This document shows positions 1-64,000 of a stretch of DNA of 64,000 nucleotides, piece after piece; the first letter of the stretch is position 1, and every line of letters starts with the position of its first letter. A program made the translations under genes and the position numbers. A model generated the notes under the pieces. It was not told the origin of the DNA, searched no databases, and saw only the letters and a program-made list of their open reading frames with translations. The stretch comes from a virus. The DNA lies in the IMG/VR virus record IMGVR_UViG_3300044632_001398, positions 10,302-74,301 of that record. One strand, given 5' to 3'.

Positions 1-890
1 CTAAAATAATATCAGATAATACAATTGATTTTAATTCAAGTGCGACATTTTTTATTAATTTTTATCCTGATGATTTAGAATGTAATCATTTAAGAAAATC
101 AGATGAATTTACGGTTTTTAGTGTTCCAGGTTATGATTTTGCAATTTGTTATAATTCATTTTCAAGATATAACTTCGCAGCATTTGATTACAAACAAAAT
201 GTTCTTTATGTTAACTCTAATATTAAAACAAATTATAGAACTAACATTACAGTTACATTAGATAGATTAGATAATATAATTAAAGTTTACCAAGACGGAG
301 AATTTATTGGAGAAACAGAACCATTTAAGAAACTTCATTTTTATAAGAAGGAACCTAAATTTTATTTGGGAGTCGGTAAACCTGATAGAGAAGGATTACA
401 AAATTATTATAGAGGATCAATTGATACATTTGCATATTTTGACACTATTTTAACTGAAGACGAAGTTAAAGAAATATCAACAAATTCAAATGAAGTTTTG
501 ACAAAAGATTTCGGTGATTATCAATCATCAAGTTCGTTAAAAATATATTATGATGCAAATTACGTAAGAAATTATAAATTGATTGACTTATCAGGTAATC
601 ATAATGATGGTATTATTAAAGATTGTGGTGTTGAAAATGTCATCAACGAAGAATTCAAAGAAATAAAAGTACCATTTAGAAGACAATGTAAATTTGAATT
701 ATTAAAACATGAGGCAAATGGTTTCGTTAATAATCAATGGAAAGATGATGCAACAAGATGGAATCAATTGAGATTTTATAATGAGGTATATAAAAATAAA
801 ATAATGGACGACGGTTTATCTGATTTGAAATTTAAAGAACACGGTAAACACAGAGTAAAAAATATTTTAGAAGTTAATATTGGTCTATGA
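1..890 (+). CDS. 5'-truncated GT7-like glycosyltransferase with LamG-like insertion (paralog of next gene)
   Basis: Frame is open from nt 3, so the 366 start in the track is internal. LamG-like segment (ITVTLDRLDNIIKVYQDGE..FYLG..YYRGSID..Y) then a C-terminal part (KHEANGF..W..N..RF..DGL) matching 887..2311. Confidence 0.7.
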   Translation, partial: KIISDNTIDFNSSATFFINFYPDDLECNHLRKSDEFTVFSVPGYDFAICYNSFSRYNFAAFDYKQNVLYVNSNIKTNYRTNITVTLDRLDNIIKVYQDGEFIGETEPFKKLHFYKKEPKFYLGVGKPDREGLQNYYRGSIDTFAYFDTILTEDEVKEISTNSNEVLTKDFGDYQSSSSLKIYYDANYVRNYKLIDLSGNHNDGIIKDCGVENVINEEFKEIKVPFRRQCKFELLKHEANGFVNNQWKDDATRWNQLRFYNEVYKNKIMDDGLSDLKFKEHGKHRVKNILEVNIGL

Positions 891-2311
891 GTCATAAGTT
901 AGGTATATGTATTCCATATAGGAATAGAAAAGAACATATTGAGAGATTAATTCCTCATTTATCTGAATATCTGACAAAAAATGGTATTGAACATAAATTC
1001 TATGTAGGTCATCAAGTAGATGATAAGTTATTTAATAGAGGAGGTATGAAGAATATTGCCGCTCATTATGCGTTTGAAGATGGGTGTGATTATGTGGCTT
1101 GGCATGATGTGGATATGTTAGCGGAAGATAAAGATAATCTAATATGTGACTATTCCTATCCTGAAAAAACACCAATACATATTGCAACAAAATTATCAAA
1201 ATACAATTACGGTTTAGGATACGACCAATACTTCGGAGGTGTTGTTTTATTTACAAAAGAACAGGCATATCAAACAAATGGATACTCAAATGATTATTGG
1301 GATTGGGGTCAGGAAGACGATGATTTATTTTATAGATGTTTTTTTGAAAATTATACCACAGGTCGTATTTTCAAATCATATAATAATAAAATGGTTGCCG
1401 ATTTTAATGGAGACAATTCGGCAATGTTATTACCTACAACAAAAGAGGTTAGTAATTGTTTGACTAAAAATCACACAATATCAGTTTTATTTAAAGCGGA
1501 ACAACAACCTGAAAAGGTACCAATTTTTTTAGTGGGTGACCAAGAAAAAAAATATGTTGAGTTTCCCATTTTAAGAAAACATAATTCTTGGACTTGGGGA
1601 TTATCATTTAATAATTCACGAACTGTTAATATGACGGTGTTTGATATGTTTAGTAAGTACCATAATAATTGGGCTAAGAAACATGAAAGTGAATGGACAT
1701 GGGTAACAATTTCATATAATCAAAGGACTAAGGAGATGTACTTTTATATAAACGATGAACTTGTTACTAATCAAAATGGAATTAAAGAAAATAAACCATT
1801 TTTAATTGAAGACACATTAAAAAAACATACATTTACTGACCCTTTTATTTTAGGATATTGTTCAAATCAATTGAATTTTTTCAAAGGTAAAATTGCTGAT
1901 GTTAAAATATACAATAAATTTTTTGAAGACATAGAAGAAGTTTTCAATGATGATAATGAACCAATACTAAAGTTGGATTTAACACAAGAATATCAATCAG
2001 ATAACGTTGAAATTACAACTGAAGATATTGAAGTAATAGAAAATATCATACCAATTAGAAAGGAAGGTAATTTCTATTGTATGCATCATGAAGATGAAGG
2101 TTTTATTAATGGTAATTGGAAAAAAGGAGAAACCACAGCTAAAAATGAAAAAAGATTTGTTACTGAAATGCAACAAAGAAAAATAGATTATAAACAAGAT
2201 GGATTAAAACAAATATTGGAAGTATTGGATGTTGATAGTGTTGATGAATCGTTATATCCAAACACAATGTTTATTAATTGTAAAATGAGAAAAGATGTTA
2301 GTAGAATATAA
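887..2311 (+). CDS. Beta-1,4-galactosyltransferase-like (GT7) protein with inserted LamG/ConA-like domain
   Basis: GT7 motifs IPYRNR, LFNRG, HDVD, YFGGV, NGYSNDYWDWGQEDDD; LamG-like insert WTWVTISY..YFYIND..FILG..FKGKIADVKIY. Confidence 0.8.
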   Translation: MSHKLGICIPYRNRKEHIERLIPHLSEYLTKNGIEHKFYVGHQVDDKLFNRGGMKNIAAHYAFEDGCDYVAWHDVDMLAEDKDNLICDYSYPEKTPIHIATKLSKYNYGLGYDQYFGGVVLFTKEQAYQTNGYSNDYWDWGQEDDDLFYRCFFENYTTGRIFKSYNNKMVADFNGDNSAMLLPTTKEVSNCLTKNHTISVLFKAEQQPEKVPIFLVGDQEKKYVEFPILRKHNSWTWGLSFNNSRTVNMTVFDMFSKYHNNWAKKHESEWTWVTISYNQRTKEMYFYINDELVTNQNGIKENKPFLIEDTLKKHTFTDPFILGYCSNQLNFFKGKIADVKIYNKFFEDIEEVFNDDNEPILKLDLTQEYQSDNVEITTEDIEVIENIIPIRKEGNFYCMHHEDEGFINGNWKKGETTAKNEKRFVTEMQQRKIDYKQDGLKQILEVLDVDSVDESLYPNTMFINCKMRKDVSRI

Positions 2312-5090
2312 AAAACCGTGGTTGTTGGAATTACTTAGAGACGATAAACCTGAGTATAAAAATCCAATGGTTTCGGAAAGTACAACAATTACTATTGAGT
2401 TTAAAGTTGAGAAACTACATGAAGATAGTGATAAGATTGGTTTTATAGGTATGCCAGGTAAAAACTTTGGTATTAGTTATGATTATGAGGTTGATACCTT
2501 CGTATTTGAATATTGGACCAAAGGTAAAGATGGTAAAGATAAGTTTCATTGTTATAAAGACTTTCATATCAATCAAAATGATATTGAAAACGGAATGATA
2601 ATAACTATTCAATATGACAAAGAGAAAATGAATTTTACTTTGTTCCACAATTTTATCCCATTCTTTGAAGTAGATTTAGAATACCCATTAATAGACGATT
2701 ACACAAATCAAGCATTATTCTTTGGTGCACATAATCCAGATACTGAACAAGTAAGACATAGATGTTTTACTGAGATGGAAATGATGCATTTTAGTATTTT
2801 TAATGGTGTTGAGGATATAGATGTTGTTGAAAAATTTTATAGTAATAAGAAAAATAGAACAGATAGTTTAATTTGTTATTTTGATTTCAAGGAAAAGTAT
2901 TTGGTGTATAATAAGAACTATTCTTACAACTTAATACAACATCAAAAAATTAAGTTGGTTAAAATTATTATGGACGATTTAAACATTAGTTTATCCGATA
3001 GGATTAGATTACAGAAAAATAAATTACCAGGTTTAAAAATAGATTATAAGCAACCATATTTTTTGAGTACAGAAAATGATACTAATATTTTAATGAATAG
3101 GAGTTTTACTCTGAATAGTACATTTAAGGTTGAGAGAGAATTTCAACAAGATCAAAAAATTGGGTTTATAGGTATACCAGGTAAAAACTTTGGTATTAGT
3201 TACGATTATGAAGTAGATAAATTTGTTTTTGAATTTTGGACACAAAAGTCCGAAGAAGAATTTGAATTCCACTGTCATAAGGATTACAAATTAAATGTGA
3301 ATGATTTACATAATGGAATAACAATTTCAATTGTCTATGAAAAGAACTCACATTTTGAACTTTACCACAACTACAATTTAATTGATAGGATAGAGGTAAA
3401 AGATGACTTACTAATTGATTACGCATTTCAACCATTATATTTCGGATGTCACCATCCAAGTTCACTATTAGAAACTCACAGATGTTTTACCGAAATTGAA
3501 TTTAATCACTTTGCAGTTTATGACGGTGTTATGGATATTGTTGAGTTAGAGAAACAACCAAAAAGTGATAACTGTTTAACTTATTTTAATTTTAAGAAAA
3601 ATGATAAAAATGATAATATAAAAGATAGTTTAAATAAATTAACATCATTGAAAATTGTTGATTTAAATGACTATAAGAAAATGACTGACTATAGTATCAC
3701 TAAAGATAAATTAGATTCCGTTGGTTGTGGTTTTTGTTTAGCTAAATGGACACAAGTGACGATGCATTTACATAACGGAACAACACACTCATGTCATCAC
3801 CCTGAACCACATAAAGTTGGTTTAGATGAGATTAAAAGAAATCCAACGGCATTACATAATAGTAAACATAAGAAACAAGCAAGACGTGAAATGTTGGAAA
3901 ATAAAAGACCAACAGAATGTAACTATTGTTGGAAAGTTGAAGATAATTCTGATTCTTTTTCTGATAGAGTTTTTAAATCTTCAGAACCATGGTCAGAACC
4001 TCACTTTGATGAAATTAAAGAATCAAATTGGAGAGACGATTTTAATCCAAAATATGTTGAGGTGAATTTCTCTAATACATGTAATTTTAAATGTGCATAT
4101 TGTGGCCCTGAGTACTCCACAAAATGGATGGAAGAAGTCAAAGAGTTTGGTGCTTATCAATTATCATATGAATTTAATGGAATGAAAAGAATGGAAGATA
4201 GAGATACCGTTCCATATAAACAAACTGAAGAAAATCCATATGTTGAGGCGTTTTGGGAATGGTTTCCTGAACTATACGATAGTTTAGATACGTTCAGAAT
4301 AACGGGAGGAGAACCATTATTGTCAAAAGATACTTGGAAAGTTTTAGACCACATTATTGATAACGAAACACCAAATAGAAACCTTAAATTATCAATTAAT
4401 ACCAACTTAGGTGTTCCTGATGAATTAATTGATAAACTAATTGTTAAGTTAGATAAAATTATAAGTGAAGAGAGAGTTAAAGAGGTGGTTTTATTTACAT
4501 CTTGTGATGCGTACGGTAAACAAGCTGAGTATGTTAGATATGGTTTAGAATTTGATAGATTATTTAATAACATTGATAAGATACTTTTAACCTTACCTAA
4601 AGTAAGTATCGTTATTATGTCAACCTTCAATATCTTTAGTATATTTTCATATGAACAACTTGTTAAGAAAGTATATGAATTTAAGAAGAAACATTTCAAT
4701 CCTGATAGATATTGGAACTCAGCATTAATTTTAGACACGTCATACTTACGATATCCAGATTTCTTAGGATATAGATTATTGAAAGGTTATATCGGAGAAG
4801 AATATTTCACAAGAATTGAAAAGTTTATGAAATTCAATTCAACCTATAGAAGTTTGAATTCATATCAGGCTGAGTTACCTGAAGATGTTGGTTTTTCAAT
4901 GAAAGAAATTGAAAAAATTATAAGAATTAAGGACATATTTGTGACGGATGATATTAATTATGACAGACAAAAAGTTGATTTTGTTAACTTCATAAAACAA
5001 TATGAATTTAGACGAGGTATGAGATGTGAAGATTATCACCCCGAGTTAATTTCATTCATTAAAAAAATTAAACATGATAATAAATTATAA
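2295..5090 (+). CDS. Two tandem LamG-like domains fused to an N-terminal-twitch radical SAM enzyme
   Basis: Internal repeat (KIGFIG[MI]PGKNFGISYDYEVD.FVFE.WT twice); CLAKW..SCHH..CNYCW twitch cysteines; CNFKCAYC; ITGGEP. Confidence 0.85.
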   Translation: MLVEYKKPWLLELLRDDKPEYKNPMVSESTTITIEFKVEKLHEDSDKIGFIGMPGKNFGISYDYEVDTFVFEYWTKGKDGKDKFHCYKDFHINQNDIENGMIITIQYDKEKMNFTLFHNFIPFFEVDLEYPLIDDYTNQALFFGAHNPDTEQVRHRCFTEMEMMHFSIFNGVEDIDVVEKFYSNKKNRTDSLICYFDFKEKYLVYNKNYSYNLIQHQKIKLVKIIMDDLNISLSDRIRLQKNKLPGLKIDYKQPYFLSTENDTNILMNRSFTLNSTFKVEREFQQDQKIGFIGIPGKNFGISYDYEVDKFVFEFWTQKSEEEFEFHCHKDYKLNVNDLHNGITISIVYEKNSHFELYHNYNLIDRIEVKDDLLIDYAFQPLYFGCHHPSSLLETHRCFTEIEFNHFAVYDGVMDIVELEKQPKSDNCLTYFNFKKNDKNDNIKDSLNKLTSLKIVDLNDYKKMTDYSITKDKLDSVGCGFCLAKWTQVTMHLHNGTTHSCHHPEPHKVGLDEIKRNPTALHNSKHKKQARREMLENKRPTECNYCWKVEDNSDSFSDRVFKSSEPWSEPHFDEIKESNWRDDFNPKYVEVNFSNTCNFKCAYCGPEYSTKWMEEVKEFGAYQLSYEFNGMKRMEDRDTVPYKQTEENPYVEAFWEWFPELYDSLDTFRITGGEPLLSKDTWKVLDHIIDNETPNRNLKLSINTNLGVPDELIDKLIVKLDKIISEERVKEVVLFTSCDAYGKQAEYVRYGLEFDRLFNNIDKILLTLPKVSIVIMSTFNIFSIFSYEQLVKKVYEFKKKHFNPDRYWNSALILDTSYLRYPDFLGYRLLKGYIGEEYFTRIEKFMKFNSTYRSLNSYQAELPEDVGFSMKEIEKIIRIKDIFVTDDINYDRQKVDFVNFIKQYEFRRGMRCEDYHPELISFIKKIKHDNKL

Positions 5091-5814
5091 AGAACCTTAT
5101 TGGATGAAGTTTAGATGGGATATGTCATCTCATCACGAACATCAATATGTTACTGAGTTTAATAAATTCAATAATGATACATTGAATGAATTCTTATTTG
5201 AGAAGAATTTTATCATAACCTGTGAATTTAAAATTGAAAAGAATTTTAAAAGAGATGAAATATGTATGTTATACGGTAAACCAGGTAAAAACATGGGACT
5301 ATCATATAATTCAACTACTATGACAACTGCGTTTGAATTTTGGACCTCCACAGGTGAACCTGAAGATACATTTAATATGTGTACCTTTCAAACTGTAACA
5401 GAACAAGATATTGAAGAAGGTGTTATTTTATCGGTTGTTAGAAAGGATAATGAAATAATTCTTTATCAAAATTTTAAAAAAGTAAATAACCTTGTATTTG
5501 ACGGTGAATTTATTGAAGATTATAAAGTACCTGGTCTTTTTATAGGATGTTCAAGTCCTGAATGTGAATTTGAAAAACAAAGATATTATTGTGAAGTGGA
5601 TATGAAACATTTATCAATAATCATTAACACATCAAACATAAACGACATAAGGGAACTTTATAATGTTGATATGAATAAAATATTAACTAAAACAAGTTAT
5701 AATGATATTTTATGTTTATATGACTTTGAAAGCGTTAATAATCTTGGGATTATTTATGATGAATCAAAAAACACTAATTTTTTAGAGAAAGTACCTAAAG
5801 AATTCGTAAAGTGA
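5074..5814 (+). CDS. Stand-alone LamG-like domain protein, paralog of the repeats in 2295..5090
   Basis: YKEPY..FKIEK..GKPGKNMGLSY..FEFWT..LFIGC..YDF motifs match those repeats. Confidence 0.7.
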   Translation: MIINYKEPYWMKFRWDMSSHHEHQYVTEFNKFNNDTLNEFLFEKNFIITCEFKIEKNFKRDEICMLYGKPGKNMGLSYNSTTMTTAFEFWTSTGEPEDTFNMCTFQTVTEQDIEEGVILSVVRKDNEIILYQNFKKVNNLVFDGEFIEDYKVPGLFIGCSSPECEFEKQRYYCEVDMKHLSIIINTSNINDIRELYNVDMNKILTKTSYNDILCLYDFESVNNLGIIYDESKNTNFLEKVPKEFVK

Positions 5815-5848
5815 TAAAAATTAATTATATTATATTAAATAACAAAAT

Positions 5849-7300
5849 ATGTCAGAAGAACTAAGTAATTGGAGAGATAAAAATTTAAATTCGGTAAGTT
5901 GTAGTTTTTGTGCGGCTAAGTGGTTGAACGTAAGTTTACATTTAGGTCATGGTTTCACAAACTCATGTCACTTACCATTACCACATCCTATTGATGTTGA
6001 AGAGATTAAAACAAATCCCGCCGCATTACACAATACACAATTTAAGAAAGAAATAAGAAAAATGATGTTGGAAGGTGTTAAACCTGCCGAATGTAACTAT
6101 TGTTGGAAAATGGAGGACATCGGTAGAAATAATATATCTGACCGTGTATTCAAAAGTATTATTTATTCAGAAGAAGAAATTGCAAAATTAAAAGACTTAC
6201 CATGGGATGCTGATATCACACCAAGAACAATTGAGGTAAGTTTTGATAGAACATGTAATTTTGCTTGTTCATACTGTAATTCAGGTTATTCAACAACGTG
6301 GGGTAAGGATATTAAAAACAACGGAGCGTATCAAAACTTTAAAACACAAAGTGCCGGAGCATATTACGCTGACGGGTCTTGGTCTGAAGTTTATGGTAAG
6401 TACAATGAGAATAATCCATATGTTGATGCATTCTTAAAATGGTGGCCTGAATTGTCAAAAACTTTGATGGAAATACGTGTTACTGGTGGAGAACCATCAC
6501 AAAGTATGAACTTTTGGCAATTTATGGATGTTGTAAAACAAAATCCATCACCTAATTTACGTCTTGCGGTCAATTCTAACCTAGGTCTTAATGAAACGAC
6601 TGTGAATAGGTTAATTAATATATCTCACGAATTAGATATCAAAGAATTTGATTTGTACACATCTAACGAATCTTATGGTGAACATGCTGAATATATTAGA
6701 GATGGTTTAAAATATGATTTATGGAGAGCTAATTTAGTTAGAGTTATTGAAGAGGCTAAAATTAGACAAGTTGTTATTATGATGACAATTAATAGTTTAT
6801 GTTTATTCAGTATTACGGAGTTTTTAGATGATATGTTAAAGTTAAAGAAACAATATGGTGCAAATAAACCTGTTGTTGATTTTAACATATTAAGATGGCC
6901 AGCATTTATGTCTCCATTAACATTACCTGATGATATCAAAAGAGAATTACACGGTAAGTTATCAATATGGTACAGAAGACATAAAAATAATCCATTATTA
7001 AATCAAAACGAGAAGGCACAAATTCAAAGGTTAATTGATTATATTGAAGTGGTTAATAGAGGTCACGTTACAACTGAAACCGATATTGATTTACAATTCC
7101 ACGACTTTAAGAGTTTTTATGTTCAGTACGATATTCGTAGAAATAAGTCGTTTGTTGACACTTTCCCTGAATTAGCGGATTGGTTTAACTCAATAGAAAT
7201 TGACCCGAATATACCCCACGTAAATGTCACTGATGGTAGAATTACACACTTTGAACCGGGTGTTTATGTTTCAGATAATTATAATAAAATAGAAGAATAA
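5849..7300 (+). CDS. N-terminal-twitch radical SAM enzyme (paralog of the rSAM domain of 2295..5090)
   Basis: CAAKW..SCH..CNYCW; CNFACSYC; VTGGEP. Confidence 0.9.
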   Translation: MSEELSNWRDKNLNSVSCSFCAAKWLNVSLHLGHGFTNSCHLPLPHPIDVEEIKTNPAALHNTQFKKEIRKMMLEGVKPAECNYCWKMEDIGRNNISDRVFKSIIYSEEEIAKLKDLPWDADITPRTIEVSFDRTCNFACSYCNSGYSTTWGKDIKNNGAYQNFKTQSAGAYYADGSWSEVYGKYNENNPYVDAFLKWWPELSKTLMEIRVTGGEPSQSMNFWQFMDVVKQNPSPNLRLAVNSNLGLNETTVNRLINISHELDIKEFDLYTSNESYGEHAEYIRDGLKYDLWRANLVRVIEEAKIRQVVIMMTINSLCLFSITEFLDDMLKLKKQYGANKPVVDFNILRWPAFMSPLTLPDDIKRELHGKLSIWYRRHKNNPLLNQNEKAQIQRLIDYIEVVNRGHVTTETDIDLQFHDFKSFYVQYDIRRNKSFVDTFPELADWFNSIEIDPNIPHVNVTDGRITHFEPGVYVSDNYNKIEE

Positions 7301-8586
7301 TGAATTTTCTTTTTGAGGATACAAATAGACTTTCTAATTTCACATCAAACAAAGATATAAACAAATCAGGTATACCAAGATTTGCAATATCACCTCTTTT
7401 TACATCAACACAAATATATGTTAATGCTAATGGTAAAAGTAAAGAATTTGGTATTTTTCCAGCAAGCGATGAATTAGATTCTTATGTAATAGCATCTTGT
7501 GTAAATCATAGTCCAGATGATTGGACTGGTTATGACCCAAAAGTTAAAAGTTTATTTAGTTATTTGAATGAAAAATATTTAAAAGATTTAAGAGAGAATA
7601 GAGCATTTTTAATGTTAGATCAAAGTCTCGAAGGATATCAAACACCTTGGTTATGGGATTGGTTTCATAGTGAATGTAAACAATGGGAAATTTCACCTAA
7701 AAGAATTATTTATGTTACCGGTAACATGATTGCCGATGATGTATATAAAAATTGGTGTAATGAAAATAGAATAGAAGAAAGAATGAAGGTTATACCATAC
7801 CCACATTTTGAATTAGATATGGGTATGACAACTTGGGGTAGGAATAAAGAAAATAGTGAGAATAAATTACCAAGTTTTTCTCAGAGTATTAATTACAAAA
7901 TTCAAAATCCACATCAGTTAAAAACATACGCATGTTTAAATAAACGAATCAGACCACATAGAGTTTGGTTTTATTATTATTTATATAATTCAGGTTTATT
8001 GAATGAAGGATTGGTTAGTATGAATGAGTTTGATAAACATTGGTATCATTGGGAAGGTAAATTTTTAGAAGATGGATTATTAGATGAATGCTCAAGTATA
8101 TTACCATTGTTAGTTTATGAAACTCCTAATAATGTTTTAGACGATAATATATACATCAATAGATTTCCTGAACAGGTTGTAAAGGACACATTTTTCACTG
8201 TTGTTAGTGAAGCTCATTGTGGTGATTCTGATAATACAATGTTTTTAAGTGAAAAAACTTTTAAGGTAATTGGTTGCCGTCACCCATTTTTAATTATGGG
8301 AAACAAAGATAGTATGTCAATGATGAGAAAAATTGGATACAAAACTTTTGATGGATTCATAGATGAAGGATTTGATATATTACCAACACATGAAAGATTA
8401 AATTCAATTATTGAATCAATTAGGAAAACAACAATGATTAAAGATAAGATTGAATGGTATAAATCTATGGAGGATGTTATTGAATATAACTATAGTACAT
8501 TGATTGATAAGTTATTTAGATATCCGGATGCGTTTATTGAAATGAGAGATTATTGTCAAATGACCACCAAACAGAAATTACTATAA
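7300..8586 (+). CDS. Putative GT-B/GT10-like glycosyltransferase, SEK..K..HPF family member 1
   Basis: CLNKRIRPHR, VVSE..FLSEKTFK..HPF..GYKTF..IDE motif shared with four other ORFs here. Confidence 0.5.
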   Translation: MNFLFEDTNRLSNFTSNKDINKSGIPRFAISPLFTSTQIYVNANGKSKEFGIFPASDELDSYVIASCVNHSPDDWTGYDPKVKSLFSYLNEKYLKDLRENRAFLMLDQSLEGYQTPWLWDWFHSECKQWEISPKRIIYVTGNMIADDVYKNWCNENRIEERMKVIPYPHFELDMGMTTWGRNKENSENKLPSFSQSINYKIQNPHQLKTYACLNKRIRPHRVWFYYYLYNSGLLNEGLVSMNEFDKHWYHWEGKFLEDGLLDECSSILPLLVYETPNNVLDDNIYINRFPEQVVKDTFFTVVSEAHCGDSDNTMFLSEKTFKVIGCRHPFLIMGNKDSMSMMRKIGYKTFDGFIDEGFDILPTHERLNSIIESIRKTTMIKDKIEWYKSMEDVIEYNYSTLIDKLFRYPDAFIEMRDYCQMTTKQKLL

Positions 8587-9509
8587 TGTTCAAACATCAG
8601 AAAAGTAAAATTAATATTACTGAGGATAGTAAAATAGTGATTAGTTTAGGGGATAGTTTTACACAAGGTGAAGGTGCATGTTCAATTGATTTATGGGAAA
8701 AATATAATTGGGATTTAAAAAAAATGTCAGATAGAGAATCTAGATATGATATTGATATCTCTAATTTAGAAAATTCATGGGTTCATAAATTATGTAGTAA
8801 TCATTTGACAGATTTTATTCCGATTAATATGGGAATGACCGGTAGAGGAAATAGGGCTGCAATAAAAGAACTTTATTTACATCCTGATTTAGGTATTGAA
8901 AAGGCGAAAGAAAAGATAGTAATTTTAATGTTAACAGGTTACGAAAGAGTTGATTTTGTGTATAAAAAGTTTTTAGAACATATGCACTTTTATACATTAT
9001 GGGGTATTAGTAATTCACAACACGAACATGCGGAGTTATGGAGTTTATATAATGAACACGTTTATTCCGATAGGTCTGCAATAATTGAGTTATTAACATC
9101 AATCGCCGAATTAAAAAACTGGTGTAAAGTTAATGATGCTAAATTAATTATAACAAGTGCATTTAGACCTGAATATGGTAGAGATTATTTCTTTAATAAA
9201 ATTAGAGGTAATCATTTAGATTATATGGATGAAAGTGAAGAATATATAAATGGATTAGTAGATATTATAGATTGGGATAATTTTTTTAAACCGAAAGGTT
9301 TTAAATGTATAACCGATTATCTATTACATTTAGAAGGAAGAGAAGATTTATTTTTAGAAGAATCTGCAGCAAAGTATTATGAATTTGGATATTCACTTGA
9401 AAAATTAAGTCCTAAAGGTTATATTACAAAATGTTCACATCCAAGTTACTTGGGTCATGAGGCAATAGCAAATGTTTTATACGAACACATTAATAAAATT
9501 AAAAATTAA
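8586..9509 (+). CDS. SGNH/GDSL-like protein (putative O-acyltransferase or esterase)
   Basis: LGDSFTQG, NMG..GRGN, SHPS..GH. Start moved to ATG 8586 (TAATG overlap). Confidence 0.65.
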   Translation: MFKHQKSKINITEDSKIVISLGDSFTQGEGACSIDLWEKYNWDLKKMSDRESRYDIDISNLENSWVHKLCSNHLTDFIPINMGMTGRGNRAAIKELYLHPDLGIEKAKEKIVILMLTGYERVDFVYKKFLEHMHFYTLWGISNSQHEHAELWSLYNEHVYSDRSAIIELLTSIAELKNWCKVNDAKLIITSAFRPEYGRDYFFNKIRGNHLDYMDESEEYINGLVDIIDWDNFFKPKGFKCITDYLLHLEGREDLFLEESAAKYYEFGYSLEKLSPKGYITKCSHPSYLGHEAIANVLYEHINKIKN

Positions 9510-9513
9510 TATA

Positions 9514-9942
9514 ATGAGAGAAAGAAAATTTTTACCAACACTATCTGAATTACTTGATAGATTATCAATTGTACAATTAAAAGAAGTTTTTATAACTGAA
9601 CATAAAGAAGAATATGCAAAAGAAATTGCGGATATTACATATGATATACAATCAATATTAGAGGAAGAAAATGTTACAATAACTGGTGAAATGTTAAGAG
9701 CGGTTATCGTATGTGCACAGATGAATTTACATATTTGGCATAACGAGTCTAATGTAAGAAGTGGAAAAGAAGGTCCAAGTATGTTAGCATTAACACATGG
9801 ATTAAATGGTATTAGAAATACAGCTAAGAATAAAATACAAGAAGTTGTAGGTGGTAGAAAAGACTATAAAATTGATTGCATTGCTGCAGATTTTAAAGAT
9901 TGGGAAGTTAGTTGGCCAAAGAAAGACCAACAAGAAGGATAA
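9514..9942 (+). CDS. Hypothetical helical protein (DUF6165-like N-terminus)
   Basis: SELLDRLSIVQLK..LHIWHNE..R..N..RN..K pattern. Start moved to ATG 9514. Confidence 0.5.
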   Translation: MRERKFLPTLSELLDRLSIVQLKEVFITEHKEEYAKEIADITYDIQSILEEENVTITGEMLRAVIVCAQMNLHIWHNESNVRSGKEGPSMLALTHGLNGIRNTAKNKIQEVVGGRKDYKIDCIAADFKDWEVSWPKKDQQEG

Positions 9943-9943
9943 T

Positions 9944-9971
9944 AAAAAAGGGACAATTATGTCCCTTTTTT
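9944..9971. terminator. Bidirectional intrinsic terminator
   Basis: AAAAAAGGGACA-ATTA-TGTCCCTTTTTT between convergent genes. Confidence 0.9.
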
Positions 9972-10519
9972 TATGATTCGTAATATAACTCAGGATATTC
10001 AACTATAACATGAATACCACCTAAAGAATATGCTGACTTATATATTGTTTCAATTTCATTGTAATTTTTTAAATCCCAAAATTTAGTATTAGGACACATG
10101 GATTTGAATTCATCAAAATAGTTTCCTCTATGTTGATGACCAGGGTCTAACGGTTTATCTGAACCTTTACCTAAACGAATAATCATATTAGGTGTCCATT
10201 CACCCTTACTCATTAAACCAATTTTGTCCACGTGGTTAACTAACTGATTTGTTGCACATATTACAAAATCCCAACGAGGGTAGAATGTAATAACAAATTT
10301 ACCGGCCATTGCCATACCTAATGACATACCCATTTGAGATTCTTCCATAACGGGAAGTTCAATTAATTTATCTTTAGGAACGTCTCCAATGGTTGTACTC
10401 ATAGGATTACCGTGCCAAAGGACTTGTTGACCTATAAAAACGGTGTTTTCTTGTTGCCCAAGGTAAGTCATTGAATTAGTCAATGCGTCCTTATATGGGG
10501 TGTATTGTGGTGAACTCAT
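9971..10519 (-). CDS. TPP enzyme beta subunit, pyrimidine-binding domain only (E1-beta/transketolase-like)
   Basis: IGQQV, ELPVMEESQMGMSLGMAMAG, NQLVNH, PGHQH; lacks the C-terminal domain. Confidence 0.8.
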   Translation of the reverse strand: MSSPQYTPYKDALTNSMTYLGQQENTVFIGQQVLWHGNPMSTTIGDVPKDKLIELPVMEESQMGMSLGMAMAGKFVITFYPRWDFVICATNQLVNHVDKIGLMSKGEWTPNMIIRLGKGSDKPLDPGHQHRGNYFDEFKSMCPNTKFWDLKNYNEIETIYKSAYSLGGIHVIVEYPELYYES

Positions 10520-11316
10520 AATATATCTTTTTCTATGTTTTTTATAATACTATCGGCAATAATCCTATGACAATTTTTTGATGGATGATGATCTTGAGGA
10601 GGATTAGTTAAATCCGAATCGTTTGATATTAACATACCATTATTTAATTTAATTAAATCGTCAATACAATTATACGTTTTATTATTATAATCTAATATAA
10701 TCAATTTTTTTGAAATTTCCTCATTATTGAAGATTAATTTTAATAAATCATCTTGCCAACATAGTATTTTAGTTTTTATACCTTTTTCTTCATAAAATTT
10801 TAAAAATTCATTTAATTCACGTAAAATTTGATTTTTAAAAATATCATACCATTCATCAAATGATGAATTATTTTCATACAACCACTCAATAAAAATTCTA
10901 TCTTCTTTATTATCAGAAAATTGATTTTTAAATGGAATATTAAGGTTATAATCTGTCCCTTTATAATTAAATTTAAATTTATTTCTTGTTATTTGACTTG
11001 TTTGAAATATGATATATTCAATATCATCATAATTTAAACAACAAATCGGTGATTTTCCGTTAAACGAGTCTTCAATAAATTCAAATGAATCGTATTCACT
11101 ACCCCCATTATTAGATTTAACAACTTCAAATGTATTAAAATGATTTGCAACTAATCTTGGGTAATAAAGTGTATTTTTAAATTTTATTTGTGCGTCGGTT
11201 ATGAATTTTTGATTAAACTCACTATCACTTAATTTTATTACATTAGGTAAATTAGAGTAATAATATAATCCTTGACCCCAAGTAAATGAACAACCGGCAA
11301 ATATAATTCCTTTCAT
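10516..11316 (-). CDS. SGNH-like protein
   Basis: AGCSFTWGQG..NGGS..DHHPS; near-twin of 11318..12133; start inferred at MKGIIF. Confidence 0.65.
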   Translation of the reverse strand: MKGIIFAGCSFTWGQGLYYYSNLPNVIKLSDSEFNQKFITDAQIKFKNTLYYPRLVANHFNTFEVVKSNNGGSEYDSFEFIEDSFNGKSPICCLNYDDIEYIIFQTSQITRNKFKFNYKGTDYNLNIPFKNQFSDNKEDRIFIEWLYENNSSFDEWYDIFKNQILRELNEFLKFYEEKGIKTKILCWQDDLLKLIFNNEEISKKLIILDYNNKTYNCIDDLIKLNNGMLISNDSDLTNPPQDHHPSKNCHRIIADSIIKNIEKDIL

Positions 11317-11317
11317 A

Positions 11318-12133
11318 TTATAATTCGTTTTCAATTACGCTAATAATACTATCGGCAATTACTCTGTGACATTTTTTTGACGGATGATGATCATTATAAA
11401 CGTATCCATTAAAGTAAGGGTCATGTTCAATATACATTTCTTTATGTTTTTGTTGTAACTGTTGTATAGTGTCAAAAACCTCACCATTGTAATGTAATTG
11501 TATAAATCTTGAATTTAAAAACTCATCATTTTTAATATGATGTAATAAATCATCTTCCCAAGTAAGTATCTTAGTTTTTAAACCTTTTTCTTCGTAAAAT
11601 CTTATCTGTTTAATTAGTCTATGATATTGTTGTTCAGATAATTGATTTTTCCAATCATCAATAGAATAGTTATTTACTTCCATCCATTTTAATAAATTAG
11701 ATGTGTCACCCCAATCCGCTTTAGGAGGTAGGTTACATGAAAAAGATTCACCATTAACTTCAAAGTAAAAGTTATTTCTAAACAATTGAGAAAGTTGGAT
11801 TATCACATAATCAAAATCGTCATAGGTATATCTTTCGTTTGAATAATGACTATATATTTTCTTTTTTTCTGAATCTGTTAGTATATTATCAAAAAAATCA
11901 AATGTCTCGTCCTCAGACCCACCGTTTACGTTTTTGAAAACTTCAAACGTATTAAAATGATTTGCAACTAATCTTGGAAACCTAATTGTATCTTTAAATT
12001 TAATTTGAGCGTCCGTAATTTTATCTGCATGATATTGATATGGAGGTGGATTGTAAAGATTCGGTAATTCGGAATAAAAGTACAATCCTTGTCCCCATGT
12101 GAATGAGCAACCCCCAAATAATAATCCTTTCAT
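11318..12133 (-). CDS. SGNH-like protein
   Basis: GGCSFTWGQG..NGGS..DHHPS. Confidence 0.65.
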   Translation of the reverse strand: MKGLLFGGCSFTWGQGLYFYSELPNLYNPPPYQYHADKITDAQIKFKDTIRFPRLVANHFNTFEVFKNVNGGSEDETFDFFDNILTDSEKKKIYSHYSNERYTYDDFDYVIIQLSQLFRNNFYFEVNGESFSCNLPPKADWGDTSNLLKWMEVNNYSIDDWKNQLSEQQYHRLIKQIRFYEEKGLKTKILTWEDDLLHHIKNDEFLNSRFIQLHYNGEVFDTIQQLQQKHKEMYIEHDPYFNGYVYNDHHPSKKCHRVIADSIISVIENEL

Positions 12134-13107
12134 TAATTAAATTCGTTTTTGTGTTGTAAATACCAATCGTAAGCTAATCTTAATCCGTTTTGAATAGTTG
12201 TCTTAGCTTCCCAACCTAAATTCTCTTTTATTTTATTTGAATCAATTTTACGAGTTGGAATCATAGACGGTTTTCCTTGAATGTATTCGGTTGGTACCTC
12301 ATGTTCTGCAATTGCTCTCATTATTTCTAAAACTTTATTTACTGAGTATACAGTGTTTGAACCAACATTATATGTTTGGAACATTTCAGTCTCATTTTCC
12401 ATCACCACTTGTAATGCCTCAACAAAGTCTTCAATGTATAGTAAATCTCTTAATTCGGAACCGTCACCCCACACTGGTATTGGGTCCATTTTATCAGCAA
12501 CCTTACGAATTGTTGCAGGAGTAACGTGACATTTGTTGAAATCATATTTATCGTGAGGGCCAAACAAATTCGCTGGTCTAATCACAGTACATTTCATTGT
12601 TCGTGGTAAGTATTTTGCATACAACTCACATTGAACCTCAGCATATCTCTTCATCCAACCAACAGGAAAATAAACAGGATATGGTTCATCAAATAAGAAA
12701 TCAGTCTCAACTACCGGTTCATCACCTTTAGGTGGATAAACAGTATTAGATGATATAAATACATAATGTTTAACTTCGTTTCTCCAAGCGGAATCAATTA
12801 AAAAATTATTCATTGCCACATTTGGAGTTACGTGAGCTAATGGATCAACTACTGTATCAACAGCATTTGATGTGGAGGCTGCTGCGTGAAATACAACATC
12901 TACATCTTTAGTTGCATTCATACAACCTTCATAGGTTTGTAAATCGTACTTACTATACTCAACACCATCGTAAGTGGTTCTTACACCTCTTTTATGAAGG
13001 TTTACTCTTAAATTGGTATAACCTTCTTTAATTAATCTTGCGGTTAAGTTTTGACCTACCAATCCCGAACCGCCGGTAATTAATATCTTTGAATTTTTGT
13101 CTATCAT
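12133..13107 (-). CDS. NAD(P)-dependent nucleotide-sugar epimerase/reductase (GDP-fucose synthase-like SDR)
   Basis: ITGGSGLVG, HAAA, RPANLFGPHD..HV.P, WGDGSELRD. Confidence 0.85.
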   Translation of the reverse strand: MIDKNSKILITGGSGLVGQNLTARLIKEGYTNLRVNLHKRGVRTTYDGVEYSKYDLQTYEGCMNATKDVDVVFHAAASTSNAVDTVVDPLAHVTPNVAMNNFLIDSAWRNEVKHYVFISSNTVYPPKGDEPVVETDFLFDEPYPVYFPVGWMKRYAEVQCELYAKYLPRTMKCTVIRPANLFGPHDKYDFNKCHVTPATIRKVADKMDPIPVWGDGSELRDLLYIEDFVEALQVVMENETEMFQTYNVGSNTVYSVNKVLEIMRAIAEHEVPTEYIQGKPSMIPTRKIDSNKIKENLGWEAKTTIQNGLRLAYDWYLQHKNEFN

Positions 13108-14804
13108 ATTATATTTTGTTTTTTTAAGTCTTCTAATCTATATTCCTCCTCAACTAATTTTTTATCGTGAACGAAATCAATATAAGTTAATCGTCTAAAA
13201 TCATTTTTTACCTTTTCCACCGAATGATCAGGATTATTTAAAGTGAAATCTAATAATGCAAAATTACCTAAAGTTGGTTTTACATAATTAACTTCATTAT
13301 TTTCATTAATTCTCAACTCCCCACCACCATTATTATAATCATTTTCGTCGGATAAGTAAATTAAAATAACACAATATCTTTTTCTATTTTCCCCATCATT
13401 GTGAGGTGTTATATGATCACCATTTTCATAAATTGTATATGCGTCTTGGTGATTGTAGTTACCTCTTAATATTGGATATATTTTACCTATGTAATCCTCA
13501 ATTACAAAACGAAGATAATCCCTACCTTTTTGTAAATCATCATTAAAATGTTTACTTTCCCACCATCTTTGTACCTCTAATCCTTCTTTTTCTTTTATAT
13601 AATTTTCTAATCCCGAAATTTCATCTGATGTGTAATGTAACTTTTTTTCCCAACTATCAATTTGATTTTTTTCGGCAATTAATTTATAATCAAATCTATA
13701 ACTAAAATTACTATTATCTTTAGTAGATTCTTTTATACCATTAAGAATCTCTTTAAACTTTTCCATATCGGGTATAAGTTCCTCAATTTTACCAAAGTAA
13801 TAACCACCGTTAGTTAAAAATTCTCTTACATTAAAATTAACACCTTCAATAGGAAATTGAGTTTTATAATAATAATATGTTTTAGCTAAACCTTCTTCAA
13901 AAGGTGTTGTAGGTAGTAAACCATATTTTTCTTGTTTTGTGGTATCCATTTGTCTTCTTAAATCACCATTAGGTTTTGATGTGTCCCATTTAATGGTAAT
14001 ATCCTTACCACTTATTTTTACTAACGATTCAATCATAGATTTAATTGTAATCTCAACACCCGAACCAAAATTAATTACATCATGTATACCATCTTCGTAC
14101 ATTTTTTTAATTGCAAATGCAACATCTTTTCCATAGACAAAGTCTCTAATTGAACTACCATCACCCCAAGACTCAATTGAATCAGTTGCTTCATGTATTT
14201 TCTTTATTGTTGAAGAAATTACAGTACCACTTCCACTATAATCATCGTAGTCACCATATATATTTGCAGGTCTAATAATGGACCATTTTTCATACCCATA
14301 TTGTACTTTATATGCCTCTAATAACATCTCGCCAACTCTTTTAGACCAAGACGGAAACCAATCATGTTCAGATGGTAAAGTATTCCAAACGGTATCTTCA
14401 ACAAACTTTTCGGCGGGTGAATAAACACCAACAGAACTCACAAAAACTAACCATATATCTTTTAATGCACATTGATTTATTATCTCAGTGTTAATTTTTA
14501 TTGATGGATATAAAAAATCCACTGGTTTAGTTTTTGCTTTAATTGGTGAACCTTTAATACCAAATGTATTAAATACGACATCAAAACTGTATTTTTCAAA
14601 TAATTTTTTAATTGAACCATCTACAGTTAAATCCATTTTTATAAACTCAAATCTATTTTTATATAGATTATTATAGTTAATTTCAGGTTCTTTTAAGTCA
14701 ATACCCACAACGAAATAATTAAAATTATCTCTTAATAATTCAGTTAATAGAAATGTACCAACTAAACCTGAACAACCCGTTAACAACACTGTTTTTCTCT
14801 CCAT
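13104..14804 (-). CDS. Nucleotide-sugar SDR fused to a C-terminal 2OG-Fe(II) oxygenase
   Basis: TGCSGLVG..RPANIYG..WGDGSSIRDF, then HNDG..LIYL..GGEL..HSV..R. Confidence 0.8.
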   Translation of the reverse strand: MERKTVLLTGCSGLVGTFLLTELLRDNFNYFVVGIDLKEPEINYNNLYKNRFEFIKMDLTVDGSIKKLFEKYSFDVVFNTFGIKGSPIKAKTKPVDFLYPSIKINTEIINQCALKDIWLVFVSSVGVYSPAEKFVEDTVWNTLPSEHDWFPSWSKRVGEMLLEAYKVQYGYEKWSIIRPANIYGDYDDYSGSGTVISSTIKKIHEATDSIESWGDGSSIRDFVYGKDVAFAIKKMYEDGIHDVINFGSGVEITIKSMIESLVKISGKDITIKWDTSKPNGDLRRQMDTTKQEKYGLLPTTPFEEGLAKTYYYYKTQFPIEGVNFNVREFLTNGGYYFGKIEELIPDMEKFKEILNGIKESTKDNSNFSYRFDYKLIAEKNQIDSWEKKLHYTSDEISGLENYIKEKEGLEVQRWWESKHFNDDLQKGRDYLRFVIEDYIGKIYPILRGNYNHQDAYTIYENGDHITPHNDGENRKRYCVILIYLSDENDYNNGGGELRINENNEVNYVKPTLGNFALLDFTLNNPDHSVEKVKNDFRRLTYIDFVHDKKLVEEEYRLEDLKKQNII

Positions 14805-14805
14805 T

Positions 14806-16548
14806 TTATATTATTTTTTTTTCTAAATTTAAATAGTCATCAATTTTAACATCAGTTAACGATTTGAAAAAGTTAACGTCATTTTTTGAATTATATATAT
14901 CAAAAACTTTCTGACGATTTTTATCAAATCTTTCTTTATTGTTTTTATAGAATTCCATAAAGAATTCTTTATTTTCATACATTCGTTTAATCTCCGTAAT
15001 AACTTTATGCATTCTAATACGATTATCTGGTTCATCGTCATAATCATGACTTATTATGTCATCAAACATATCAAATTTAAATCTATCTTTTAGATATTTT
15101 ACATGATTATATGAAGCCAAAAATATTGGGAATTGATAAAAGTAAAATGGTTTCATTGATTTTTCGGTGATATGTATTTCTTTGGGTGAATAACATGATT
15201 CGGTTGTTATATTAACATATGTATCCTCATATGTTTTACGAGCATACACTCTATTCCAAAAAATTTGAGCACCATCACTAGTATCGTCAAACCAAGTTCT
15301 ATTTTCTTCGTGTTTACTTTTTTTAATATCAATTTCAGTTAAGAATTTAATCTCATCTTTATATTCATTTTTTTCATCACCTATAAAAAATTCTGAATAG
15401 TAATTTTCATCTTCATGTCTTTTCTCCTGTTTATGATACCATCCCATAATTAAAGACCAATCTATGTGTTCTAAAATTCCATCTTTTTTTAACATACATA
15501 AAAAAGAATATCTATGAGGCTTTGGACTTCTATTGTGACATAAGAAAAATTCACCGTTTTTTTCGGGTACAAAATTAGGATCACCAAGTTCAACCATATG
15601 AGTTGATATGAACATAACCAAAAAATCCAAAGAATACATGTTATATAATATATTATGTTTTTGCTTATAATAATCTAATTTTGAATTATTATTTAACATA
15701 TGGATTCTCCTATAATCTAATCCTTCTTTTATTATTAATTTATTTAAGTATACTACATAATCTTCATATTCAAATTCGTGTTCATTTAACATTATAATAT
15801 GAAAATTTAAACATTTATTGAAACATTCTCTAACCTTAGGAGGTAAAGGTAACGTCTCAACTTCCATAACATGATGATGAAAATTATCGCTGTTAATAAA
15901 ATAAAAATAGTTCTCATTAGGATTTTCATAAACCTCATCCAAAACACAATTTCTTATATCATGAAAAAGATTATAGAATCTAAACAAACCAATCACAATT
16001 TTATATCTATAGTAATCTCTATGTGCTGGATATAAATTTGCGTGATAAGTGGTATAATCATCGGACCATCTATCATAGACAATGTTAAATGTTTTTTTAT
16101 CAAAAACCCTTAGTTGATTCAAATAATCTAATTTTAAATCATTTGGTTTTAAAATAATAACATTCTTAAACGAAATAAATAATTTATCATATACTTTTTT
16201 AAGAGATTCAACAACGTCATATTCATCAAGTAAAATAATTTTAAAATTACTGTCACTTCTAATTCTACCTCTTAAATGTTCGGTAAATGGATAATCTTTA
16301 TCCAATAAATTTTTATTCTCAAAACGACTCAAATCGTTAATATGTGTTAGAAAATAATAATAATTTTCATTTACATTTTCGGCATTGTCATCAACGTTAG
16401 ATTTTCTAATGTTTTCAACACCTGATAATTTAAGTAAATTTTGAACATATAAAAATCTCTCATCATCTGAAGGTTTTTTATTGTTCACGTAATGTGAATC
16501 ATCTAAATTATCTAAATTATCACAAATTATATTTAAAAAATAACCCAT
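14806..16548 (-). CDS. GT10-like family member 2, with duplicated N-terminal module
   Basis: LCHNRSPKPHR, NITTES..HITEKSMKPF..QFP. Start inferred at MGYFLN. Confidence 0.5.
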   Translation of the reverse strand: MGYFLNIICDNLDNLDDSHYVNNKKPSDDERFLYVQNLLKLSGVENIRKSNVDDNAENVNENYYYFLTHINDLSRFENKNLLDKDYPFTEHLRGRIRSDSNFKIILLDEYDVVESLKKVYDKLFISFKNVIILKPNDLKLDYLNQLRVFDKKTFNIVYDRWSDDYTTYHANLYPAHRDYYRYKIVIGLFRFYNLFHDIRNCVLDEVYENPNENYFYFINSDNFHHHVMEVETLPLPPKVRECFNKCLNFHIIMLNEHEFEYEDYVVYLNKLIIKEGLDYRRIHMLNNNSKLDYYKQKHNILYNMYSLDFLVMFISTHMVELGDPNFVPEKNGEFFLCHNRSPKPHRYSFLCMLKKDGILEHIDWSLIMGWYHKQEKRHEDENYYSEFFIGDEKNEYKDEIKFLTEIDIKKSKHEENRTWFDDTSDGAQIFWNRVYARKTYEDTYVNITTESCYSPKEIHITEKSMKPFYFYQFPIFLASYNHVKYLKDRFKFDMFDDIISHDYDDEPDNRIRMHKVITEIKRMYENKEFFMEFYKNNKERFDKNRQKVFDIYNSKNDVNFFKSLTDVKIDDYLNLEKKII

Positions 16549-17168
16549 TTTCCTGTTCCGTAGTGCGGCCACTCTTTTTTATAATTATACCAAATAACAT
16601 CATTAGGAACATCTCTTTTTACACCATTCCAAGTTTCCTCTGTGGGAGTGTTTGTTGACACACCATTATCCTCAACAATGAATCTTATTGGTAAATCGTA
16701 ACGTTTTGCATATTTGTGCATTTCATAGAAACCACCGGTTTCAAATGCCATATCACCAATGAAACACCATACTTTATCATTGTTACCATCTCTTTTATTT
16801 GCCATTGCCACACCTGTGGCGATAGGTATGATGGCCCCTACAATTGCTGAAGCGTAAAATCTATTTTCTTTATTAACTAAAGTAATTGACCTACCCTCTA
16901 ATATTTCTTGTTCCACCCATTCAGACGGCACACCGTGTAGTAGTGCATGATAATGAGATCTCCAAGTTGAAAATACCCAATCTGTTGGTTTAATATATTT
17001 GAATATATCAATTAATTCGTCCTCATTTCCACCACTCAAGTGAATTGGACCTCTTACTTTACCGACTTCCCAATGGTCAGCCATTTTTCTTTCAAATTGA
17101 ATTAATCCGGCTTTATCCCATAATGGATTATTCACAATTGGTAATTCATCTACTAAATTTTTTATCAT
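16533..17168 (-). CDS. TPP enzyme alpha subunit (short E1-alpha-like)
   Basis: PIHLSGGNE, STWRSHYH, GDMAFETG..EDN TPP-binding motif. Confidence 0.85.
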   Translation of the reverse strand: MIKNLVDELPIVNNPLWDKAGLIQFERKMADHWEVGKVRGPIHLSGGNEDELIDIFKYIKPTDWVFSTWRSHYHALLHGVPSEWVEQEILEGRSITLVNKENRFYASAIVGAIIPIATGVAMANKRDGNNDKVWCFIGDMAFETGGFYEMHKYAKRYDLPIRFIVEDNGVSTNTPTEETWNGVKRDVPNDVIWYNYKKEWPHYGTGKWVIF

Positions 17169-17710
17169 CTATCTCGTTTTTGTAATATTGGTTTATCTGT
17201 TGGCCATTCCATTTGATATTCAGGGTCGTTCCATTTAACTACACCTTGTTCATCCGCATCTACATATCCATCTTTATAGAATAGGTTATAGTGAAACATA
17301 CAATCAGACAATGCGTAGTGACCATTTGCAAAACCTGGGGGTACTAATACTTGGTTTCTCAATCTTTCACTTATAATATACGATTCCCATTCACCAAATG
17401 TATCAGATGTTGGTCTCATATCTAAAACGACTAAATAGATATCACCTACTGCCGCTTGAACTAATTTCCATGTTTTATTATCCCAATGTAGACCTCTTAA
17501 TACACCTTTATATGAACGAGAGAATCTACCATGAATTGATATCTCACTCTTTTCATAATGAATATGTCTCATTACTGGGTGTTCTTCTGAATGAAAAGTT
17601 GTAAATATTTCACCTCTATACTCTCTGAATACTGATGGTTGAAATGATGGAACTTGATAACCGAATTTTTTTGATGGAGTTTCTACGAACTCATCCCACT
17701 TGTTACTCAT
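17165..17710 (-). CDS. rmlC: dTDP-4-dehydrorhamnose 3,5-epimerase family cupin
   Basis: RG.F, SYKGVLRGLH, KLV, D.R..S.TFGEW, VPPGFANG, WNDP..WP. Confidence 0.85.
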   Translation of the reverse strand: MSNKWDEFVETPSKKFGYQVPSFQPSVFREYRGEIFTTFHSEEHPVMRHIHYEKSEISIHGRFSRSYKGVLRGLHWDNKTWKLVQAAVGDIYLVVLDMRPTSDTFGEWESYIISERLRNQVLVPPGFANGHYALSDCMFHYNLFYKDGYVDADEQGVVKWNDPEYQMEWPTDKPILQKRDR

Positions 17711-17711
17711 A

Positions 17712-18683
17712 TTATGTTTTATTTGCGTATCCTAAAGGAAATCCGTTTCTAAATTCTGCACCCATTTTCGGTACAATCATTTGATATGCCATTATTAATT
17801 CTTCTATTCCTTTATCTAAATCCCATTCAGCTTTCCAACCAGTTAATTCAACTTTATTATTTGAAACTATATAATTTCTTTTATCGGGATCTTCATAAAA
17901 ATCGTTATATGATACCGCAAAATTCTTAACATGTTCTTGTATTTTTTCAAGTAATTCTTGTTTACTTAAATTAGCACTACTCAAACCAACATTGAAAATT
18001 TCTCCTTTATATCTATCATAATTTTTTAACATAAATAAGAAAACATTTGCAACGTCTTGAATATGTATGAAATTACGTTTGAACGATTTTTCAAATACAA
18101 CAATATATTTGTCAGTGATTGCTTTATATGTGAAATCATTTACTAATAGGTCAGTTCTCATACGAGGAGAAACACCAAATACGGTTGCCAATCTAAAAAT
18201 AATAGCGTCTGTTGATGTTTTTAGGAAATTTTCAGCCTCACATTTTGTTTGACCATATACGGATATTGGTGTTAGTGGTGATTCTTCATCACATTCCACC
18301 TGACCCGTACCTAAACCATAACCACTATTAGTGTTAGGGTATAATATTTTTTTATTTTTATTGTTACAATATTTTACAATATTCACAATTTGTTTGAAAT
18401 TAATTTCTTTGGCCAATTCAGGTTCTGACTTACACGCGGGAAATCCAACGATTGCCGCTAATGGGATTATAACATCAGACTCATTACATAGTCTTTCTAA
18501 TAAACTTTCATCACGAACATCACCATGTATAAATCTAAAATTTGGATTAGATGTGTAAGATAAAAGAGATACTTGATTAAAGATTAGTTTATCAAGTACG
18601 GTCACTTCATAACCTTCATTTAACATTTTTCCCGTTATAACGGAACCAAGATATCCAGCGCCTCCTGTAATTAAAATTTTCAT
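17712..18683 (-). CDS. NAD-dependent epimerase/dehydratase
   Basis: ITGGAGYLGS, LAAIVG.PAC, YGQTK, RLATVFG.SPRMR.DL. Confidence 0.9.
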   Translation of the reverse strand: MKILITGGAGYLGSVITGKMLNEGYEVTVLDKLIFNQVSLLSYTSNPNFRFIHGDVRDESLLERLCNESDVIIPLAAIVGFPACKSEPELAKEINFKQIVNIVKYCNNKNKKILYPNTNSGYGLGTGQVECDEESPLTPISVYGQTKCEAENFLKTSTDAIIFRLATVFGVSPRMRTDLLVNDFTYKAITDKYIVVFEKSFKRNFIHIQDVANVFLFMLKNYDRYKGEIFNVGLSSANLSKQELLEKIQEHVKNFAVSYNDFYEDPDKRNYIVSNNKVELTGWKAEWDLDKGIEELIMAYQMIVPKMGAEFRNGFPLGYANKT

Positions 18684-18687
18684 TTAA

Positions 18688-18735
18688 AAAATATACGAAA
18701 AAAATATCATTTTTCAAATAAAATTCGTATATTTT
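18688..18735. promoter_or_regulatory. Divergent promoter pair (TTCGTATATTTT on each strand)
   Basis: 12-bp inverted repeat AAAATATACGAA (18688-18699) / TTCGTATATTTT (18724-18735) just upstream of the divergent starts 18683 and 18745. Confidence 0.6.
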
Positions 18736-18744
18736 ACTATTAAT

Positions 18745-20022
18745 ATGGAAAAAATTATTTGTAGTTTGGAGGAGTGGGATAGTATCTTAAACTATTATAG
18801 ACCAAATGGAGCATCTAAAACTTGGTATTTAAAAGAACTTAAAAGATTAAGTAGACCTTTAATGTGGGGTGATTGGAATGTGTTCACCGAAGATGGGGAT
18901 TTGTTTGAAGATAATAGATTATGGGATAATGTCACACCAAAGCATATAAAACAACTTGATTATGTTCCTTACGAAAATATTGATAATCAACCACATATAT
19001 ATGTAATTAATGTATATTCATTTAGTTTTTTTAGAGATAATGAAAATATTGGCTTTAAGTGTGTGTCCGAAAAATATTTGAATGATATACGTGAAGGTAG
19101 GTCTAAAATAATGTTAATATTCCTTTATGAAGGATATTCTGGCTCAAAGGGTAACTACGATTTAGAAATCATTGAAAAGTGGAGAGTAGATTCTAATCTA
19201 CCGAAAGACTCAATATATTACGTATCAGGTAATTACTTAATACAAGAATTAATAGATAAAAAGGGTTTGAATTTTCAAGGTAGACCAATTCATTATTTTG
19301 AACCGTGGAATAGATATGACGAAACTGAAGTAGTTAAATTTAAACCTATAGATGATAGGTATTTGTTTCTTTCTTATAATAGAAACCCAAGACCACAAAG
19401 AATACAATTCTTGTTGATAATGTTGAGAGAACAATTATTTAATAGAGGATGGATTAGTTTGAATAATTTGATTTACGAACCAATGCCTGGCGATAATTTG
19501 GACGATTTTATTTATCTAAGAGATAATGCACCATTTGTAATAGACACAAGGTACGACTTGTTTTATAATTTAGCGATAAATATTACTAAGGAGGATTATG
19601 AAAAAACGTTCATTTCAATCGTAACCGAATCTTTAGCGGATGATGACACATTATTCTTTTCAGAAAAAATATGGAAACCTATAATGGTCGGACATCCATT
19701 TATATTATACGGTAATCAATATTCTTTGAAGTTATTAAAAGAATGGGGGTTTAAGACATTTGATAAGTGGATTGACGAATCGTATGATGAAATCGCCGAC
19801 AGGGTTCATAGAGCAGAAATGGTTGTTAACGAATTGAAGAAATTTGATAATAAAAGTATTGATGAATTAACAAAAATTAGGGAAGAGATGGAAGAAATAT
19901 GTAAGTTCAATCAAAACCATTATAAAATTTATTATAATAAAAAATATAACGATGACGGTACATGTAATGATTTAATTAACATTTATCAAGAAGTATGGTC
20001 AACAATAAAAAATAAAATATGA
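18745..20022 (+). CDS. GT10-like family member 3
   Basis: LSYNRNPRPQR, IVTES..FSEKIWKPI..HPF..GFKTF..IDESYD. Confidence 0.5.
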   Translation: MEKIICSLEEWDSILNYYRPNGASKTWYLKELKRLSRPLMWGDWNVFTEDGDLFEDNRLWDNVTPKHIKQLDYVPYENIDNQPHIYVINVYSFSFFRDNENIGFKCVSEKYLNDIREGRSKIMLIFLYEGYSGSKGNYDLEIIEKWRVDSNLPKDSIYYVSGNYLIQELIDKKGLNFQGRPIHYFEPWNRYDETEVVKFKPIDDRYLFLSYNRNPRPQRIQFLLIMLREQLFNRGWISLNNLIYEPMPGDNLDDFIYLRDNAPFVIDTRYDLFYNLAINITKEDYEKTFISIVTESLADDDTLFFSEKIWKPIMVGHPFILYGNQYSLKLLKEWGFKTFDKWIDESYDEIADRVHRAEMVVNELKKFDNKSIDELTKIREEMEEICKFNQNHYKIYYNKKYNDDGTCNDLINIYQEVWSTIKNKI

Positions 20023-21161
20023 AAGTAGGATTTATAGGTATTGGGAAATTAGGTAAGGATGCCGCGGAAGTGATGCATGAAGCGGGTCACGATGTTTTAG
20101 GTTATGACACTAGAACAATTCATGATTGTAAGTTTGAAATGACTTGGTCAATAGAAGACGTGTGTAAACACGGAGAGATTATTTTTATTGCGGTACCAAC
20201 ACCACATCATCCTGAGTATGACGGTAGTCAACCAACATCACATTTAGAACCAAAAGATTTTGATTATTCAATTGTTAAAAACGTATTGGAAGAAATTAAT
20301 CAATACACTACTAAAGAACAATTGGTTGTTTTAATATCAACAGTTTTACCTGGTACAACAAGAAGAGAATTTATTCCTTTAGTTAAAAATTATCGTTTCA
20401 TATATAATCCTTATCTTATTGCAATGGGAACAGTTAAGGAAGATATGATTAGACCCGAAATGATTATAATTGGTACTGAAGATGGAACCACAACGGGTGA
20501 TGCGGATAAACTGACTGAATTTTATGGAACATTTGTTTATCCAAAAACAAGATGTGAAATTGGAACTTGGGATGATGCTGAAGCAATCAAAATATTCTAC
20601 AATACATTTATCTCAACGAAAATATCATTAGTCAATATGATTATGGACGTGGCTGAGAAAAATGGTAATATGAATACTGACGTTGTCACAGGTGCATTAG
20701 AAAGAAGTACATATAGAATATTAGGTCCCGCATATATGAAAGCAGGTATGGGAGATGGAGGAGGGTGTCACCCAAGAGATAATATTGCCTTGAGATATAT
20801 GGCCAAAGAATATGATTTAGGTTACGATTTGTTTGATGCAATAATGAAATCTAGAGAACTACAGGCAAAAAATATAGCAAAGAAGTTGATTGAATTACAT
20901 AATGAAAGTAAGTTACCAATTGTTATTTTAGGTGAAAGTTATAAACCAGGTGTACCATATGTAGATGGTTCATATTCTAAATTAATAGCTCACTATTTGG
21001 ATTATCCTTGGTTATATTATGATAAAATTGTTGAACCTGCAGTATACCTATTAGGACATCGTGGTGTTTATAACGAAACTGTATTTCCTGAAGGTAGTGT
21101 GGTTTTAGATCCTTGGAGAGAACGAAATAAACCAGATACAATTTATTATGGTGGAAAATAA
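20019..21161 (+). CDS. ugd: UDP-glucose/GDP-mannose 6-dehydrogenase
   Basis: GIGKLG, IAVPTP, STVLPGT, K..YN, GDGGGCHPRD catalytic Cys, YKP. Confidence 0.85.
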   Translation: MKVGFIGIGKLGKDAAEVMHEAGHDVLGYDTRTIHDCKFEMTWSIEDVCKHGEIIFIAVPTPHHPEYDGSQPTSHLEPKDFDYSIVKNVLEEINQYTTKEQLVVLISTVLPGTTRREFIPLVKNYRFIYNPYLIAMGTVKEDMIRPEMIIIGTEDGTTTGDADKLTEFYGTFVYPKTRCEIGTWDDAEAIKIFYNTFISTKISLVNMIMDVAEKNGNMNTDVVTGALERSTYRILGPAYMKAGMGDGGGCHPRDNIALRYMAKEYDLGYDLFDAIMKSRELQAKNIAKKLIELHNESKLPIVILGESYKPGVPYVDGSYSKLIAHYLDYPWLYYDKIVEPAVYLLGHRGVYNETVFPEGSVVLDPWRERNKPDTIYYGGK

Positions 21162-22305
21162 GTTTACATATATATCTGATGAAATTCATGACGAATTTGA
21201 AAAAATTTTAGATAGGATTAAATATAAATGGGATATTGAATATAACAAGATTGATTTTGAATTTAAGTATAATAAAAAAGTATATTATGTAATAGAACAA
21301 TCTTTTATTATTTCTAATGAAATTAATAAAATTGAAAAAATTAAAAACAGATTGTTAAATGATGACAATTTTAATTTATTGATATATTCGGCGCACGAAT
21401 CATTAGATAGTACAAAATTAATTTTTTTAAAAAATCTATTTAATGAATATAAGTTCAATGAGAAAAAAATACACTTAGTGAATAATGGTTCTAATTTAAA
21501 TGAACTGCAAATTAAATATAATACCAATTTTAATATATATAGATTGAACATATTATCAAATAATAAGATAGGTGATATGATACATTCTACCGATAGCTTT
21601 TTTAAAAAAAATAAATTAGGTAAATTTTTTATGACATTTAATAAAGAAGATAAAACACATCGTTATGGTTTGTTAATACTTCTGAAAAAATATAATTTAT
21701 TAGAACAAACAAATTGGTCATTCTTACCAACTAATAAAGGGTTAATAAATACGGATAGGTTAAAAAAAATAATGAATGAAGATTTAGTCACCACACTTTC
21801 AAATGAAATTGAATATTTTAAAAATTTAGAATATAAATTTAGTGATTACGAACCTGAGATAGAATTTAATAGAGGAGTAGTTATAGAATTGACTATGAAT
21901 GAGAATATAAAAAATTATGAAAATAGTTATGTAAATTTGACAACCGAATCTGTTTTTGATGAAGGGGGTGAATTAATACACATAACAGAAAAGTCTTATA
22001 AACCATTTTACTATTATCAGTTTCCATTAATTATGGCAAGTAAAAACCATATAAAAAAAATGAAGGAATTATATGACTTGGACTTTTTTGAGGACATGAT
22101 TGATTATTCATATGATAATGTCATTAACAATGAAGAAAGATTTAAATTATATTTTAAGGAAATCTTAAGAATTAATGATAATAAACAAATGTTCATTGAA
22201 TTCTATAATAATAATCAATATAGGTTTGAACAAAATAAACAAAAAGTAATAAATATTATGGATTTATTATTCAACGACTATCAATACTTCACAAATTTAA
22301 TATAA
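21148..22305 (+). CDS. GT10-like family member 4
   Basis: FMTFNK..K.HR, NLTTES..HITEKSYKPF..QFP. Confidence 0.5.
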   Translation: MVENKFTYISDEIHDEFEKILDRIKYKWDIEYNKIDFEFKYNKKVYYVIEQSFIISNEINKIEKIKNRLLNDDNFNLLIYSAHESLDSTKLIFLKNLFNEYKFNEKKIHLVNNGSNLNELQIKYNTNFNIYRLNILSNNKIGDMIHSTDSFFKKNKLGKFFMTFNKEDKTHRYGLLILLKKYNLLEQTNWSFLPTNKGLINTDRLKKIMNEDLVTTLSNEIEYFKNLEYKFSDYEPEIEFNRGVVIELTMNENIKNYENSYVNLTTESVFDEGGELIHITEKSYKPFYYYQFPLIMASKNHIKKMKELYDLDFFEDMIDYSYDNVINNEERFKLYFKEILRINDNKQMFIEFYNNNQYRFEQNKQKVINIMDLLFNDYQYFTNLI

Positions 22306-23603
22306 TGCAAAAAGTTTTTAATTTAGTATACGACAGGTGGGATGACGAAAGCGGAATACCATACCCAAACTTAAAATTGAATTTCCCAACTTTACATATG
22401 AACGACCCCGATAATTTAATCTTACATTATATGGATGACACTTCATTTACTGATAAGTTTAAAAAAAAGAAATGTAAACTTGGTGAAGTTATAGATAACA
22501 TTAATCAAAATTACTATTTCATAATCAGTCACGGAGGTGTAAATGCACATGAAATGTTTATTGACGAAAGAGATATTCATAATGTTAAAATATTAGACCC
22601 TTTAGACTTCCACATAAAAGATTTTCTTAAAAAATATGACAATTTTTATGTTATATTTTTAACAGAACATGAACCTGACAATGAAAAAAGTTTTAGACTT
22701 ATTAACAAATATATGATTGATAATGGAATTGATACAAAAAAAATATATATAGTCAACAATAATTCTAAGTTAGAAGAATATAAAGAAAAATATAATAGTG
22801 AAATTAATGTATACAAATTAAATTTTATTCCTCATTCATCAACTAAAGTTTTAGATAAAATGGGAGGATGTGATTTTGTTGATAATAAAAAAGGTAAATT
22901 TTTTATGTGTTTTAATAAATCACCAAAAGTACACAGATACGCATTTTTATGTATGATAAAAAAGGAGGGACTATTAGAAGAAATTAATTGGTCATTGGTA
23001 CCTGGCTGGGACTGTAGTCCAAAAGATGATTTTTATACTAAGATATTCACATATGATGATAAAAAATATTACAACGATGAAATTGAGTATTTTTTTAAAT
23101 TAAAATTTAAAAGAAGTGAATATGAAGAAGATAAAGGTTGGTTTAATCAATTTAACGAAATTAATACTGAGGGGTTCCCAATTTGGCTTCACAACCCCGA
23201 ATTAATGGAAAACTATGAAAGTTCATATGTAAACATAATAACAGAATCTATGTTTTTAGATGAGAATAATAATGTACATATTTCCGAAAAATCATTTAAA
23301 CCTCTATTTTATTATCAATTTCCATTAATATTATCATCTTTTGGACACATAAAAAAAATGAAGGAATTACATGGATTTGATTTCTTTGATGACATAGTGG
23401 ACCATAGTTATGACAATGAACCTAATCAAAGAAAAAGACTTGATATGTTTGTAAATGAAATTAAACGACTAAACAATATGAAGGATGAACTCATTTATTT
23501 TTATAAAAATAATAAAATAAGATTTCAAGAAAATAAAAATAAAGTAATTGATATATTAAAAATAGTTGATGAAGATTATAAATTTTTTGATAGTTTAATA
23601 TGA
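22305..23603 (+). CDS. GT10-like family member 5
   Basis: FMCFNKSPKVHR, NIITES..HISEKSFKPL..QFP. Confidence 0.5.
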   Translation: MQKVFNLVYDRWDDESGIPYPNLKLNFPTLHMNDPDNLILHYMDDTSFTDKFKKKKCKLGEVIDNINQNYYFIISHGGVNAHEMFIDERDIHNVKILDPLDFHIKDFLKKYDNFYVIFLTEHEPDNEKSFRLINKYMIDNGIDTKKIYIVNNNSKLEEYKEKYNSEINVYKLNFIPHSSTKVLDKMGGCDFVDNKKGKFFMCFNKSPKVHRYAFLCMIKKEGLLEEINWSLVPGWDCSPKDDFYTKIFTYDDKKYYNDEIEYFFKLKFKRSEYEEDKGWFNQFNEINTEGFPIWLHNPELMENYESSYVNIITESMFLDENNNVHISEKSFKPLFYYQFPLILSSFGHIKKMKELHGFDFFDDIVDHSYDNEPNQRKRLDMFVNEIKRLNNMKDELIYFYKNNKIRFQENKNKVIDILKIVDEDYKFFDSLI

Positions 23604-24166
23604 ATAAACTACTAATAACAGGAGATAGTTTTGCCGCAGATTGGACCAAAAAATACGAAGGTATTGGATGGGTTAATATGTTGTGTGATGAATTTGATGT
23701 GACTAACATAGCTCAAGCGGGGGTTAGTGAATATAAAATTCGTAAACAATTGTTATCTCAAGATATTACACAATATGATTATGTTTTAATATCACACACC
23801 AGTCCGTATAGAATACCAATTATTGAACACCCAATACATTCAAACGATATATTACATAGAGATTGTGATTTAATATATAGTGACATAAAAGAACACGTTA
23901 AAAATCCAATAGCAAAAACGGCAGTTGATTTTTATGAAAATATATTTTATCCAGAATATTTTATATATACGTATGAATTAATAATGAATGAAATCCAAGT
24001 TAATTACCCAAATGCAATAAACATTACATTTTTTGATAGTTTTAAAAATGATAAAGTTTATGGTTTTGAAGACGTGTATTTAAATAATAAGGGGTTGATG
24101 AACCATATGAATAACAAAGGAAATAAGATAATATATAATAAAGTTAAAAAATTAATTAATGAATAA
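23600..24166 (+). CDS. SGNH-like protein
   Basis: TGDSF, N.AQAGVS, NHMN..GN. Confidence 0.6.
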   Translation: MNKLLITGDSFAADWTKKYEGIGWVNMLCDEFDVTNIAQAGVSEYKIRKQLLSQDITQYDYVLISHTSPYRIPIIEHPIHSNDILHRDCDLIYSDIKEHVKNPIAKTAVDFYENIFYPEYFIYTYELIMNEIQVNYPNAINITFFDSFKNDKVYGFEDVYLNNKGLMNHMNNKGNKIIYNKVKKLINE

Positions 24167-24893
24167 ACTTTGGACATTTGGGTGTAGTTTCACACATGGG
24201 TTTCATTTGGATGATTTTTCAAATGGAAGTAATATAATGATTCAATATTATAATTGGAGAAATAAAACGTTACCTAAAATATGGCCCGAAATTTTATCAG
24301 AAAAATTGGAATTGGAACTAGAAAATCATGCGTGGCCTGGTTCATCCATTTATAAAATATTTGATAGATTTTGTAAACAATGTCATAAATTTAAAAAGGG
24401 AGATGTGATAATTTATGAATGGACAAGAATTCATCGTTTTAGAATGTATGAATCTGGTATTAACGGATGTCTCCCAACAATATTACCAATTTTTAATCCA
24501 AATATAGATAATGGTAGTCAACCAATAACAAAAAAAGCCATTATTGAAATACAGGTTAATAGAACCGAGAGACCATGGGTTGAAGAAATATATTCATTTC
24601 AAAAATTAATAATTGAAATTTGTAAATCAATAGGTTGTGAAATTTATATATGGTCCGCAGATGATTTTATAATCAATAGAGAATCTCAAGAGTTTAAAGA
24701 TAGTATTAATTGTTTAATACCACACGCAACTCATGACGTAACTCAATATTTGAGATTGGTTTATGGTGCAAATACAATATGGGAAGATACTGATAAAAAA
24801 GTTGATGACCAACAACATTACGGTGAAACGGGACATAAGGTAATGGCGGAAATGTTTTATGATGATATAATAAATTATAGAAATAAAAAATAA
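24159..24893 (+). CDS. SGNH-like protein
   Basis: FGCSFT, WP, N.A.PGSS, DQQHYG..GH. Confidence 0.6.
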   Translation: MNKLWTFGCSFTHGFHLDDFSNGSNIMIQYYNWRNKTLPKIWPEILSEKLELELENHAWPGSSIYKIFDRFCKQCHKFKKGDVIIYEWTRIHRFRMYESGINGCLPTILPIFNPNIDNGSQPITKKAIIEIQVNRTERPWVEEIYSFQKLIIEICKSIGCEIYIWSADDFIINRESQEFKDSINCLIPHATHDVTQYLRLVYGANTIWEDTDKKVDDQQHYGETGHKVMAEMFYDDIINYRNKK

Positions 24894-25600
24894 TGAAAAC
24901 ACTTTGGATATTTGGAGACAGCTTTAGTTCTGATTATGATTATAATCACCTACACGAGAACCATATAAAGTATATGGAAATTAAAAACATTAATACAATT
25001 CCAACTTGGTCAACTATATTGGGAGATAAATTAATGTGTAATGTTAAAAATTTAGCAAAGGGAGAAAATTCCAATTATGATATTTTTCAAAACTTTTGTG
25101 ACAACTGTAGTTTAATTGATAATGAGGATATTGTTATTATCGGATGGTCATTAATATCTAAGTTTAGAATTTCACTCAATAATCAATTTGTTAGTATTGG
25201 TCCTGATTCCAATAGAGATTATGGTTCCGTTTCAAAAGATACAATAAAAGAAATTATAGACAATAGAACTATGTTATATGAAAATAAACGAGATAGATGG
25301 GCCGAAGAAATTTATTTTTGGGAAAATGCAATAAGAACCCTATCAAAACACAAAAATTTTAAAGTTTATTTTTGGACGTCAGAAGAACCAAGATTAATTT
25401 ATTCTGAAAATAAAGAATTTAAAGAAAATAAAAATTATTTGTGTTCCGAAAGTGAAGAAATGTTATTATCTTATTTAAATAAATTAGGTTGTACATCTAT
25501 GAGTGATGAAACTAATGGTATTGTTGGTGATTCACACTATGGTATTGATGGACACGAAAAACAAGCAGATATTTTTTTTAATGATATTATAAATGGATAA
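24893..25600 (+). CDS. SGNH-like protein
   Basis: FGDSFS, NLAKGENSN, DSHYG..GH. Confidence 0.6.
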   Translation: MKTLWIFGDSFSSDYDYNHLHENHIKYMEIKNINTIPTWSTILGDKLMCNVKNLAKGENSNYDIFQNFCDNCSLIDNEDIVIIGWSLISKFRISLNNQFVSIGPDSNRDYGSVSKDTIKEIIDNRTMLYENKRDRWAEEIYFWENAIRTLSKHKNFKVYFWTSEEPRLIYSENKEFKENKNYLCSESEEMLLSYLNKLGCTSMSDETNGIVGDSHYGIDGHEKQADIFFNDIING

Positions 25601-26393
25601 AAATAAAAATACTTTATGGACCTTTGGTTGTAGTTTTACCGCAGAATACGAACCAATTGATAATGTACATTCACCTTACGAAAACAATTACGATAGATAT
25701 AGAAATTGGAGAGGAGGAAATTTACCTCCGACATGGCCAAATATTATGGCTAAGTTTATGGATTATAATGTAATGAATTGTGCATTAGGAGGCTCATCTA
25801 ACTATAATATTTTAATGCAGTTTTCAAATATATCACATTTAATAAAAAAAGATGATATCCTTATTTTTGGTTGGAGTAAATTAACAAGATTTATTGCGGC
25901 AAATTTCGTAGAGAATATTTTTAATAATGTTTTACCTGTAGGTTCAAATTATAATGATTTAGGGATGTCTCAAAACACAATTGACGAAATATTAGTAAAT
26001 AGGACACATAAAATATGGAAATATGAAGTTCATAGTTGGATTAGAATTATTAGTTCACTTTGTAAAAATGTGGGTGCGGAAGATTTTCATTGGTCTAGTG
26101 ATGAAAAAGTTTTTAGTGCGGAGGACAATAATATAATAAATGACTCAAAATATATTGTAGTAAGAGATCCGGCGGCAATTGAAAGTACTATATTCGTAGA
26201 CAAACATAACATGATGTGGTATTTAACACATCAAGATCATTATGGTGGTATACAAAAAGGAAAAATAATGGACGAAACCAATTATGAAATAATGGACGGT
26301 CATATGGGTGAATTAGGACATCAGTTACAGGCGGAAATATTTTTTGAACATTTATTAGACCACAGTGAAATTTTAAAAAGAAAAAGATTATGA
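25593..26393 (+). CDS. SGNH-like protein
   Basis: FGCSFT, NCALGGSSN, DGHMG..GH. Confidence 0.6.
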   Translation: MDKNKNTLWTFGCSFTAEYEPIDNVHSPYENNYDRYRNWRGGNLPPTWPNIMAKFMDYNVMNCALGGSSNYNILMQFSNISHLIKKDDILIFGWSKLTRFIAANFVENIFNNVLPVGSNYNDLGMSQNTIDEILVNRTHKIWKYEVHSWIRIISSLCKNVGAEDFHWSSDEKVFSAEDNNIINDSKYIVVRDPAAIESTIFVDKHNMMWYLTHQDHYGGIQKGKIMDETNYEIMDGHMGELGHQLQAEIFFEHLLDHSEILKRKRL

Positions 26394-27013
26394 GATTAAT
26401 ATGTTTTGGGGATAGTTGGACTGCAGGACATGGAATTGAAACTGATGTAAAATATAAAGAAGAACCATTTCCTCATATGTTTATTCAAAAATTAAGAGAT
26501 ATGAACTCATGGCCAAGATGGGTCTCGGATAAATTAAAATGTGAATATGTTAATTTAGGGGTATGTGGTTATGGAAACGAATATATTTTAAAAGATTTAA
26601 AAGAAACAATAGAAAATGGGTTTATCAATAAAGATGATATTGTTATTATAATGTTATCTTATCCATATCGTTATAAATCAAAAGATATCCATAATGTGAC
26701 TGAAATATATCTATTAATGGAAGAATTGTTAGAAGGATATAATCATTTTTACTTTAATTCTTTTTACCCATCGTTTAGGGAGGAGGATGTTGATACAAAA
26801 AAACTACCAGAGTATTTTATAAATCCCGATAGGTGTGTGTCTGATGTATTAAGAAAGTATGAAATAAAAAATGATATTAGTGTTTGGGAGTATGGGAGTA
26901 GAAGTGTGTGGAACGACGAAAAGAACTTTTACGAAGGAGATTATCATCCAAATTTAAAAGGTTATAAAATAATTGCCAAACACATATATGACGAAATTAA
27001 ACGAAGAATCTAA
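26390..27013 (+). CDS. SGNH-like protein
   Basis: FGDSWTAG, NLGVCGYGN, DYHPN..GY. Confidence 0.7.
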   Translation: MRLICFGDSWTAGHGIETDVKYKEEPFPHMFIQKLRDMNSWPRWVSDKLKCEYVNLGVCGYGNEYILKDLKETIENGFINKDDIVIIMLSYPYRYKSKDIHNVTEIYLLMEELLEGYNHFYFNSFYPSFREEDVDTKKLPEYFINPDRCVSDVLRKYEIKNDISVWEYGSRSVWNDEKNFYEGDYHPNLKGYKIIAKHIYDEIKRRI

Positions 27014-27722
27014 ATTAATTTGGGAACAATATTTGATTGAGGAATATGTCAAATATGTGGACTATATTCCAAGTATTTCAAAGGAAACAGACCATTATGC
27101 GGTTATAATTGAACCCAGAAATCATCCTGATTTACTTACAGTTATCAAATCAACTATGTTTCACTTAAACGAAACAAATTCACTCATAAAATGGGGACTA
27201 CAGATATTTTATGGTAATCAAAATGAAACTCAAGTACAAAATATATGTTCACTTATAAATAATGTTACTTGTGTTAATATGGATGTTGACAACCTAACAA
27301 ACATTCAACATAGTGAATATATGGAAAGTGTAGATTTTTGGAGGAAAGTAAAGGGTAATAAGGCTTTAATTTTTCAAACAGATTCGTTATTATTAAGGAA
27401 CGGGATTGATGAGTTCTTAGAATACGATTATGTTGGTGCACCGTGGAGAAAACCTAAAGAGAATCAATGGGTTGGGAATGGTGGACTATCTCTGAGAACT
27501 GTGAGTAAGATGGTAGAAATCTGTGAAAATAACCCTGTTACGGAACAGATTTGGGAGGATATTTATTTTATGAAACATATGAAGGGAGTCGGAGTTGCTG
27601 ACATAGAAACCGCAATGAGATTTAGTATGGAGGATGTTTTTTCACCAAACCCCTTAGGAGTTCATAATCCGATAAGACACATAACACCAGAACAATTAAA
27701 AAAGGTTTTATATAAAAATTAA
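26973..27722 (+). CDS. DUF5672-like putative glycosyltransferase
   Basis: IEPR, IFQTDS, YDYVGAPW, VGNGGLSLR, ED.YF. Confidence 0.75.
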   Translation: MPNTYMTKLNEESKLIWEQYLIEEYVKYVDYIPSISKETDHYAVIIEPRNHPDLLTVIKSTMFHLNETNSLIKWGLQIFYGNQNETQVQNICSLINNVTCVNMDVDNLTNIQHSEYMESVDFWRKVKGNKALIFQTDSLLLRNGIDEFLEYDYVGAPWRKPKENQWVGNGGLSLRTVSKMVEICENNPVTEQIWEDIYFMKHMKGVGVADIETAMRFSMEDVFSPNPLGVHNPIRHITPEQLKKVLYKN

Positions 27723-27725
27723 GTA

Positions 27726-29393
27726 ATGTATATAATAGGAATTTCAGCACTGTACCACGATTCATCTGTATGTTTATTCAGAGATAACCAATTAATATTT
27801 GCATGTGAAGAGGAGAAGTTTACAGGTATTAAACATGATAATTCCTTTCCTGAAGAAGCCCTGAAATATATATACAAACAATACAAATTAACACCAAAAA
27901 ATGTACAGGCAGTTTGTTATTATGAAGACCCTAAATTAAAATATAAAAGGGTGATGGATAACATCAAACCTCAATGGTTGAAGAACCCAATTTATTCTTT
28001 GAAATCTTATTTAAAAATTAAAAAGAACGTTAAAGAAATTGATGAAAGATTAAGAAAAATATCACAAAATGTATTTTACTCAACACATCATGAGGCACAT
28101 CTTTATTATTCCTATTATACTTCATCTTTTGATGAAGCGACTTGTTTATCAATTGATGGTGTTGGTGAGATAGATACACTTTCTTTGGGTTACGCTGACT
28201 ATAAAGGTATCAAATACGAACCATTAGCTGAGTACCCACATTCAATGGGTTTATTTTATTCAGCAATGACTTCTTTCTTAGGGTTTAGACCAAACGAGGG
28301 TGAGTATAAGATGATGGGGTTAGCTCCTTATGGTGATTATAAAGTTCATATAAAAAACGCAAGGAAACTAATGAATTTTACTGATGGAAAATTAACTTGT
28401 AATTTGGATGTATTTTGTTGGCATAAAACCGATAAAACTATGTTCAATGAAAAATTACCAGAACTATTATCGGTATCACAAAGATTACCTGAAGAAGAAA
28501 TAACACAAGACCATAAAGATTTAGCAGCTTCAATACAAAGAGTTTATGAAGAGGTATTGTTTGATGTGATGAAACACGTTAAAAAGAAAACTAAAAACAA
28601 AAATTTATGTTTAGGTGGTGGTTGCGCTTATAATGGTACCGCAAATGGTAAGATAGTAGAAAAAACACATTTTGAACATTTGTGGATACCACCTGCACCT
28701 TCTGATGCGGGATCTGCAATAGGTGCTGTTGTTCATTATTTAGTGAAAGAAAGAAAAGTAAGAAGTAAAATCACAAGAAACCCATTCTTGGGACCACAAT
28801 ATTATTACGATGATATTAAAAAAGTAATTACACCGTATCACTACAAAAAATTTGAGTCAGAACGAAAATTAAAAGAATTTATTGCTCTTAGATTAAATGA
28901 AGGTAAAGTCGTTGGTTGGTATCAAGGACATATTGAGTTCGGTTCAAGAGCATTGGGTAATAGATCAATATTAGCAAACCCAACATTCCCTGACATGAAA
29001 GATAAAATTAATCGTGTTATTAAGAAAAGAGAAGGATTTAGACCTTTCGCACCTATGGTTATTAAAGACGAACAACACACATATTTTGATATGGTAGATG
29101 ACGTTCCTTATATGAACCAAGTGGTTAAGGTTAAAGAAGAATATAAAGATAAATTACCGGCGGTTACTCACGTTGATGGTAGTGCTAGAGTCCAAACTGT
29201 ATATAAACATACCTTAATTTACGATTTACTATTAGAATTTAAAAAACTTAGTGGTTACCCAATTCTTTTGAATACGTCGTTTAACGTAAAAGATAAAACA
29301 ATGGTACTAACACCAAAAGATGCGGTGGAAACATACTTTGATACTGAGATGGATATTTTAGTTATGGGTAATTATGTAATGTATAAAAAATAA
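27726..29393 (+). CDS. O-carbamoyltransferase (NodU/CmcH family)
   Basis: YHDSS, EEEKF..KH, HHEAH, DGVGE, EGEYKMMGLAPYG, GGCAYN, EFGSRALGNRSILA, RPFAP, HVDGSARVQTV, LNTSFN. Confidence 0.95.
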   Translation: MYIIGISALYHDSSVCLFRDNQLIFACEEEKFTGIKHDNSFPEEALKYIYKQYKLTPKNVQAVCYYEDPKLKYKRVMDNIKPQWLKNPIYSLKSYLKIKKNVKEIDERLRKISQNVFYSTHHEAHLYYSYYTSSFDEATCLSIDGVGEIDTLSLGYADYKGIKYEPLAEYPHSMGLFYSAMTSFLGFRPNEGEYKMMGLAPYGDYKVHIKNARKLMNFTDGKLTCNLDVFCWHKTDKTMFNEKLPELLSVSQRLPEEEITQDHKDLAASIQRVYEEVLFDVMKHVKKKTKNKNLCLGGGCAYNGTANGKIVEKTHFEHLWIPPAPSDAGSAIGAVVHYLVKERKVRSKITRNPFLGPQYYYDDIKKVITPYHYKKFESERKLKEFIALRLNEGKVVGWYQGHIEFGSRALGNRSILANPTFPDMKDKINRVIKKREGFRPFAPMVIKDEQHTYFDMVDDVPYMNQVVKVKEEYKDKLPAVTHVDGSARVQTVYKHTLIYDLLLEFKKLSGYPILLNTSFNVKDKTMVLTPKDAVETYFDTEMDILVMGNYVMYKK

Positions 29394-29398
29394 AAATT

Positions 29399-29515
29399 AT
29401 GAAAAAATTAATCAATTGGGTAAAGAAATACTTTGCCGATAAGAAAAGAAAGAAGGAATTTAAAAAGAAATTAGAAGAATTACGTAAAAGAGATCCATTT
29501 ATTTACAATCATTAA
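29399..29515 (+). CDS. 38-aa basic peptide ending RDPFIYNH (absent from ORF track)
   Basis: Manual translation MKKLINWVKKYFADKKRKKEFKKKLEELRKRDPFIYNH, 5 nt after the carbamoyltransferase stop. Confidence 0.65.
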   Translation: MKKLINWVKKYFADKKRKKEFKKKLEELRKRDPFIYNH

Positions 29516-29549
29516 TTTGTTTTTTGAAATTCTTTTTGTATATTAAAGT

Positions 29550-29987
29550 ATGATATATTGGTTAACAGGACAACCTGCGGCAGGTAAAACAACATTGGCA
29601 ACTTGGATTCAATCAAGTTTCCCTAATAAGTCTATAATTGTGGATGGTGATGATATTAGAGAGATATTCGTAAATAAAGACTATTCAGAGGAAGGAAGGA
29701 AGAAAAACATTGAAAAGGCTCAGATTTTGGCTAAGTTCCTTCATCATAAGGGTTATATTGTTATAGTATCGTTAGTTTCACCATACAGAGATCAAAGGGA
29801 AGAGTTTAAAAACGAAATGGGGGAAAACCTAAGGGAAATCTATGTACATACCACCCAAGATAGAGGACGTAATCATTTTCACGTTGAGGGGTATGAACCA
29901 CCTTTGGAAAACTATTTTGACTGCGACACTACCGATAGTAGTGAATATCACACATTTTTAGAATTAAGAAGAAAATTAAATATATAA
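29550..29987 (+). CDS. cysC: Adenylyl-sulfate (APS) kinase, compact
   Basis: WLTGQPAAGKTT, DGDDIRE, DYSEEGR..N, VSLVSPY, YEPP. Confidence 0.8.
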   Translation: MIYWLTGQPAAGKTTLATWIQSSFPNKSIIVDGDDIREIFVNKDYSEEGRKKNIEKAQILAKFLHHKGYIVIVSLVSPYRDQREEFKNEMGENLREIYVHTTQDRGRNHFHVEGYEPPLENYFDCDTTDSSEYHTFLELRRKLNI

Positions 29988-29990
29988 TAT

Positions 29991-30353
29991 ATGAGTAAGA
30001 AATATGCGATGTATGTGGGTCGTTGGCAAAATTGGCATAAGGGTCACGAATGGTTAATTAACCAACAATTAGAAAAGGGTAAAGATGTGTGGGTAGCAAT
30101 TAGAAATGTTCCAACTGATGAAAATAACCCTAAAACTGCTCAAGAAGTGATGATGGAATTAGCGGGAGAACCGTTTTTTATGGAAAATTCACATAGAATT
30201 AACATATCTATTATACCGGACATTGAAAGTATAAATTATGGTCGTGGAGTGGGTTATGATGTTATTTATCATGAACCACCACCTGAGGTAGAAGTAATAA
30301 GTGGAACTAAAATCCGTAATGGGGAAATGAATTCAGATGGTAGTAGAGCGTAA
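29991..30353 (+). CDS. HxGH nucleotidyltransferase (cytidylyltransferase-like; candidate minimal ATP sulfurylase)
   Basis: GRWQNWHKGH, YGRGVGY, ISGTKIR. Confidence 0.7.
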   Translation: MSKKYAMYVGRWQNWHKGHEWLINQQLEKGKDVWVAIRNVPTDENNPKTAQEVMMELAGEPFFMENSHRINISIIPDIESINYGRGVGYDVIYHEPPPEVEVISGTKIRNGEMNSDGSRA

Positions 30354-30552
30354 ACGACATATAGCTAAAACCATTTCATATCGTATTGTAAGTACCCTAA
30401 TTGGGTTCATTATAATGTGGTGGGTAAGTGGATCGATTAAGGTTGGGGCGGCATTTGGGGTAGCGGAATTGATATATAAACCCATTCAATACTATCTACA
30501 CGAAAGAATTTGGTATAAATGGATAAAATTTGGACTAAAAGATAAAAAATAA
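30337..30552 (+). CDS. DUF2061-like small membrane protein
   Basis: RHIAKTISYR..YYLHERIW..I.FG. Confidence 0.8.
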   Translation: MVVERKRHIAKTISYRIVSTLIGFIIMWWVSGSIKVGAAFGVAELIYKPIQYYLHERIWYKWIKFGLKDKK

Positions 30553-30561
30553 GTATTTATA
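30552..30561 (+). promoter_or_regulatory. Putative late promoter AGTATTTATA
   Basis: The same 10-mer recurs at 43213-43222 and 44509-44518 upstream of virion-type genes. Confidence 0.5.
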
Positions 30562-30579
30562 TAAAGAAACTAAAAAAAT

Positions 30580-32028
30580 ATGAAATCAGTATTAATTGCA
30601 AGTGATTTAATCAAAGATTTAAATGGTAATATAAAAGTAATTGAAACGAACACAAACGCGTCAGTATCTATAAATTGGAATTTATATGATTTTGCAAATT
30701 TGCAAGATTTTATCCAATCTAATAATTTTACAGAAGTTAATGGTATCGTTCCTCAAGTGGATAAACCATTTTCGGCTAAAATAAAAGAAATATGTGATTC
30801 AATTGGGATAACCTACGTTGAACATATAACAGTTAATGGTTCGATAACCGTTCCATTTATTGAAGATAATGAATCTACATTAATTATTAGACTTTCATAT
30901 GACACCACTGCAGTAGTGGACGACCAATATTGTAGAGACAAATTTGCATTACAAAAAGTAATTCACAATGAATCATTTGGTGTAAAAACATATATTCCGG
31001 TAGAAGTGGATGGAGTTACAATAGATGATTTTACCGAAATGGAAGACTTTGTTTATACTAACGACATACCAAATTTTATTGTAAAAAGTAGATATCCAAA
31101 TTATGATAAAGAAGTATATCCAAAGTTATACAAAGTAGAAAATTTAACACAATTAAATGAATTAAAATCTACAATTGAATCGGATTATTATTTACAAGAA
31201 TTTATTCAATCGGAATTAATAGATGGTAGAAGAAACATTATTAGAAGTTTAGATTTATTATATGGTTCTAATTTGGATACATTAAATATAGGTGGTTATA
31301 CTGTTTTAAACCAAATTGAAGAAACAATATGGAATAATACATGGGATGAGAATAATATGTTGGCCAAAAAAGATAGGCCAAAATATATAACACATACGGC
31401 AGGACATGACGATTCTTCACATGAATATGTTTATGATGTTGATCAGGATGTTGCAATGATGGATGGTAGTAGAAAAACATTTTATTCATTAATATTAGGT
31501 GATTCAATTAAATCATTACACATTCAAGGATTGGACTTAGATGAAAGTACATATCAATTACAATCATGGACTGGTACTTATTCGGATTTTATTGAAAATT
31601 TCAGTATTATATCCTCAGCTGTTGTTGCTACCAGAGAATCTCAACCCGTATCTCAATTATTTATTAAAATAACAATGGATGATGGAACTGAGTGGGATGA
31701 TGTAAAACTTTCACCATTATTGGTTAAGGATGGTGATGTTATTAAATTTAAAAGAGTAAATGATATGGCTATTGGTGATGTTATTATCACATATAATTTT
31801 GAATCATCGGAAGTAGAATTAAAAACCATTCAAAATATGGAAATTATATTTAAAGAAAACCAAATATTGGGTTCTTTAGATGTTGAACCGGTGGATTTGT
31901 ATCTACCTTTTGTATCTGCAAATTCAACAGTAATTCAACACAATCGATGCACCAAGGGATGTGCAAGTAATGCCTGTTTCGATTCTTTTGCATGTGGTAA
32001 TTGTAGTTTTTACGTTTGTAATAAATAA
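30580..32028 (+). CDS. Circularly permuted ATP-grasp-like domain + Hint domain + 27-aa Cys-rich C-terminal peptide
   Basis: SD..KD.NG.IKVIETNT near the N-terminus, FIVKSRYP, YLQEFI; Hint-like blocks VAMMDGSRK..LILGD, ITMDDG, NDMAIGD, LDVEP..IQHN; then RCTKGCASNACFDSFACGNCSFYVCNK. Confidence 0.7.
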   Translation: MKSVLIASDLIKDLNGNIKVIETNTNASVSINWNLYDFANLQDFIQSNNFTEVNGIVPQVDKPFSAKIKEICDSIGITYVEHITVNGSITVPFIEDNESTLIIRLSYDTTAVVDDQYCRDKFALQKVIHNESFGVKTYIPVEVDGVTIDDFTEMEDFVYTNDIPNFIVKSRYPNYDKEVYPKLYKVENLTQLNELKSTIESDYYLQEFIQSELIDGRRNIIRSLDLLYGSNLDTLNIGGYTVLNQIEETIWNNTWDENNMLAKKDRPKYITHTAGHDDSSHEYVYDVDQDVAMMDGSRKTFYSLILGDSIKSLHIQGLDLDESTYQLQSWTGTYSDFIENFSIISSAVVATRESQPVSQLFIKITMDDGTEWDDVKLSPLLVKDGDVIKFKRVNDMAIGDVIITYNFESSEVELKTIQNMEIIFKENQILGSLDVEPVDLYLPFVSANSTVIQHNRCTKGCASNACFDSFACGNCSFYVCNK

Positions 32029-32050
32029 AAAATAATTAAAAATAAAAAAT

Positions 32051-32164
32051 ATGGCACTTTTAGATAAAGAACAAATAGAATTAACAGTTGCAACAAAATT
32101 GCAAATTTCATCAGTTATTACAAGTATGGTAACTCTTATTAAGAGTGATATATTAAGTTCATAA
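32051..32164 (+). CDS. 37-aa Ser/Thr-rich peptide (absent from ORF track)
   Basis: MALLDKEQIELTVATKLQISSVITSMVTLIKSDILSS, with an A-rich leader; fills the gap after the Hint fusion. Confidence 0.6.
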   Translation: MALLDKEQIELTVATKLQISSVITSMVTLIKSDILSS

Positions 32165-32204
32165 AATATTTGGTAAAACCAATTATTTTTAATATATTCG
32201 TTAT

Positions 32205-32504
32205 ATGCCAATAGACGTAAAAGAAATTACCAAAGCTTGGATAGATTCTTACTTTGGAACAATCGAACAAAAAAACAGAGCAAACGATAGAAATGAAATC
32301 TGTCAACAATGCCCATCTTTAAAAGAATTTTTTAAACAACGCAAAAACATTTCCGTTCAACAATGTGGTGAATGTGGGTGTCCTATTTCTAAAAAAATAT
32401 GGTCATATAAATTTAATCCTTGCCCATTAGGTAAATGGGAAGATGTTGATAAAAAACACAAAAATCTATTTGATACTGAATTGAAAACTAAAAATACGAT
32501 TTAA
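32205..32504 (+). CDS. Small Cys-cluster (metal-binding) protein, DUF6171-like
   Basis: R..ICQQCP..CGECGC..K..CPLGKW. Confidence 0.7.
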   Translation: MPIDVKEITKAWIDSYFGTIEQKNRANDRNEICQQCPSLKEFFKQRKNISVQQCGECGCPISKKIWSYKFNPCPLGKWEDVDKKHKNLFDTELKTKNTI

Positions 32505-32870
32505 ATGAATGTTATAAATACAAACCCAAAACTATATATTAAATACATCGATAATATAAAGGGATTTGGTGTTTTTACTAATCAAAAAATTAAAAAGGGT
32601 GAATTAATTGAACAATGTTATTCCCTTTGTATTGATACTACGGTTAAAGGGTTTGATGCATATTGGTTTAGGTATAGAGGAGATAGTACATTGTTACCAC
32701 TTGGATTTGGTACGATTTATAATCATAGTAATACTCCAAATACTATATGGAAAATTATTGATGAAAACAAAAGAATTATAAACTTTTATGCAATTGATGA
32801 TATTGATATAGATTGTGAACTTTGTCATAATTACGGACCAGGGTATTTAAAACATATCCAATTAATATGA
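32505..32870 (+). CDS. SET-domain lysine methyltransferase
   Basis: KGFGVF..IKKGELI, IYNHSNTPN, A..DI..ELCHNYG. Confidence 0.85.
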   Translation: MNVINTNPKLYIKYIDNIKGFGVFTNQKIKKGELIEQCYSLCIDTTVKGFDAYWFRYRGDSTLLPLGFGTIYNHSNTPNTIWKIIDENKRIINFYAIDDIDIDCELCHNYGPGYLKHIQLI

Positions 32871-33400
32871 TTTATCAAAAAAAAATATTTTCTAAAGAGG
32901 AATGTGATATAATATTACAATTATCTGACACATTGGAATTTAGAGATGGAAAAACTAGATATAGTAAAGATAATATGCATGCCGACTTTGATGAATACTG
33001 GGTTTCGGATAATGAAAATGCTATATGGTTTATGGATAGAATAAAAGTGTTTGCCGAAAAAGAATTAAAAGTAAAATTAAAAAAGTTAAAATCCGATGTT
33101 GCAATTCTAAAATATAAAGAAGGACAGGGTATTGATATGCATATAGATTATAATCCCAAAAATGTGGATGTTAGAATGTATACTGTTGGTGTAATGCTGA
33201 ATACCGAATGGGAAGGAGGTGAATTTTTTATAAAGGATGTATCTAATGGAGAAGAAACGATGCTAATCAAAGAAATAGGAAATACATATATTTTTGATGC
33301 ATTTTCTCCTCATATAGTTAATAAAGTAACAAAGGGAGTAAGATGTGTATTGATTACTCATATATTAAATTCAGAAATTAAAAAAACAGATTTAATATGA
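32867..33400 (+). CDS. 2OG-Fe(II) oxygenase (P4H-like)
   Basis: FSKEEC, KY..G..HID, LN..EGGEF, H.V..V..G.R. Confidence 0.85.
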   Translation: MIYQKKIFSKEECDIILQLSDTLEFRDGKTRYSKDNMHADFDEYWVSDNENAIWFMDRIKVFAEKELKVKLKKLKSDVAILKYKEGQGIDMHIDYNPKNVDVRMYTVGVMLNTEWEGGEFFIKDVSNGEETMLIKEIGNTYIFDAFSPHIVNKVTKGVRCVLITHILNSEIKKTDLI

Positions 33401-33984
33401 TTTATCAAGAAAAAATATTTTCTAAAGAGGAATGTGAAAGAATATTATCATATACCAACATATATACTGATTTAGTGTTTAGAAGTAAAGAACCAAATAT
33501 TGATTTTGAAAAAAGAAGGGTAGAGCATATTACAAAACACACTAATGGTAAAAATATCGGAAAATTTTTTAATGTTTGGGATATTCGTCATGATGAAGAA
33601 ACACATTGGATGTTTGAAAAAATAATAAAATGGTTTTCTAATGTTTCAAAAATAGAACACAATTCAGATGGGTGGCCTGGCGGTTGTTCATTACATAAAT
33701 ACTCAAAGGGGGACTCATTTCAAAAACATATAGATTTAAATCAATCTTTCCCAGATAGAAGATGGAATTTAGGTATTCAATTAAACGACTCATATACTGG
33801 TGGTGAATATATATGTTATGATAATAACGATAATAAGATAATATTAAGTAAAGAAATTGGAACAGCAATAGCTTATAATTCTACAACTGAACATGAAATA
33901 ACGGAAATATTATCTGGTGAAAGGTGGTCTATTGTAATGCCAATAAGTAATAAAGTAATTTTAGAAAAAAAATCAATAATATGA
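33397..33984 (+). CDS. 2OG-Fe(II) oxygenase (P4H-like)
   Basis: FSKEEC, KY.KGD.F.KHID, LN..YTGGE, HEI..GERWS. Confidence 0.85.
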   Translation: MIYQEKIFSKEECERILSYTNIYTDLVFRSKEPNIDFEKRRVEHITKHTNGKNIGKFFNVWDIRHDEETHWMFEKIIKWFSNVSKIEHNSDGWPGGCSLHKYSKGDSFQKHIDLNQSFPDRRWNLGIQLNDSYTGGEYICYDNNDNKIILSKEIGTAIAYNSTTEHEITEILSGERWSIVMPISNKVILEKKSII

Positions 33985-34604
33985 TTTTAGAAAAAATAGA
34001 AATAGATAAAAATATTATTGTATATAAAGGAATAGTTGGTTTATTTGAATCCTTTAATAGAGAAGAATTTATTAAAAAAATAAAATATATTCAACATTTA
34101 TATCCGGATTTTACTAATTCTATGAATGAAAAATCACCTGGTAAACAATATCCAATTTTAGTAAATTTAGAAGAGACTAATTTTATTATTAATAAAGTAA
34201 AAACATCATTAAAAAATGAAATAAATACTCCAAGTGAATGTGTTATAAACAGTTGGGTTTATGTTAGTAGTAATAAAAATAAATATTCAGGATATCATTC
34301 ACATGAAAGTACAGGAGTACATCAAAATAATAAAACCGTTATGTTTGATACATCACACACATTCACATATTATGTTCAAATGCCAAATAATTTAAAAAAT
34401 GATGATGGATATTTATACTTTAAAACAAAAGATGGTACGGAATTTGGATTTTTACCAAAAGAAGATGAGGTTTGGATATTCCCAGGAGATTTAGAACATG
34501 ATGTTAAAACCAATACATCATCTACAAATGAAAGAATTGTAATTGCAAGTAATATGCATTTTTTTGATTATAATGATATTAAATTAGAAAAAAGTATATT
34601 ATAA
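33981..34604 (+). CDS. Putative 2OG-Fe(II) oxygenase (HxH type)
   Basis: SWV..YHSH..YYVQMP..G.L.F..IFPGDLEH..ERI.IA.N. Confidence 0.75.
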   Translation: MILEKIEIDKNIIVYKGIVGLFESFNREEFIKKIKYIQHLYPDFTNSMNEKSPGKQYPILVNLEETNFIINKVKTSLKNEINTPSECVINSWVYVSSNKNKYSGYHSHESTGVHQNNKTVMFDTSHTFTYYVQMPNNLKNDDGYLYFKTKDGTEFGFLPKEDEVWIFPGDLEHDVKTNTSSTNERIVIASNMHFFDYNDIKLEKSIL

Positions 34605-35323
34605 TGTCTATTTTAATAAATAATAACTTAATATGGGTATCTATACCAAGAAATGCAAGTCATTCTATTGAAAAGGCTATTGTAAATTCGGATGTAGAGA
34701 TAAAACATTGGAATAGATTGTATACAACAGAAAGTATTTTTAATAGAAATTGGTTGCATCAACATGTAAATAAAAACCAATTACAAATTGCATTTGGTAA
34801 TAAAGAAACGTTTTGTATAAAAAGAGATTTCAGTAATAGATGGATATCTTCACTGGAACACTTTTGGGATGTGTGTATTAAACACCACAAATTAACTCCT
34901 ATTATTAACTATGAAGACATAGATAATGATTTTATATACAATACTTTTAATACTACATTCAGTAATATTTTATATAATGATAATACGGGATTAATAAAAT
35001 GTACATCAATGTTAGTAAAACAATCTATGGAAGATGTATTAAATAATAATACTAGGTATGAGACTCAAAGACTTTCACACATTTTTGCATCACAAAATAA
35101 ATATTTAGATGGGGAAAAATGTACATATGAATTTGACATAAAAGAATTGGATAAATTTAAAACATTTTATGAAAATAGATATGATGTAAAAATAGATATA
35201 CCTCATGAAAATGTATCACCAAAAAAAATAAATAAAATAATATTAGATGATGATTTAAAAAATCATTTATGGGAAGTGTTTGAAAAACCATTTGCAAAAG
35301 ATAAAAAATATAATTTATTATAA
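34604..35323 (+). CDS. Sulfotransferase family 2-like protein
   Basis: WVSIPRNASHS (5'-PSB), H, KRD..RWISS (3'-PB), SQ..Y, H.N.S. Confidence 0.7.
   Translation: MSILINNNLIWVSIPRNASHSIEKAIVNSDVEIKHWNRLYTTESIFNRNWLHQHVNKNQLQIAFGNKETFCIKRDFSNRWISSLEHFWDVCIKHHKLTPIINYEDIDNDFIYNTFNTTFSNILYNDNTGLIKCTSMLVKQSMEDVLNNNTRYETQRLSHIFASQNKYLDGEKCTYEFDIKELDKFKTFYENRYDVKIDIPHENVSPKKINKIILDDDLKNHLWEVFEKPFAKDKKYNLL
35255..35311 (+). repeat. 57-bp direct repeat, copy 1 (copy 2 at 36574-36630)
   Basis: TTAAAAAATCATTTATGGGAAGT[G/A]TTTGAAAAACCATTTGCAAAAGATAAAAAATAT, 1 mismatch. Confidence 0.9.
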
Positions 35324-35352
35324 TACCCCCACCAACAACACAACTAAAATAA

Positions 35353-35925
35353 ATGTTATTTAATAATTTTTACAAAACAACCTACGATTTTAATTGGGAA
35401 GTATTAGAACCCATTTTAGAAAAAATGGTCAGTATAAAAAATCAAGACTATTTAGAAAAGGGTGATGTATTAACTTCTTTTAAAAATAAAATAAGTCCAT
35501 TAAATTTACCTGAACTTAAAGACTTTTATAGTTTTATATCACCAATTTATAGTGATGTATTAATTAATAAATGGAACTATCCAAAAGAAAATGAATATTT
35601 TATTAGTAATTCTTGGGTATCAAAATATGGAAATGGTGGTTTTATTGAAGAACACAATCATACCAACGTAATTGCAGTAATATGTGCATATTTACAAATT
35701 CCTGAAAATTCATCAAATATTTTATTTAGAGATCCAAATTATGATACAAAAATAAAATTATCAACAAAGGATGATAATTGGTTATGGAAAGAAATAGAAT
35801 CCAAAACAAACGAAATACTTATATTTGAAGGTGGGTGTTATCATAAAACTAATCCAAATAATAGTTTAATTCCTCGTTGGGTATTAACTACAAATATAAC
35901 AAAAAAAAATAAAAGTATAATATGA
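35353..35925 (+). CDS. Putative 2OG-Fe(II) oxygenase (TIGR02466-like)
   Basis: SWVSKY..GG..HNH..YL..P..FRDP..IF..H.T.PN..R..N. Confidence 0.8.
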   Translation: MLFNNFYKTTYDFNWEVLEPILEKMVSIKNQDYLEKGDVLTSFKNKISPLNLPELKDFYSFISPIYSDVLINKWNYPKENEYFISNSWVSKYGNGGFIEEHNHTNVIAVICAYLQIPENSSNILFRDPNYDTKIKLSTKDDNWLWKEIESKTNEILIFEGGCYHKTNPNNSLIPRWVLTTNITKKNKSII

Positions 35926-35947
35926 AATTAAACAAAATAAACACACT

Positions 35948-36571
35948 ATGAAAGGGAATGAACAAATAGAGGTTTTTGAAGAAAAAATTGAAATTCAAAA
36001 TACAAAAAACGATGGTAACAATGTCATTATGCACATTGGTGAAAAATATTTAATGACTAAACTTGCAGAAATTGTTACAAAAAACGGAGGTGACATATTA
36101 GAAATTGGATTTGGAATGCATTTATCTGCCGATGCTATACAATCAAATCCAAATGTGACATCACATACCATAATAGAAATTCATCCGGTTCAATATGAAA
36201 GAGCATTAGAATGGGCAAAGTTACAAAAAATAAAAACAACAGTTATATTAGGTGATTGGATTGAATTATTACCATTGACTAATATGAAGTTTGATGGAGT
36301 ATTACATGATACACATTTAGACCCGAATATACCTAAATTTTTAGATTATATAGTAGATAATTGTAAAAAAGGTACAATTGTGGGTTTTTTTGAATATCAA
36401 AAATTTGATTTAAGATTTAATGGATATAGAGTTACTATACCAAAAGAAGACTGGGAAACTATTCCATATAAAAATAACATATATTACAAAGATAATCAGC
36501 CTGAATTAAAATATACTACATTTAATGGTGATGATTTTTATAGTGAAAAAAAAATAAATAAACTATTATGA
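35948..36571 (+). CDS. Class I SAM methyltransferase, GAMT/Rmt2-like
   Basis: E..LM..LA..V..GGDILEIGFGM..S..I..HTIIE.HP..GDW..FDG..DT. Confidence 0.8.
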   Translation: MKGNEQIEVFEEKIEIQNTKNDGNNVIMHIGEKYLMTKLAEIVTKNGGDILEIGFGMHLSADAIQSNPNVTSHTIIEIHPVQYERALEWAKLQKIKTTVILGDWIELLPLTNMKFDGVLHDTHLDPNIPKFLDYIVDNCKKGTIVGFFEYQKFDLRFNGYRVTIPKEDWETIPYKNNIYYKDNQPELKYTTFNGDDFYSEKKINKLL

Positions 36572-36639
36572 TTTTAAAAAATCATTTATGGGAAGTATTT
36601 GAAAAACCATTTGCAAAAGATAAAAAATATTTAATTTAA
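36568..36639 (+). pseudogene. Minigene or deletion remnant carrying the C-terminus of a sulfotransferase paralog
   Basis: MILKNHLWEVFEKPFAKDKKYLI versus the end of 34604..35323 (LKNHLWEVFEKPFAKDKKYNLL). Confidence 0.65.
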
Positions 36640-36640
36640 A

Positions 36641-37207
36641 ATGGTAATCACTATTATCGCAGAACCAAGAACTGGGTCAACTAATTTAGGTAAATGGTTT
36701 CTGAACAATAAAGAATTCACAGTATTATTTGAACCATTAAATAAAACTAGTACAAATTATAAAAAAGGTGAATCAGTTTATCAATGGAAATATAATACTA
36801 ATCATTTTTTAATTAAGGAAATATATACACCAGATATATGTTTAACAGAATTGATACAATTTTCAGATAAAATCATAATACTTTATAGAGAAAATAAAAA
36901 AGAACAATTGGAATCTTGGTTAGTTGCCAGAGAAACCAATAATTGGCATGTAAAATGGAGTCATAATATGACAAGTGTGACAAATGGTAAAGAAAAAATA
37001 AAATATTTTAATTCACTAACAAATACATTCAAATTAAATTATATAAATAATCCTAATTATTTTAAAATTTCATATGAAGAATTATATTATAGTAATGGAT
37101 TTCAAAAAATAATAGATTATATAAATTTAGATTGTGTAAAAAATGAAAATTTTCCACAAGGTCAAAAATATAGAATATATGATAGTAAAACAACAAGTAT
37201 TATTTAG
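36641..37207 (+). CDS. Sulfotransferase-like P-loop protein
   Basis: IIAEPRTGST, FEP, LYREN..EQLES, ISYEELY. Confidence 0.75.
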   Translation: MVITIIAEPRTGSTNLGKWFLNNKEFTVLFEPLNKTSTNYKKGESVYQWKYNTNHFLIKEIYTPDICLTELIQFSDKIIILYRENKKEQLESWLVARETNNWHVKWSHNMTSVTNGKEKIKYFNSLTNTFKLNYINNPNYFKISYEELYYSNGFQKIIDYINLDCVKNENFPQGQKYRIYDSKTTSII

Positions 37208-37676
37208 TAAAGAAGAATGTGAATTGATTATAACTCTACCAAAAACAAATCAACAATATTGGGAATCAAAGGATAGAAGTTATAATTCACTTGTACTGCA
37301 GTATAACGAAAATACAGAGTGGATATTTAATAGATTGAAAAATTTTTTTGAATTAGAAACGGAAATAAAGATTTTTAAATTAAAACCATACATACATTTT
37401 CATAAATATGTAAGTGGGGATTGGTTTGGTAGACATAACGATATTAGAGGTGACAGAATTTCTGCAGTGGGTGTGTTACTGAATGATGATTTTAATGGTG
37501 GAGATTTCAAATTATACAATCCAACAGAAGTGATTTTAAATAAAGTGGTTGGAAACACATACATATTTGATGTTACAATTGACCACGAAATAACACCAAT
37601 TTTAAATGGTGAGAGATATTCATTACTTTGGTTTTTAGAAAGAGACAATATTAAATTTAATAATAAATTGATATAA
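37179..37676 (+). CDS. 2OG-Fe(II) oxygenase (P4H-like)
   Basis: FSKEEC, HKY..GD.F..HND, LNDDFNGGDF, HEITP..GERYS. Start inferred at ATG 37179. Confidence 0.85.
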   Translation: MIVKQQVLFSKEECELIITLPKTNQQYWESKDRSYNSLVLQYNENTEWIFNRLKNFFELETEIKIFKLKPYIHFHKYVSGDWFGRHNDIRGDRISAVGVLLNDDFNGGDFKLYNPTEVILNKVVGNTYIFDVTIDHEITPILNGERYSLLWFLERDNIKFNNKLI

Positions 37677-37677
37677 A

Positions 37678-38193
37678 ATGGATGATATTATACAATATAA
37701 AATAACTAAAGAAAAATTCATTAAAATTGAACATAAATCTCATTATAAATTAAAATATGTAGATTTAAATAATTATTTAGATTATACCGAAGATTTTAAT
37801 ATAATAATAGATTTATTGCATAAACAATTAAAATGGGACGGTATACCAACATTGGAAGAATGTTATCAAAGATTTAATTCTAATTCATTTTGTTTATTGT
37901 TTTATTATAATGAAAAATGTATAGGTTGGAATTGGGGTAATCCAAATGTAACTATTAATTGGATTGACATTGATAAAAAATTAAATAATAATGAATTGTA
38001 TTTAGGTGGATGTTTTGTTTCTAAATTAGTTGAAAGACCGGCAGACGCTGGTATTCAAAATTATAATATGTTTTTTGATTATTGTTTAAATATTTTAAAT
38101 CCAAATGTAATGTATGGATATTGTGACAATTGGAATAAGGCTGCAATAAGAATCAATATAAGTAATGGATGGGAACAGTTTAATTTTTTATAA
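37678..38193 (+). CDS. GNAT-like acetyltransferase
   Basis: CIGWNW..LYLGGCFV..R..G..YCDNWNKAAIR..GW. Confidence 0.6.
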   Translation: MDDIIQYKITKEKFIKIEHKSHYKLKYVDLNNYLDYTEDFNIIIDLLHKQLKWDGIPTLEECYQRFNSNSFCLLFYYNEKCIGWNWGNPNVTINWIDIDKKLNNNELYLGGCFVSKLVERPADAGIQNYNMFFDYCLNILNPNVMYGYCDNWNKAAIRINISNGWEQFNFL

Positions 38194-38202
38194 CATAATT
38201 TA

Positions 38203-38253
38203 ATGAGAATATTAATTATTGCAATCGGTAGAACAAAAAGAAAACTATTATAA
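38203..38253 (+). pseudogene. 16-aa minigene, probable collapsed sulfotransferase gene
   Basis: MRILIIAIGRT resembles the sulfotransferase start MVITIIAEPRT and is joined directly to a KRKLL end. Confidence 0.5.
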
Positions 38254-38296
38254 ATTTTATTTGATTTTTTATTAGATTTTCACTATATTAATAGTA

Positions 38297-41026
38297 ATGA
38301 AAATCTTAGCACACACTTGTTTTATTGGAACCACCGGATACGCAAATCATGCACGTTCCTTTTTTACTGCACTTAATAAACATCACACTGTAAAGGTTAG
38401 GAATTTAACTATTGGTAATGGTTGGAAAGGTATGAATGATACTCCACACGATGATGAACCATATATTACTGGTGAGATGAAGGACATGTTAATTCAACAA
38501 ACCCTTAATAATCAAGATGGTACGAGAACTGATTTCAATATGTATGGATATAAAGGTGATTTTACACCCGATGTTCATATTGTTTTAATGGAGACCAATA
38601 ATTATTATTTCTATGACAATTATGAAGGGTACAAGATAGCGTATAACGTTTGGGAATCAACACGTTATCCAGAAGATTTCTTTAGAAGATTATTTTATTT
38701 TGATGAAGTATGGGTACCAACTCAATGGCAATTTGATTGTTTAGTTGAACAAGGATACCCATCAGAAAAGATTTTTATTGTACCTGAAGGTGTTGATGTT
38801 GAAACATTTAAACCAATTAAAAAATCACTTAAAAAATCTACCACTAAATTTAGATTTTTATATTTTGGTAGATGGGATTATAGAAAGGGAACTACCGAGG
38901 TGTTAAAGACTTTTGGTGAAACTTTTAAGGATAGAACCGATGTTGAATTAATTGCGTCGGTTGAAAACCCATATCCATATGATGGACTCAAGAGTACGGA
39001 AGAAAGAGTTAAAACATATGGAATTGATGATACTAATATCAAGTTCATTAAATTCACATCAAGAGAAGATTATGTGAAATATTTACAAATGGGTGATGTA
39101 TTCATATCATGTGCTCGTAGTGAAGGATGGAATCTACCATTAATTGAGGCGATGTCATGTGGAACACCATCAATATATTCTAATTGGGGAGGACAACTAC
39201 AATTTGCAAAAGATAAAGGTATACCCGTTAAAATATCTCATTTAAGACCTGCCAACATAGAACATAAAGAATGGCCAGGTGAATATTGTGAACCAGATTG
39301 GAAAGATTTAGGTGAACAAATGTTAGATGCTGTTAAAAACTACTCAGAATATAAATCAAAATCAATAAAAGACTCAAAAGAAATTCACAAGAATTTTAAT
39401 TGGGACACAGTTGCAAAAGGGGCGTCAGATATATTAACAAGACATTCCAAACCGTTTGCATTTGTTACTACAGGTAATATGGGATATATGCCTGTGATTG
39501 AGAAATTAGTACAATCGCTATTAGAATTTTCAGAACAAAAGATAATTGTTTATGGAGTTGATTGTGAAGTTCCATTTGATTATCCAAATGTTATCAAAAG
39601 AACCATAAATCCATCAAAAATATCTGAACACGATAAATGGTATTGGAAACAATATGCTTGTTTAGAATCATTAAAAGAAGGATTTGAATACCTTATATGG
39701 ATTGACGGAGATGTTGTGGTAAATCATAATATAGATACTGTAAGAAAATATTTTAAACAAGTTGGAAGATATCCATTATCCGATATTCACGTTCAAGAAG
39801 AGTTCTTTGGGATGTATGATAATGGAACTAAATCACAATTGTTTAATGAAGAACTTGCAAAGAAATGGGGTATTGAAAAAAGACAACCATATATGCACGT
39901 TTGTTTCTTCATTTACAATAATGGGTCAGAAGCATTCTTTGATAGTATTTTACACACTTACAAAACATTAATGGTAGAAGAGCCAGAAAACTATAAGAAA
40001 TATTTCTTATGGAATGATGAAGGTATTGATAATGCAATTAGGTGGAAAAATGGATATACAAATCACTTACCACTATCAAACTTTGATACATCATCGTATG
40101 ATGGTGATGAAGGGTTTATTGATAAGACATTACATCAATTTTATAAGTTTTGGAATGAAGAAGGACCACAAAATTTTGATAGAATATTTGGTTATCAATA
40201 TATTCCTAAAGATAAATCTGATATAATCTATTTTCATGGAAATAAAAATGCTGAGATATCTGATAAGATGATTCAGTTTATTAAGATGCAAAGAGATAAT
40301 TCATTTTATAAATCAATGTGTTTTTATACGGATGTTTATAAATTAGAAAATTTTGAATCTCTATTTGAATATGAAGGTGGAACAATCGATGTAGCAAACA
40401 AGTTTGGTTGGGCAACTGCAATATTCCACGAGATTTTTAACTTAAGAGATTACTACCACAATAGAATTAAAAGAATACATGAAGGAGATATTGTAGTTGA
40501 TTTAGGTGGAAATATGGGGATATTCAATAGATGGGCATATAGTCAAGGTGCTAAGCGAGTAATTTCTTTTGAACCTGACAAAAGATACTTTAAATTGTTA
40601 TCATTAAATACGGACCCACGTTCTTTATTGTTTAATGGTGCAGTTAGTAATCAAGTAGGTGAATTAGAATTACATGAAAGTTCTCATTTAGGTGGATCTA
40701 ATGTTTTTGGAACACAGGAAAATGCGAAGAAATATAAGGTAAGAACATACACTTTAGATTATCTATTTGAGTGTGGTTTAATTGAACATATTGATTTTCT
40801 AAAAGTTGATATTGAGGGTGCTGAACATTTAGCATTTGGTGGAATTTCTGATGAGAATTTAATGAAAGTTAAAAACATCGCAATGGAGTATCACCATGGA
40901 CATTTTAATTACGATGAGGAACTTAGAAATAATTTCATCACTAAGATGAATAGTTTAGGATTTAATTCTTACTTGGTGTTTATGGGAAATAATAATGAAT
41001 TACAGATGATTTACTTCTGGAGATAA
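38297..41026 (+). CDS. Multidomain glycosyltransferase: GT4 + GT-A + FkbM-type methyltransferase
   Basis: TGYANH, WES, GRWDYRKG, SEGWNLPLIEAMSCG; WKQ..WIDGD..NDE..YFHG; VDLGGNMG, SFEP, LKVDIEGAE. Confidence 0.85.
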   Translation: MKILAHTCFIGTTGYANHARSFFTALNKHHTVKVRNLTIGNGWKGMNDTPHDDEPYITGEMKDMLIQQTLNNQDGTRTDFNMYGYKGDFTPDVHIVLMETNNYYFYDNYEGYKIAYNVWESTRYPEDFFRRLFYFDEVWVPTQWQFDCLVEQGYPSEKIFIVPEGVDVETFKPIKKSLKKSTTKFRFLYFGRWDYRKGTTEVLKTFGETFKDRTDVELIASVENPYPYDGLKSTEERVKTYGIDDTNIKFIKFTSREDYVKYLQMGDVFISCARSEGWNLPLIEAMSCGTPSIYSNWGGQLQFAKDKGIPVKISHLRPANIEHKEWPGEYCEPDWKDLGEQMLDAVKNYSEYKSKSIKDSKEIHKNFNWDTVAKGASDILTRHSKPFAFVTTGNMGYMPVIEKLVQSLLEFSEQKIIVYGVDCEVPFDYPNVIKRTINPSKISEHDKWYWKQYACLESLKEGFEYLIWIDGDVVVNHNIDTVRKYFKQVGRYPLSDIHVQEEFFGMYDNGTKSQLFNEELAKKWGIEKRQPYMHVCFFIYNNGSEAFFDSILHTYKTLMVEEPENYKKYFLWNDEGIDNAIRWKNGYTNHLPLSNFDTSSYDGDEGFIDKTLHQFYKFWNEEGPQNFDRIFGYQYIPKDKSDIIYFHGNKNAEISDKMIQFIKMQRDNSFYKSMCFYTDVYKLENFESLFEYEGGTIDVANKFGWATAIFHEIFNLRDYYHNRIKRIHEGDIVVDLGGNMGIFNRWAYSQGAKRVISFEPDKRYFKLLSLNTDPRSLLFNGAVSNQVGELELHESSHLGGSNVFGTQENAKKYKVRTYTLDYLFECGLIEHIDFLKVDIEGAEHLAFGGISDENLMKVKNIAMEYHHGHFNYDEELRNNFITKMNSLGFNSYLVFMGNNNELQMIYFWR

Positions 41027-41036
41027 AAAATATAAA

Positions 41037-43184
41037 ATGGGATATACACAATTTACTGAAGATGTTTTTATAGTTGACTGTTGGACAGACACAATAGAAA
41101 AAGAAAATACATTAATAGAGTTACTTAATAGACTAAAGGTTTATAATTCACCAATTATATTGTGCGGACATTATCCAATTAAACCTGAAATACAAAAGTT
41201 AGTTGATTATTATTTGTACGACGCTAACAATGATATATTATTAGAAAAAGATTTTGAAGAGTATGGTGTTAATAGTGATAGATGGACATCTATGGGTGAA
41301 TTGACTATTACTAACAAAACGGAATTCCATCACGACTATGCAATTTGGATTACTATGAAGAATGCATTTGCATTAGCTGAAAGATTAGGAAAAAAATATA
41401 TTCACTTTTTGGAGTTTGATAACTTACCAGATGAAGTACAATACCGACAATCTTTTATGGAATACGTTAGACATAACGATGCGGTTGTATACGAATATTC
41501 TCAAGGTTCAACTAAAGAAAGTAATCCATACAGTTCAACGTATATCTTCTCAATTAAAACGGATATTGCAAATAGATTAATTAATACAATTAATTCTAAA
41601 GAAGAATATTTTAAAGGTAAACCTGATAGATGGCAATTAGAGAAGGTATTCTATCAAACACTTAAGAGTATAACTAATAGTATTTTTATTAGTAAGTACA
41701 TTCCTAACGATAATGAATTGAATATATTTGCAGCGTGGAATAGAAACGGAATAATTAGAAATGGTGCGAGATTCCAAACATATTTAGCTGTTGATGAATA
41801 TAAACAATTGTTTATACATTTCATTTCGGGATTCTCAGAAAAACCTACAGATAAAGATTACATAGTTGAAGTCGTATGTGGTCAATATAAGAGATTTCAT
41901 TTAGTTAAGAAAGGAGAGTTCCATTTGGATAAAATCGGCGAATACATTAAAGGAGAAACTGTAAAAGTTTATTACCAAGGTATTGAAGTCTTCAAACAAG
42001 AATTAAAAGATGAATTTGAAGAGTTTAGAAGAAAGAATAAACTAACCAGAAACACCTTAATTAAAAAACCATCTAACCCAAATAAACAAACTATAGTACA
42101 TTTTGTTGACGGTCCTTATGTTGAAATTAAAGAAGAGGGAGATTTTTTATATAATGTTCAATTCATTAATAAAAAAAATAACACTATTGAGTTTGAAATT
42201 AATTTAAAGAGTAATCATTGGGCAAGATGTAATAAGAAATACTATGTTGATTGGTTAGTTAAGATAAAAGGTATTGATAATGACTATTACCACGAACACA
42301 GTTTAAATTTAGAGAATAGAAGGGTAATGATATGTTTTGAATCTAAATCTTTGGGAGATAATTTAGCGTGGGTACCATATGTTGAAAAATTTAGACAAGA
42401 ACATAAGTGTCATGTGATATGTTCAACATTTAATAATAATTTATTTAAAAGTGAGTACCCAAATATTGAATTTGTTTTACCTGGTAGTACTGTAGATAAC
42501 GTTTATTCACTTTATCGTTTAGGGGTATTTTATGATGATAAAAGAAAGATTGAGGAATCAAGACATCCAAATGACCCCAAAAAAGAACCATTGATGAAAG
42601 TCGGTTCGGATATATTAGGATTAAATTATGAGGAATTAACACCAAAATTACCAACCTATGGAAAAGATAAGAAAAAGTTAATATCAATCGCCACTCATTC
42701 AACGGCTCAAGCAAAATATTGGAATAACCCAACAGGTTGGCAAGATGTGGTTGATTATTTGATAGGTGAGGGATATGAAGTTAGATTATTATCAAGAGAA
42801 GAAGATGGGTATATGGGTAATAAGAACCCTAAAGGTGTGATTCAACAACCAAATGGACCATTAGAGGATATTATTAAGGTTTTACAGGAATCTGAACTGT
42901 TTATTGGTATTAGTAGTGGTTTAAGTTGGTTATCATGGGCATCTGGAACACCAACAGTTATTATTTCGGGTTTTACCGATGAAGATTTGGAACCAAAAAT
43001 AGGAGTTACACGTATTATTAATAAAGAAGTTTGTAATAGTTGTTGGTCTAATTATGAGTTTGACCCAGGTGATTGGAACTGGTGCCCTGTTCATAAAGGT
43101 ACAAAAAGACAATTTGTGTGTTCAAAAACAATCACTTCAAAGGATGTTATAGAAAAAATTCGTAAATTATTAGGAAAAAAATAA
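41037..43184 (+). CDS. Unknown N-terminal domain + TibC/AAH-like (BAHT) protein O-heptosyltransferase domain
   Basis: SKSLGDNLAW.PY..F..H.C, STAQAKYWNNP.GW, FIGISSGLSWL.WA..P.V.ISGFT, CNSCW..CP.H..CSK.I. Confidence 0.8.
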   Translation: MGYTQFTEDVFIVDCWTDTIEKENTLIELLNRLKVYNSPIILCGHYPIKPEIQKLVDYYLYDANNDILLEKDFEEYGVNSDRWTSMGELTITNKTEFHHDYAIWITMKNAFALAERLGKKYIHFLEFDNLPDEVQYRQSFMEYVRHNDAVVYEYSQGSTKESNPYSSTYIFSIKTDIANRLINTINSKEEYFKGKPDRWQLEKVFYQTLKSITNSIFISKYIPNDNELNIFAAWNRNGIIRNGARFQTYLAVDEYKQLFIHFISGFSEKPTDKDYIVEVVCGQYKRFHLVKKGEFHLDKIGEYIKGETVKVYYQGIEVFKQELKDEFEEFRRKNKLTRNTLIKKPSNPNKQTIVHFVDGPYVEIKEEGDFLYNVQFINKKNNTIEFEINLKSNHWARCNKKYYVDWLVKIKGIDNDYYHEHSLNLENRRVMICFESKSLGDNLAWVPYVEKFRQEHKCHVICSTFNNNLFKSEYPNIEFVLPGSTVDNVYSLYRLGVFYDDKRKIEESRHPNDPKKEPLMKVGSDILGLNYEELTPKLPTYGKDKKKLISIATHSTAQAKYWNNPTGWQDVVDYLIGEGYEVRLLSREEDGYMGNKNPKGVIQQPNGPLEDIIKVLQESELFIGISSGLSWLSWASGTPTVIISGFTDEDLEPKIGVTRIINKEVCNSCWSNYEFDPGDWNWCPVHKGTKRQFVCSKTITSKDVIEKIRKLLGKK

Positions 43185-43243
43185 AAACTATAAAATTAAT
43201 TGTAAAAATGGCAGTATTTATATGAGTATAACAACATACTCAT

Positions 43244-44467
43244 ATGAATATATTTGATCCATTTGTCTCAGGTAATCTCTCCGTATCAGGTTCGGTAAAT
43301 ATATCGGGCTCAATGACAGTAGGAGGAACGATTAACGCCACTATTAGTGGTACGACATCAGAAGCACTAAACTCACAAAAATTAAATAACCAAGAGTCGT
43401 CCTATTACGCTATTACGGGAAGTAACTTATTTAAGGCGAACCAAACAATTAGTGGTTCGATAATCCCCGCCGTTACTAATGCTTACGATTTGGGTGACGC
43501 AACACATTGGTGGAAGGACATCTACGTATCAACAGGGTCCATCTTCATTGGTGGAATTAAAGCTATCAGTACAAACTCCGATGGTACAATACAAGTAGGT
43601 ACTCAAGTTGTACAAACTTCAGCGAGTTTGGCTTTAGTAGGTCTTCCAGTTCCTCCAACAGGTTCTGCAGGATCAAGTCAAAGTACATTAGTAGGTAGTC
43701 AAAATATTACAGGTAGTCAAGCCATCACAGGTAGCATGTCTGTTAGTGGTAGTATGGTTGTAACTGGTTCATTGTTCATTAATGGAACATCATATACCGC
43801 AGCAACATCAGGAACATCTGGTTCTTCAGGTACTTCAGGTTCTAGTGGTTCATCAGGTACTTCAGGTTCTAGTGGTTCATCAGGTACTTCAGGTTCTAGT
43901 GGTTCATCAGGTACTTCAGGTTCTAGTGGTTCAAGTGGAACATCTGGTTCTTCAGGATCATCTGGTTCTTCAGGATCATCTGGTACAACAACGGTAACAA
44001 ATGCGTCCGCTGATCGTGTAATGACAAGTGAAGGTGGAGTAACTATAAATGGTGAGGCAAACTTAACATTTAACGGAACAACTTTATATGTAAACGGAGC
44101 GTTAGGTGTAGGAACATCAACACCAACAACAACAGGTTTGATTAGAGCAACAAACGACGTTATTGCTTATTTTTCATCTGATGAAAGATTAAAAGAAAAT
44201 TTTGAACCAATTGTAAATTCTTTAGAAAAACTACAACAAATTAATGGTTATAGTTTTGATTGGGTTCCTATGGAAGGTATTCACGAAAATGAAGGTCACG
44301 ATATCGGTGTTAAAGCACAAGAAATTGAGGCTGTTTTACCTGAATTAGTTACAACAAGAGATAATGGTTATAAAGCCGTGAAGTATGAAAAATTAGTAGC
44401 TTTATTGATTGAAACAAATAAAGAATTATTAAAGAGAGTTGAAGCTTTAGAATCTAAAATAAAATAG
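43244..44467 (+). CDS. Tail fibre/spike protein with Gly-Ser/Thr-Ser repeat and C-terminal S74 intramolecular chaperone
   Basis: SGS-rich beta repeats, YDLG..W..IY, (SG[TS])n tract, YFSSDERLKEN..W..G..AQE..PELV..Y..L coiled coil. Confidence 0.85.
   Translation: MNIFDPFVSGNLSVSGSVNISGSMTVGGTINATISGTTSEALNSQKLNNQESSYYAITGSNLFKANQTISGSIIPAVTNAYDLGDATHWWKDIYVSTGSIFIGGIKAISTNSDGTIQVGTQVVQTSASLALVGLPVPPTGSAGSSQSTLVGSQNITGSQAITGSMSVSGSMVVTGSLFINGTSYTAATSGTSGSSGTSGSSGSSGTSGSSGSSGTSGSSGSSGTSGSSGSSGTSGSSGSSGSSGSSGTTTVTNASADRVMTSEGGVTINGEANLTFNGTTLYVNGALGVGTSTPTTTGLIRATNDVIAYFSSDERLKENFEPIVNSLEKLQQINGYSFDWVPMEGIHENEGHDIGVKAQEIEAVLPELVTTRDNGYKAVKYEKLVALLIETNKELLKRVEALESKIK
43826..43933 (+). repeat. Four perfect 27-bp tandem repeats (SGTSGSSGS)
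   Basis: TCAGGTACTTCAGGTTCTAGTGGTTCA x4, flanked by degenerate units. Confidence 0.95.
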
Positions 44468-44478
44468 TTAAATTACTG

Positions 44479-44518
44479 ATACTCACCACGTCCTAAAAAA
44501 ATGTGGTGAGTATTTATA
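44479..44518 (+). terminator. Stem-loop after the tail fibre gene, overlapping a putative late promoter
   Basis: ATACTCACCAC-13 nt-GTGGTGAGTAT; the right arm overlaps AGTATTTATA. Confidence 0.5.
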
Positions 44519-44551
44519 AAGACATTTGTGTTTAAATTATAAGAATTAGTT

Positions 44552-44770
44552 ATGGGTACAGTACCAGCAACAGGATCAGAAGTAAGTATGGGTAGAATTA
44601 GTGTAGTTTTAGGTTTAGCAGCTACACCAGGACAAGTTCAAGTAGGACTTAACTCAACATTGGGTGTTGGTCGTAACCGTTCATATTCAGGTGTTGCAAG
44701 TATTCCTTCAGGTTCCGAATCAGAAGAAAGTGCGGATTTCGGTGGTTTATCGGGTTCAGGTACATACTAA
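44552..44770 (+). CDS. Small Gly/Ser-rich protein, probably fibre-associated virion protein
   Basis: MGTVPATGSEVSMG.I..DFGG pattern, directly after an S74 fibre gene. Confidence 0.5.
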   Translation: MGTVPATGSEVSMGRISVVLGLAATPGQVQVGLNSTLGVGRNRSYSGVASIPSGSESEESADFGGLSGSGTY

Positions 44771-44808
44771 TATTTCCTTTTTTCATTTATTTTTATTATA
44801 TTATACGT

Positions 44809-45252
44809 ATGAATCTTACGTATAAGAAATACCCCTCAAAATACGAATTAGAATACGTTAAATGGAACGGTATTAACTTTGATAGAGAAAGACTCATCAA
44901 GTTTGTTAAACGTCTCAAATTGACGTATTTTTTGTCTTTTATACCCTATTATAGAAGAGAACATCAAATGTTAACCGAAATACTTGATTCATACGATAAA
45001 GACCGTATTGAGGGTTTATTGAATGGGAATCAAGAAGTATTAAAAAGATGTCTTATTGAAAAATGGGCTAGAATTGCATCAACTGACATTCTATTAACAA
45101 ATACGTATTCAAGATTAACATTTACTACGATATCTAATTTACCAATCAAAGATTATCAACTCCTAATGAAAAGAGTTGAAGAGATGGTTGAGGCGGGAAG
45201 AAATTTAACATATCAAAGTAATAAAATAACAGATAACACACCCGGTACATGA
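44809..45252 (+). CDS. Hypothetical protein
   Basis: 147-aa ORF coupled to the next gene. Confidence 0.6.
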   Translation: MNLTYKKYPSKYELEYVKWNGINFDRERLIKFVKRLKLTYFLSFIPYYRREHQMLTEILDSYDKDRIEGLLNGNQEVLKRCLIEKWARIASTDILLTNTYSRLTFTTISNLPIKDYQLLMKRVEEMVEAGRNLTYQSNKITDNTPGT

Positions 45253-45884
45253 GTAAATCAATCAACAATAGTTCAATGTGGGAAGTAAAACCACTTAAAT
45301 TATCAATATTAGTTCCAACAAGAGATACAGTTCACAGTCAATTTGCTTATTGTTTAACACAGTTGTATAATTTAACAAGAGAGGCTGGTATAGATGCTTA
45401 TTTGTTCTTTGATTCCAGTACTATTTTATTAAATCAAAGGAACAATCTTGTTAAAAAGGCTAAGGAAGTAAATTCAGATTATATTCTTTGGTTAGATAGT
45501 GATATGACATATCCAGCAACCACAGCTCTACGTCTTTTAGAACACAATAAGGACATTGTTGCATGTAACTATAGTAAACGTACCAAACCACTTAAAACAG
45601 TTGCATATACCAATTTAAATGATTGGGACAGTTGGGTACATATGGAACCCCAAGATGAACTTGTTAAAGTTGAAGGTGTTGGTATGGGATGTATGTTAAT
45701 GAAATTAGATATTTTTGAAAAACTTCAAAAACCTTACTTTGAATTTAGATACAAAGAAGATACCCAAGATTATTTCGGAGAAGATTTTATACTGTTAGGT
45801 AAATTGAGAGAACAAGGATACGATGTTTTTATTGATACTGTTTTAAGTATGGATATAAAACATCTTGGTATCTACGCTTTTTAA
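45249..45884 (+). CDS. GT2-like (GT-A) glycosyltransferase
   Basis: ILVPTRD, QRN.LV, LWLDSDM, GMGCML, GEDF, H.G. Confidence 0.8.
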   Translation: MSKSINNSSMWEVKPLKLSILVPTRDTVHSQFAYCLTQLYNLTREAGIDAYLFFDSSTILLNQRNNLVKKAKEVNSDYILWLDSDMTYPATTALRLLEHNKDIVACNYSKRTKPLKTVAYTNLNDWDSWVHMEPQDELVKVEGVGMGCMLMKLDIFEKLQKPYFEFRYKEDTQDYFGEDFILLGKLREQGYDVFIDTVLSMDIKHLGIYAF

Positions 45885-46981
45885 AGTTTGTTCTTAATTT
45901 CTATTTTAAAGTTACCGATTTTATATTCTCCAACATCGTACTTAGGTAATGTTGCTCTTAATACGAACAATAAATTAAAATCATTATCAGTTAATTCATC
46001 AGCGTAAACCATTACATCAACATTATCAGTATCAATAAATTTTGATTTTAAATCGTATCGTGTATTTTTTTGTTCAAGTTCAATATATTCATCAGGACTT
46101 TCACCTAAATTAATTTTATTAAAGAAAGGTTCAATATCAAATAAACGACTTTTATTGTTAATTGTTAAACCCATTGTGTAAGTTTTAAATTCAAAATTTT
46201 CTTGATTTTGATAATTCAATTGATTAAATGTATGAATTGGTATTCCCCATTTTCTAACAAAGTTTCTATTTGATGCAAATTCAATATTACCACGATTATC
46301 TTTCATTTCTTCACTAAATCTTGATGTCTGCGAAACAAAATGATAAACAATTGCAGAATCACAAGTTTTTAATTTATAACCTTTTAGTTTCGCACGAATT
46401 AAAAAGTCATCATCTTCACAAAAACATGGTACAAAACTAAAACCATCAAAACCATTTAAATCTTGAAATACTTTCTTGTATGCTGACATGAAGAACACCG
46501 CACCATCATATAAATTATTACTTCCATTCCATTGTTGAACGTAGTTGTTAAAATGAAAATTATCAAAGTCCTCAAATGAACTTCCTAAATCTAATAATAC
46601 TTTACCTGGTCTTTGATGTCCTTTGAATATTGGAGGTTCAATTGTTGTGTAAGATAAAATCATATCATCAGTAAGAAGTCTTTCAATTGATTCTAAAAAT
46701 CCTTCACCAATAACCATATCATTATGAATAAGAACAATTTTTTCAGTATCAACTAAGTCTATACCCGCATTATATGTTTCTGAAAATGTTAATCTAGTAT
46801 CATCATGGAAAAACGATAGTTCATTATCTTCTAATGATTCCAACCATTCTTTCGTTCCGTCAGATGAACCACCACTACTGATAACTAATGGTGACGTAGG
46901 ATATATCTCACGTAATCTTTTATAACATTCTTTTGTTAATTCTAATTTATTGTAAACCGCCAGTACGAAACTTATATTCAT
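45881..46981 (-). CDS. GT2 glycosyltransferase
   Basis: AVYN, GSSDGT, IHNDM, GFD..F..CEDDDF..R, VYHFVS. Confidence 0.85.
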   Translation of the reverse strand: MNISFVLAVYNKLELTKECYKRLREIYPTSPLVISSGGSSDGTKEWLESLEDNELSFFHDDTRLTFSETYNAGIDLVDTEKIVLIHNDMVIGEGFLESIERLLTDDMILSYTTIEPPIFKGHQRPGKVLLDLGSSFEDFDNFHFNNYVQQWNGSNNLYDGAVFFMSAYKKVFQDLNGFDGFSFVPCFCEDDDFLIRAKLKGYKLKTCDSAIVYHFVSQTSRFSEEMKDNRGNIEFASNRNFVRKWGIPIHTFNQLNYQNQENFEFKTYTMGLTINNKSRLFDIEPFFNKINLGESPDEYIELEQKNTRYDLKSKFIDTDNVDVMVYADELTDNDFNLLFVLRATLPKYDVGEYKIGNFKIEIKNKL

Positions 46982-47436
46982 TTTATTATTTTTTTTATTA
47001 TTGGTCTATTTGTCACCCATATATAGTACTTATCTTCAAACTTTTTAATAAATTCATCTAAAAAATCTTTATTTGTAAAATAAATCCCATCAAATATATA
47101 AAATGATTCATTTCTTTTGTATATAAAATTATAACAATAGTTAATAAAATCTATTTTATTGTTATTAACCTCGTCAACAAAATGATTTATGGATTTCAAA
47201 GACATTTTAAATCCTTTTTTATTTACCATATCATTGATACTTTTTATAGGTAAATTTTTATCAACTGTAATTTGGTCTAAACTAACATAATAAGATTTAG
47301 GTATAGTTTTTAACACAAAACTTAAATTAGTTTTTCCGTCCATCGGTTCACCCGATACTATCATAAGTGTCGGCATTTTAGGTTTATAAAACCCTCTGGG
47401 TCTTATAAAGTGGTCTTCAATACTAATTATGGACAT
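46978..47436 (-). CDS. P-loop kinase-like protein
   Basis: IVSGEPMDGKT, SLD, IFDG. Confidence 0.6.
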   Translation of the reverse strand: MSIISIEDHFIRPRGFYKPKMPTLMIVSGEPMDGKTNLSFVLKTIPKSYYVSLDQITVDKNLPIKSINDMVNKKGFKMSLKSINHFVDEVNNNKIDFINYCYNFIYKRNESFYIFDGIYFTNKDFLDEFIKKFEDKYYIWVTNRPIIKKIIK

Positions 47437-48001
47437 ATAGTGGTTTATTTATTTTTTTAATAGTTCCGTGAGGATATTTTCTCAGGTATTCCTCAACAAA
47501 TAAACCATCAGATTGTTCATATGTAGTATCTAATTTTATATTTTTTGCCAAATCTGTTTTAGACATAAAATTACCAATATCAATAGCACCAAGTTTTGGC
47601 ATCGAGTTAATATGAAGATATTGTTGTTGCGTCCAATTATGTATCATATTACAATATACAAAATGAGTTTTATCGTCCACTGAATTTAAAAAATCATCTA
47701 CGAATACCGGCATATAATAATTATCGTCGCCAGTCATTACGACCCATTCTTCAGTTGCATTTTGTAATCCATAATTTCTTGGGGTATGCCCCCAATCTTT
47801 ATGTGGACCATTTAATTCTGTAAATCTTATTCTATCATCACCGTTAAAATAATCTTTTACTTTTTGATAACCATCATAAACAGCATCCGCAACAACGTGT
47901 ATTTTCCAATTAGGTGATGACTGAGAAAATATTGAACTAATGACACCCATCAATTGATTAGGTCTATTATAAGTTGGGATTATAAATTCTATTTTACTCA
48001 T
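47423..48001 (-). CDS. GT2 glycosyltransferase
   Basis: IIPTYNR, WGHTPRN.G, GDDNYY, D..F. Confidence 0.85.
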   Translation of the reverse strand: MSKIEFIIPTYNRPNQLMGVISSIFSQSSPNWKIHVVADAVYDGYQKVKDYFNGDDRIRFTELNGPHKDWGHTPRNYGLQNATEEWVVMTGDDNYYMPVFVDDFLNSVDDKTHFVYCNMIHNWTQQQYLHINSMPKLGAIDIGNFMSKTDLAKNIKLDTTYEQSDGLFVEEYLRKYPHGTIKKINKPLYVHN

Positions 48002-48999
48002 TACTTTTTAGTTTTCCAAAATGAATATATTCCTTTATCTAGTTCATAAGAAGGCCAAACAAAACGTTCTCTAATTGGTTGAGTTTTAACCCATTCCCAC
48101 ATTTTTGTTAATCCCTCTTTTAAATCTGTCTTATGTTCAAAATCCAATAAATCAACTGATTTTTGCCATGTTGGTATTGAATGTTTAACTTCGTGTCTAC
48201 CCTCAAAATATTTTACTTCTCCTCCACCAACAACTTCACGTAATGTTTCATTTGCCTCATTGATGGAGTATTCTTTAATCCCACCTAAATTTATTATTTG
48301 TTTAGATGCTCTCATATCCTGTGACGCCTTCCACAATGGTTCAATACTATCATCAATATAACTAAATGCTCTTGTTTGGGTACCATCACCAAATATTGTC
48401 ATTGGTTCATTTATAGTATGTTGATACATCCATATACCTAACACATTTCTATATTTGTCCCATATATTCTGTTTAACACCATATACATTGTGAGGTCTAA
48501 TAATACACCAATCAAGTCCGTGATGTTCACCAGCAATCTGTATATCCATTTCACAACCATATTTAGCCACACCATACGGGTCAATAGGTTTCTGTTGTTG
48601 ATCCTCATCAAATATGCCACCATAACCATGACCGTACACAGCTAAAGTTGATGTAAATACTAAACGTTTAATGTCGTATCTAATACATTCGTTAATAATA
48701 CGAGATGTTGCAACCAAATTATTTTGATAGTTGTAACTCCTAATAAATGGTGATAAACCCTCCGCCGCATATGCCGCTAAATGATAAACATAATCAAATT
48801 GATGTCTTTCAAAACATTCTTGAATATTTCCATTCACCAAATTCATTTCCCATAATTCTACTTTAGGATTCACATTTTCTCTATAACCACCACTCATATC
48901 GTCTATTCCAACAACATGAACTTCAGGATGATTTTCAATAATGTAATCAGATAGTCTTGAACCCAATAAACCAGCAACTCCTGTAATTAAAATTTTCAT
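48001..48999 (-). CDS. NAD-dependent epimerase/dehydratase
   Basis: ITGVAGLLGS, HLAAYAAEGLS, PYGVAK, RPHNVYG, GDGTQTRAF. Confidence 0.9.
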   Translation of the reverse strand: MKILITGVAGLLGSRLSDYIIENHPEVHVVGIDDMSGGYRENVNPKVELWEMNLVNGNIQECFERHQFDYVYHLAAYAAEGLSPFIRSYNYQNNLVATSRIINECIRYDIKRLVFTSTLAVYGHGYGGIFDEDQQQKPIDPYGVAKYGCEMDIQIAGEHHGLDWCIIRPHNVYGVKQNIWDKYRNVLGIWMYQHTINEPMTIFGDGTQTRAFSYIDDSIEPLWKASQDMRASKQIINLGGIKEYSINEANETLREVVGGGEVKYFEGRHEVKHSIPTWQKSVDLLDFEHKTDLKEGLTKMWEWVKTQPIRERFVWPSYELDKGIYSFWKTKK

Positions 49000-49607
49000 A
49001 CTTTATAATAATTCTCTTTTAAATCGTTTTCGTTTATAAATTCTTTTTTTCTCATAATGACTTGATAACCATTATGTATTATTTCTAAATATTTGTGATA
49101 TCCGTGATAGAACGCATCGGCACCAACTTTAACTTGGAGATATTGTGCCTGTTCTAATCCACCACCGTAATCATCAAATATAATATAACCATTATTTTTC
49201 AAACAGTAAAATGCATTTACCGCATCTTCTAAAACATATTTTGACATATGATTACCATCAATGTAAACAAAGTCTAAAAATTCTTTAGTCTCACCACTAT
49301 GATTAAATGTTTTAAAACTATCGGCGGACTCACCTAAAATATATGTGACCTTATTTTTATATGGTTTTATATTATTCTCAATATATTCGTTGGTGTTAAT
49401 ATCCATAATATAATGATGAGAACCATCTATTTTACAAAAATTTTCTAAGATATAAACTGAAGATCCACCATATAATGCACCTATCTCTAAACACACTCTT
49501 GGTTCATTACCATAGTTAGGTAAGAAGTGTTCCCATGCTGGTAAATGGTCTACAAAAAATATTCTCTCATCTGGATATTTGAAGTGATTTGGATATTGAT
49601 AACTCAT
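48996..49607 (-). CDS. Class I SAM methyltransferase (Methyltransf_24-like)
   Basis: LEIGALYGGS, DFVYIDGNH, IFDDY. Confidence 0.85.
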   Translation of the reverse strand: MSYQYPNHFKYPDERIFFVDHLPAWEHFLPNYGNEPRVCLEIGALYGGSSVYILENFCKIDGSHHYIMDINTNEYIENNIKPYKNKVTYILGESADSFKTFNHSGETKEFLDFVYIDGNHMSKYVLEDAVNAFYCLKNNGYIIFDDYGGGLEQAQYLQVKVGADAFYHGYHKYLEIIHNGYQVIMRKKEFINENDLKENYYKV

Positions 49608-49622
49608 AATATATTATAGTAA

Positions 49623-50048
49623 TTATTTTATTTTTGTTTTTAAAATAGTCGTTGAAATTCCCTCAGTATATGGAATATAAATTAATAAAATGTTATTTTC
49701 GTCTAACCATTCTTGAGTGAAATTCATTTGTTTGTAATAATCTTTTTTCGCCCAATCTGAACCAATAACAACAAAATCAGGATTCACGGATAAAATCGTT
49801 GGCTTTGAGTCCTCACCTTCAGAGTTAGGTATAATTTTATCAACATACTTACATGATTCTAACATTTTTTTTCTACCCTCATATGATATTATTGGTTTTG
49901 ATTTTTTATATCGTTCAATAAACTCATCGGTGTTTAATGAAACAATAACATAATCACCTATTTTTTTACAATTTTTTAAAAAATTCACATGACCAGGGTG
50001 AAATAAATCAAATGTCCCTCCTGTATAAACTATTTTCTGTTTCTCCAT
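49623..50048 (-). CDS. Cytidylyl/adenylyltransferase (TagD/HldC-like)
   Basis: GGTFDLFHPGH, LNTDEF, K..P, GSDW, YTEGISTT. Confidence 0.85.
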   Translation of the reverse strand: MEKQKIVYTGGTFDLFHPGHVNFLKNCKKIGDYVIVSLNTDEFIERYKKSKPIISYEGRKKMLESCKYVDKIIPNSEGEDSKPTILSVNPDFVVIGSDWAKKDYYKQMNFTQEWLDENNILLIYIPYTEGISTTILKTKIK

Positions 50049-50704
50049 TTTTTAACTATTTCGGTTTTTATTGACTCTATATCAGTATTTGGACTTACAC
50101 AATTGGAATTTGTATAAAATGGTACAACATTATTTAATATATTTTCATGTGTAAAAACAATACCTAAAAGTCGTTCCATGGATTCCGATTCACTTTTATT
50201 TGTTGGTAAAATATTACTAACACCATTTAGATGTAAAATATCTAACACATTCCTTGATATTAAAAAAGAATTAAATTGTATCATTTTAAATCCACTATTT
50301 AAGTATCTATATTTTGTTGTACTTAATTTTTCTTTAACCCACTCTTTATGTAGATATGTTGTGTGAGCCCAATCGTCACAAAAGTTAATTGGTTTAAAAT
50401 CTAAATTTTTATACTTTTCTAATGAATCTGTCAAATACATTGAATCTTGTAAAAAAACATACTTCTCGTCATAAAAATTTTTATATACATGCCACATCCC
50501 ACCAGATTCGTAATTTACATTTGAAATATCACAAACAATTACATTTTTCATTTCTAAATCTGAAAAGTGTGACTTGTCACTTGAACATGAATCTACAACC
50601 ACTATTTTATCATTCGGATGAAATTTTTGAATACTATCTATACAACAAAATAAATCTGTTTTATGTATATCAGATTCACATTTACTTACAATACTAAAAA
50701 TCAT
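50030..50704 (-). CDS. Putative GT-A glycosyltransferase
   Basis: SI..FHP..IVVVDS.S, YE.G, FLQDS, MER..G. Confidence 0.55.
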   Translation of the reverse strand: MIFSIVSKCESDIHKTDLFCCIDSIQKFHPNDKIVVVDSCSSDKSHFSDLEMKNVIVCDISNVNYESGGMWHVYKNFYDEKYVFLQDSMYLTDSLEKYKNLDFKPINFCDDWAHTTYLHKEWVKEKLSTTKYRYLNSGFKMIQFNSFLISRNVLDILHLNGVSNILPTNKSESESMERLLGIVFTHENILNNVVPFYTNSNCVSPNTDIESIKTEIVKKWRNRK

Positions 50705-50706
50705 TT

Positions 50707-51327
50707 TTAAATTTTTGAATAATAATTATTTTGTTTTTCCTGACGTTCAATTGTCTTATGGTGTTGAATACAATATTCTTCATCTAACGGTAACGATGAA
50801 AATTTCTGACCACCAACTATTCGTTCATGAACTTTACCGTACCAACTCATTCCTTTACGATATATACGTCCTTGAGCATCTGGAAAGTTTACCCACCCTT
50901 TATCATTAATACTCCATCCCCATTTGTTTATGTGTTCTTGTGTTATACCGTTTACCGTATTAATACGAGGAACAAATATTAAATCAACCTTAGGATTTAA
51001 TTCCAGTATTGTATTAAGATTTTTAACAACATGTTCACTAATCATTTCGTCAGCATCTAATTGATATATGTAATCACCCGTACAATATTCATTCAATTTG
51101 TTTTTCCAATCGGCAAAGTTTCCTTCAAATCCAAATCCCCTCCACGTTTGTACGTTAGGTTTAATATTATAAGGTAATAGAAAATCTAATATTTCAGGAT
51201 TGCCGTTCTTCTCATCATATAAGATTACAATTTCATCTTGTATTCTTTTATGTTCCAAAATAAATGGAACTAATCTTTTAATTTCTTCCAGTTCATTACA
51301 AACTGTTATTGCAAAACTTATTTTCAT
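50707..51327 (-). CDS. GT2 glycosyltransferase
   Basis: AITVCNE, FADWKN, QLDADE, VPRIN, PD.Q.R, VHE. Start inferred at MKISF. Confidence 0.85.
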   Translation of the reverse strand: MKISFAITVCNELEEIKRLVPFILEHKRIQDEIVILYDEKNGNPEILDFLLPYNIKPNVQTWRGFGFEGNFADWKNKLNEYCTGDYIYQLDADEMISEHVVKNLNTILELNPKVDLIFVPRINTVNGITQEHINKWGWSINDKGWVNFPDAQGRIYRKGMSWYGKVHERIVGGQKFSSLPLDEEYCIQHHKTIERQEKQNNYYSKI

Positions 51328-51328
51328 A

Positions 51329-51568
51329 TTATGCTCTTTGTCCTCCATTCCAATCTGTTGTTATTTGTCTGACTATATTTTCATCTATTTCTCTTGCAAT
51401 TTCTTCTGACAACATTCTTGTTAATTCAATTTCAGTATTTAATCCTATATTCGTAATTAATTCATCTGCCAAATCAGGTCTCCATTGTGCTCGTAGTGTC
51501 CTAACGATATTTTGAATACCTTCTGATTGAATTGTTATCCCATGAAAAAATCTAAACTCTCTAATCAT
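51329..51568 (-). CDS. Small protein resembling an internal segment of T4-like major capsid protein gp23
   Basis: RTLRAQWRPDLADEL..GLNTEIELTRMLSEEIAREIDENIV resembles the recalled gp23 pattern R.LKA.W..ELAQDL..HG.DAE.EL..ILS.EI..EI.RE.I. Start inferred at MIREF. Confidence 0.6.
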   Translation of the reverse strand: MIREFRFFHGITIQSEGIQNIVRTLRAQWRPDLADELITNIGLNTEIELTRMLSEEIAREIDENIVRQITTDWNGGQRA

Positions 51569-51797
51569 TTTCTCTTTCTCTTGCGAATAATTTAAATACT
51601 TTACCGTTATCATTGAACGTCATTTCCGCATTGTTAGTCGGATTTAAACGGATACTACATTCATTAGGACCATTGGCAAAAACGACAGGTTCCTCATCAC
51701 CAAATTGAAAACAAAATTCAACATCTGAAGGTTCAAATGCGACCGGAGTAAAATATAATCTTGGTGTTTCATCACCTTTAAAAAATTTAAAATCCAT
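51561..51797 (-). CDS. Hypothetical protein
   Basis: 78-aa ORF in the operon; begins MDFKFFKG. Confidence 0.6.
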   Translation of the reverse strand: MDFKFFKGDETPRLYFTPVAFEPSDVEFCFQFGDEEPVVFANGPNECSIRLNPTNNAEMTFNDNGKVFKLFAREREND

Positions 51798-52336
51798 TAC
51801 GGTTTTTTAATGATTAAAAGTTTATTATTACATTCTAATTTAAATTCCAAATCACCATTTTTGAATTGTTCTATTGTTAAATGACTATCATGTGCATGTA
51901 CATCCTCTATAATATAATAACCACCTGATTTTACATGTTTATATAGTGTGTTAAATGTTATCATTTGATGGTTATGTAAATGACTACCGTCATCAATAAT
52001 AATATCGTATTCGCTACCAAATTTTTCAATTGCATTATTTAAATCGTCCATACTTCCTTGGTCACCTTTAAATGTATGTATCTTTTCATCGTCAAATCTT
52101 GAACAATCTTTGATATCAAAACCAACGAAAAATAAATCGTTGAAATACTCGCTCCATAAATGAACTGATGAGTTCAAATATCTTGGGTCGTTAATACCAA
52201 TTTCAAAAAGTCTAATGTGTTTTTCTCTATACTCATTAAACAATTCATCATAAAGTAATGTGTATGAATGTTTTTCAAAATGTTCGGTACCTTTATCAAT
52301 ACCTAGTCTGTTCGCTATCTCTGTTAAATTTGTCAT
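51797..52336 (-). CDS. Class I SAM methyltransferase (sugar O-methyltransferase-like)
   Basis: DKG..HSY..Y, FEIG, GDQ, DIIIDDGSH, GGYYIIED. Confidence 0.8.
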   Translation of the reverse strand: MTNLTEIANRLGIDKGTEHFEKHSYTLLYDELFNEYREKHIRLFEIGINDPRYLNSSVHLWSEYFNDLFFVGFDIKDCSRFDDEKIHTFKGDQGSMDDLNNAIEKFGSEYDIIIDDGSHLHNHQMITFNTLYKHVKSGGYYIIEDVHAHDSHLTIEQFKNGDLEFKLECNNKLLIIKKP

Positions 52337-52339
52337 ATA

Positions 52340-53590
52340 TTATATTTTAAATAAACTTGGTAATACTAAATTAGTATATTCAGGTATTTTTACCTTAGGT
52401 TCTAAAATAGATTTAAATTTTTTAGTCATTTCATCTAAAGAAAAATTTGTTTCGTTTTCTTCTTTTAATGATTTAGATTTTTCCAACATAGAGTCATATT
52501 CATTAACCACTAATCTCAAAACAGAAACAACTTCATCATAATTTGCGGTAAACCATTTAGAACCTTTAATAATGAAAGAATCTATTGAACTTTCATGAAC
52601 ATCAGTCAACGTACCACCAATCATTACAGATTTATCCATGGGTAAAAAATCTTTATGACCAGACCAATTGGAAGCAATCACAGGTTTACCTGTCATTGTG
52701 AATTCAAGTAATGGTCTACCAAATCCCTCACCCTTAGTTATACTAACCATAGATTTAATTTTGGGGTGATTATATAAATCATTCATTTCTTTGTTTGTTA
52801 ATTCACCGAACAAAAGATATATAGATGGTGGGTTTTCAATATCACCAACAATCTCTTTGATTCTTTTTCTAAAATTTTCTCTTTCTTTTACTGAGAAATT
52901 CGCTGAAGAAGTTTTCAAAACTAATGCCGGTTTATCAGATTCATTTTTAAAAGCCTCAACAAAACATCTTATTAACATACCCACATCTTTTCTGTCTTGT
53001 CCTAAATTACCTTTTAACCAATGACCAACAAAAAGATATGCAAAATTTTCCTTAATATCTAATTTAAAGTCATCATTTATTTTATCGTTATAAATTGATG
53101 TATCAACTCCTTCAAACAAAACCTCAATTGGTTTTTCAATTTTATGTTGTTTTACAATCACATTTGTTTTACTATCCTTTTCAGTGTATACTGTATTAGT
53201 TAATATTTCTTTAGAAAAATTAGATGTTGTAATAATCAAATCCATTTTATTACAACCATCAATCCATTCTTTAGGCGCAACTGTAGTTTCAATACCTGCG
53301 GTTATACCAATATTTAACTTACCAAATCTTTGAAATTCATTCGGTACAGTAACTTGAATATAAACTTCTGGTAATCCCTGAAATTCATTTACAATATTAC
53401 TTTCAATCCATTTATGGAAAAGATTATCACCTTCAAGTGCGGTTAATGGTGTACTCCCCCAACCACAACTATCAATACTAATGTCAAACATATCCATTTT
53501 ATATAGTGACTCTAATAAGTCTCTTGAATGTGAACCATATCCACTTCTTGTTTTAACGGGACCTCTAAATAATAATTTCGGTTTATTCAT
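52340..53590 (-). CDS. GT4 glycosyltransferase
   Basis: TRSGYG.HSR, TAGIET, FVGHW..DRK, GEGFGRPLLE, WSGH.DF. Confidence 0.85.
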   Translation of the reverse strand: MNKPKLLFRGPVKTRSGYGSHSRDLLESLYKMDMFDISIDSCGWGSTPLTALEGDNLFHKWIESNIVNEFQGLPEVYIQVTVPNEFQRFGKLNIGITAGIETTVAPKEWIDGCNKMDLIITTSNFSKEILTNTVYTEKDSKTNVIVKQHKIEKPIEVLFEGVDTSIYNDKINDDFKLDIKENFAYLFVGHWLKGNLGQDRKDVGMLIRCFVEAFKNESDKPALVLKTSSANFSVKERENFRKRIKEIVGDIENPPSIYLLFGELTNKEMNDLYNHPKIKSMVSITKGEGFGRPLLEFTMTGKPVIASNWSGHKDFLPMDKSVMIGGTLTDVHESSIDSFIIKGSKWFTANYDEVVSVLRLVVNEYDSMLEKSKSLKEENETNFSLDEMTKKFKSILEPKVKIPEYTNLVLPSLFKI

Positions 53591-53591
53591 G

Positions 53592-54950
53592 TTATACTAT
53601 CTTATATAAATCAAATCTTTTTTTAGGACTAAAATTATCAATTGCTTGATTAATTCCTTCTGTCATTTTTTCACACATAATTGTAGATGATAAATTTTTA
53701 ATTGCCCATTCTCTACCAACTAAACCTCTTCTCTTTCTTTCTTCTCTCCCCATTTCATAAAACTTCATGATTGCATTTGCAACATCTTCATCGTTTACTC
53801 TATCATCAAAGATATACGGAGTTGCAACTGAACCATTAAGATTAATAGCTGAGGACCATATTGGTTCTACCCATTCACCATAAGGTGTATTTTCGTATTC
53901 TTTTTTATTGTGTAAAGTACCGATTTTTATGTAATCATCCGCATCATAAGGGAAACCACATTGGTCTTGTAAACCACCTGTTACATTCACTATGATAGGT
54001 GTCCCACTCATAAGACTCTCAGTGGTACCTAAACCAAAACCTTCGTTGTTTGCAATATTAATTGTTACATCCACAATATTATATAATTCGTTTAATTTTT
54101 CTGGTTCAATTTTAACGTAGGTCATTTTTACTTCGTAGTCTGGACAAATAGCATCTTTAACAGCGTACAAGTCAGTACCATTTTGGTCAATCGGGGTTGT
54201 GTGCATTAATAGTAAACATCTATCTGCCTTTTCTTTTGGTAATTTATCACAAAAAAGTTTGTATGAATAGATTACATCTGATGGTTGTTTCCTACGAATG
54301 TTTCTACTGTTATAAAATAAAACAAAATCATAATCATTGTGATTTGCAATTTCTTTGATGTCGTCTGATAACACATCAACAGGTTTGAATATTTGTTCGT
54401 TTATTCCGTGAGGGACATAACTAATTTGCCAATCTTCCAAAGGTTTCCAAGTTGATTTATTTTCTAACTTACCCACACGATGAACAATACCATAAGTTTG
54501 TTTAGAAATGCAACCTAACCAATCACAACTTTCATAATAATCTCTATTATATTTTGGATCAGGTAAGTTATCCCAAATGTGATAATAGAGGATAGGACAA
54601 ATTTGTCTAATTTCATGTTCATTATCGTATAACCATTGCCAATAATGAGGATCGGTAAAATGTAATATTGCGTCAATTTTTTCAGTTGCTAATATTTTTC
54701 TAATAACATTGATATTACCGTATCCATCAAATGGAATGATTTTAACGTCGGCATCAAGAACACCAGTTCTCTTTCTTACATCATCACTGACATCAACCAT
54801 TTTACCATTTTCAGGATGTTTAACTGCGGCACCAATTTGTAACCAATCAAATTTGTCAACCGTACCCAAAACAAATTCTTTTGACATTGTACCTATACCC
54901 GATGTAACTCTAATATCATCAGATAATAATAAAATTTTTCTTTTACTCAT
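53592..54950 (-). CDS. GT4 glycosyltransferase
   Basis: LSDD.R..SG, HFTDP, IWD, PHG, RNIRRK, NEGFGL..E..GTP..TGGLQDQ. Start inferred at MSKRK. Confidence 0.85.
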   Translation of the reverse strand: MSKRKILLLSDDIRVTSGIGTMSKEFVLGTVDKFDWLQIGAAVKHPENGKMVDVSDDVRKRTGVLDADVKIIPFDGYGNINVIRKILATEKIDAILHFTDPHYWQWLYDNEHEIRQICPILYYHIWDNLPDPKYNRDYYESCDWLGCISKQTYGIVHRVGKLENKSTWKPLEDWQISYVPHGINEQIFKPVDVLSDDIKEIANHNDYDFVLFYNSRNIRRKQPSDVIYSYKLFCDKLPKEKADRCLLLMHTTPIDQNGTDLYAVKDAICPDYEVKMTYVKIEPEKLNELYNIVDVTINIANNEGFGLGTTESLMSGTPIIVNVTGGLQDQCGFPYDADDYIKIGTLHNKKEYENTPYGEWVEPIWSSAINLNGSVATPYIFDDRVNDEDVANAIMKFYEMGREERKRRGLVGREWAIKNLSSTIMCEKMTEGINQAIDNFSPKKRFDLYKIV

Positions 54951-54951
54951 T

Positions 54952-55149
54952 TTAATATTTTGAATCAATTAATTTTAAATCAGAGTAACTGTTTATCTTT
55001 TCACGAAAAGATTCGTCTTTATTATATAAATCTAAAGACCTATTAACTAATTTTTGTAAATTAATTTCACCATCAATCGCTTTCACTTTAAATTTCTTAT
55101 AAAGGTCCTCAACGAGATGTACACTTGTTAATTTATGATTTTTTTTCAT
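54952..55149 (-). CDS. Ribbon-helix-helix-like DNA-binding protein
   Basis: LTSVHL (beta strand) ..LYKKFK (helix) ..LQKLVNRSLDLY (helix). Confidence 0.55.
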   Translation of the reverse strand: MKKNHKLTSVHLVEDLYKKFKVKAIDGEINLQKLVNRSLDLYNKDESFREKINSYSDLKLIDSKY

Positions 55150-55243
55150 AGTAAAAATATATATATAATTATATATTAAGTAAATAAAAAAATCACTAAT
55201 ATTAATGATATTTTTATTTATCGTCTATATTAGTGATATCTTA

Positions 55244-55414
55244 TTAAGAACTAACTTGATTTAATTTTGAGATAATCTCATCAACCGTTTTTTGTTGTTC
55301 TTCGGTTAAGGTTACGTTAGTATCTTGTTGCATTAACGCCTCATCAATAGTAACGGTTATTTCTGTAGGTTGTTCTACAGTTGTTTGTTTGTTTTTTTTA
55401 CAGCCGCATCCCAT
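55244..55414 (-). CDS. 56-aa protein starting MGCGCKK (absent from ORF track)
   Basis: Manual translation; TATTTATA motif on the minus strand at 55428-55435. Confidence 0.65.
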   Translation of the reverse strand: MGCGCKKNKQTTVEQPTEITVTIDEALMQQDTNVTLTEEQQKTVDEIISKLNQVSS

Positions 55415-55435
55415 AATAGTAGTTTTTTATAAATA

Positions 55436-56701
55436 TTATTGTTTTAATCTTCTATTCCATTCTTTTTTTGAAATTGTTATAAAATTTTTTGAAAACCCAT
55501 CATAATTGTAGTCCTCCCAAAATTTATCTAACATAAAATCTTCAAAATCAGCTTTTACTTTTACGAAATCACAATTTGTCGTCACTTTATTCCATAATGT
55601 CAAATATGATATTGTATTTGGATGTGCACCGTAATCACATATCATATCTAAAGGACCAAAGTGTTCCTCACTGTGTTCATGTAGATTAATATAACCAACT
55701 TCTTTGAAATTATCAATAGTCCATTCATCAATACCTCCTCTCCTAAATTTTTCATTTTCATAAAACCATATATTTTTCATATCTAACATATCAATTTCGG
55801 TTTTTGTTTCGGGTAAAACAACTTCAATATCAAGATTTATGTCATTTTTGGGATTGAAGTGTTCATTTAATTGATAATCGGAAAAACTGTTGCTCTTTGA
55901 AATATAGGGAGGTACTAAATTATGGGATATTAAAGAATCATGATTAGATTTAAACCAATTAGATAAACTGGACTGCATAAAATGAAAATTATATTTAATT
56001 CCTACTGATTTAAAATAATTTTGAGTCTTAATTATATTATTTAAATAATCTTTTATTTTTTTCTCAATTGGGTAACTATCGTGTAGTTTTTTTGAAAACT
56101 CAATTAATTTACCGTAATCTTCGTTTATATTTGAAAAATCTTTAACATTCATCACCGAGGGAGTAATATAAATACGATTTGATATTTTACCAATATTATA
56201 AAACGGAACCGATGACCTTATCTTTAATAAATTAAAGAGTTCGTTAGATATTGTTCTATCCCTTATTAATAGATTATCTTTATTAATGTCTTCATAAAAA
56301 AATAAATTATCTCTATTCCAATTAAATTTATTTAAATCTAATTTAAAATTATGAAAGGGATGTATTGAAAATCTATTCCATTGGGACCACTCAACTAAAG
56401 AATAGATGTTATTTGGATGAACACCTAATTCCAATAGTTTATTACAAACATAAATGATTGAATCGGACTGCCAATCTGAACCTTGACTACCTAAGGATAC
56501 GTTCAAAACAATAACATTATCACTAATTTCTAACCAATTAGTGTTATATTGATTGTATAAAGTTTGATTAATTTTATTAGATTCAACAGTTCTATTAATT
56601 AAATTAAACGGTTTAAATACACTATTGGTCAATAAACCATAACTACAGCCAGATGAGACAATAAATTTATATTGATTTAAATTTTTTAATTCCATTAACA
56701 T
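55436..56701 (-). CDS. SGNH-like protein, long form
   Basis: SSGCSY, N.SLGSQG, EWS..R, GAHPN. Confidence 0.55.
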   Translation of the reverse strand: MLMELKNLNQYKFIVSSGCSYGLLTNSVFKPFNLINRTVESNKINQTLYNQYNTNWLEISDNVIVLNVSLGSQGSDWQSDSIIYVCNKLLELGVHPNNIYSLVEWSQWNRFSIHPFHNFKLDLNKFNWNRDNLFFYEDINKDNLLIRDRTISNELFNLLKIRSSVPFYNIGKISNRIYITPSVMNVKDFSNINEDYGKLIEFSKKLHDSYPIEKKIKDYLNNIIKTQNYFKSVGIKYNFHFMQSSLSNWFKSNHDSLISHNLVPPYISKSNSFSDYQLNEHFNPKNDINLDIEVVLPETKTEIDMLDMKNIWFYENEKFRRGGIDEWTIDNFKEVGYINLHEHSEEHFGPLDMICDYGAHPNTISYLTLWNKVTTNCDFVKVKADFEDFMLDKFWEDYNYDGFSKNFITISKKEWNRRLKQ

Positions 56702-56739
56702 TTCTTATATTATAAAATATACGAAAAATTAAAATAAAA

Positions 56740-57414
56740 ATGGATAAGGATTTTAAAATGGTTAAAAGTGTCTACACCTCAAACTACGATGCAATTAGAA
56801 ATATAATGGATTTATATGGTATTGAAAGATTTGACTTAGATTGTACATATTCTAAAGGTAATTTTTGGAAAGACCTACCATCACCTGTTAATAAATCTGA
56901 CATATATCCCGTTAATGATAGTGTAGTTGAGGCTAGTTCTGAGAATTTACCTTATGAAGATGGATCAATGAAAAATATTATGTTTGACCCACCATTTGTT
57001 ATTGCGGGTAAATCCTATAAAGGTAATAAAGAGGGAAGTTCAATTATTGCTAAGAGATTTGAGGGTTATGAGACATATAACCACCTAAAAAACCATTATT
57101 TTAACACTTTGAAGGAATTGTACCGAGTTTGTGAGAAAGGTGGTCACGTGGTCTTTAAATGTCAAGACACGGTATCTGGTGGTAAGAATCACTTCTCTCA
57201 CGTTATGGTAATGAATATGGCTCAAGAATTAGGATTTTATCCAAGAGATTTATTCATATTAACTTCTAATGTCCGCATCAATAGTTTTGGCACTAAGTGG
57301 ACTAAACAAGAACATGCTCGTAAGTACCACAGTTATTTTTGGGTATTTGAGAAAGTGAAACCAAGAGTTAAGTATGATATTGTAACACCCACAACAATTG
57401 AAGAAAATGATTGA
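56740..57414 (+). CDS. DNA amino-methyltransferase (N6A/N4C)
   Basis: D.TYSKG.FW, FDPPF, E..RV..GG..VFKCQD, HAR..HSYF.VF. Confidence 0.75.
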   Translation: MDKDFKMVKSVYTSNYDAIRNIMDLYGIERFDLDCTYSKGNFWKDLPSPVNKSDIYPVNDSVVEASSENLPYEDGSMKNIMFDPPFVIAGKSYKGNKEGSSIIAKRFEGYETYNHLKNHYFNTLKELYRVCEKGGHVVFKCQDTVSGGKNHFSHVMVMNMAQELGFYPRDLFILTSNVRINSFGTKWTKQEHARKYHSYFWVFEKVKPRVKYDIVTPTTIEEND

Positions 57415-57640
57415 TATTAAAGTAAGATGGAATACATTATGTGATGATAATCACACGTTTTGGAGAATTCTAATCGATGGAGTAGAGTGGACGGCATCAA
57501 ATGTAATTATTGAAATACCCGTACACACAACAAGAGATAAAGTATTTGATCCTAAAAGAAACCAACATGTTGATAAACATCATATTAGTTGTCAAGCTAA
57601 CGAGGTCATTTGGAAAGGTGATGTGGTTGTCGTAAAATAA
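57398..57640 (+). CDS. Hypothetical protein
   Basis: 80-aa ORF overlapping the previous stop. Confidence 0.6.
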   Translation: MKKMIDIKVRWNTLCDDNHTFWRILIDGVEWTASNVIIEIPVHTTRDKVFDPKRNQHVDKHHISCQANEVIWKGDVVVVK

Positions 57641-58006
57641 CTACTTAACAGGATTCTGAGGAGACCCCAAGTACATAGAAACTTTGTCCCCGATTTTCCA
57701 ACCATCACAAGTACCTGCAGGAAATTCAATAACATGGTCACCAATACCGGTATATTTTGGTGGATTCATACGATGTGGGTCGGGAGCTGGACAATTTGGA
57801 TGTATTTGATTAATACGATTGTTAAGTACAAACACAATGTCTAATGGGATTAAACAATTCTTCATCCAAAATGAATGATGACCTTTACCCATTTTGAATA
57901 CCATACAACCGTTTAATTCTTTTCTACCCATCATACCTTTTTGAATTTCTTCTGGAGTTGAAAGGTACTCCGCATTAAAACCTTTGTTGTTGATATAAAC
58001 TGACAT
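57641..58006 (-). CDS. DUF192 family protein
   Basis: KGMMGR, M.F, FWMKNCLIPLDIVF, VIE.PAG..GD. Confidence 0.85.
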   Translation of the reverse strand: MSVYINNKGFNAEYLSTPEEIQKGMMGRKELNGCMVFKMGKGHHSFWMKNCLIPLDIVFVLNNRINQIHPNCPAPDPHRMNPPKYTGIGDHVIEFPAGTCDGWKIGDKVSMYLGSPQNPVK

Positions 58007-58051
58007 ATCTATAATTATTTGAATATTGGGATAAATTTATTATATTTGATT

Positions 58052-58255
58052 ATGGAAAATATTTTTAACGGTTTAATTGAATTTGATTCCACAGAAGAGT
58101 TTAATGAGTTTGTAGACAACATTGACAAGAGTAATGCACTTATGATTATTGAAAAACAAATTGAATACTTCCAACAGAGTGGAGCGTTTACATTATTAGA
58201 ATCAGCTACACTATTAAAGTGTTTGAATAAATTAAAAGAGAATGAAAAAATATAG
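58052..58255 (+). CDS. Hypothetical protein
   Basis: ATG 58052 follows TATATTTG. Confidence 0.55.
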   Translation: MENIFNGLIEFDSTEEFNEFVDNIDKSNALMIIEKQIEYFQQSGAFTLLESATLLKCLNKLKENEKI

Positions 58256-58427
58256 TAAAGACTTTTTTGTTTATAATAAAAGACATCATTGGTTTATTAT
58301 ACCAACGATTGTATTTTTTTACAACAAAGAAACATTTTTAGAATCTGGAGTTTACACACCGTCATTTGGATTAACAATTAGATGGTTAACATTTATGATA
58401 GGATTTCAAATACAACAAGAATATTAA
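58242..58427 (+). CDS. Small hydrophobic hypothetical protein
   Basis: 61 aa, coupled to neighbouring genes. Confidence 0.5.
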   Translation: MKKYSKDFFVYNKRHHWFIIPTIVFFYNKETFLESGVYTPSFGLTIRWLTFMIGFQIQQEY

Positions 58428-58436
58428 AAATAAATT

Positions 58437-59534
58437 ATGGATATGTTTAATATTTTAAAAAAATATGTTTGTACCATGCCTTTCAAATATACAGACATAC
58501 AAACCAACGGACAATTTGTGTGCTGCCCATCTTGGAATGGAAAAAATATAAATTCGAACGGATTAACAAATTTGAGTGAAAATTGGAAAAATACCATATC
58601 AATTGATATTAGAAAATCGGTAATGGATGGTACATATGAATATTGTAACAAAACGGTTTGTCCAAAATTAAATGAATTAATTAACACTAATTCAGTACCT
58701 AAAGAATTTTTAGAAATTAATACTTTTAAAACGAAATATAAAATAAATTCAACTGAAGATTTGGTTAATTTTACAAAATCTCCCGAAGAAATTTTATTTG
58801 GATTTGATAAAAGTTGTAATCTAAAGTGTCCTTCTTGTCGAGTGAATTTAATACCAAATGACGACATCAATTCAACATATAACGAATTGAAAATGAACAT
58901 TTTAAAATCAATTGAAAATGATTATGGTGGAGAATTAAAAAAAATAATGATAACAGGTAGTGGTGACCCAATTTACTCTAAAATTTATAGAGACTACTTA
59001 ATAAATTTTGATAAAACAAAATATCCAAAATTACAAAAAATTCATTTAATAACAAATGGAAATTTATTAGATGAAAAAATGTGGAATAGTTTTAAGGCCA
59101 AAGAATTTATTAAAATTATTGAAATAAGTATTGATGCCGCAACTAAAGAAACATATGAAAACTCAACAAGATTAAATGGTAACTGGAATAGATTAATTAA
59201 TAATTTAAAATATCTATCAACACAAAATACAATAGATGAATTTTATTTCTCAATGGTAGTTAGTAAAAATAATTACAAAGAAATGGAAATGTTCTATAAT
59301 TTAATTATCGGGATATTCGGTAAATCAAAATTCAAATATGGATATACAATAGTTTATAGACAATTAGTTGATTGGAACACATATTTACCAACCGAATTAA
59401 AAGAATTACAAGTTTTTGAAAAGGGTCATGAATTATATGATGATTTTGTAATTGAATTAGAAAAAATAAATAACAAAAAAAATGTAAATCATAATTTTAA
59501 TCATATATCTAAAATGAAAAAGTCTTTAATATAA
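58437..59534 (+). CDS. Radical SAM enzyme with N-terminal SPASM/twitch domain
   Basis: CTMPF..CCPSW..W..R..C..CP; CNLKCPSC; GSGDP; TNG; SIDA. Confidence 0.9.
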   Translation: MDMFNILKKYVCTMPFKYTDIQTNGQFVCCPSWNGKNINSNGLTNLSENWKNTISIDIRKSVMDGTYEYCNKTVCPKLNELINTNSVPKEFLEINTFKTKYKINSTEDLVNFTKSPEEILFGFDKSCNLKCPSCRVNLIPNDDINSTYNELKMNILKSIENDYGGELKKIMITGSGDPIYSKIYRDYLINFDKTKYPKLQKIHLITNGNLLDEKMWNSFKAKEFIKIIEISIDAATKETYENSTRLNGNWNRLINNLKYLSTQNTIDEFYFSMVVSKNNYKEMEMFYNLIIGIFGKSKFKYGYTIVYRQLVDWNTYLPTELKELQVFEKGHELYDDFVIELEKINNKKNVNHNFNHISKMKKSLI

Positions 59535-59592
59535 TATGATTAATAAAAAAATTAAACAAGTGTTGTAATGACAGTAACAAAACGAATAAATT

Positions 59593-60591
59593 ATGAACAA
59601 TATCGACAAACAATATCAATCATTACTACAAGATATTTTAGATAACGGAATAGAGAAATCAGATAGAACAGGAACTGGAACTATTTCAGTTTTCGGTAGA
59701 CAAATCCGTCATAAAATGAGTGAAGGGTTTCCTTTACTTACCACGAAGAAAATGGCGTGGAAAACAATGGTAGTAGAACTCCTATGGTTTCTAAGAGGAA
59801 GTACTAACATTAAATTCTTATTGGATTACGATTGTCACATTTGGGATGGAGATGCTTATAAAAACTATGATAAACTATATGATAGTTACAATCCACCATT
59901 TAGTGGACCCTATCCAAAACGATTAACTAAAGAAGAGTTTATTAAAGAAATAAAAACTAATAAAAGTTTTGAAGAAGAGTACGGTGATTTAGGACCAATT
60001 TATGGTAAACAATGGAGAGATTGGAATGGATTAGACCAAATACAAAATCTTATTGATGAACTTAAAACAAATCCTGATAGTAGAAGATTGATGGTAAATG
60101 CGTGGAACGTAGGAGAATTGGATAAAATGGTTTTACCACCTTGTCATTATGGATTTCAAGTTTATACGAGAAAAACAACAAGAGATGAAAAAATAGTTAA
60201 TCCTGGAAAATATAGAGCTATATCTTTAATTTGGAATCAAAGAAGTGTGGACACATTTTTAGGATTACCATTTAACATTGCAAGTTATGCATTATTATTA
60301 GAGATTATAGCAAAAGAGGTTGATATGATACCTGATGAATTGATTGGTAATTTAGGTGATACTCATTTATATCTTAACCATATTGAACAAGCTAAAGAAC
60401 AAATCAGTAGAGAACCATATGATTTACCAAAAGTTGAAATCACAGAGAGAAACTGGTATCAACATCAATTGGTTAAAGAAAGATTAGGTGAAAAAACTTT
60501 AGATGAAAAATTAAAAAGTTATAGACCGGATTGTTTTGAATTAATAGGATACCAATCACACGATAAGATAAAAGCACCTTTAAGTAATTAA
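59593..60591 (+). CDS. thyA: Thymidylate synthase
   Basis: DRTGTGT, FPLLTTKK, ELLWFL, LGPIYG.QWR, SRR, LPPCH, QRSVD.FLGLPFN, GDTHLY. Confidence 0.97.
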   Translation: MNNIDKQYQSLLQDILDNGIEKSDRTGTGTISVFGRQIRHKMSEGFPLLTTKKMAWKTMVVELLWFLRGSTNIKFLLDYDCHIWDGDAYKNYDKLYDSYNPPFSGPYPKRLTKEEFIKEIKTNKSFEEEYGDLGPIYGKQWRDWNGLDQIQNLIDELKTNPDSRRLMVNAWNVGELDKMVLPPCHYGFQVYTRKTTRDEKIVNPGKYRAISLIWNQRSVDTFLGLPFNIASYALLLEIIAKEVDMIPDELIGNLGDTHLYLNHIEQAKEQISREPYDLPKVEITERNWYQHQLVKERLGEKTLDEKLKSYRPDCFELIGYQSHDKIKAPLSN

Positions 60592-60594
60592 AAA

Positions 60595-61233
60595 ATGAGT
60601 AGAGTATGGACATTTGGAGATAGTTTAACCGAAGGTTTTAAATCAACTGATTTTTGGGCGAGAACTTATGTAAAATGGAAAGGATATGTTCCGTTAACAC
60701 ACGGAGAAATTATTGCAAATAAATTTGGATATGAAATAATAAATTTAGGTAGAGGTGGGTCAGATAATTATACTATTTTTGAAACGTTTTGTGAAAATAT
60801 TGAAAAATTTGAAAAAAACGACATTGTAATAATTGGTTGGTCTGATGTTAATAGATTCAGATTACATAATAGAAACGGTAATTGGACATCAATCTTACCA
60901 AATTTTACAAATGACATTAAAAATATTAATAACATAAGTCAAAATACAATTGATGAAATTTTAATTAATAGAAGTTCGGATGTTTATGTTAATGAGGTTA
61001 ATAATTGGTTAAATGTTATTAAAAAATCTTTAATAGACGTAAAGTTTATTAGTTGGTCAAGGTTTAACAAAGGGAAGATAAAAGGTTTATATATCAATGA
61101 AAAGATTGATTTAATTTATAGGGAAACTAAAGGTGAGATAAAAGACTATCATTTTAGTGAATTGGGTCAAAAAACGGTTGCGGAAATATTAATAAATGCG
61201 ATTGGTGATAAATCAAAACAAAAATTTATATAA
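60595..61233 (+). CDS. SGNH-like protein
   Basis: FGDSLT, NLGRGGSDN, IGWS..RF, DYHFS..G. Confidence 0.65.
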   Translation: MSRVWTFGDSLTEGFKSTDFWARTYVKWKGYVPLTHGEIIANKFGYEIINLGRGGSDNYTIFETFCENIEKFEKNDIVIIGWSDVNRFRLHNRNGNWTSILPNFTNDIKNINNISQNTIDEILINRSSDVYVNEVNNWLNVIKKSLIDVKFISWSRFNKGKIKGLYINEKIDLIYRETKGEIKDYHFSELGQKTVAEILINAIGDKSKQKFI

Positions 61234-61267
61234 AAAACCCTGACAATCAATAAGTTATCAGGGTTTT
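61234..61267. terminator. Bidirectional intrinsic terminator
   Basis: AAAACCCTGA..TCAGGGTTTT between convergent genes. Confidence 0.75.
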
Positions 61268-61276
61268 ATGGGGGAT

Positions 61277-61411
61277 TTACATCCTTCCTTGTCCACGATA
61301 GTTCTTTTCAGTTCTATCGTGTTTGTTGTGTGTTTTAGAGGCTTTACCACCTTTTCTTTTCCCGAAGGAAACCTTGGTTGAGGCACCGCCTTTACCTTTT
61401 GCTTTCGCCAT
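61277..61411 (-). CDS. 44-aa highly basic protein ending YRGQGRM (absent from ORF track)
   Basis: MAKAKGKGGASTKVSFGKRKGGKASKTHNKHDRTEKNYRGQGRM; TACTTATA upstream; converges on the terminator. Confidence 0.7.
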   Translation of the reverse strand: MAKAKGKGGASTKVSFGKRKGGKASKTHNKHDRTEKNYRGQGRM

Positions 61412-61477
61412 AAAAATTGTGTTTCTTATAAGTATATCCCAAATTAATTTGTTATATTTGTTTACTAAACTTACTTT

Positions 61478-63403
61478 ATGGAGGAAATATTACTATATCA
61501 ACGATACTCTTACGCGAAGATTACACCATATAAGAATTACTCTAAATTCCCAAGAGAGATACAACCACATAGTGGAATACATAAACAATTATCGTATGAT
61601 GATGATTTTAGTACCATAACTCACTATTACGATGCGGAAGATGGTATTGGACTAACCCCTTTGTTAGATGGTACTAGAAAGAAAAACACAAGATACTTTT
61701 ATTGGAAGGATGAACTCAAAGACATGCCGATTATAAAATACGCATCAAAACATAAATTAGATGGTGGAATGGGAGTTTTTTACACCACGAAAGATAGACA
61801 CATAAAGAAATATTATAACGAACCATTCAGTGATATATTGGTAGTTATTCTTGAGAGATCAATTATAAGAAGAGGAGAAAAGGTCACAATAAAAACAAAC
61901 AAATACACAAAACATAGAGGTTTTAATTGTAAGTATTTTAAAGCGAATAAATTTTCCACATCAGTAACTTTTGATATGATTAAAGGTGATTTTTTATTAA
62001 TCACTTCTGCCGGAAAAGGTAAGGATAGAAAGAAACTAAAACCTACATTTAGAAAAAATAGTTTTAATCATCTTATAAATTTTATTAAGAGTCCTGATGG
62101 ACCATTTAGATTTTTGAGAAATCATATGGGAAAAAATAATGGGTTATACAAAGATTTATATTACGCATTTGATGACAAACAATTCAATCAAGCTTTGTAT
62201 TCGATATTCAATCGTATAATTACAAACCCAACCGACGGAACATTGTTTAGAGATTTATTTTATGATGAAGTGATGAGATGGTTTATCAATACTAAAAAAA
62301 TAAAAACTCCAAACGAATATAAAGATTTAATACTTAGATATTACCCAACTGAAAAGTACTTAAAGAAAAATGATAGGAAATTGATTGCATCAATATTAGA
62401 TGTATTTCAAATCAAATCAAAAATAACAATTAAGTTATTACACGAAAGACCTAATATAGATTTAAAATCACTCATAAGATTATGTTATTTATTTGGAGAC
62501 CAATATCAAAAATATATCGGATCTATTGGTTTTAATATGTTTGGAGTTATGAGCACAATCAATGATTTACCTTCATCGTCTTTAAAAATAATGGAAAGTA
62601 CTTGTAGTGATTATAAAAATCATGGATATAATATTAATGATATTGAGAAAGAAAATTTATTAAAAGTATTAACAAGTGAACCTAAAAATGGTAGTATTAT
62701 AAATGAAAATTTCGTAGGATTAATTGTGGACCATTTTAGAATGTTAAATAGAATTAGAGAATATGACCCTAACATTAGAATGAAGGCAAATAATATAACT
62801 AAATTTCATTTAGAACATAATGAATTATCTAAAATAATATCGGCAATTAAAAAGGGTTGGGTGATTCAATATTTCTATCCCGAAGAAACAATTAGACAAA
62901 TACAGCAACCAATTAGTTGTGAGAAAAAAAGTGAGTTGTGGGAGAATAATTATGAAGGTAGTAAAGAATTAATTAGTTCAGTTAGTGATGGAAGTGTAAT
63001 AATTTATCCATATGTATTAACAAGAGAAGAAGAATATATTGAAGAAGGTAAATTTATGCATCATTGTGTAGCATCATATGCGGAAACCGACACATCAATG
63101 ATTATTTCATTACGAACTGAAGATAAACAAGATAGAGTTACATGTGAATTTAAAATATCTGACGGAAGATTGATACAATCAAAATATTTCTCAAATACAC
63201 CTCCACCAAAACATTATGAACATGCAATAGATTGTGTTAGTGATTTGATTAGAATACACGCAAGATTCGGAACACTTAATTGGTTAAAGAAAGATAGGGT
63301 ACCTGTTATGATAAATGGATTTGAAATACCTGCGGAGAAAAGGGAACCGAGAAGATTAATAGATATTTTAAATTTGGACGACACATTACCATTACCATTT
63401 TAA
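61478..63403 (+). CDS. PcfJ-like domain protein
   Basis: C-terminal EEG..MHHCVASY..IISLR..T.E..Q..N. Confidence 0.75.
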   Translation: MEEILLYQRYSYAKITPYKNYSKFPREIQPHSGIHKQLSYDDDFSTITHYYDAEDGIGLTPLLDGTRKKNTRYFYWKDELKDMPIIKYASKHKLDGGMGVFYTTKDRHIKKYYNEPFSDILVVILERSIIRRGEKVTIKTNKYTKHRGFNCKYFKANKFSTSVTFDMIKGDFLLITSAGKGKDRKKLKPTFRKNSFNHLINFIKSPDGPFRFLRNHMGKNNGLYKDLYYAFDDKQFNQALYSIFNRIITNPTDGTLFRDLFYDEVMRWFINTKKIKTPNEYKDLILRYYPTEKYLKKNDRKLIASILDVFQIKSKITIKLLHERPNIDLKSLIRLCYLFGDQYQKYIGSIGFNMFGVMSTINDLPSSSLKIMESTCSDYKNHGYNINDIEKENLLKVLTSEPKNGSIINENFVGLIVDHFRMLNRIREYDPNIRMKANNITKFHLEHNELSKIISAIKKGWVIQYFYPEETIRQIQQPISCEKKSELWENNYEGSKELISSVSDGSVIIYPYVLTREEEYIEEGKFMHHCVASYAETDTSMIISLRTEDKQDRVTCEFKISDGRLIQSKYFSNTPPPKHYEHAIDCVSDLIRIHARFGTLNWLKKDRVPVMINGFEIPAEKREPRRLIDILNLDDTLPLPF

Positions 63404-63438
63404 CTACACATTTTGATTAAATCCATATATATTTCTAT

Positions 63439-64000
63439 ATGGATTTATTATTTGAGTATAGACAAGAGAAGATAGATAAAAAATATGACGCGACTAATGT
63501 GTGTCATCTTTATTTACACAAAGAAAATGATAATATATTATTTTCAAGTTACTTTGATTTTGATTATAGTAGATATGGTGTAAAGAAACATTTATCATTC
63601 ATACATAAATTTAATTTTGATTTAAATACTGGTGATGTTGTCGTAACATACAATCTCATTAACGATAACCTTACTGAAGATAGATTGTTCAGAAATTCAA
63701 GTAGAGAAAAAAAGAATGATTTTAAAATGTTATTTGAGTTAACCGAAAATGGTTTTGATAGAGGGGAAAAAAGAATTGGTTATTGGGGAATTAAGTATGT
63801 GAGAGCAACAGGACAAATGAAGGACATATTATATTCTCAAATAAAAGATAAATTTAAAAGTCCTTTCGTACAACAAAAATTAATTAAAGGTGAATATACC
63901 ATTAATTGTCTTTATGATATGTTGGTTGATTTACATTTAGAAATTAAAGGAATTAAGGGTCATAATGGAATATATAATGACATTCAAAATGAATACCCGA
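63439..64000 (+). CDS. 3'-truncated hypothetical protein, probable paralog of the PcfJ-like gene
   Basis: Open from ATG 63439 to the window end; FDLNTGD..KN.F..IK..N..YP echoes FDMIKGD..KNSF..KIK.PN..YYP. Confidence 0.55.
   Translation, partial: MDLLFEYRQEKIDKKYDATNVCHLYLHKENDNILFSSYFDFDYSRYGVKKHLSFIHKFNFDLNTGDVVVTYNLINDNLTEDRLFRNSSREKKNDFKMLFELTENGFDRGEKRIGYWGIKYVRATGQMKDILYSQIKDKFKSPFVQQKLIKGEYTINCLYDMLVDLHLEIKGIKGHNGIYNDIQNEYP

Follow-up and report, generated by a model that had tools for sequence, protein, structure and literature searches.

Locus and Family of the Fusion Gene

The window, the whole stretch of 64,000 nt that was analysed, belongs to a large uncultured lake phage of the T4-like jumbo type. 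A giant-virus origin was rejected because T4 gp23 was found in three of five related records, above the family cut-off; the NCLDV capsid model matched none of the five, and its positive control was likewise silent. By ORF reading, positions 30580-32028 (+) hold a genuine open gene of 482 aa, called here the fusion gene, whose product consists of an ATP-grasp domain, a Hint domain and a Cys-rich peptide. A preliminary description of this DNA had placed the same three parts, and the ORF reading and structural alignment bear out that placement. The computational checks that it had named (the folds, conservation of a terminal His-Asn and a Cys-rich tail) were all favourable.

A word-indexed search returned 252 homologs of the fusion protein, and the family has 269 cluster representatives at 50% identity, numbers that, along with the conserved motif residues, exclude a chance origin of the ORF. 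Invariant or nearly invariant positions in the family alignment are D9, E22, N24, T25, R104, Y107, A111, D114, Y117, P164, N165, K169, R222, H454 and N455. The family is common in freshwater T4-like jumbo phages, where its sole current label is hypothetical protein. Lake metagenomes spanning 2018 to 2024 contain the locus repeatedly, and contigs of three RNA libraries match it at 99% or above, with partial coverage of the gene and possible DNA carry-over.

Sequence-level searches of Pfam, PHROGs and the PDB gave no match to the query protein, and at E-values up to 1 the only Pfam hit was a chance match to GDSL. Neither the fusion protein nor the product of a nearby gene, C99 (see below), was matched by tblastn among 50,697 phage records, from which the window's own or a very near genome may have been omitted, and on these searches the family appears to have no relative among cultured phages. 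A family-profile search of genome contigs gave one match. Structure searches of BFVD returned matches to the Hint domain only, none of them spanning both domains.

A promoter-like motif, TATTTATA, was recognised by sequence reading 18 nt before the start codon (30554..30561, +). It occurs within 60 nt upstream of the homolog, mostly at about 20-35 nt, in 45 of 56 distinct loci. The T4 late promoter TATAAATA was rejected in favour of TATTTATA, being found upstream in only five of the 56. In a complete relative (G003), TATTTATA precedes 21 of 268 genes, 16 of which lie in a block at 140-235 kb, and several of the motif-bearing genes in this block match tail-fibre, virion-protein or adaptor families. 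The fusion gene shares this motif, a putative promoter, with virion genes.

The N-Terminal ATP-Grasp Domain

Residues 1-280 (30580..31419, +) are modelled as a minimal, circularly permuted ATP-grasp amide-ligase domain, and the predicted fold is that of the GS/GspS/YgiC clade. The AF2 model of the full-length protein has a pLDDT of 90.9 and a pTM of 0.87, and that of aa 1-280 a pLDDT of 91.7. In an exhaustive VIA search of 48,161 chains the top 11 matches were all members of this clade (Z 7.2-10.2, residues 1-272), the best being YgiC (7uka, Z 10.2) and GspS (2io7, Z 9.6), with GS-like proteins, trypanothione synthetase and Cp1B among the others. Classical ATP-grasps reach only Z 5-6.8, with alignments beginning at about residue 50; ArgX-LysW and LysX-LysW complexes are among the matches (Z 6.0-6.2), and the graspetide ligase 7mgv is a weak one (Z 5.0). 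Foldseek gave E-values down to 1.3e-6. In the model, an E-x-N strand lies ahead of the central domain, the fold order of permuted ATP-grasps.

These structural results uphold the circularly permuted type that had been proposed from short motifs. The motif K19-x2-E22-x-N24-T25 is indeed present at the extreme N-terminus of the translated ORF, and IVK and LQEFI lie at aa 167-169 and 205-209; the spacing between D9 and K19 had been given as D-x8-K and is corrected here to D-x9-K. At the sequence level, aa 1-280 matched none of the Pfam models GSP_synth, GSH_synth_ATP and CP_ATPgrasp, and for this domain the family profile found among PDB sequences only a non-significant match to the E-x-N region of biotin carboxylase (E ~1.4).

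The domain has the permuted fold order in common with GspS, YgiC, YjfC, eukaryotic glutathione synthetase and Cp1B, with the Mg-binding E-x-N strand first, and carries conserved Lys, Arg and Glu motifs that may correspond to those of the clade. It differs from them in having no detectable sequence similarity, in being joined to a Hint domain, and in its length of 280 aa compared to 370-600 aa, so that much of the lid and of the substrate-binding parts is missing. The ligase is probably active, since E22, N24, K169 and R222 are invariant across all classes of cargo (the C-terminal tails described below) and its kin include YgiC and YjfC. These two, the nearest solved relatives, are described in PMC12568646 (citing Pederick 2023) as peptide-spermidine ligases; the chemistry of the clade, according to the same paper, is phosphorylation of a peptide C-terminal or acid carboxylate and its coupling to an amine.

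The Hint Domain and Predicted Cleavage Site

A linker of three residues (aa 281-283; 31420..31428, +) connects the two domains. It was located from a dip in AF2 confidence (pLDDT 68-74 around aa 271-290) and from the family alignment, in which the conserved Y283, directly before the Hint domain, is the commonest residue at its position. Residues 284-455 (31429..31944, +) form a degenerate Hint domain, recognised by VIA and the family profile, that has kept only the C-terminal cleavage apparatus. The VIA matches to BIL2, Hedgehog and the DnaB and RecA mini-inteins have Z-scores of 16-17 and an rmsd of 2.0-2.1 Å over about 140 residues, Foldseek gave E-values of 2e-8 to 1e-6, and the fusion-family profile matches the KlbA intein (E 1.2e-7), three lines that support the Hint domain of the preliminary description. 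The boundaries given there are exact, because V284 aligns structurally with intein residue 1 and N455 with the Asn that ends solved inteins. The query has no match to Pretoxin-Hint (PF07591); within the family this model hits nothing but the additional Hint domains that two relatives (P0113 and P0231) carry further downstream.

Position 1 of the domain, V284 in the query, is occupied in the family by His, Ile, Val, Lys, Leu or Gly, with no Cys, Ser or Thr nucleophile. The His of the block-B T-x-x-H motif is absent among the common residues of alignment columns 375-381, where the aligned position is Ser/Thr or Leu. The loss of both Cys1 and the block-B His, read originally from the one sequence, is confirmed by these comparisons. 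The +1 residue is R456 in the query and Ala, Pro, Leu, Val, Tyr or Ile in the family, again without the Cys, Ser or Thr required for splicing; where it is Pro, Asn cyclisation could be slowed. Lacking the needed groups at position 1, in block B and at +1, the domain can perform neither splicing nor N-terminal cleavage. Class-3 chemistry, which calls for a block-F Cys, is ruled out as well, since residues 284-455 contain no Cys at all (nor does the family have a conserved one).

What is left is the terminal pair His454-Asn455 (31939..31944, +), the predicted scissile end from conservation and structural alignment, with a cut expected after N455. That this pair is intact had been noted from the query; across 150 relatives, down to about 25% identity, H454 is kept in 143 and N455 in 148. 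Retention follows the cargo, with the pair present in 99-100% of forms carrying Cys, Hint2 or S74 cargo and in 88% and 100% of the long-cargo forms, and dropping to 42% and 71% in forms almost without cargo.

The Six-Cysteine Tail and Its Replacements

The last 27 residues (aa 456-482; 31945..32025, +) are the cargo peptide, which ends in Lys and contains six Cys spaced C-x3-C-x4-C-x5-C-x2-C-x4-C. Translation of 31945-32025 agrees with the length and the six Cys reported previously. The tail had also been expected to be hypervariable. It is fast-evolving and Cys-rich, the variation being limited to the loops of a fixed six-Cys framework: in pairs of relatives with 50-60% identical ATP-grasp domains, the non-Cys positions of the cargo are 19% identical while the six Cys are kept, which puts the pace of loop evolution at about three times that of the enzyme. 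AF2 assigns no confident position to aa 456-482 (pLDDT below 50).

In the family, constant sequence gives way to variable sequence precisely behind His-Asn. Beyond it, the cargo ranges from Cys peptides of 21 aa to BACON-bearing tails of up to 1242 aa that take the place of the Cys peptide in some relatives, most being Cys-rich segments of 20-70 aa. Other relatives have a longer Cys-rich segment, which in some of them is followed by a second Hint domain, one with Cys1, or by a self-cleaving Peptidase_S74 domain. Some clades have almost no cargo, and their ligase is still intact. The cargo behaves as a released module, given its boundary after His-Asn, the self-cleaving domains on its far side and its fast loops with fixed Cys.

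The same observations bear on the possibility that no cleavage occurs at all, the Hint-like domain being structural or substrate-binding, the tail a permanent zinc-binding end and the target of the ligase a small molecule or a virion protein. The cytoplasm is reducing, and there the six Cys, two of them in a C-x2-C pair, could coordinate a metal; many enzymes acting on small molecules and glycans are also encoded nearby. We consider this very unlikely. The His-Asn pair sits at the exact end of the Hint domain, conserved among remote relatives and decaying as cargo is lost, the variable region begins exactly after the Asn, and further self-cleaving domains have been added after the cargo, all of which would be expected of a cut site and not of a fixed zinc finger.

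A second alternative accepts the cleavage and gives the ligase a job separate from the cargo. The ATP-grasp-Hint part would then be a constant carrier and the tail a variable effector, freed at lysis, such as a disulfide-rich antimicrobial, anti-grazer or signalling peptide, or a binding domain. A constant N-terminus followed by a Hint domain and a variable C-terminal cassette is the arrangement of pretoxin-Hint toxins, and the wide size range of the cargo, its fast-changing loops on a fixed Cys framework (a pattern typical of defensins and toxins that act outside the cell), the retention of the ligase in forms lacking cargo and a promoter-like motif common to late and virion genes, which fits release at lysis, are all consistent with such a carrier. 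Against it, no signal peptide or known toxin domain was found in the tails, C99 and the tagged cassette described below are left with no role, and the ATP-grasp and Hint domains are always together among the approximately 270 cluster representatives, which is hard to explain if they are independent. On balance an effector of this kind is unlikely, and a released peptide that the fused ligase then handles is preferred.

C99 and the Shared C-Terminal Tag

Downstream of the fusion gene lies a small ORF of 37 aa (32051..32164, +), identified from a colinear ORF in relatives. A similar small ORF occupies the same gap in loci L002-L004 and L006-L010, despite fusion-protein identities of only 47-60%, and the ORF in the window is covered by contigs of the RNA libraries. 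It is followed by C99 (32205..32504, +), which encodes a six-Cys protein of 99 aa and is the constant partner of the fusion gene by linkage and alignment, being present in 70 of 81 loci either adjoining on one side or the other or within a few genes. Its invariant residues are W12, R29, C33, C36, C54, C57, C59, K64, C73, K77 and W78, and it terminates in K-[ST]-[IL]-[IL], preceded by a linker that is variable and rich in Lys. C99 adjoins the fusion homolog even in a very distant phage-like contig (L094, 31% identity), and clusters related to it are found in viruses only. A complex prediction for the two proteins scored 0.11 against a mark of 0.32, which speaks neither for nor against binding.

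The C99 ending is not confined to C99. Eight consecutive genes at 32505..37207 (+) have products ending in K-x(0-3)-[ILMVF][ILMV], as established from their translations and from tag counts; these are a SET domain protein, four 2OG-Fe(II) oxygenases, a methyltransferase and two proteins without a family match. In 61 relatives, 74-81% of the genes standing one place before and one or two places after the fusion gene (positions -1, +1 and +2) carry the tag, against a chance rate of 2.3% per position, and its frequency falls with distance. The cassette tag, K-[ST]-[LI]-[IL], is likewise centred on the fusion gene in a complete genome of 238 kb, and in the most distant relative C99 is the only carrier. 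The fusion gene, with C99 as its constant partner, is the hub of a cassette of C-terminally tagged enzymes and not an isolated gene.

Since the Ser at tag position -3 is encoded by both AGT and TCN codons, selection acts at the protein level. Overlapping genes carry the tag more often (61%) than genes separated by gaps of more than 30 nt (26%), and gene packing may explain part of the signal. An origin as a by-product of gene overlap or of ribosome-binding sites was partly rejected, the tag being specific to the cassette, drawing on both Ser codon families and still occurring in the 26% of widely spaced genes; in the complete genome it occurs on 8% of close-packed genes outside the cassette.

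These features raise the alternative of a protein-tagging or carrier system, in which the ligase would couple the K-[ST]-[LI]-[IL]-COOH ends of C99 and of the cassette enzymes to an amine, whether freed by the Hint domain or another. C99 could then be an amino-group carrier like LysW, or the Cys peptide could be a C-terminal appendage placed on a set of enzymes. The centring of a protein-level tag on the fusion gene, in the 61 relatives and in the complete genome, and its persistence on C99 alone at the greatest distance agree with this, as do the make-up of C99 (small, with clustered Cys and, ahead of the tag, a flexible linker rich in Lys), the occurrence of ArgX-LysW and LysX-LysW complexes among the structural matches and the activation of C-terminal carboxylates that PMC12568646 describes for GS/GspS/YgiC-clade enzymes. 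The tag would equally fit a class I PDZ-type ligand or a degradation signal, and its excess at gene overlaps may in part reflect packing, and as a full account tagging is judged improbable.

Genes for 2OG oxygenases, methyltransferases, sulfotransferase-like proteins and radical SAM proteins are adjacent, and the window is rich in glycosyltransferases and holds a collagen-like fibre gene. Given these last two features, many of the tagged enzymes could equally modify glycans or virion proteins.

Proposed Processing and Ligation

From the folds, the residue conservation, the swapping of cargo, the gene linkage and the tag, we infer a self-processing three-part protein in which the Hint domain frees the Cys peptide and the fused ligase forms one amide bond with it, a reading held with about even confidence. 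Once folded, the Hint domain would cyclise its last residue, Asn455, breaking the N455-R456 bond, so that the 27-aa, six-Cys peptide is freed and bears a new alpha-amine. The ligase would then make a single amide bond involving this peptide, most likely between its new N-terminal amine and a C-terminal carboxylate, for which the conserved K-[ST]-[IL]-[IL]-COOH end of C99 is the best candidate. Use of the peptide's own C-terminus as the carboxylate, resulting in cyclisation, or of a polyamine as the amine would be less likely. The tagged oxygenases and transferases may tailor the peptide, or may dock by way of the same tag.

Two classes of relatives constrain this scheme. The members without cargo have an intact ligase, indicating that the ligase is not strictly dependent on its own tail, and relatives with a second, thioester-forming Hint domain also keep the ligase, so that ATP activation of the tail carboxylate is not obviously required.

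The more specific version is tentative and may well be wrong in its details: a system with enzyme, protease and core peptide in one chain, whose ligase joins the peptide, with ATP, to the carboxylate of the carrier-like C99 or of a tagged enzyme. The tag would serve as an address bringing the unrelated tailoring enzymes to the fusion protein, and the product would be a modified six-Cys mini-protein, produced late in infection and destined for the virion surface or for release when the host lyses. If the Hint domain cuts and the ligase acts on the peptide or the tag, the biosynthetic logic would be new, the leader of a ribosomal peptide being its own ligase together with a single-turnover protease. 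It would also represent a compact, natural, ATP-driven module of about 450 aa for ligating peptides and proteins, possibly useful in protein engineering, and the several hundred sequence clusters of the family would gain a function; a short C-terminal address common to unrelated enzymes would itself be new.

Comparison with Known Systems

The literature search found no paper on the layout of ATP-grasp domain, Hint domain and Cys-rich peptide, the nearest being general Aravind-lab and intein papers only, in agreement with the earlier statement that no system of this architecture has been described. The layout may represent a new viral route for making or attaching a small peptide, and several known systems resemble parts of it.

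The closest structural match to the Hint domain is BIL2 of Tetrahymena BUBL (PDB 6Y75; Z 16.8, rmsd 2.1 Å), which has the same fold. The Hint domains of BUBL lie on either side of a small protein, which they set free and conjugate with no need for E1, E2 or E3 enzymes (PMC8616854). The order is the same in those relatives of the fusion gene that have a Cys-rich segment between two Hint domains, and BIL domains are Hint domains that do not splice but process the polypeptides next to them, as proposed for the fusion protein. BIL domains, however, keep Cys1 and the thioester route, whereas Val at position 1, with no Cys and no block-B His, leaves the fusion Hint domain only Asn cyclisation. To our knowledge, no BIL domain is fused to an ATP-grasp ligase.

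Polymorphic toxins of the PT-HINT type (PF07591) follow the same logic of a constant N-terminus, a Hint domain and a variable C-terminal cargo freed by autoproteolysis. The constant part of the fusion protein is an enzyme instead of a secretion or filament domain, and the query has no PF07591 match even at E up to 1. Its cargo is mostly a Cys-rich peptide of 20-70 aa and not a toxin domain, and the family occurs in lytic T4-like phages without an immunity gene.

With LysW and its ligases LysX and ArgX, the locus shares a gene, next to that of an ATP-grasp ligase, for a small protein that has a Cys cluster and a conserved C-terminus. LysX and ArgX are classical RimK-type ATP-grasps, while the fusion ligase is permuted. 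LysW ends in an acidic EDWGE motif and C99 in K-[ST]-[IL]-[IL].

Graspetides resemble the locus in that the gene for a ribosomal peptide, variable in its core, lies next to genes for an ATP-grasp and tailoring enzymes. They differ in that the leader of the fusion protein would be an enzyme and self-cutting domain of 455 aa in the same chain, the ligase is from another ATP-grasp clade, and the core is rich in Cys and not in Ser, Thr, Lys, Asp or Glu. With its variable, core-like tail and the adjacent candidate tailoring enzymes, which could serve other substrates, the locus may be a RiPP system.

The Fusion Gene and Its Family

The open frame at 30580–32028 (+), encoding a protein of 482 aa, proved to be a real gene at the head of a large family, with 252 matches in a word-indexed search and 269 cluster representatives at 50% identity in an exhaustive search; members are annotated as "hypothetical" in all sources. 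The protein sequence had no match in Pfam, PHROG or PDB. Searches of 50,697 deposited phage genomes yielded no relative of it or of its six-Cys partner protein (C99, described below), and the only match among 185,579 prokaryote species (one genome each) is a phage-like contig within a MAG. The source IMG/VR record is 74.3 kb (22% complete by CheckV). A capsid protein of the T4 gp23 type is encoded in complete records of related viruses, 288 kb (with terminal repeats) and 238 kb in size. Identical DNA was found again in lake-water metagenomes from 2018 to 2024. The capsid type, the lack of relatives among deposited phages and the recurrence in lakes identify the virus as an uncultured freshwater T4-like jumbo phage. 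Three lake RNA libraries contain short contigs at least 99% identical to the locus.

A promoter-like motif, TATTTATA, lies upstream of the fusion gene (30554–30561, +), and occurs no more than 60 nt (mostly about 20–35 nt) upstream of it in 45 of 56 loci. Elsewhere in a complete relative (G003), this motif, some 20–30 nt ahead of the start codon, is found mainly in the structural-gene block, at large genes such as those for the tail fibre, virion protein and adaptor, suggesting that the fusion gene may be expressed late. The T4 consensus, TATAAATA, is rare, and TATTTATA is probably a late-promoter element of this phage group.

The Hint Domain

An AlphaFold2 model of the full protein, built on a 150-sequence alignment, had a pLDDT of 90.9 and pTM of 0.87, with disorder limited to residues 459–482. 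When residues 280–458 were compared with solved Hint domains (Foldseek E-values 2e-8 to 1e-6), they matched BIL2 of Tetrahymena, Hedgehog, and the DnaB and RecA mini-inteins with Z of 16–17 and rmsd of about 2.1 Å, so the preliminary description was correct in assigning a Hint domain here. The family sequence profile also matches the KlbA intein (E 1.2e-7). By structural alignment, V284 corresponds to intein residue 1 and N455 to the terminal Asn. The domain has no Cys, position 1 is Val (H/I/V/K/L across the family), the block-B His is missing, and the +1 residue after Asn is Arg (A/P/L/V/Y/I across the family). Because cysteines, a nucleophile at positions 1 and +1, and the block-B His are all lacking, splicing of classes 1, 2 and 3 and N-terminal cleavage are excluded, judging from these residues and established intein chemistry.

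The terminal His-Asn, described at the outset as intact in a domain without its N-terminal nucleophile and block-B His, is conserved across the alignment down to about 25% identity (His454 in 143 and Asn455 in 148 of the 150 sequences). Retention is 99–100% in members with Cys-rich, second-Hint or Peptidase_S74 cargo; long-cargo members keep His in 88% and Asn in 100%, and in seven members with almost no cargo these fall to 42% and 71%. The pattern fits that expected of a site kept for cutting, and we consider it very unlikely that no cleavage whatever takes place.

The Variable Cargo

Beyond the Asn, the sequence is variable throughout the family. In the clade of the 482-aa protein the cargo is 27–35 aa, mostly with a terminal Lys, and follows the framework C-x3/4-C-x3-10-C-x5-C-x2-C-x4-C; other clades have different Cys frameworks in 21–70 aa. 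Identity of non-Cys tail positions is 19% for pairs with ATP-grasp domains 50–60% identical, and 59% at 80–90%. After the Cys-rich segment, 15 of 150 sequences have a second Hint domain bearing Cys1 and His-Asn, and eight have a self-cleaving Peptidase_S74 chaperone domain. In both forms the segment is flanked on either side by predicted self-cutting sites, the best comparative evidence that the Cys-rich segment may be a released product. The Hint-cargo-Hint order resembles the BUBL locus of Tetrahymena, where a ubiquitin-like domain is released and conjugated by BIL domains (PMC8616854). Further members have tails of 100–1242 aa, some with BACON domains.

The Ligase Domain

Residues 1–280 were folded alone (pLDDT 91.7) and searched against the full set of 48,161 PDB representatives. 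All eleven of the best structural matches belong to the GS/GspS/YgiC clade (YgiC, Z 10.2; GspS, Z 9.6; the remainder being eukaryotic glutathione and homoglutathione synthetases, trypanothione synthetase and Cp1B), bearing out the earlier proposal of a circularly permuted ATP-grasp; Foldseek gave E-values down to 1.3e-6. Classical ATP-grasps (TTLL, ArgX/LysX, RimK, Ddl) scored Z 5–6.8 and aligned only from about residue 50, which is the pattern predicted by a circular permutation shifting the E-x-N strand (E22, N24) to the N-terminus.

Residues E22, N24, T25, R104, K169 and R222 are retained in all cargo classes, including cargo-less and second-Hint forms, which argues that the ligase is probably active and probably not entirely dependent on its own tail. 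A polymorphic effector, in which the ligase acts independently of the cargo, is an unlikely reading. GS and GspS act by activating a C-terminal carboxylate. The nearest solved relatives, YgiC and YjfC, are described as ligating peptide C-termini to spermidine (Pederick 2023, as cited in PMC12568646). By analogy, the fusion ligase would couple a C-terminal carboxylate to an amine, the identity of both partners being conjectural.

The Partner Protein and a Shared C-Terminal Tag

The gene for C99 (32205–32504, +; 99 aa) is present in 70 of 81 loci, adjoining the fusion gene on either side or separated from it by a few genes. The protein has eleven invariant positions, six of them Cys, and ends in a variable Lys-rich linker followed by a conserved K-[ST]-[IL]-[IL]. 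The pair is still together in L094, the contig of the single prokaryote match, where the fusion protein is only 31% identical. On this contig, which is 93 kb long and was binned with an Anaeromicropila MAG, the pair occupies 7708–9908; the C99 homolog ends in KKTSLV and overlaps the start of a 634-aa fusion homolog with a 180-aa tail that is not rich in Cys, and upstream there is a radical-SAM-like gene. A 37-aa ORF (32051–32164, +) lying between the fusion gene and C99 is conserved at the protein level in eight close-clade loci (L002–L004, L006–L010); in L077 and L081 its place is taken by another, unlike small ORF, about 49 aa long.

A similar end, searched as K-x(0-3)-[ILMVF][ILMV], terminates 15 of the 71 ORFs in the window, compared with 2.3% per internal position, and eight consecutive tagged genes occupy 32505–37207 (+). 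Among 61 distinct relatives, tag frequency is 74–81% at positions −1, +1 and +2 from the fusion gene and drops to 10–30% ten genes away; in the complete 238-kb genome, tags are likewise concentrated around the fusion gene. The tag is partly confounded with gene overlap. Its cassette specificity, the use of both Ser codon families at −3 and the several Leu and Ile codons indicate a protein-level motif. Tagged products include 2OG-Fe(II) oxygenases, a SET protein, methyltransferases, and sulfotransferase-like and radical-SAM-like proteins; the tag is never found at the end of the fusion protein itself. The K-[ST]-[LI]-[IL] end is shared by otherwise unrelated enzymes (32505–37207 and the 61 related loci), and its form, [ST]-x-hydrophobic-COOH, is also that of a class I PDZ ligand. 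Another unlikely reading is a broader protein-tagging or carrier system centred on the tag.

The best reading, of moderate confidence, is that cyclisation of Asn455 would free the six-Cys peptide, and that the fused ligase would then form one ATP-dependent amide bond involving it, most likely linking the new amine of the peptide to the tagged end of C99. The component parts are of known kinds; the fusion, constant partner and tag cassette are not described. In agreement with the preliminary description, no paper was found on an ATP-grasp/Hint/Cys-rich layout, and no viral model in BFVD matches both the ligase and Hint domains. A truly new peptide-ligation system is a tentative possibility.

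Neighbouring Genes

Directly upstream of the fusion gene (27726–30552) are genes for a carbamoyltransferase, an APS-kinase-like protein, a 120-aa HxGH nucleotidyltransferase-like protein and a DUF2061 protein. This block is found at the same place, in whole or part, in L068, L077 and L078, and without the carbamoyltransferase in L045, L046 and L059; its role may be to supply PAPS to the products of the sulfotransferase-like genes. About 25 kb upstream (2295–7300) are two large radical SAM domain proteins (931 and 483 aa), and many relatives have in their cassette a radical-SAM-like gene, tagged and about 354 aa long. The product of 43244–44467 has collagen triple-helix repeats and a Peptidase_S74 chaperone domain, and is probably a fibre; the many nearby P4H-like 2OG oxygenases could hydroxylate this protein instead of the Cys peptide. 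An RNA-library contig (run X23, 95–99% identity) joins 32504 straight to 32867, and its exact omission of the SET-domain gene points to a related strain without that gene.

Follow-up and report, generated by a model that had tools for sequence, protein, structure and literature searches.

Why should a run of consecutive genes of an uncultured phage, encoding enzymes of several folds, end in nearly the same few residues? This question is raised by the window analysed here, a 64,000-nucleotide stretch of a 74.3-kb contig, for which a preliminary description listed nine such C-terminal ends at 32505..37676 and similar ends at 8586, 13104, 14806, 59534 and 61233. The nine ends were all exact on re-check and the others were correct too. 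The nine proteins, presented there as enzymes of unrelated folds, fall into 6-7 sequence families rather than nine, with three Oxy_3 and two Oxy_5-like paralogues among them, and two of the enzyme identities are weak.

Shared endings in the window

The run lies on the plus strand and begins with a SET-domain protein (32505..32870; Pfam SET, E = 2.7e-10) ending in KHIQLI, followed by two 2OG-Fe(II) oxygenases of the Oxy_3 type (32867..33400, KKTDLI; 33397..33984, EKKSII) and an Oxy_5-like oxygenase (33981..34604, LEKSIL). Next come a protein with a weak sulfotransferase-like assignment (34604..35323, KKYNLL; profile match to heparan sulfate 2-O-sulfotransferase, E = 0.002), an Oxy_5 oxygenase (35353..35925, KNKSII), a SAM methyltransferase-like protein (35948..36571, KINKLL; weak Pfam Methyltransf_25 match) and a second weakly assigned sulfotransferase-like protein (36641..37207, KTTSII; profile matches to NodH, E = 0.023, and CurM sulfotransferase, E = 0.16), whose tag codons overlap the start of the following gene. 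That gene encodes the third Oxy_3 oxygenase (37179..37676, FNNKLI) and likely starts at 37179 rather than 37143. The run is flanked, also on the plus strand, by a small Cys-rich protein (32205..32504; weak DUF6171-like match) with the degenerate end KNTI and by a 171-aa protein with no recognisable domain (37678..38193), whose end NFL is counted as tagged by a clade-wide rule that accepts F at position -2. Elsewhere, a radical SAM protein (58437..59534, plus strand; Pfam Radical_SAM) ends in KSLI and an epimerase fused to a C-terminal 2OG oxygenase domain (13104..14804, minus strand) in QNII. Genes of the same operon at 29550..30552 (plus strand) served as untagged controls, namely an APS kinase (KLNI), a 120-aa HxGH protein (GSRA) and a DUF2061 protein (KDKK).

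Nine consecutive ORFs in 32505..38193 end in two aliphatic residues, or ten under a looser rule. The preliminary description had proposed judging the ending by genome-wide enrichment, and by this measure it lies far above chance: [IL][IL] closes 16 of the 83 ORFs on the contig, compared with 2.4% of internal dipeptides and 6.0% of dipeptides preceding out-of-frame stops. Against these two nulls, the unbroken run of nine has P values of approximately 3e-15 and 1e-11, respectively.

The ending is a family-specific protein motif

Comparison of 103 related viral loci (2162 ORFs) revealed that tag state is bimodal, with families either ~95% or ~0% tagged; among families with at least five members, 29 were 0-10% tagged and 16 were 80-100% tagged. 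The tag is present on 428 of the 452 distinct proteins in 18 tagged families, which include 2OG oxygenases, radical SAM and B12-radical SAM proteins, SET proteins, SAM methyltransferases, two sulfotransferase-like families, a Trp halogenase and the small, non-enzymatic Cys-rich protein. Its reach in public metagenomes extends over at least eight superfamilies of enzymes, with protein clusters in the hundreds. For the families met in the window, tagged members amount to 10/10 (SET), 151/161 (Oxy_3), 31/34 (Oxy_5-like), 43/43 and 46/46 (the sulfotransferase-like families of 34604..35323 and 36641..37207), 14/14 (methyltransferase-like), 29/29 (radical SAM) and 91% (small Cys-rich protein). Small-molecule enzyme families encoded within these operons lack the tag, with single exceptions in the APS kinase (1/23), DUF2061 (1/33) and carbamoyltransferase (1/22) families and none in the HxGH family (0/40).

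The consensus reads K/N, S/T/K/N, L/I/F, I/L and then the C-terminus, K/N-[STKN]-[LIF]-[IL]-COOH. The ending put forward in the preliminary description was thus real, but its pattern Lys-x-x-(L/I)-(L/I) was looser than this, and the position occupied by Lys varies among the window copies. The motif always lies exactly at the C-terminus, preceded by a flexible tail rich in Lys. When each family is given equal weight, 96% of tagged-family members have a hydrophobic final residue with nothing following it, and residue -2 is L in 69%. Biases also appear at positions outside the tag's definition, as K/N occupies -4 in 66% of proteins in tagged families vs 25% in others, and S/T occupies -3 in 46% vs 14%; K or N accounts for another ~35% at -3, and four of the nine window copies have S/T there. 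Homologues largely retain two hydrophobic final residues: of the database sequences related to 33397..33984, which reach as low as 37% identity, 108 of 112 do so, as do 116 of 120 homologues of the Trp halogenase (lowest identity 42%). Distant relatives exchange I, L, F, V and M for one another. In the AlphaFold 2 model of 33397..33984 (mean pLDDT 95), the last five residues are exposed and of low confidence (pLDDT 57). A literature search for papers describing this tag found none.

Could such an ending arise at the DNA level, from the AT-richness of gene ends, from stops and starts that overlap as ATGA, or from duplicated junction DNA? Gene ends are indeed GC-poor (16% over the last 6 nt vs 29% overall), proteins genome-wide most often finish in I, L or K, and the junctions at 32870 and 33400 are a single duplicated 56-nt segment. 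However, when stratified by stop/start overlap as the preliminary description had suggested, tag frequency is independent of the distance from stop to start (37% for overlaps, 36% at 0-15 nt, 28% at 16-40 nt and 40% at 41-100 nt). Leu codons at -2 are used as elsewhere (TTA 68, TTG 13, CTA 12 and CTT 7%; genome 63, 15, 9 and 10%), and no DNA signal extends beyond the stop (relative entropy at most 0.24 bit). Moreover, K, N and Y, the residues with other AT-only codons, are excluded at -1 and -2, whereas S/T is over-represented at -3 even though no Ser or Thr codon is free of G and C. A nucleotide artefact, which the preliminary description had kept as its alternative (stop/start overlap, AT content), does not explain tag frequency and was rejected as scarcely credible, given the lack of gap dependence, ordinary Leu codon usage, and bimodal families with untagged genes inside the same operons. 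We conclude that selection maintains the shared ending as a short linear motif at the C-terminus, which probably serves as an address label for a single common partner.

An ATP-grasp-like/Hint protein accompanies the tag

Tagged genes cluster around one untagged gene, referred to here as the anchor (30580..32028, plus strand), which encodes an ATP-grasp-like N-domain, a Hint domain and a variable Cys-rich C-terminal peptide. Across 51 distinct anchors, 78-92% of genes at positions +1 to +4 and 51% at -1 are tagged, and this share falls to ~20-30% at 13 genes away. With one exception, the anchor is present in every locus retrieved with a tagged 2OG family whose contig extends far enough; a 126-kb contig (65% complete) holds three tagged genes and no anchor in the available part. 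The radical SAM gene at 58437..59534 is 26 kb from the anchor here, and its orthologues adjoin the anchor in relatives.

The anchor is ~480 aa long, with a Cys-rich peptide of ~27 residues that varies between homologues beyond an invariant His-Asn. Its AlphaFold 2 model (mean pLDDT 85) places a Hint domain at residues ~280-458, with Z scores of 17 to BIL2, inteins and Hedgehog. Foldseek matched the N-domain to YgiC/YjfC, glutathione synthetase and glutathionylspermidine (Gsp) synthetase with E-values of 3e-6 to 4e-5, at low TM scores (0.28-0.36), with the domain folded as part of the whole chain; searches of Pfam and PDB sequences found no sequence-level match to an ATP-grasp family. E22-x-N24, R104, K169 and R222, putative Mg/ATP residues, are invariant across 40-44 homologues (~30% identity). 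The anchor is acidic (median pI 4.5), and its median net charge of -33 compares with +1.7 for the tagged tails.

Tag variants also shift jointly across unrelated families within a phage lineage when family is controlled for. The distribution of Phe in the last two residues yielded a chi-square of 111 vs 36 ± 9 in permutations (0/5000), and the lineage effect on L vs I at -1 had P = 2e-4. Every Phe-rich lineage has Phe in four unrelated families without an overall Phe excess, and independent shift events on the anchor tree are few (~2-3 for Phe, ~3 for Leu). Such joint shifts point to a single tag reader, although a host protein in that role could equally account for them. The anchor, as a candidate reader and/or substrate, is the most likely choice on the basis of its genomic association.

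Proposed docking of tailoring enzymes to the anchor

The data demonstrate the motif, the selection acting on it, how it is distributed over families, its genomic link to the anchor and the joint lineage shifts; beyond these, we infer a single reader, the anchor in that role, and its Cys-rich peptide as the substrate. Many unrelated folds acting on peptides or proteins would have acquired the tag, and one common partner, the acidic protein encoded next door (30580..32028), would read it together with the free carboxylate. Tailoring enzymes docked in this manner would be held at the precursor while its variable Cys-rich C-terminal peptide is modified, after which the Hint domain would cut the modified peptide off. 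This would invert the leader logic of RiPPs, as the address would sit on the enzymes and a large "leader protein" would read it. We tentatively give the docking of tailoring enzymes on the anchor, for modification of its Cys peptide, a probability of roughly 45%; it fits best because it explains the restriction of the tag to macromolecule-type tailoring enzymes, its clustering around the anchor gene and the concerted lineage shifts. The preliminary description had proposed docking or targeting to one scaffold, of which the selected protein-level signal and a common partner find support, while the partner's identity, with 30580..32028, one of the candidates named there, leading, is suggested by genomic association. 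Its LamG proteins found no support as readers. Against docking, a four-residue motif would give only modest affinity, and a ~27-residue peptide seems a small target for at least ten enzymes. The anchor's catalytic-looking residues are also conserved, so that chemistry, and not docking, may occupy its peptide-carboxylate site.

Shared terminal address peptides are known from encapsulins, microcompartments, peroxisomes and PDZ scaffolds; we know of none that organises a peptide-tailoring pathway. Like a class I PDZ ligand (X-[S/T]-X-hydrophobic-COOH), the tag comprises the four final residues of the chain, the last of them hydrophobic, and probably includes the free carboxylate in its epitope. 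Third from the end, Ser/Thr is found in 46%, but K or N stands there equally often, and in contrast to that ligand the penultimate residue is strongly hydrophobic. No PDZ domain was detected by Pfam in the anchor or in ~45 cluster proteins. In RiPP leader/RRE recognition and in the C-terminal docking motifs of NRPS/PKS subunits, too, a short handle unites several tailoring enzymes with one substrate. As in RiPP-type clusters, a precursor-like protein with a variable C-terminal core adjoins several peptide-modifying enzyme genes, here of the radical SAM, B12-radical SAM, 2OG, SET, methyltransferase and halogenase types. Unlike in RiPP pathways, the handle is on the enzymes and not on the substrate, and the presumed precursor is a protein of ~480 aa with its own self-cleaving Hint domain. 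No RRE/PqqD-like domain was found on the scanned tagged enzymes using Pfam, which may miss distant RREs. If the reader is the ATP-grasp/Hint precursor, the tag would represent a new solution for bringing many unrelated enzymes to one substrate, and a compact, portable recruitment tag for engineering.

Other readings of the tag

The tag could be a substrate handle, with enzyme C-termini covalently modified: the glutathione-synthetase-like domain would bind it, turn its alpha-carboxylate into an acyl phosphate and couple this to an amine, be it the N-terminus of the Hint-freed Cys-rich peptide, an amino acid or a polyamine. In the reactions of glutathione synthetase and Gsp synthetase, a short peptide is activated at its C-terminal carboxylate, and the ATP-grasp family also includes RimK, TTL and LysX, whose targets are protein C-termini. 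Such a ligase is favoured by the structural neighbours of the N-domain, the invariance of the putative Mg/ATP residues and the strictly C-terminal position of the motif. Compared with ligases of peptide or protein C-termini (glutathione synthetase, Gsp synthetase, RimK, TTL), the N-domain is similar in predicted fold to the first two, and the anchor's neighbours have a conserved C-terminus in common. However, a Hint and Cys-peptide fusion is not known from those enzymes, and the ATP-grasp assignment comes from Foldseek E-values at low TM scores, with no sequence-level match and no known ligation product. Ligation would also leave unexplained why peptide-modifying enzymes and not PAPS enzymes are chosen, and would be single-turnover if the peptide derives from the anchor itself. 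We consider it unlikely, and more doubtful still its specific form, in which the anchor joins each tagged enzyme's carboxylate to the Hint-released hypervariable Cys-rich peptide. Were that form true, one fast-evolving peptide would be stamped post-translationally on a dozen enzymes, a viral counterpart of ubiquitin/Pup-type tagging.

We also give little credence to a degron or remodelling signal recognised by an AAA+ protease or unfoldase of the host (ClpXP, ClpAP, Lon) or by a protease that processes C-termini, through which the lifetime of potentially promiscuous protein-modifying enzymes would be limited. With basic residues ahead of hydrophobic ones at the end of the chain, the tag resembles the MuA-type ClpX recognition motif (C-motif 2) and ssrA-like degrons, known from phage or transposon proteins, and in E. 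coli a non-polar C-terminus makes proteins unstable; in the model the tail is exposed and flexible, and different hosts could underlie the concerted shifts. Unlike those signals, the tag is family-specific and bound to one gene neighbourhood, with other enzymes of the same operons lacking it. The small Cys-rich protein, which is not an enzyme, is tagged as well, and the tagged clusters showed no gene for a protease or an adaptor.

That the tag directs enzymes to the virion, for loading into its capsid, or to some other compartment built by the phage is highly improbable: short terminal extensions shared by unrelated enzymes, encoded next to their reader, are indeed a feature of encapsulin and microcompartment systems, but the tag differs from those peptides in sequence and length, the gene that tracks it encodes an ATP-grasp/Hint/peptide fusion and not a shell, portal or BMC shell protein, and the enzymes need soluble cofactors (2OG, SAM, PAPS, FAD) that would be scarce inside a capsid. 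An adjacent HK97-fold shell gene and a GSL-type consensus, as in encapsulins, were not found here, where the neighbour is ATP-grasp-like/Hint and the ending K-[ST]-L-I.

Which phage enzymes belong to one pathway is marked by a four-residue label at the C-terminus. For annotation, the tag is already of use, since it predicts that proteins without a recognisable domain belong to the pathway; 37678..38193 is one of these, and several function-unknown families are others.

Tagged genes downstream of the anchor

The virus record is 74.3 kb long with a GC content of 28%, and the 64 kb covered by the window encodes tail-fibre-like genes together with many sugar and tailoring enzymes. Directly downstream of the gene for a 482-aa protein (30580..32028, + strand), here called the anchor, and of a small Cys-rich ORF, nine consecutive genes (32505-37676) were found by ORF translation to end in QLI, DLI, SII, SIL, NLL, SII, KLL, SII and KLI, in that order, followed by a tenth gene (37678..38193) with an NFL end. 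Every C-terminus listed in the preliminary description, which had proposed a common end-tag on these enzymes, was confirmed in this way; genes were called by a longest-ORF rule, which leaves stops unaffected while some starts may be wrong. Over the entire contig, 16 of 83 ORFs end in [IL][IL], a dipeptide that occurs at a rate of 2.4% within proteins and 6.0% ahead of out-of-frame stops. Depending on the null, the chance of nine such ends among nine genes is ~1e-11 to 3e-15, although the nine represent 6-7 families and are not fully independent. As the last 6 nt of genes have only 16% GC, and the commonest final residues genome-wide are I, L and K, an artefact of composition needed serious testing.

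Pfam assigned a SET domain to 32505..32870, 2OG-FeII_Oxy_3 to three genes of the run and Oxy_5-like domains to two, with a weak SAM-methyltransferase match for one more. No Pfam match was obtained for 34604..35323 and 36641..37207; family profiles of these two genes gave weak matches to sulfotransferases (heparan sulfate 2-O-sulfotransferase, E 0.002; NodH, E 0.023), in agreement with the APS kinase encoded just upstream.

Two repeats lie in the run. A 56-nt repeat (95% identical; 32862-32917 and 33392-33447) lies at the 32870 and 33400 junctions and shows that duplication of the tandem 2OG paralogues took in the last 8 nt of the upstream gene (TTAATATGA), so two of the nine tags share DNA by descent. 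A 58-nt direct repeat (98% identical; 35254-35311 and 36573-36630) covers the 3' end of 34604..35323 and recurs just past the stop of 35948..36571, bracketing a two-gene cassette (2OG Oxy_5 and methyltransferase), which suggests recent insertion or recombination. What is left of the repeated gene end forms a short ORF of 23 codons (36568..36639), which has retained a KKYLI-stop terminus. Within 37143-37207, the last 2OG gene of the run most likely starts at 37179 (MIVKQQVLFSKEEC, as in its paralogues) and shares 29 nt with the end of 36641..37207; the TSII tag of the latter is therefore encoded inside the N-terminal codons of the next gene.

Distribution of the tag among related loci and families

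A nucleotide search of a phage collection with the tagged cluster returned no match. Scanning viral contigs with 34604..35323 identified nine syntenic loci (~40% identity), in whose clusters almost all genes end in two aliphatic residues encoded by varied codons. Alignments of the anchor and of divergent 2OG homologues, used as queries, added 26 and 77 further loci; the anchor as a single sequence had matched no viral contig. In all of these loci, genes flanking the anchor homologue, in runs of up to ~18, end in KTLI, KSLI, NSLI, NKLI, KNII, KTLL, KSFI and similar sequences, and such ends are absent from other genes on the same contigs.

Clustering of 2162 ORFs (1486 distinct) produced 417 families. 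Tagging was bimodal among families with at least 5 members, with 29 families tagged at 0-10% and 16 at 80-100%. Tagged families comprise 2OG Oxy_3 (151/161), Oxy_5 (31/34), Oxy_4 (6/6), two sulfotransferase-like families (43/43 and 46/46), radical SAM (29/29) and B12-binding radical SAM enzymes (5/6), SAM methyltransferases (14/14), SET proteins (10/10), flavin-dependent Trp halogenases (7/7; Pfam E 5e-94 for L012:7106-8314 of a related locus, no copy in the window), a small Cys-rich protein (39/43) and several families without a Pfam match. Interleaved in the same operons are the untagged APS kinase (1/23), a 120-aa HxGH protein (0/40), DUF2061 (1/33), carbamoyltransferase (1/22) and the anchor itself (1/52). 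The label therefore sets enzyme types with peptide or protein substrates apart from makers of small-molecule cofactors. Across 452 proteins of 18 families, the consensus, counted from the C-terminus, is K (53%) or N (17%) at -4, T (25%), S (22%), K (21%) or N (13%) at -3, L (69%), I (17%) or F (8%) at -2, and I (61%) or L (29%) at -1.

APS kinase, the 120-aa HxGH protein and DUF2061 form a conserved, never-tagged trio (29550-30552 in the window) that adjoins the anchor in many relatives. The HxGH protein may be a minimal sulfate adenylyltransferase-like nucleotidyltransferase. Taken with the sulfotransferase-like genes, the trio suggests that the phage encodes a supply of PAPS. Elsewhere in the window (13104-14804, - strand), an NAD-dependent epimerase/dehydratase is fused to a C-terminal 2OG-FeII_Oxy_3 domain ending in KKQNII, joining a tagged oxygenase domain to a sugar enzyme.

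Conservation and concerted change of the tag

Among 112 homologues of 33397..33984 in a collection of 5.8 billion proteins, down to 37% identity, 108 have two hydrophobic residues at the C-terminus, where I, L, F, V and M replace one another. The same holds for the tagged Trp halogenase, with such ends in 116 of its best 120 database homologues, the most distant at 42% identity. The radical SAM orthologue of the window (58437..59534) has kept KSLI 26 kb away from the cluster, which argues that the tag belongs to the protein and not to its neighborhood. AlphaFold 2 modelled 33397..33984 with a mean pLDDT of 95; the folded part stops near residue 184 and pLDDT drops to 57 over the final five positions, so the C-terminus is predicted to be exposed and flexible. 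The other enzymes carry tails of 10-15 residues past their Pfam domain ends.

The spelling of the tag also changes by lineage, significantly so when compared with tags permuted within families. For Phe within the last two residues, the observed chi-square was 111 versus 36 +/- 9 for permuted tags (0/5000 permutations), and the choice between Leu and Ile as the final residue gave P = 2e-4. Two Phe-rich lineages (L036 and L090) each have Phe in four unrelated families without a general Phe excess. Such concerted change would be expected from a single co-evolving reader and fits a phage or a host reader alike; since the anchor tree has no more than some two to three independent shifts of either type, the evidence is suggestive and not strong.

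The anchor protein

Around 51 distinct anchors, tags occur on 78-92% of the genes from +1 to +4 and on 51% at -1, falling to 20-30% by ~13 genes away. Many of the viral contigs on which this association was counted are fragments. No anchor was found in cellular genome contigs. The anchor model (pLDDT 85) has three parts: an N-terminal domain, a Hint domain (residues 280-458; Z 17 to BIL2, inteins and Hedgehog, E 1.6e-4 by sequence) and a disordered Cys-rich tail. Foldseek neighbors of the N-domain, as modelled within the whole anchor, were YgiC/YjfC, glutathione synthetases and glutathionylspermidine synthetase (E 3e-6 to 4e-5, with a TM of only ~0.3). Pfam searches with the N-domain, singly and with all 40 members, returned only noise, a PDB sequence profile search with the anchor matched the Hint part alone, and the ESM Atlas pointed only weakly (below 0.9) towards ATP-grasp, TTL and GshA clusters. 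E22-x-N24, R104, K169 and R222 are invariant among 40-44 anchor homologues at ~30% identity. The N-domain family comprises 401 clusters at 50% identity, in which the domain is always N-terminal in proteins of 460-1000 aa. The anchor is strongly acidic (median pI 4.5, net charge -33) and the tag-bearing tails are basic.

One 904-aa anchor homologue (L094:4103-6817) has three Hint modules by Pfam and is possibly a source of several peptides; lengths of 600-1000 aa are found among further homologues. L113, an incomplete 126-kb contig of a relative that carries three tagged genes, yielded no anchor, the search finding solely a 553-aa Ser/Thr-rich LamG-like protein with a Hint-like insert (811-2472, - strand), unrelated to the anchor N-domain.

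Proposed docking onto the anchor and alternative explanations

Our conclusion is that selection maintains the tag as a short linear motif at the C-terminus, probably recognized by one shared partner. In the explanation with the best support, tailoring enzymes would dock via the tag onto the ATP-grasp-like/Hint precursor protein; held there, they would modify its variable Cys-rich peptide ahead of self-cleavage. Docking accounts for which families are tagged, for cofactor-supply enzymes without a tag, for the tag on a small non-enzymatic Cys-rich protein, for the clustering of tagged genes around the anchor, and for the complementary charges of tails and anchor. Neither the tag nor the anchor fusion protein was described in the literature searched.

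The main rival gives the same two players other roles: the tagged C-termini may serve as substrates for the anchor's putative ligase domain and not as mere handles. Glutathione synthetase and Gsp synthetase activate a peptide C-terminal carboxylate, and the anchor N-domain is glutathione synthetase-like by fold search. A degron, or a signal for virion targeting, is less likely. Among the functions proposed in the preliminary description (docking or targeting, or degradation), docking fits best.

The same description had offered an artefact of stop/start overlap and AT content, which the tests on 157 distinct tagged proteins contradict. Tag frequency was independent of stop-to-next-start spacing (37% for overlaps, 36% at 0-15 nt, 28% at 16-40 nt, 40% at 41-100 nt), ruling out a by-product of overlap or of ribosome-binding sites. 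AT-richness alone fails because Lys, Asn and Tyr, also encoded by AT-only codons, are kept out of positions -2 and -1, and because -3 is enriched for Ser/Thr (46% in tagged families versus 14% in others), residues whose codons include G or C. A promoter, terminator or recombination site is ruled out by unbiased Leu codons at -2 (TTA 68, TTG 13, CTA 12 and CTT 7% versus 63, 15, 9 and 10% genomic) and by nucleotide information that falls at once to background past the stop (<=0.24 bit). Pure paralogy is ruled out by at least 18 tagged sequence families from different Pfam superfamilies.
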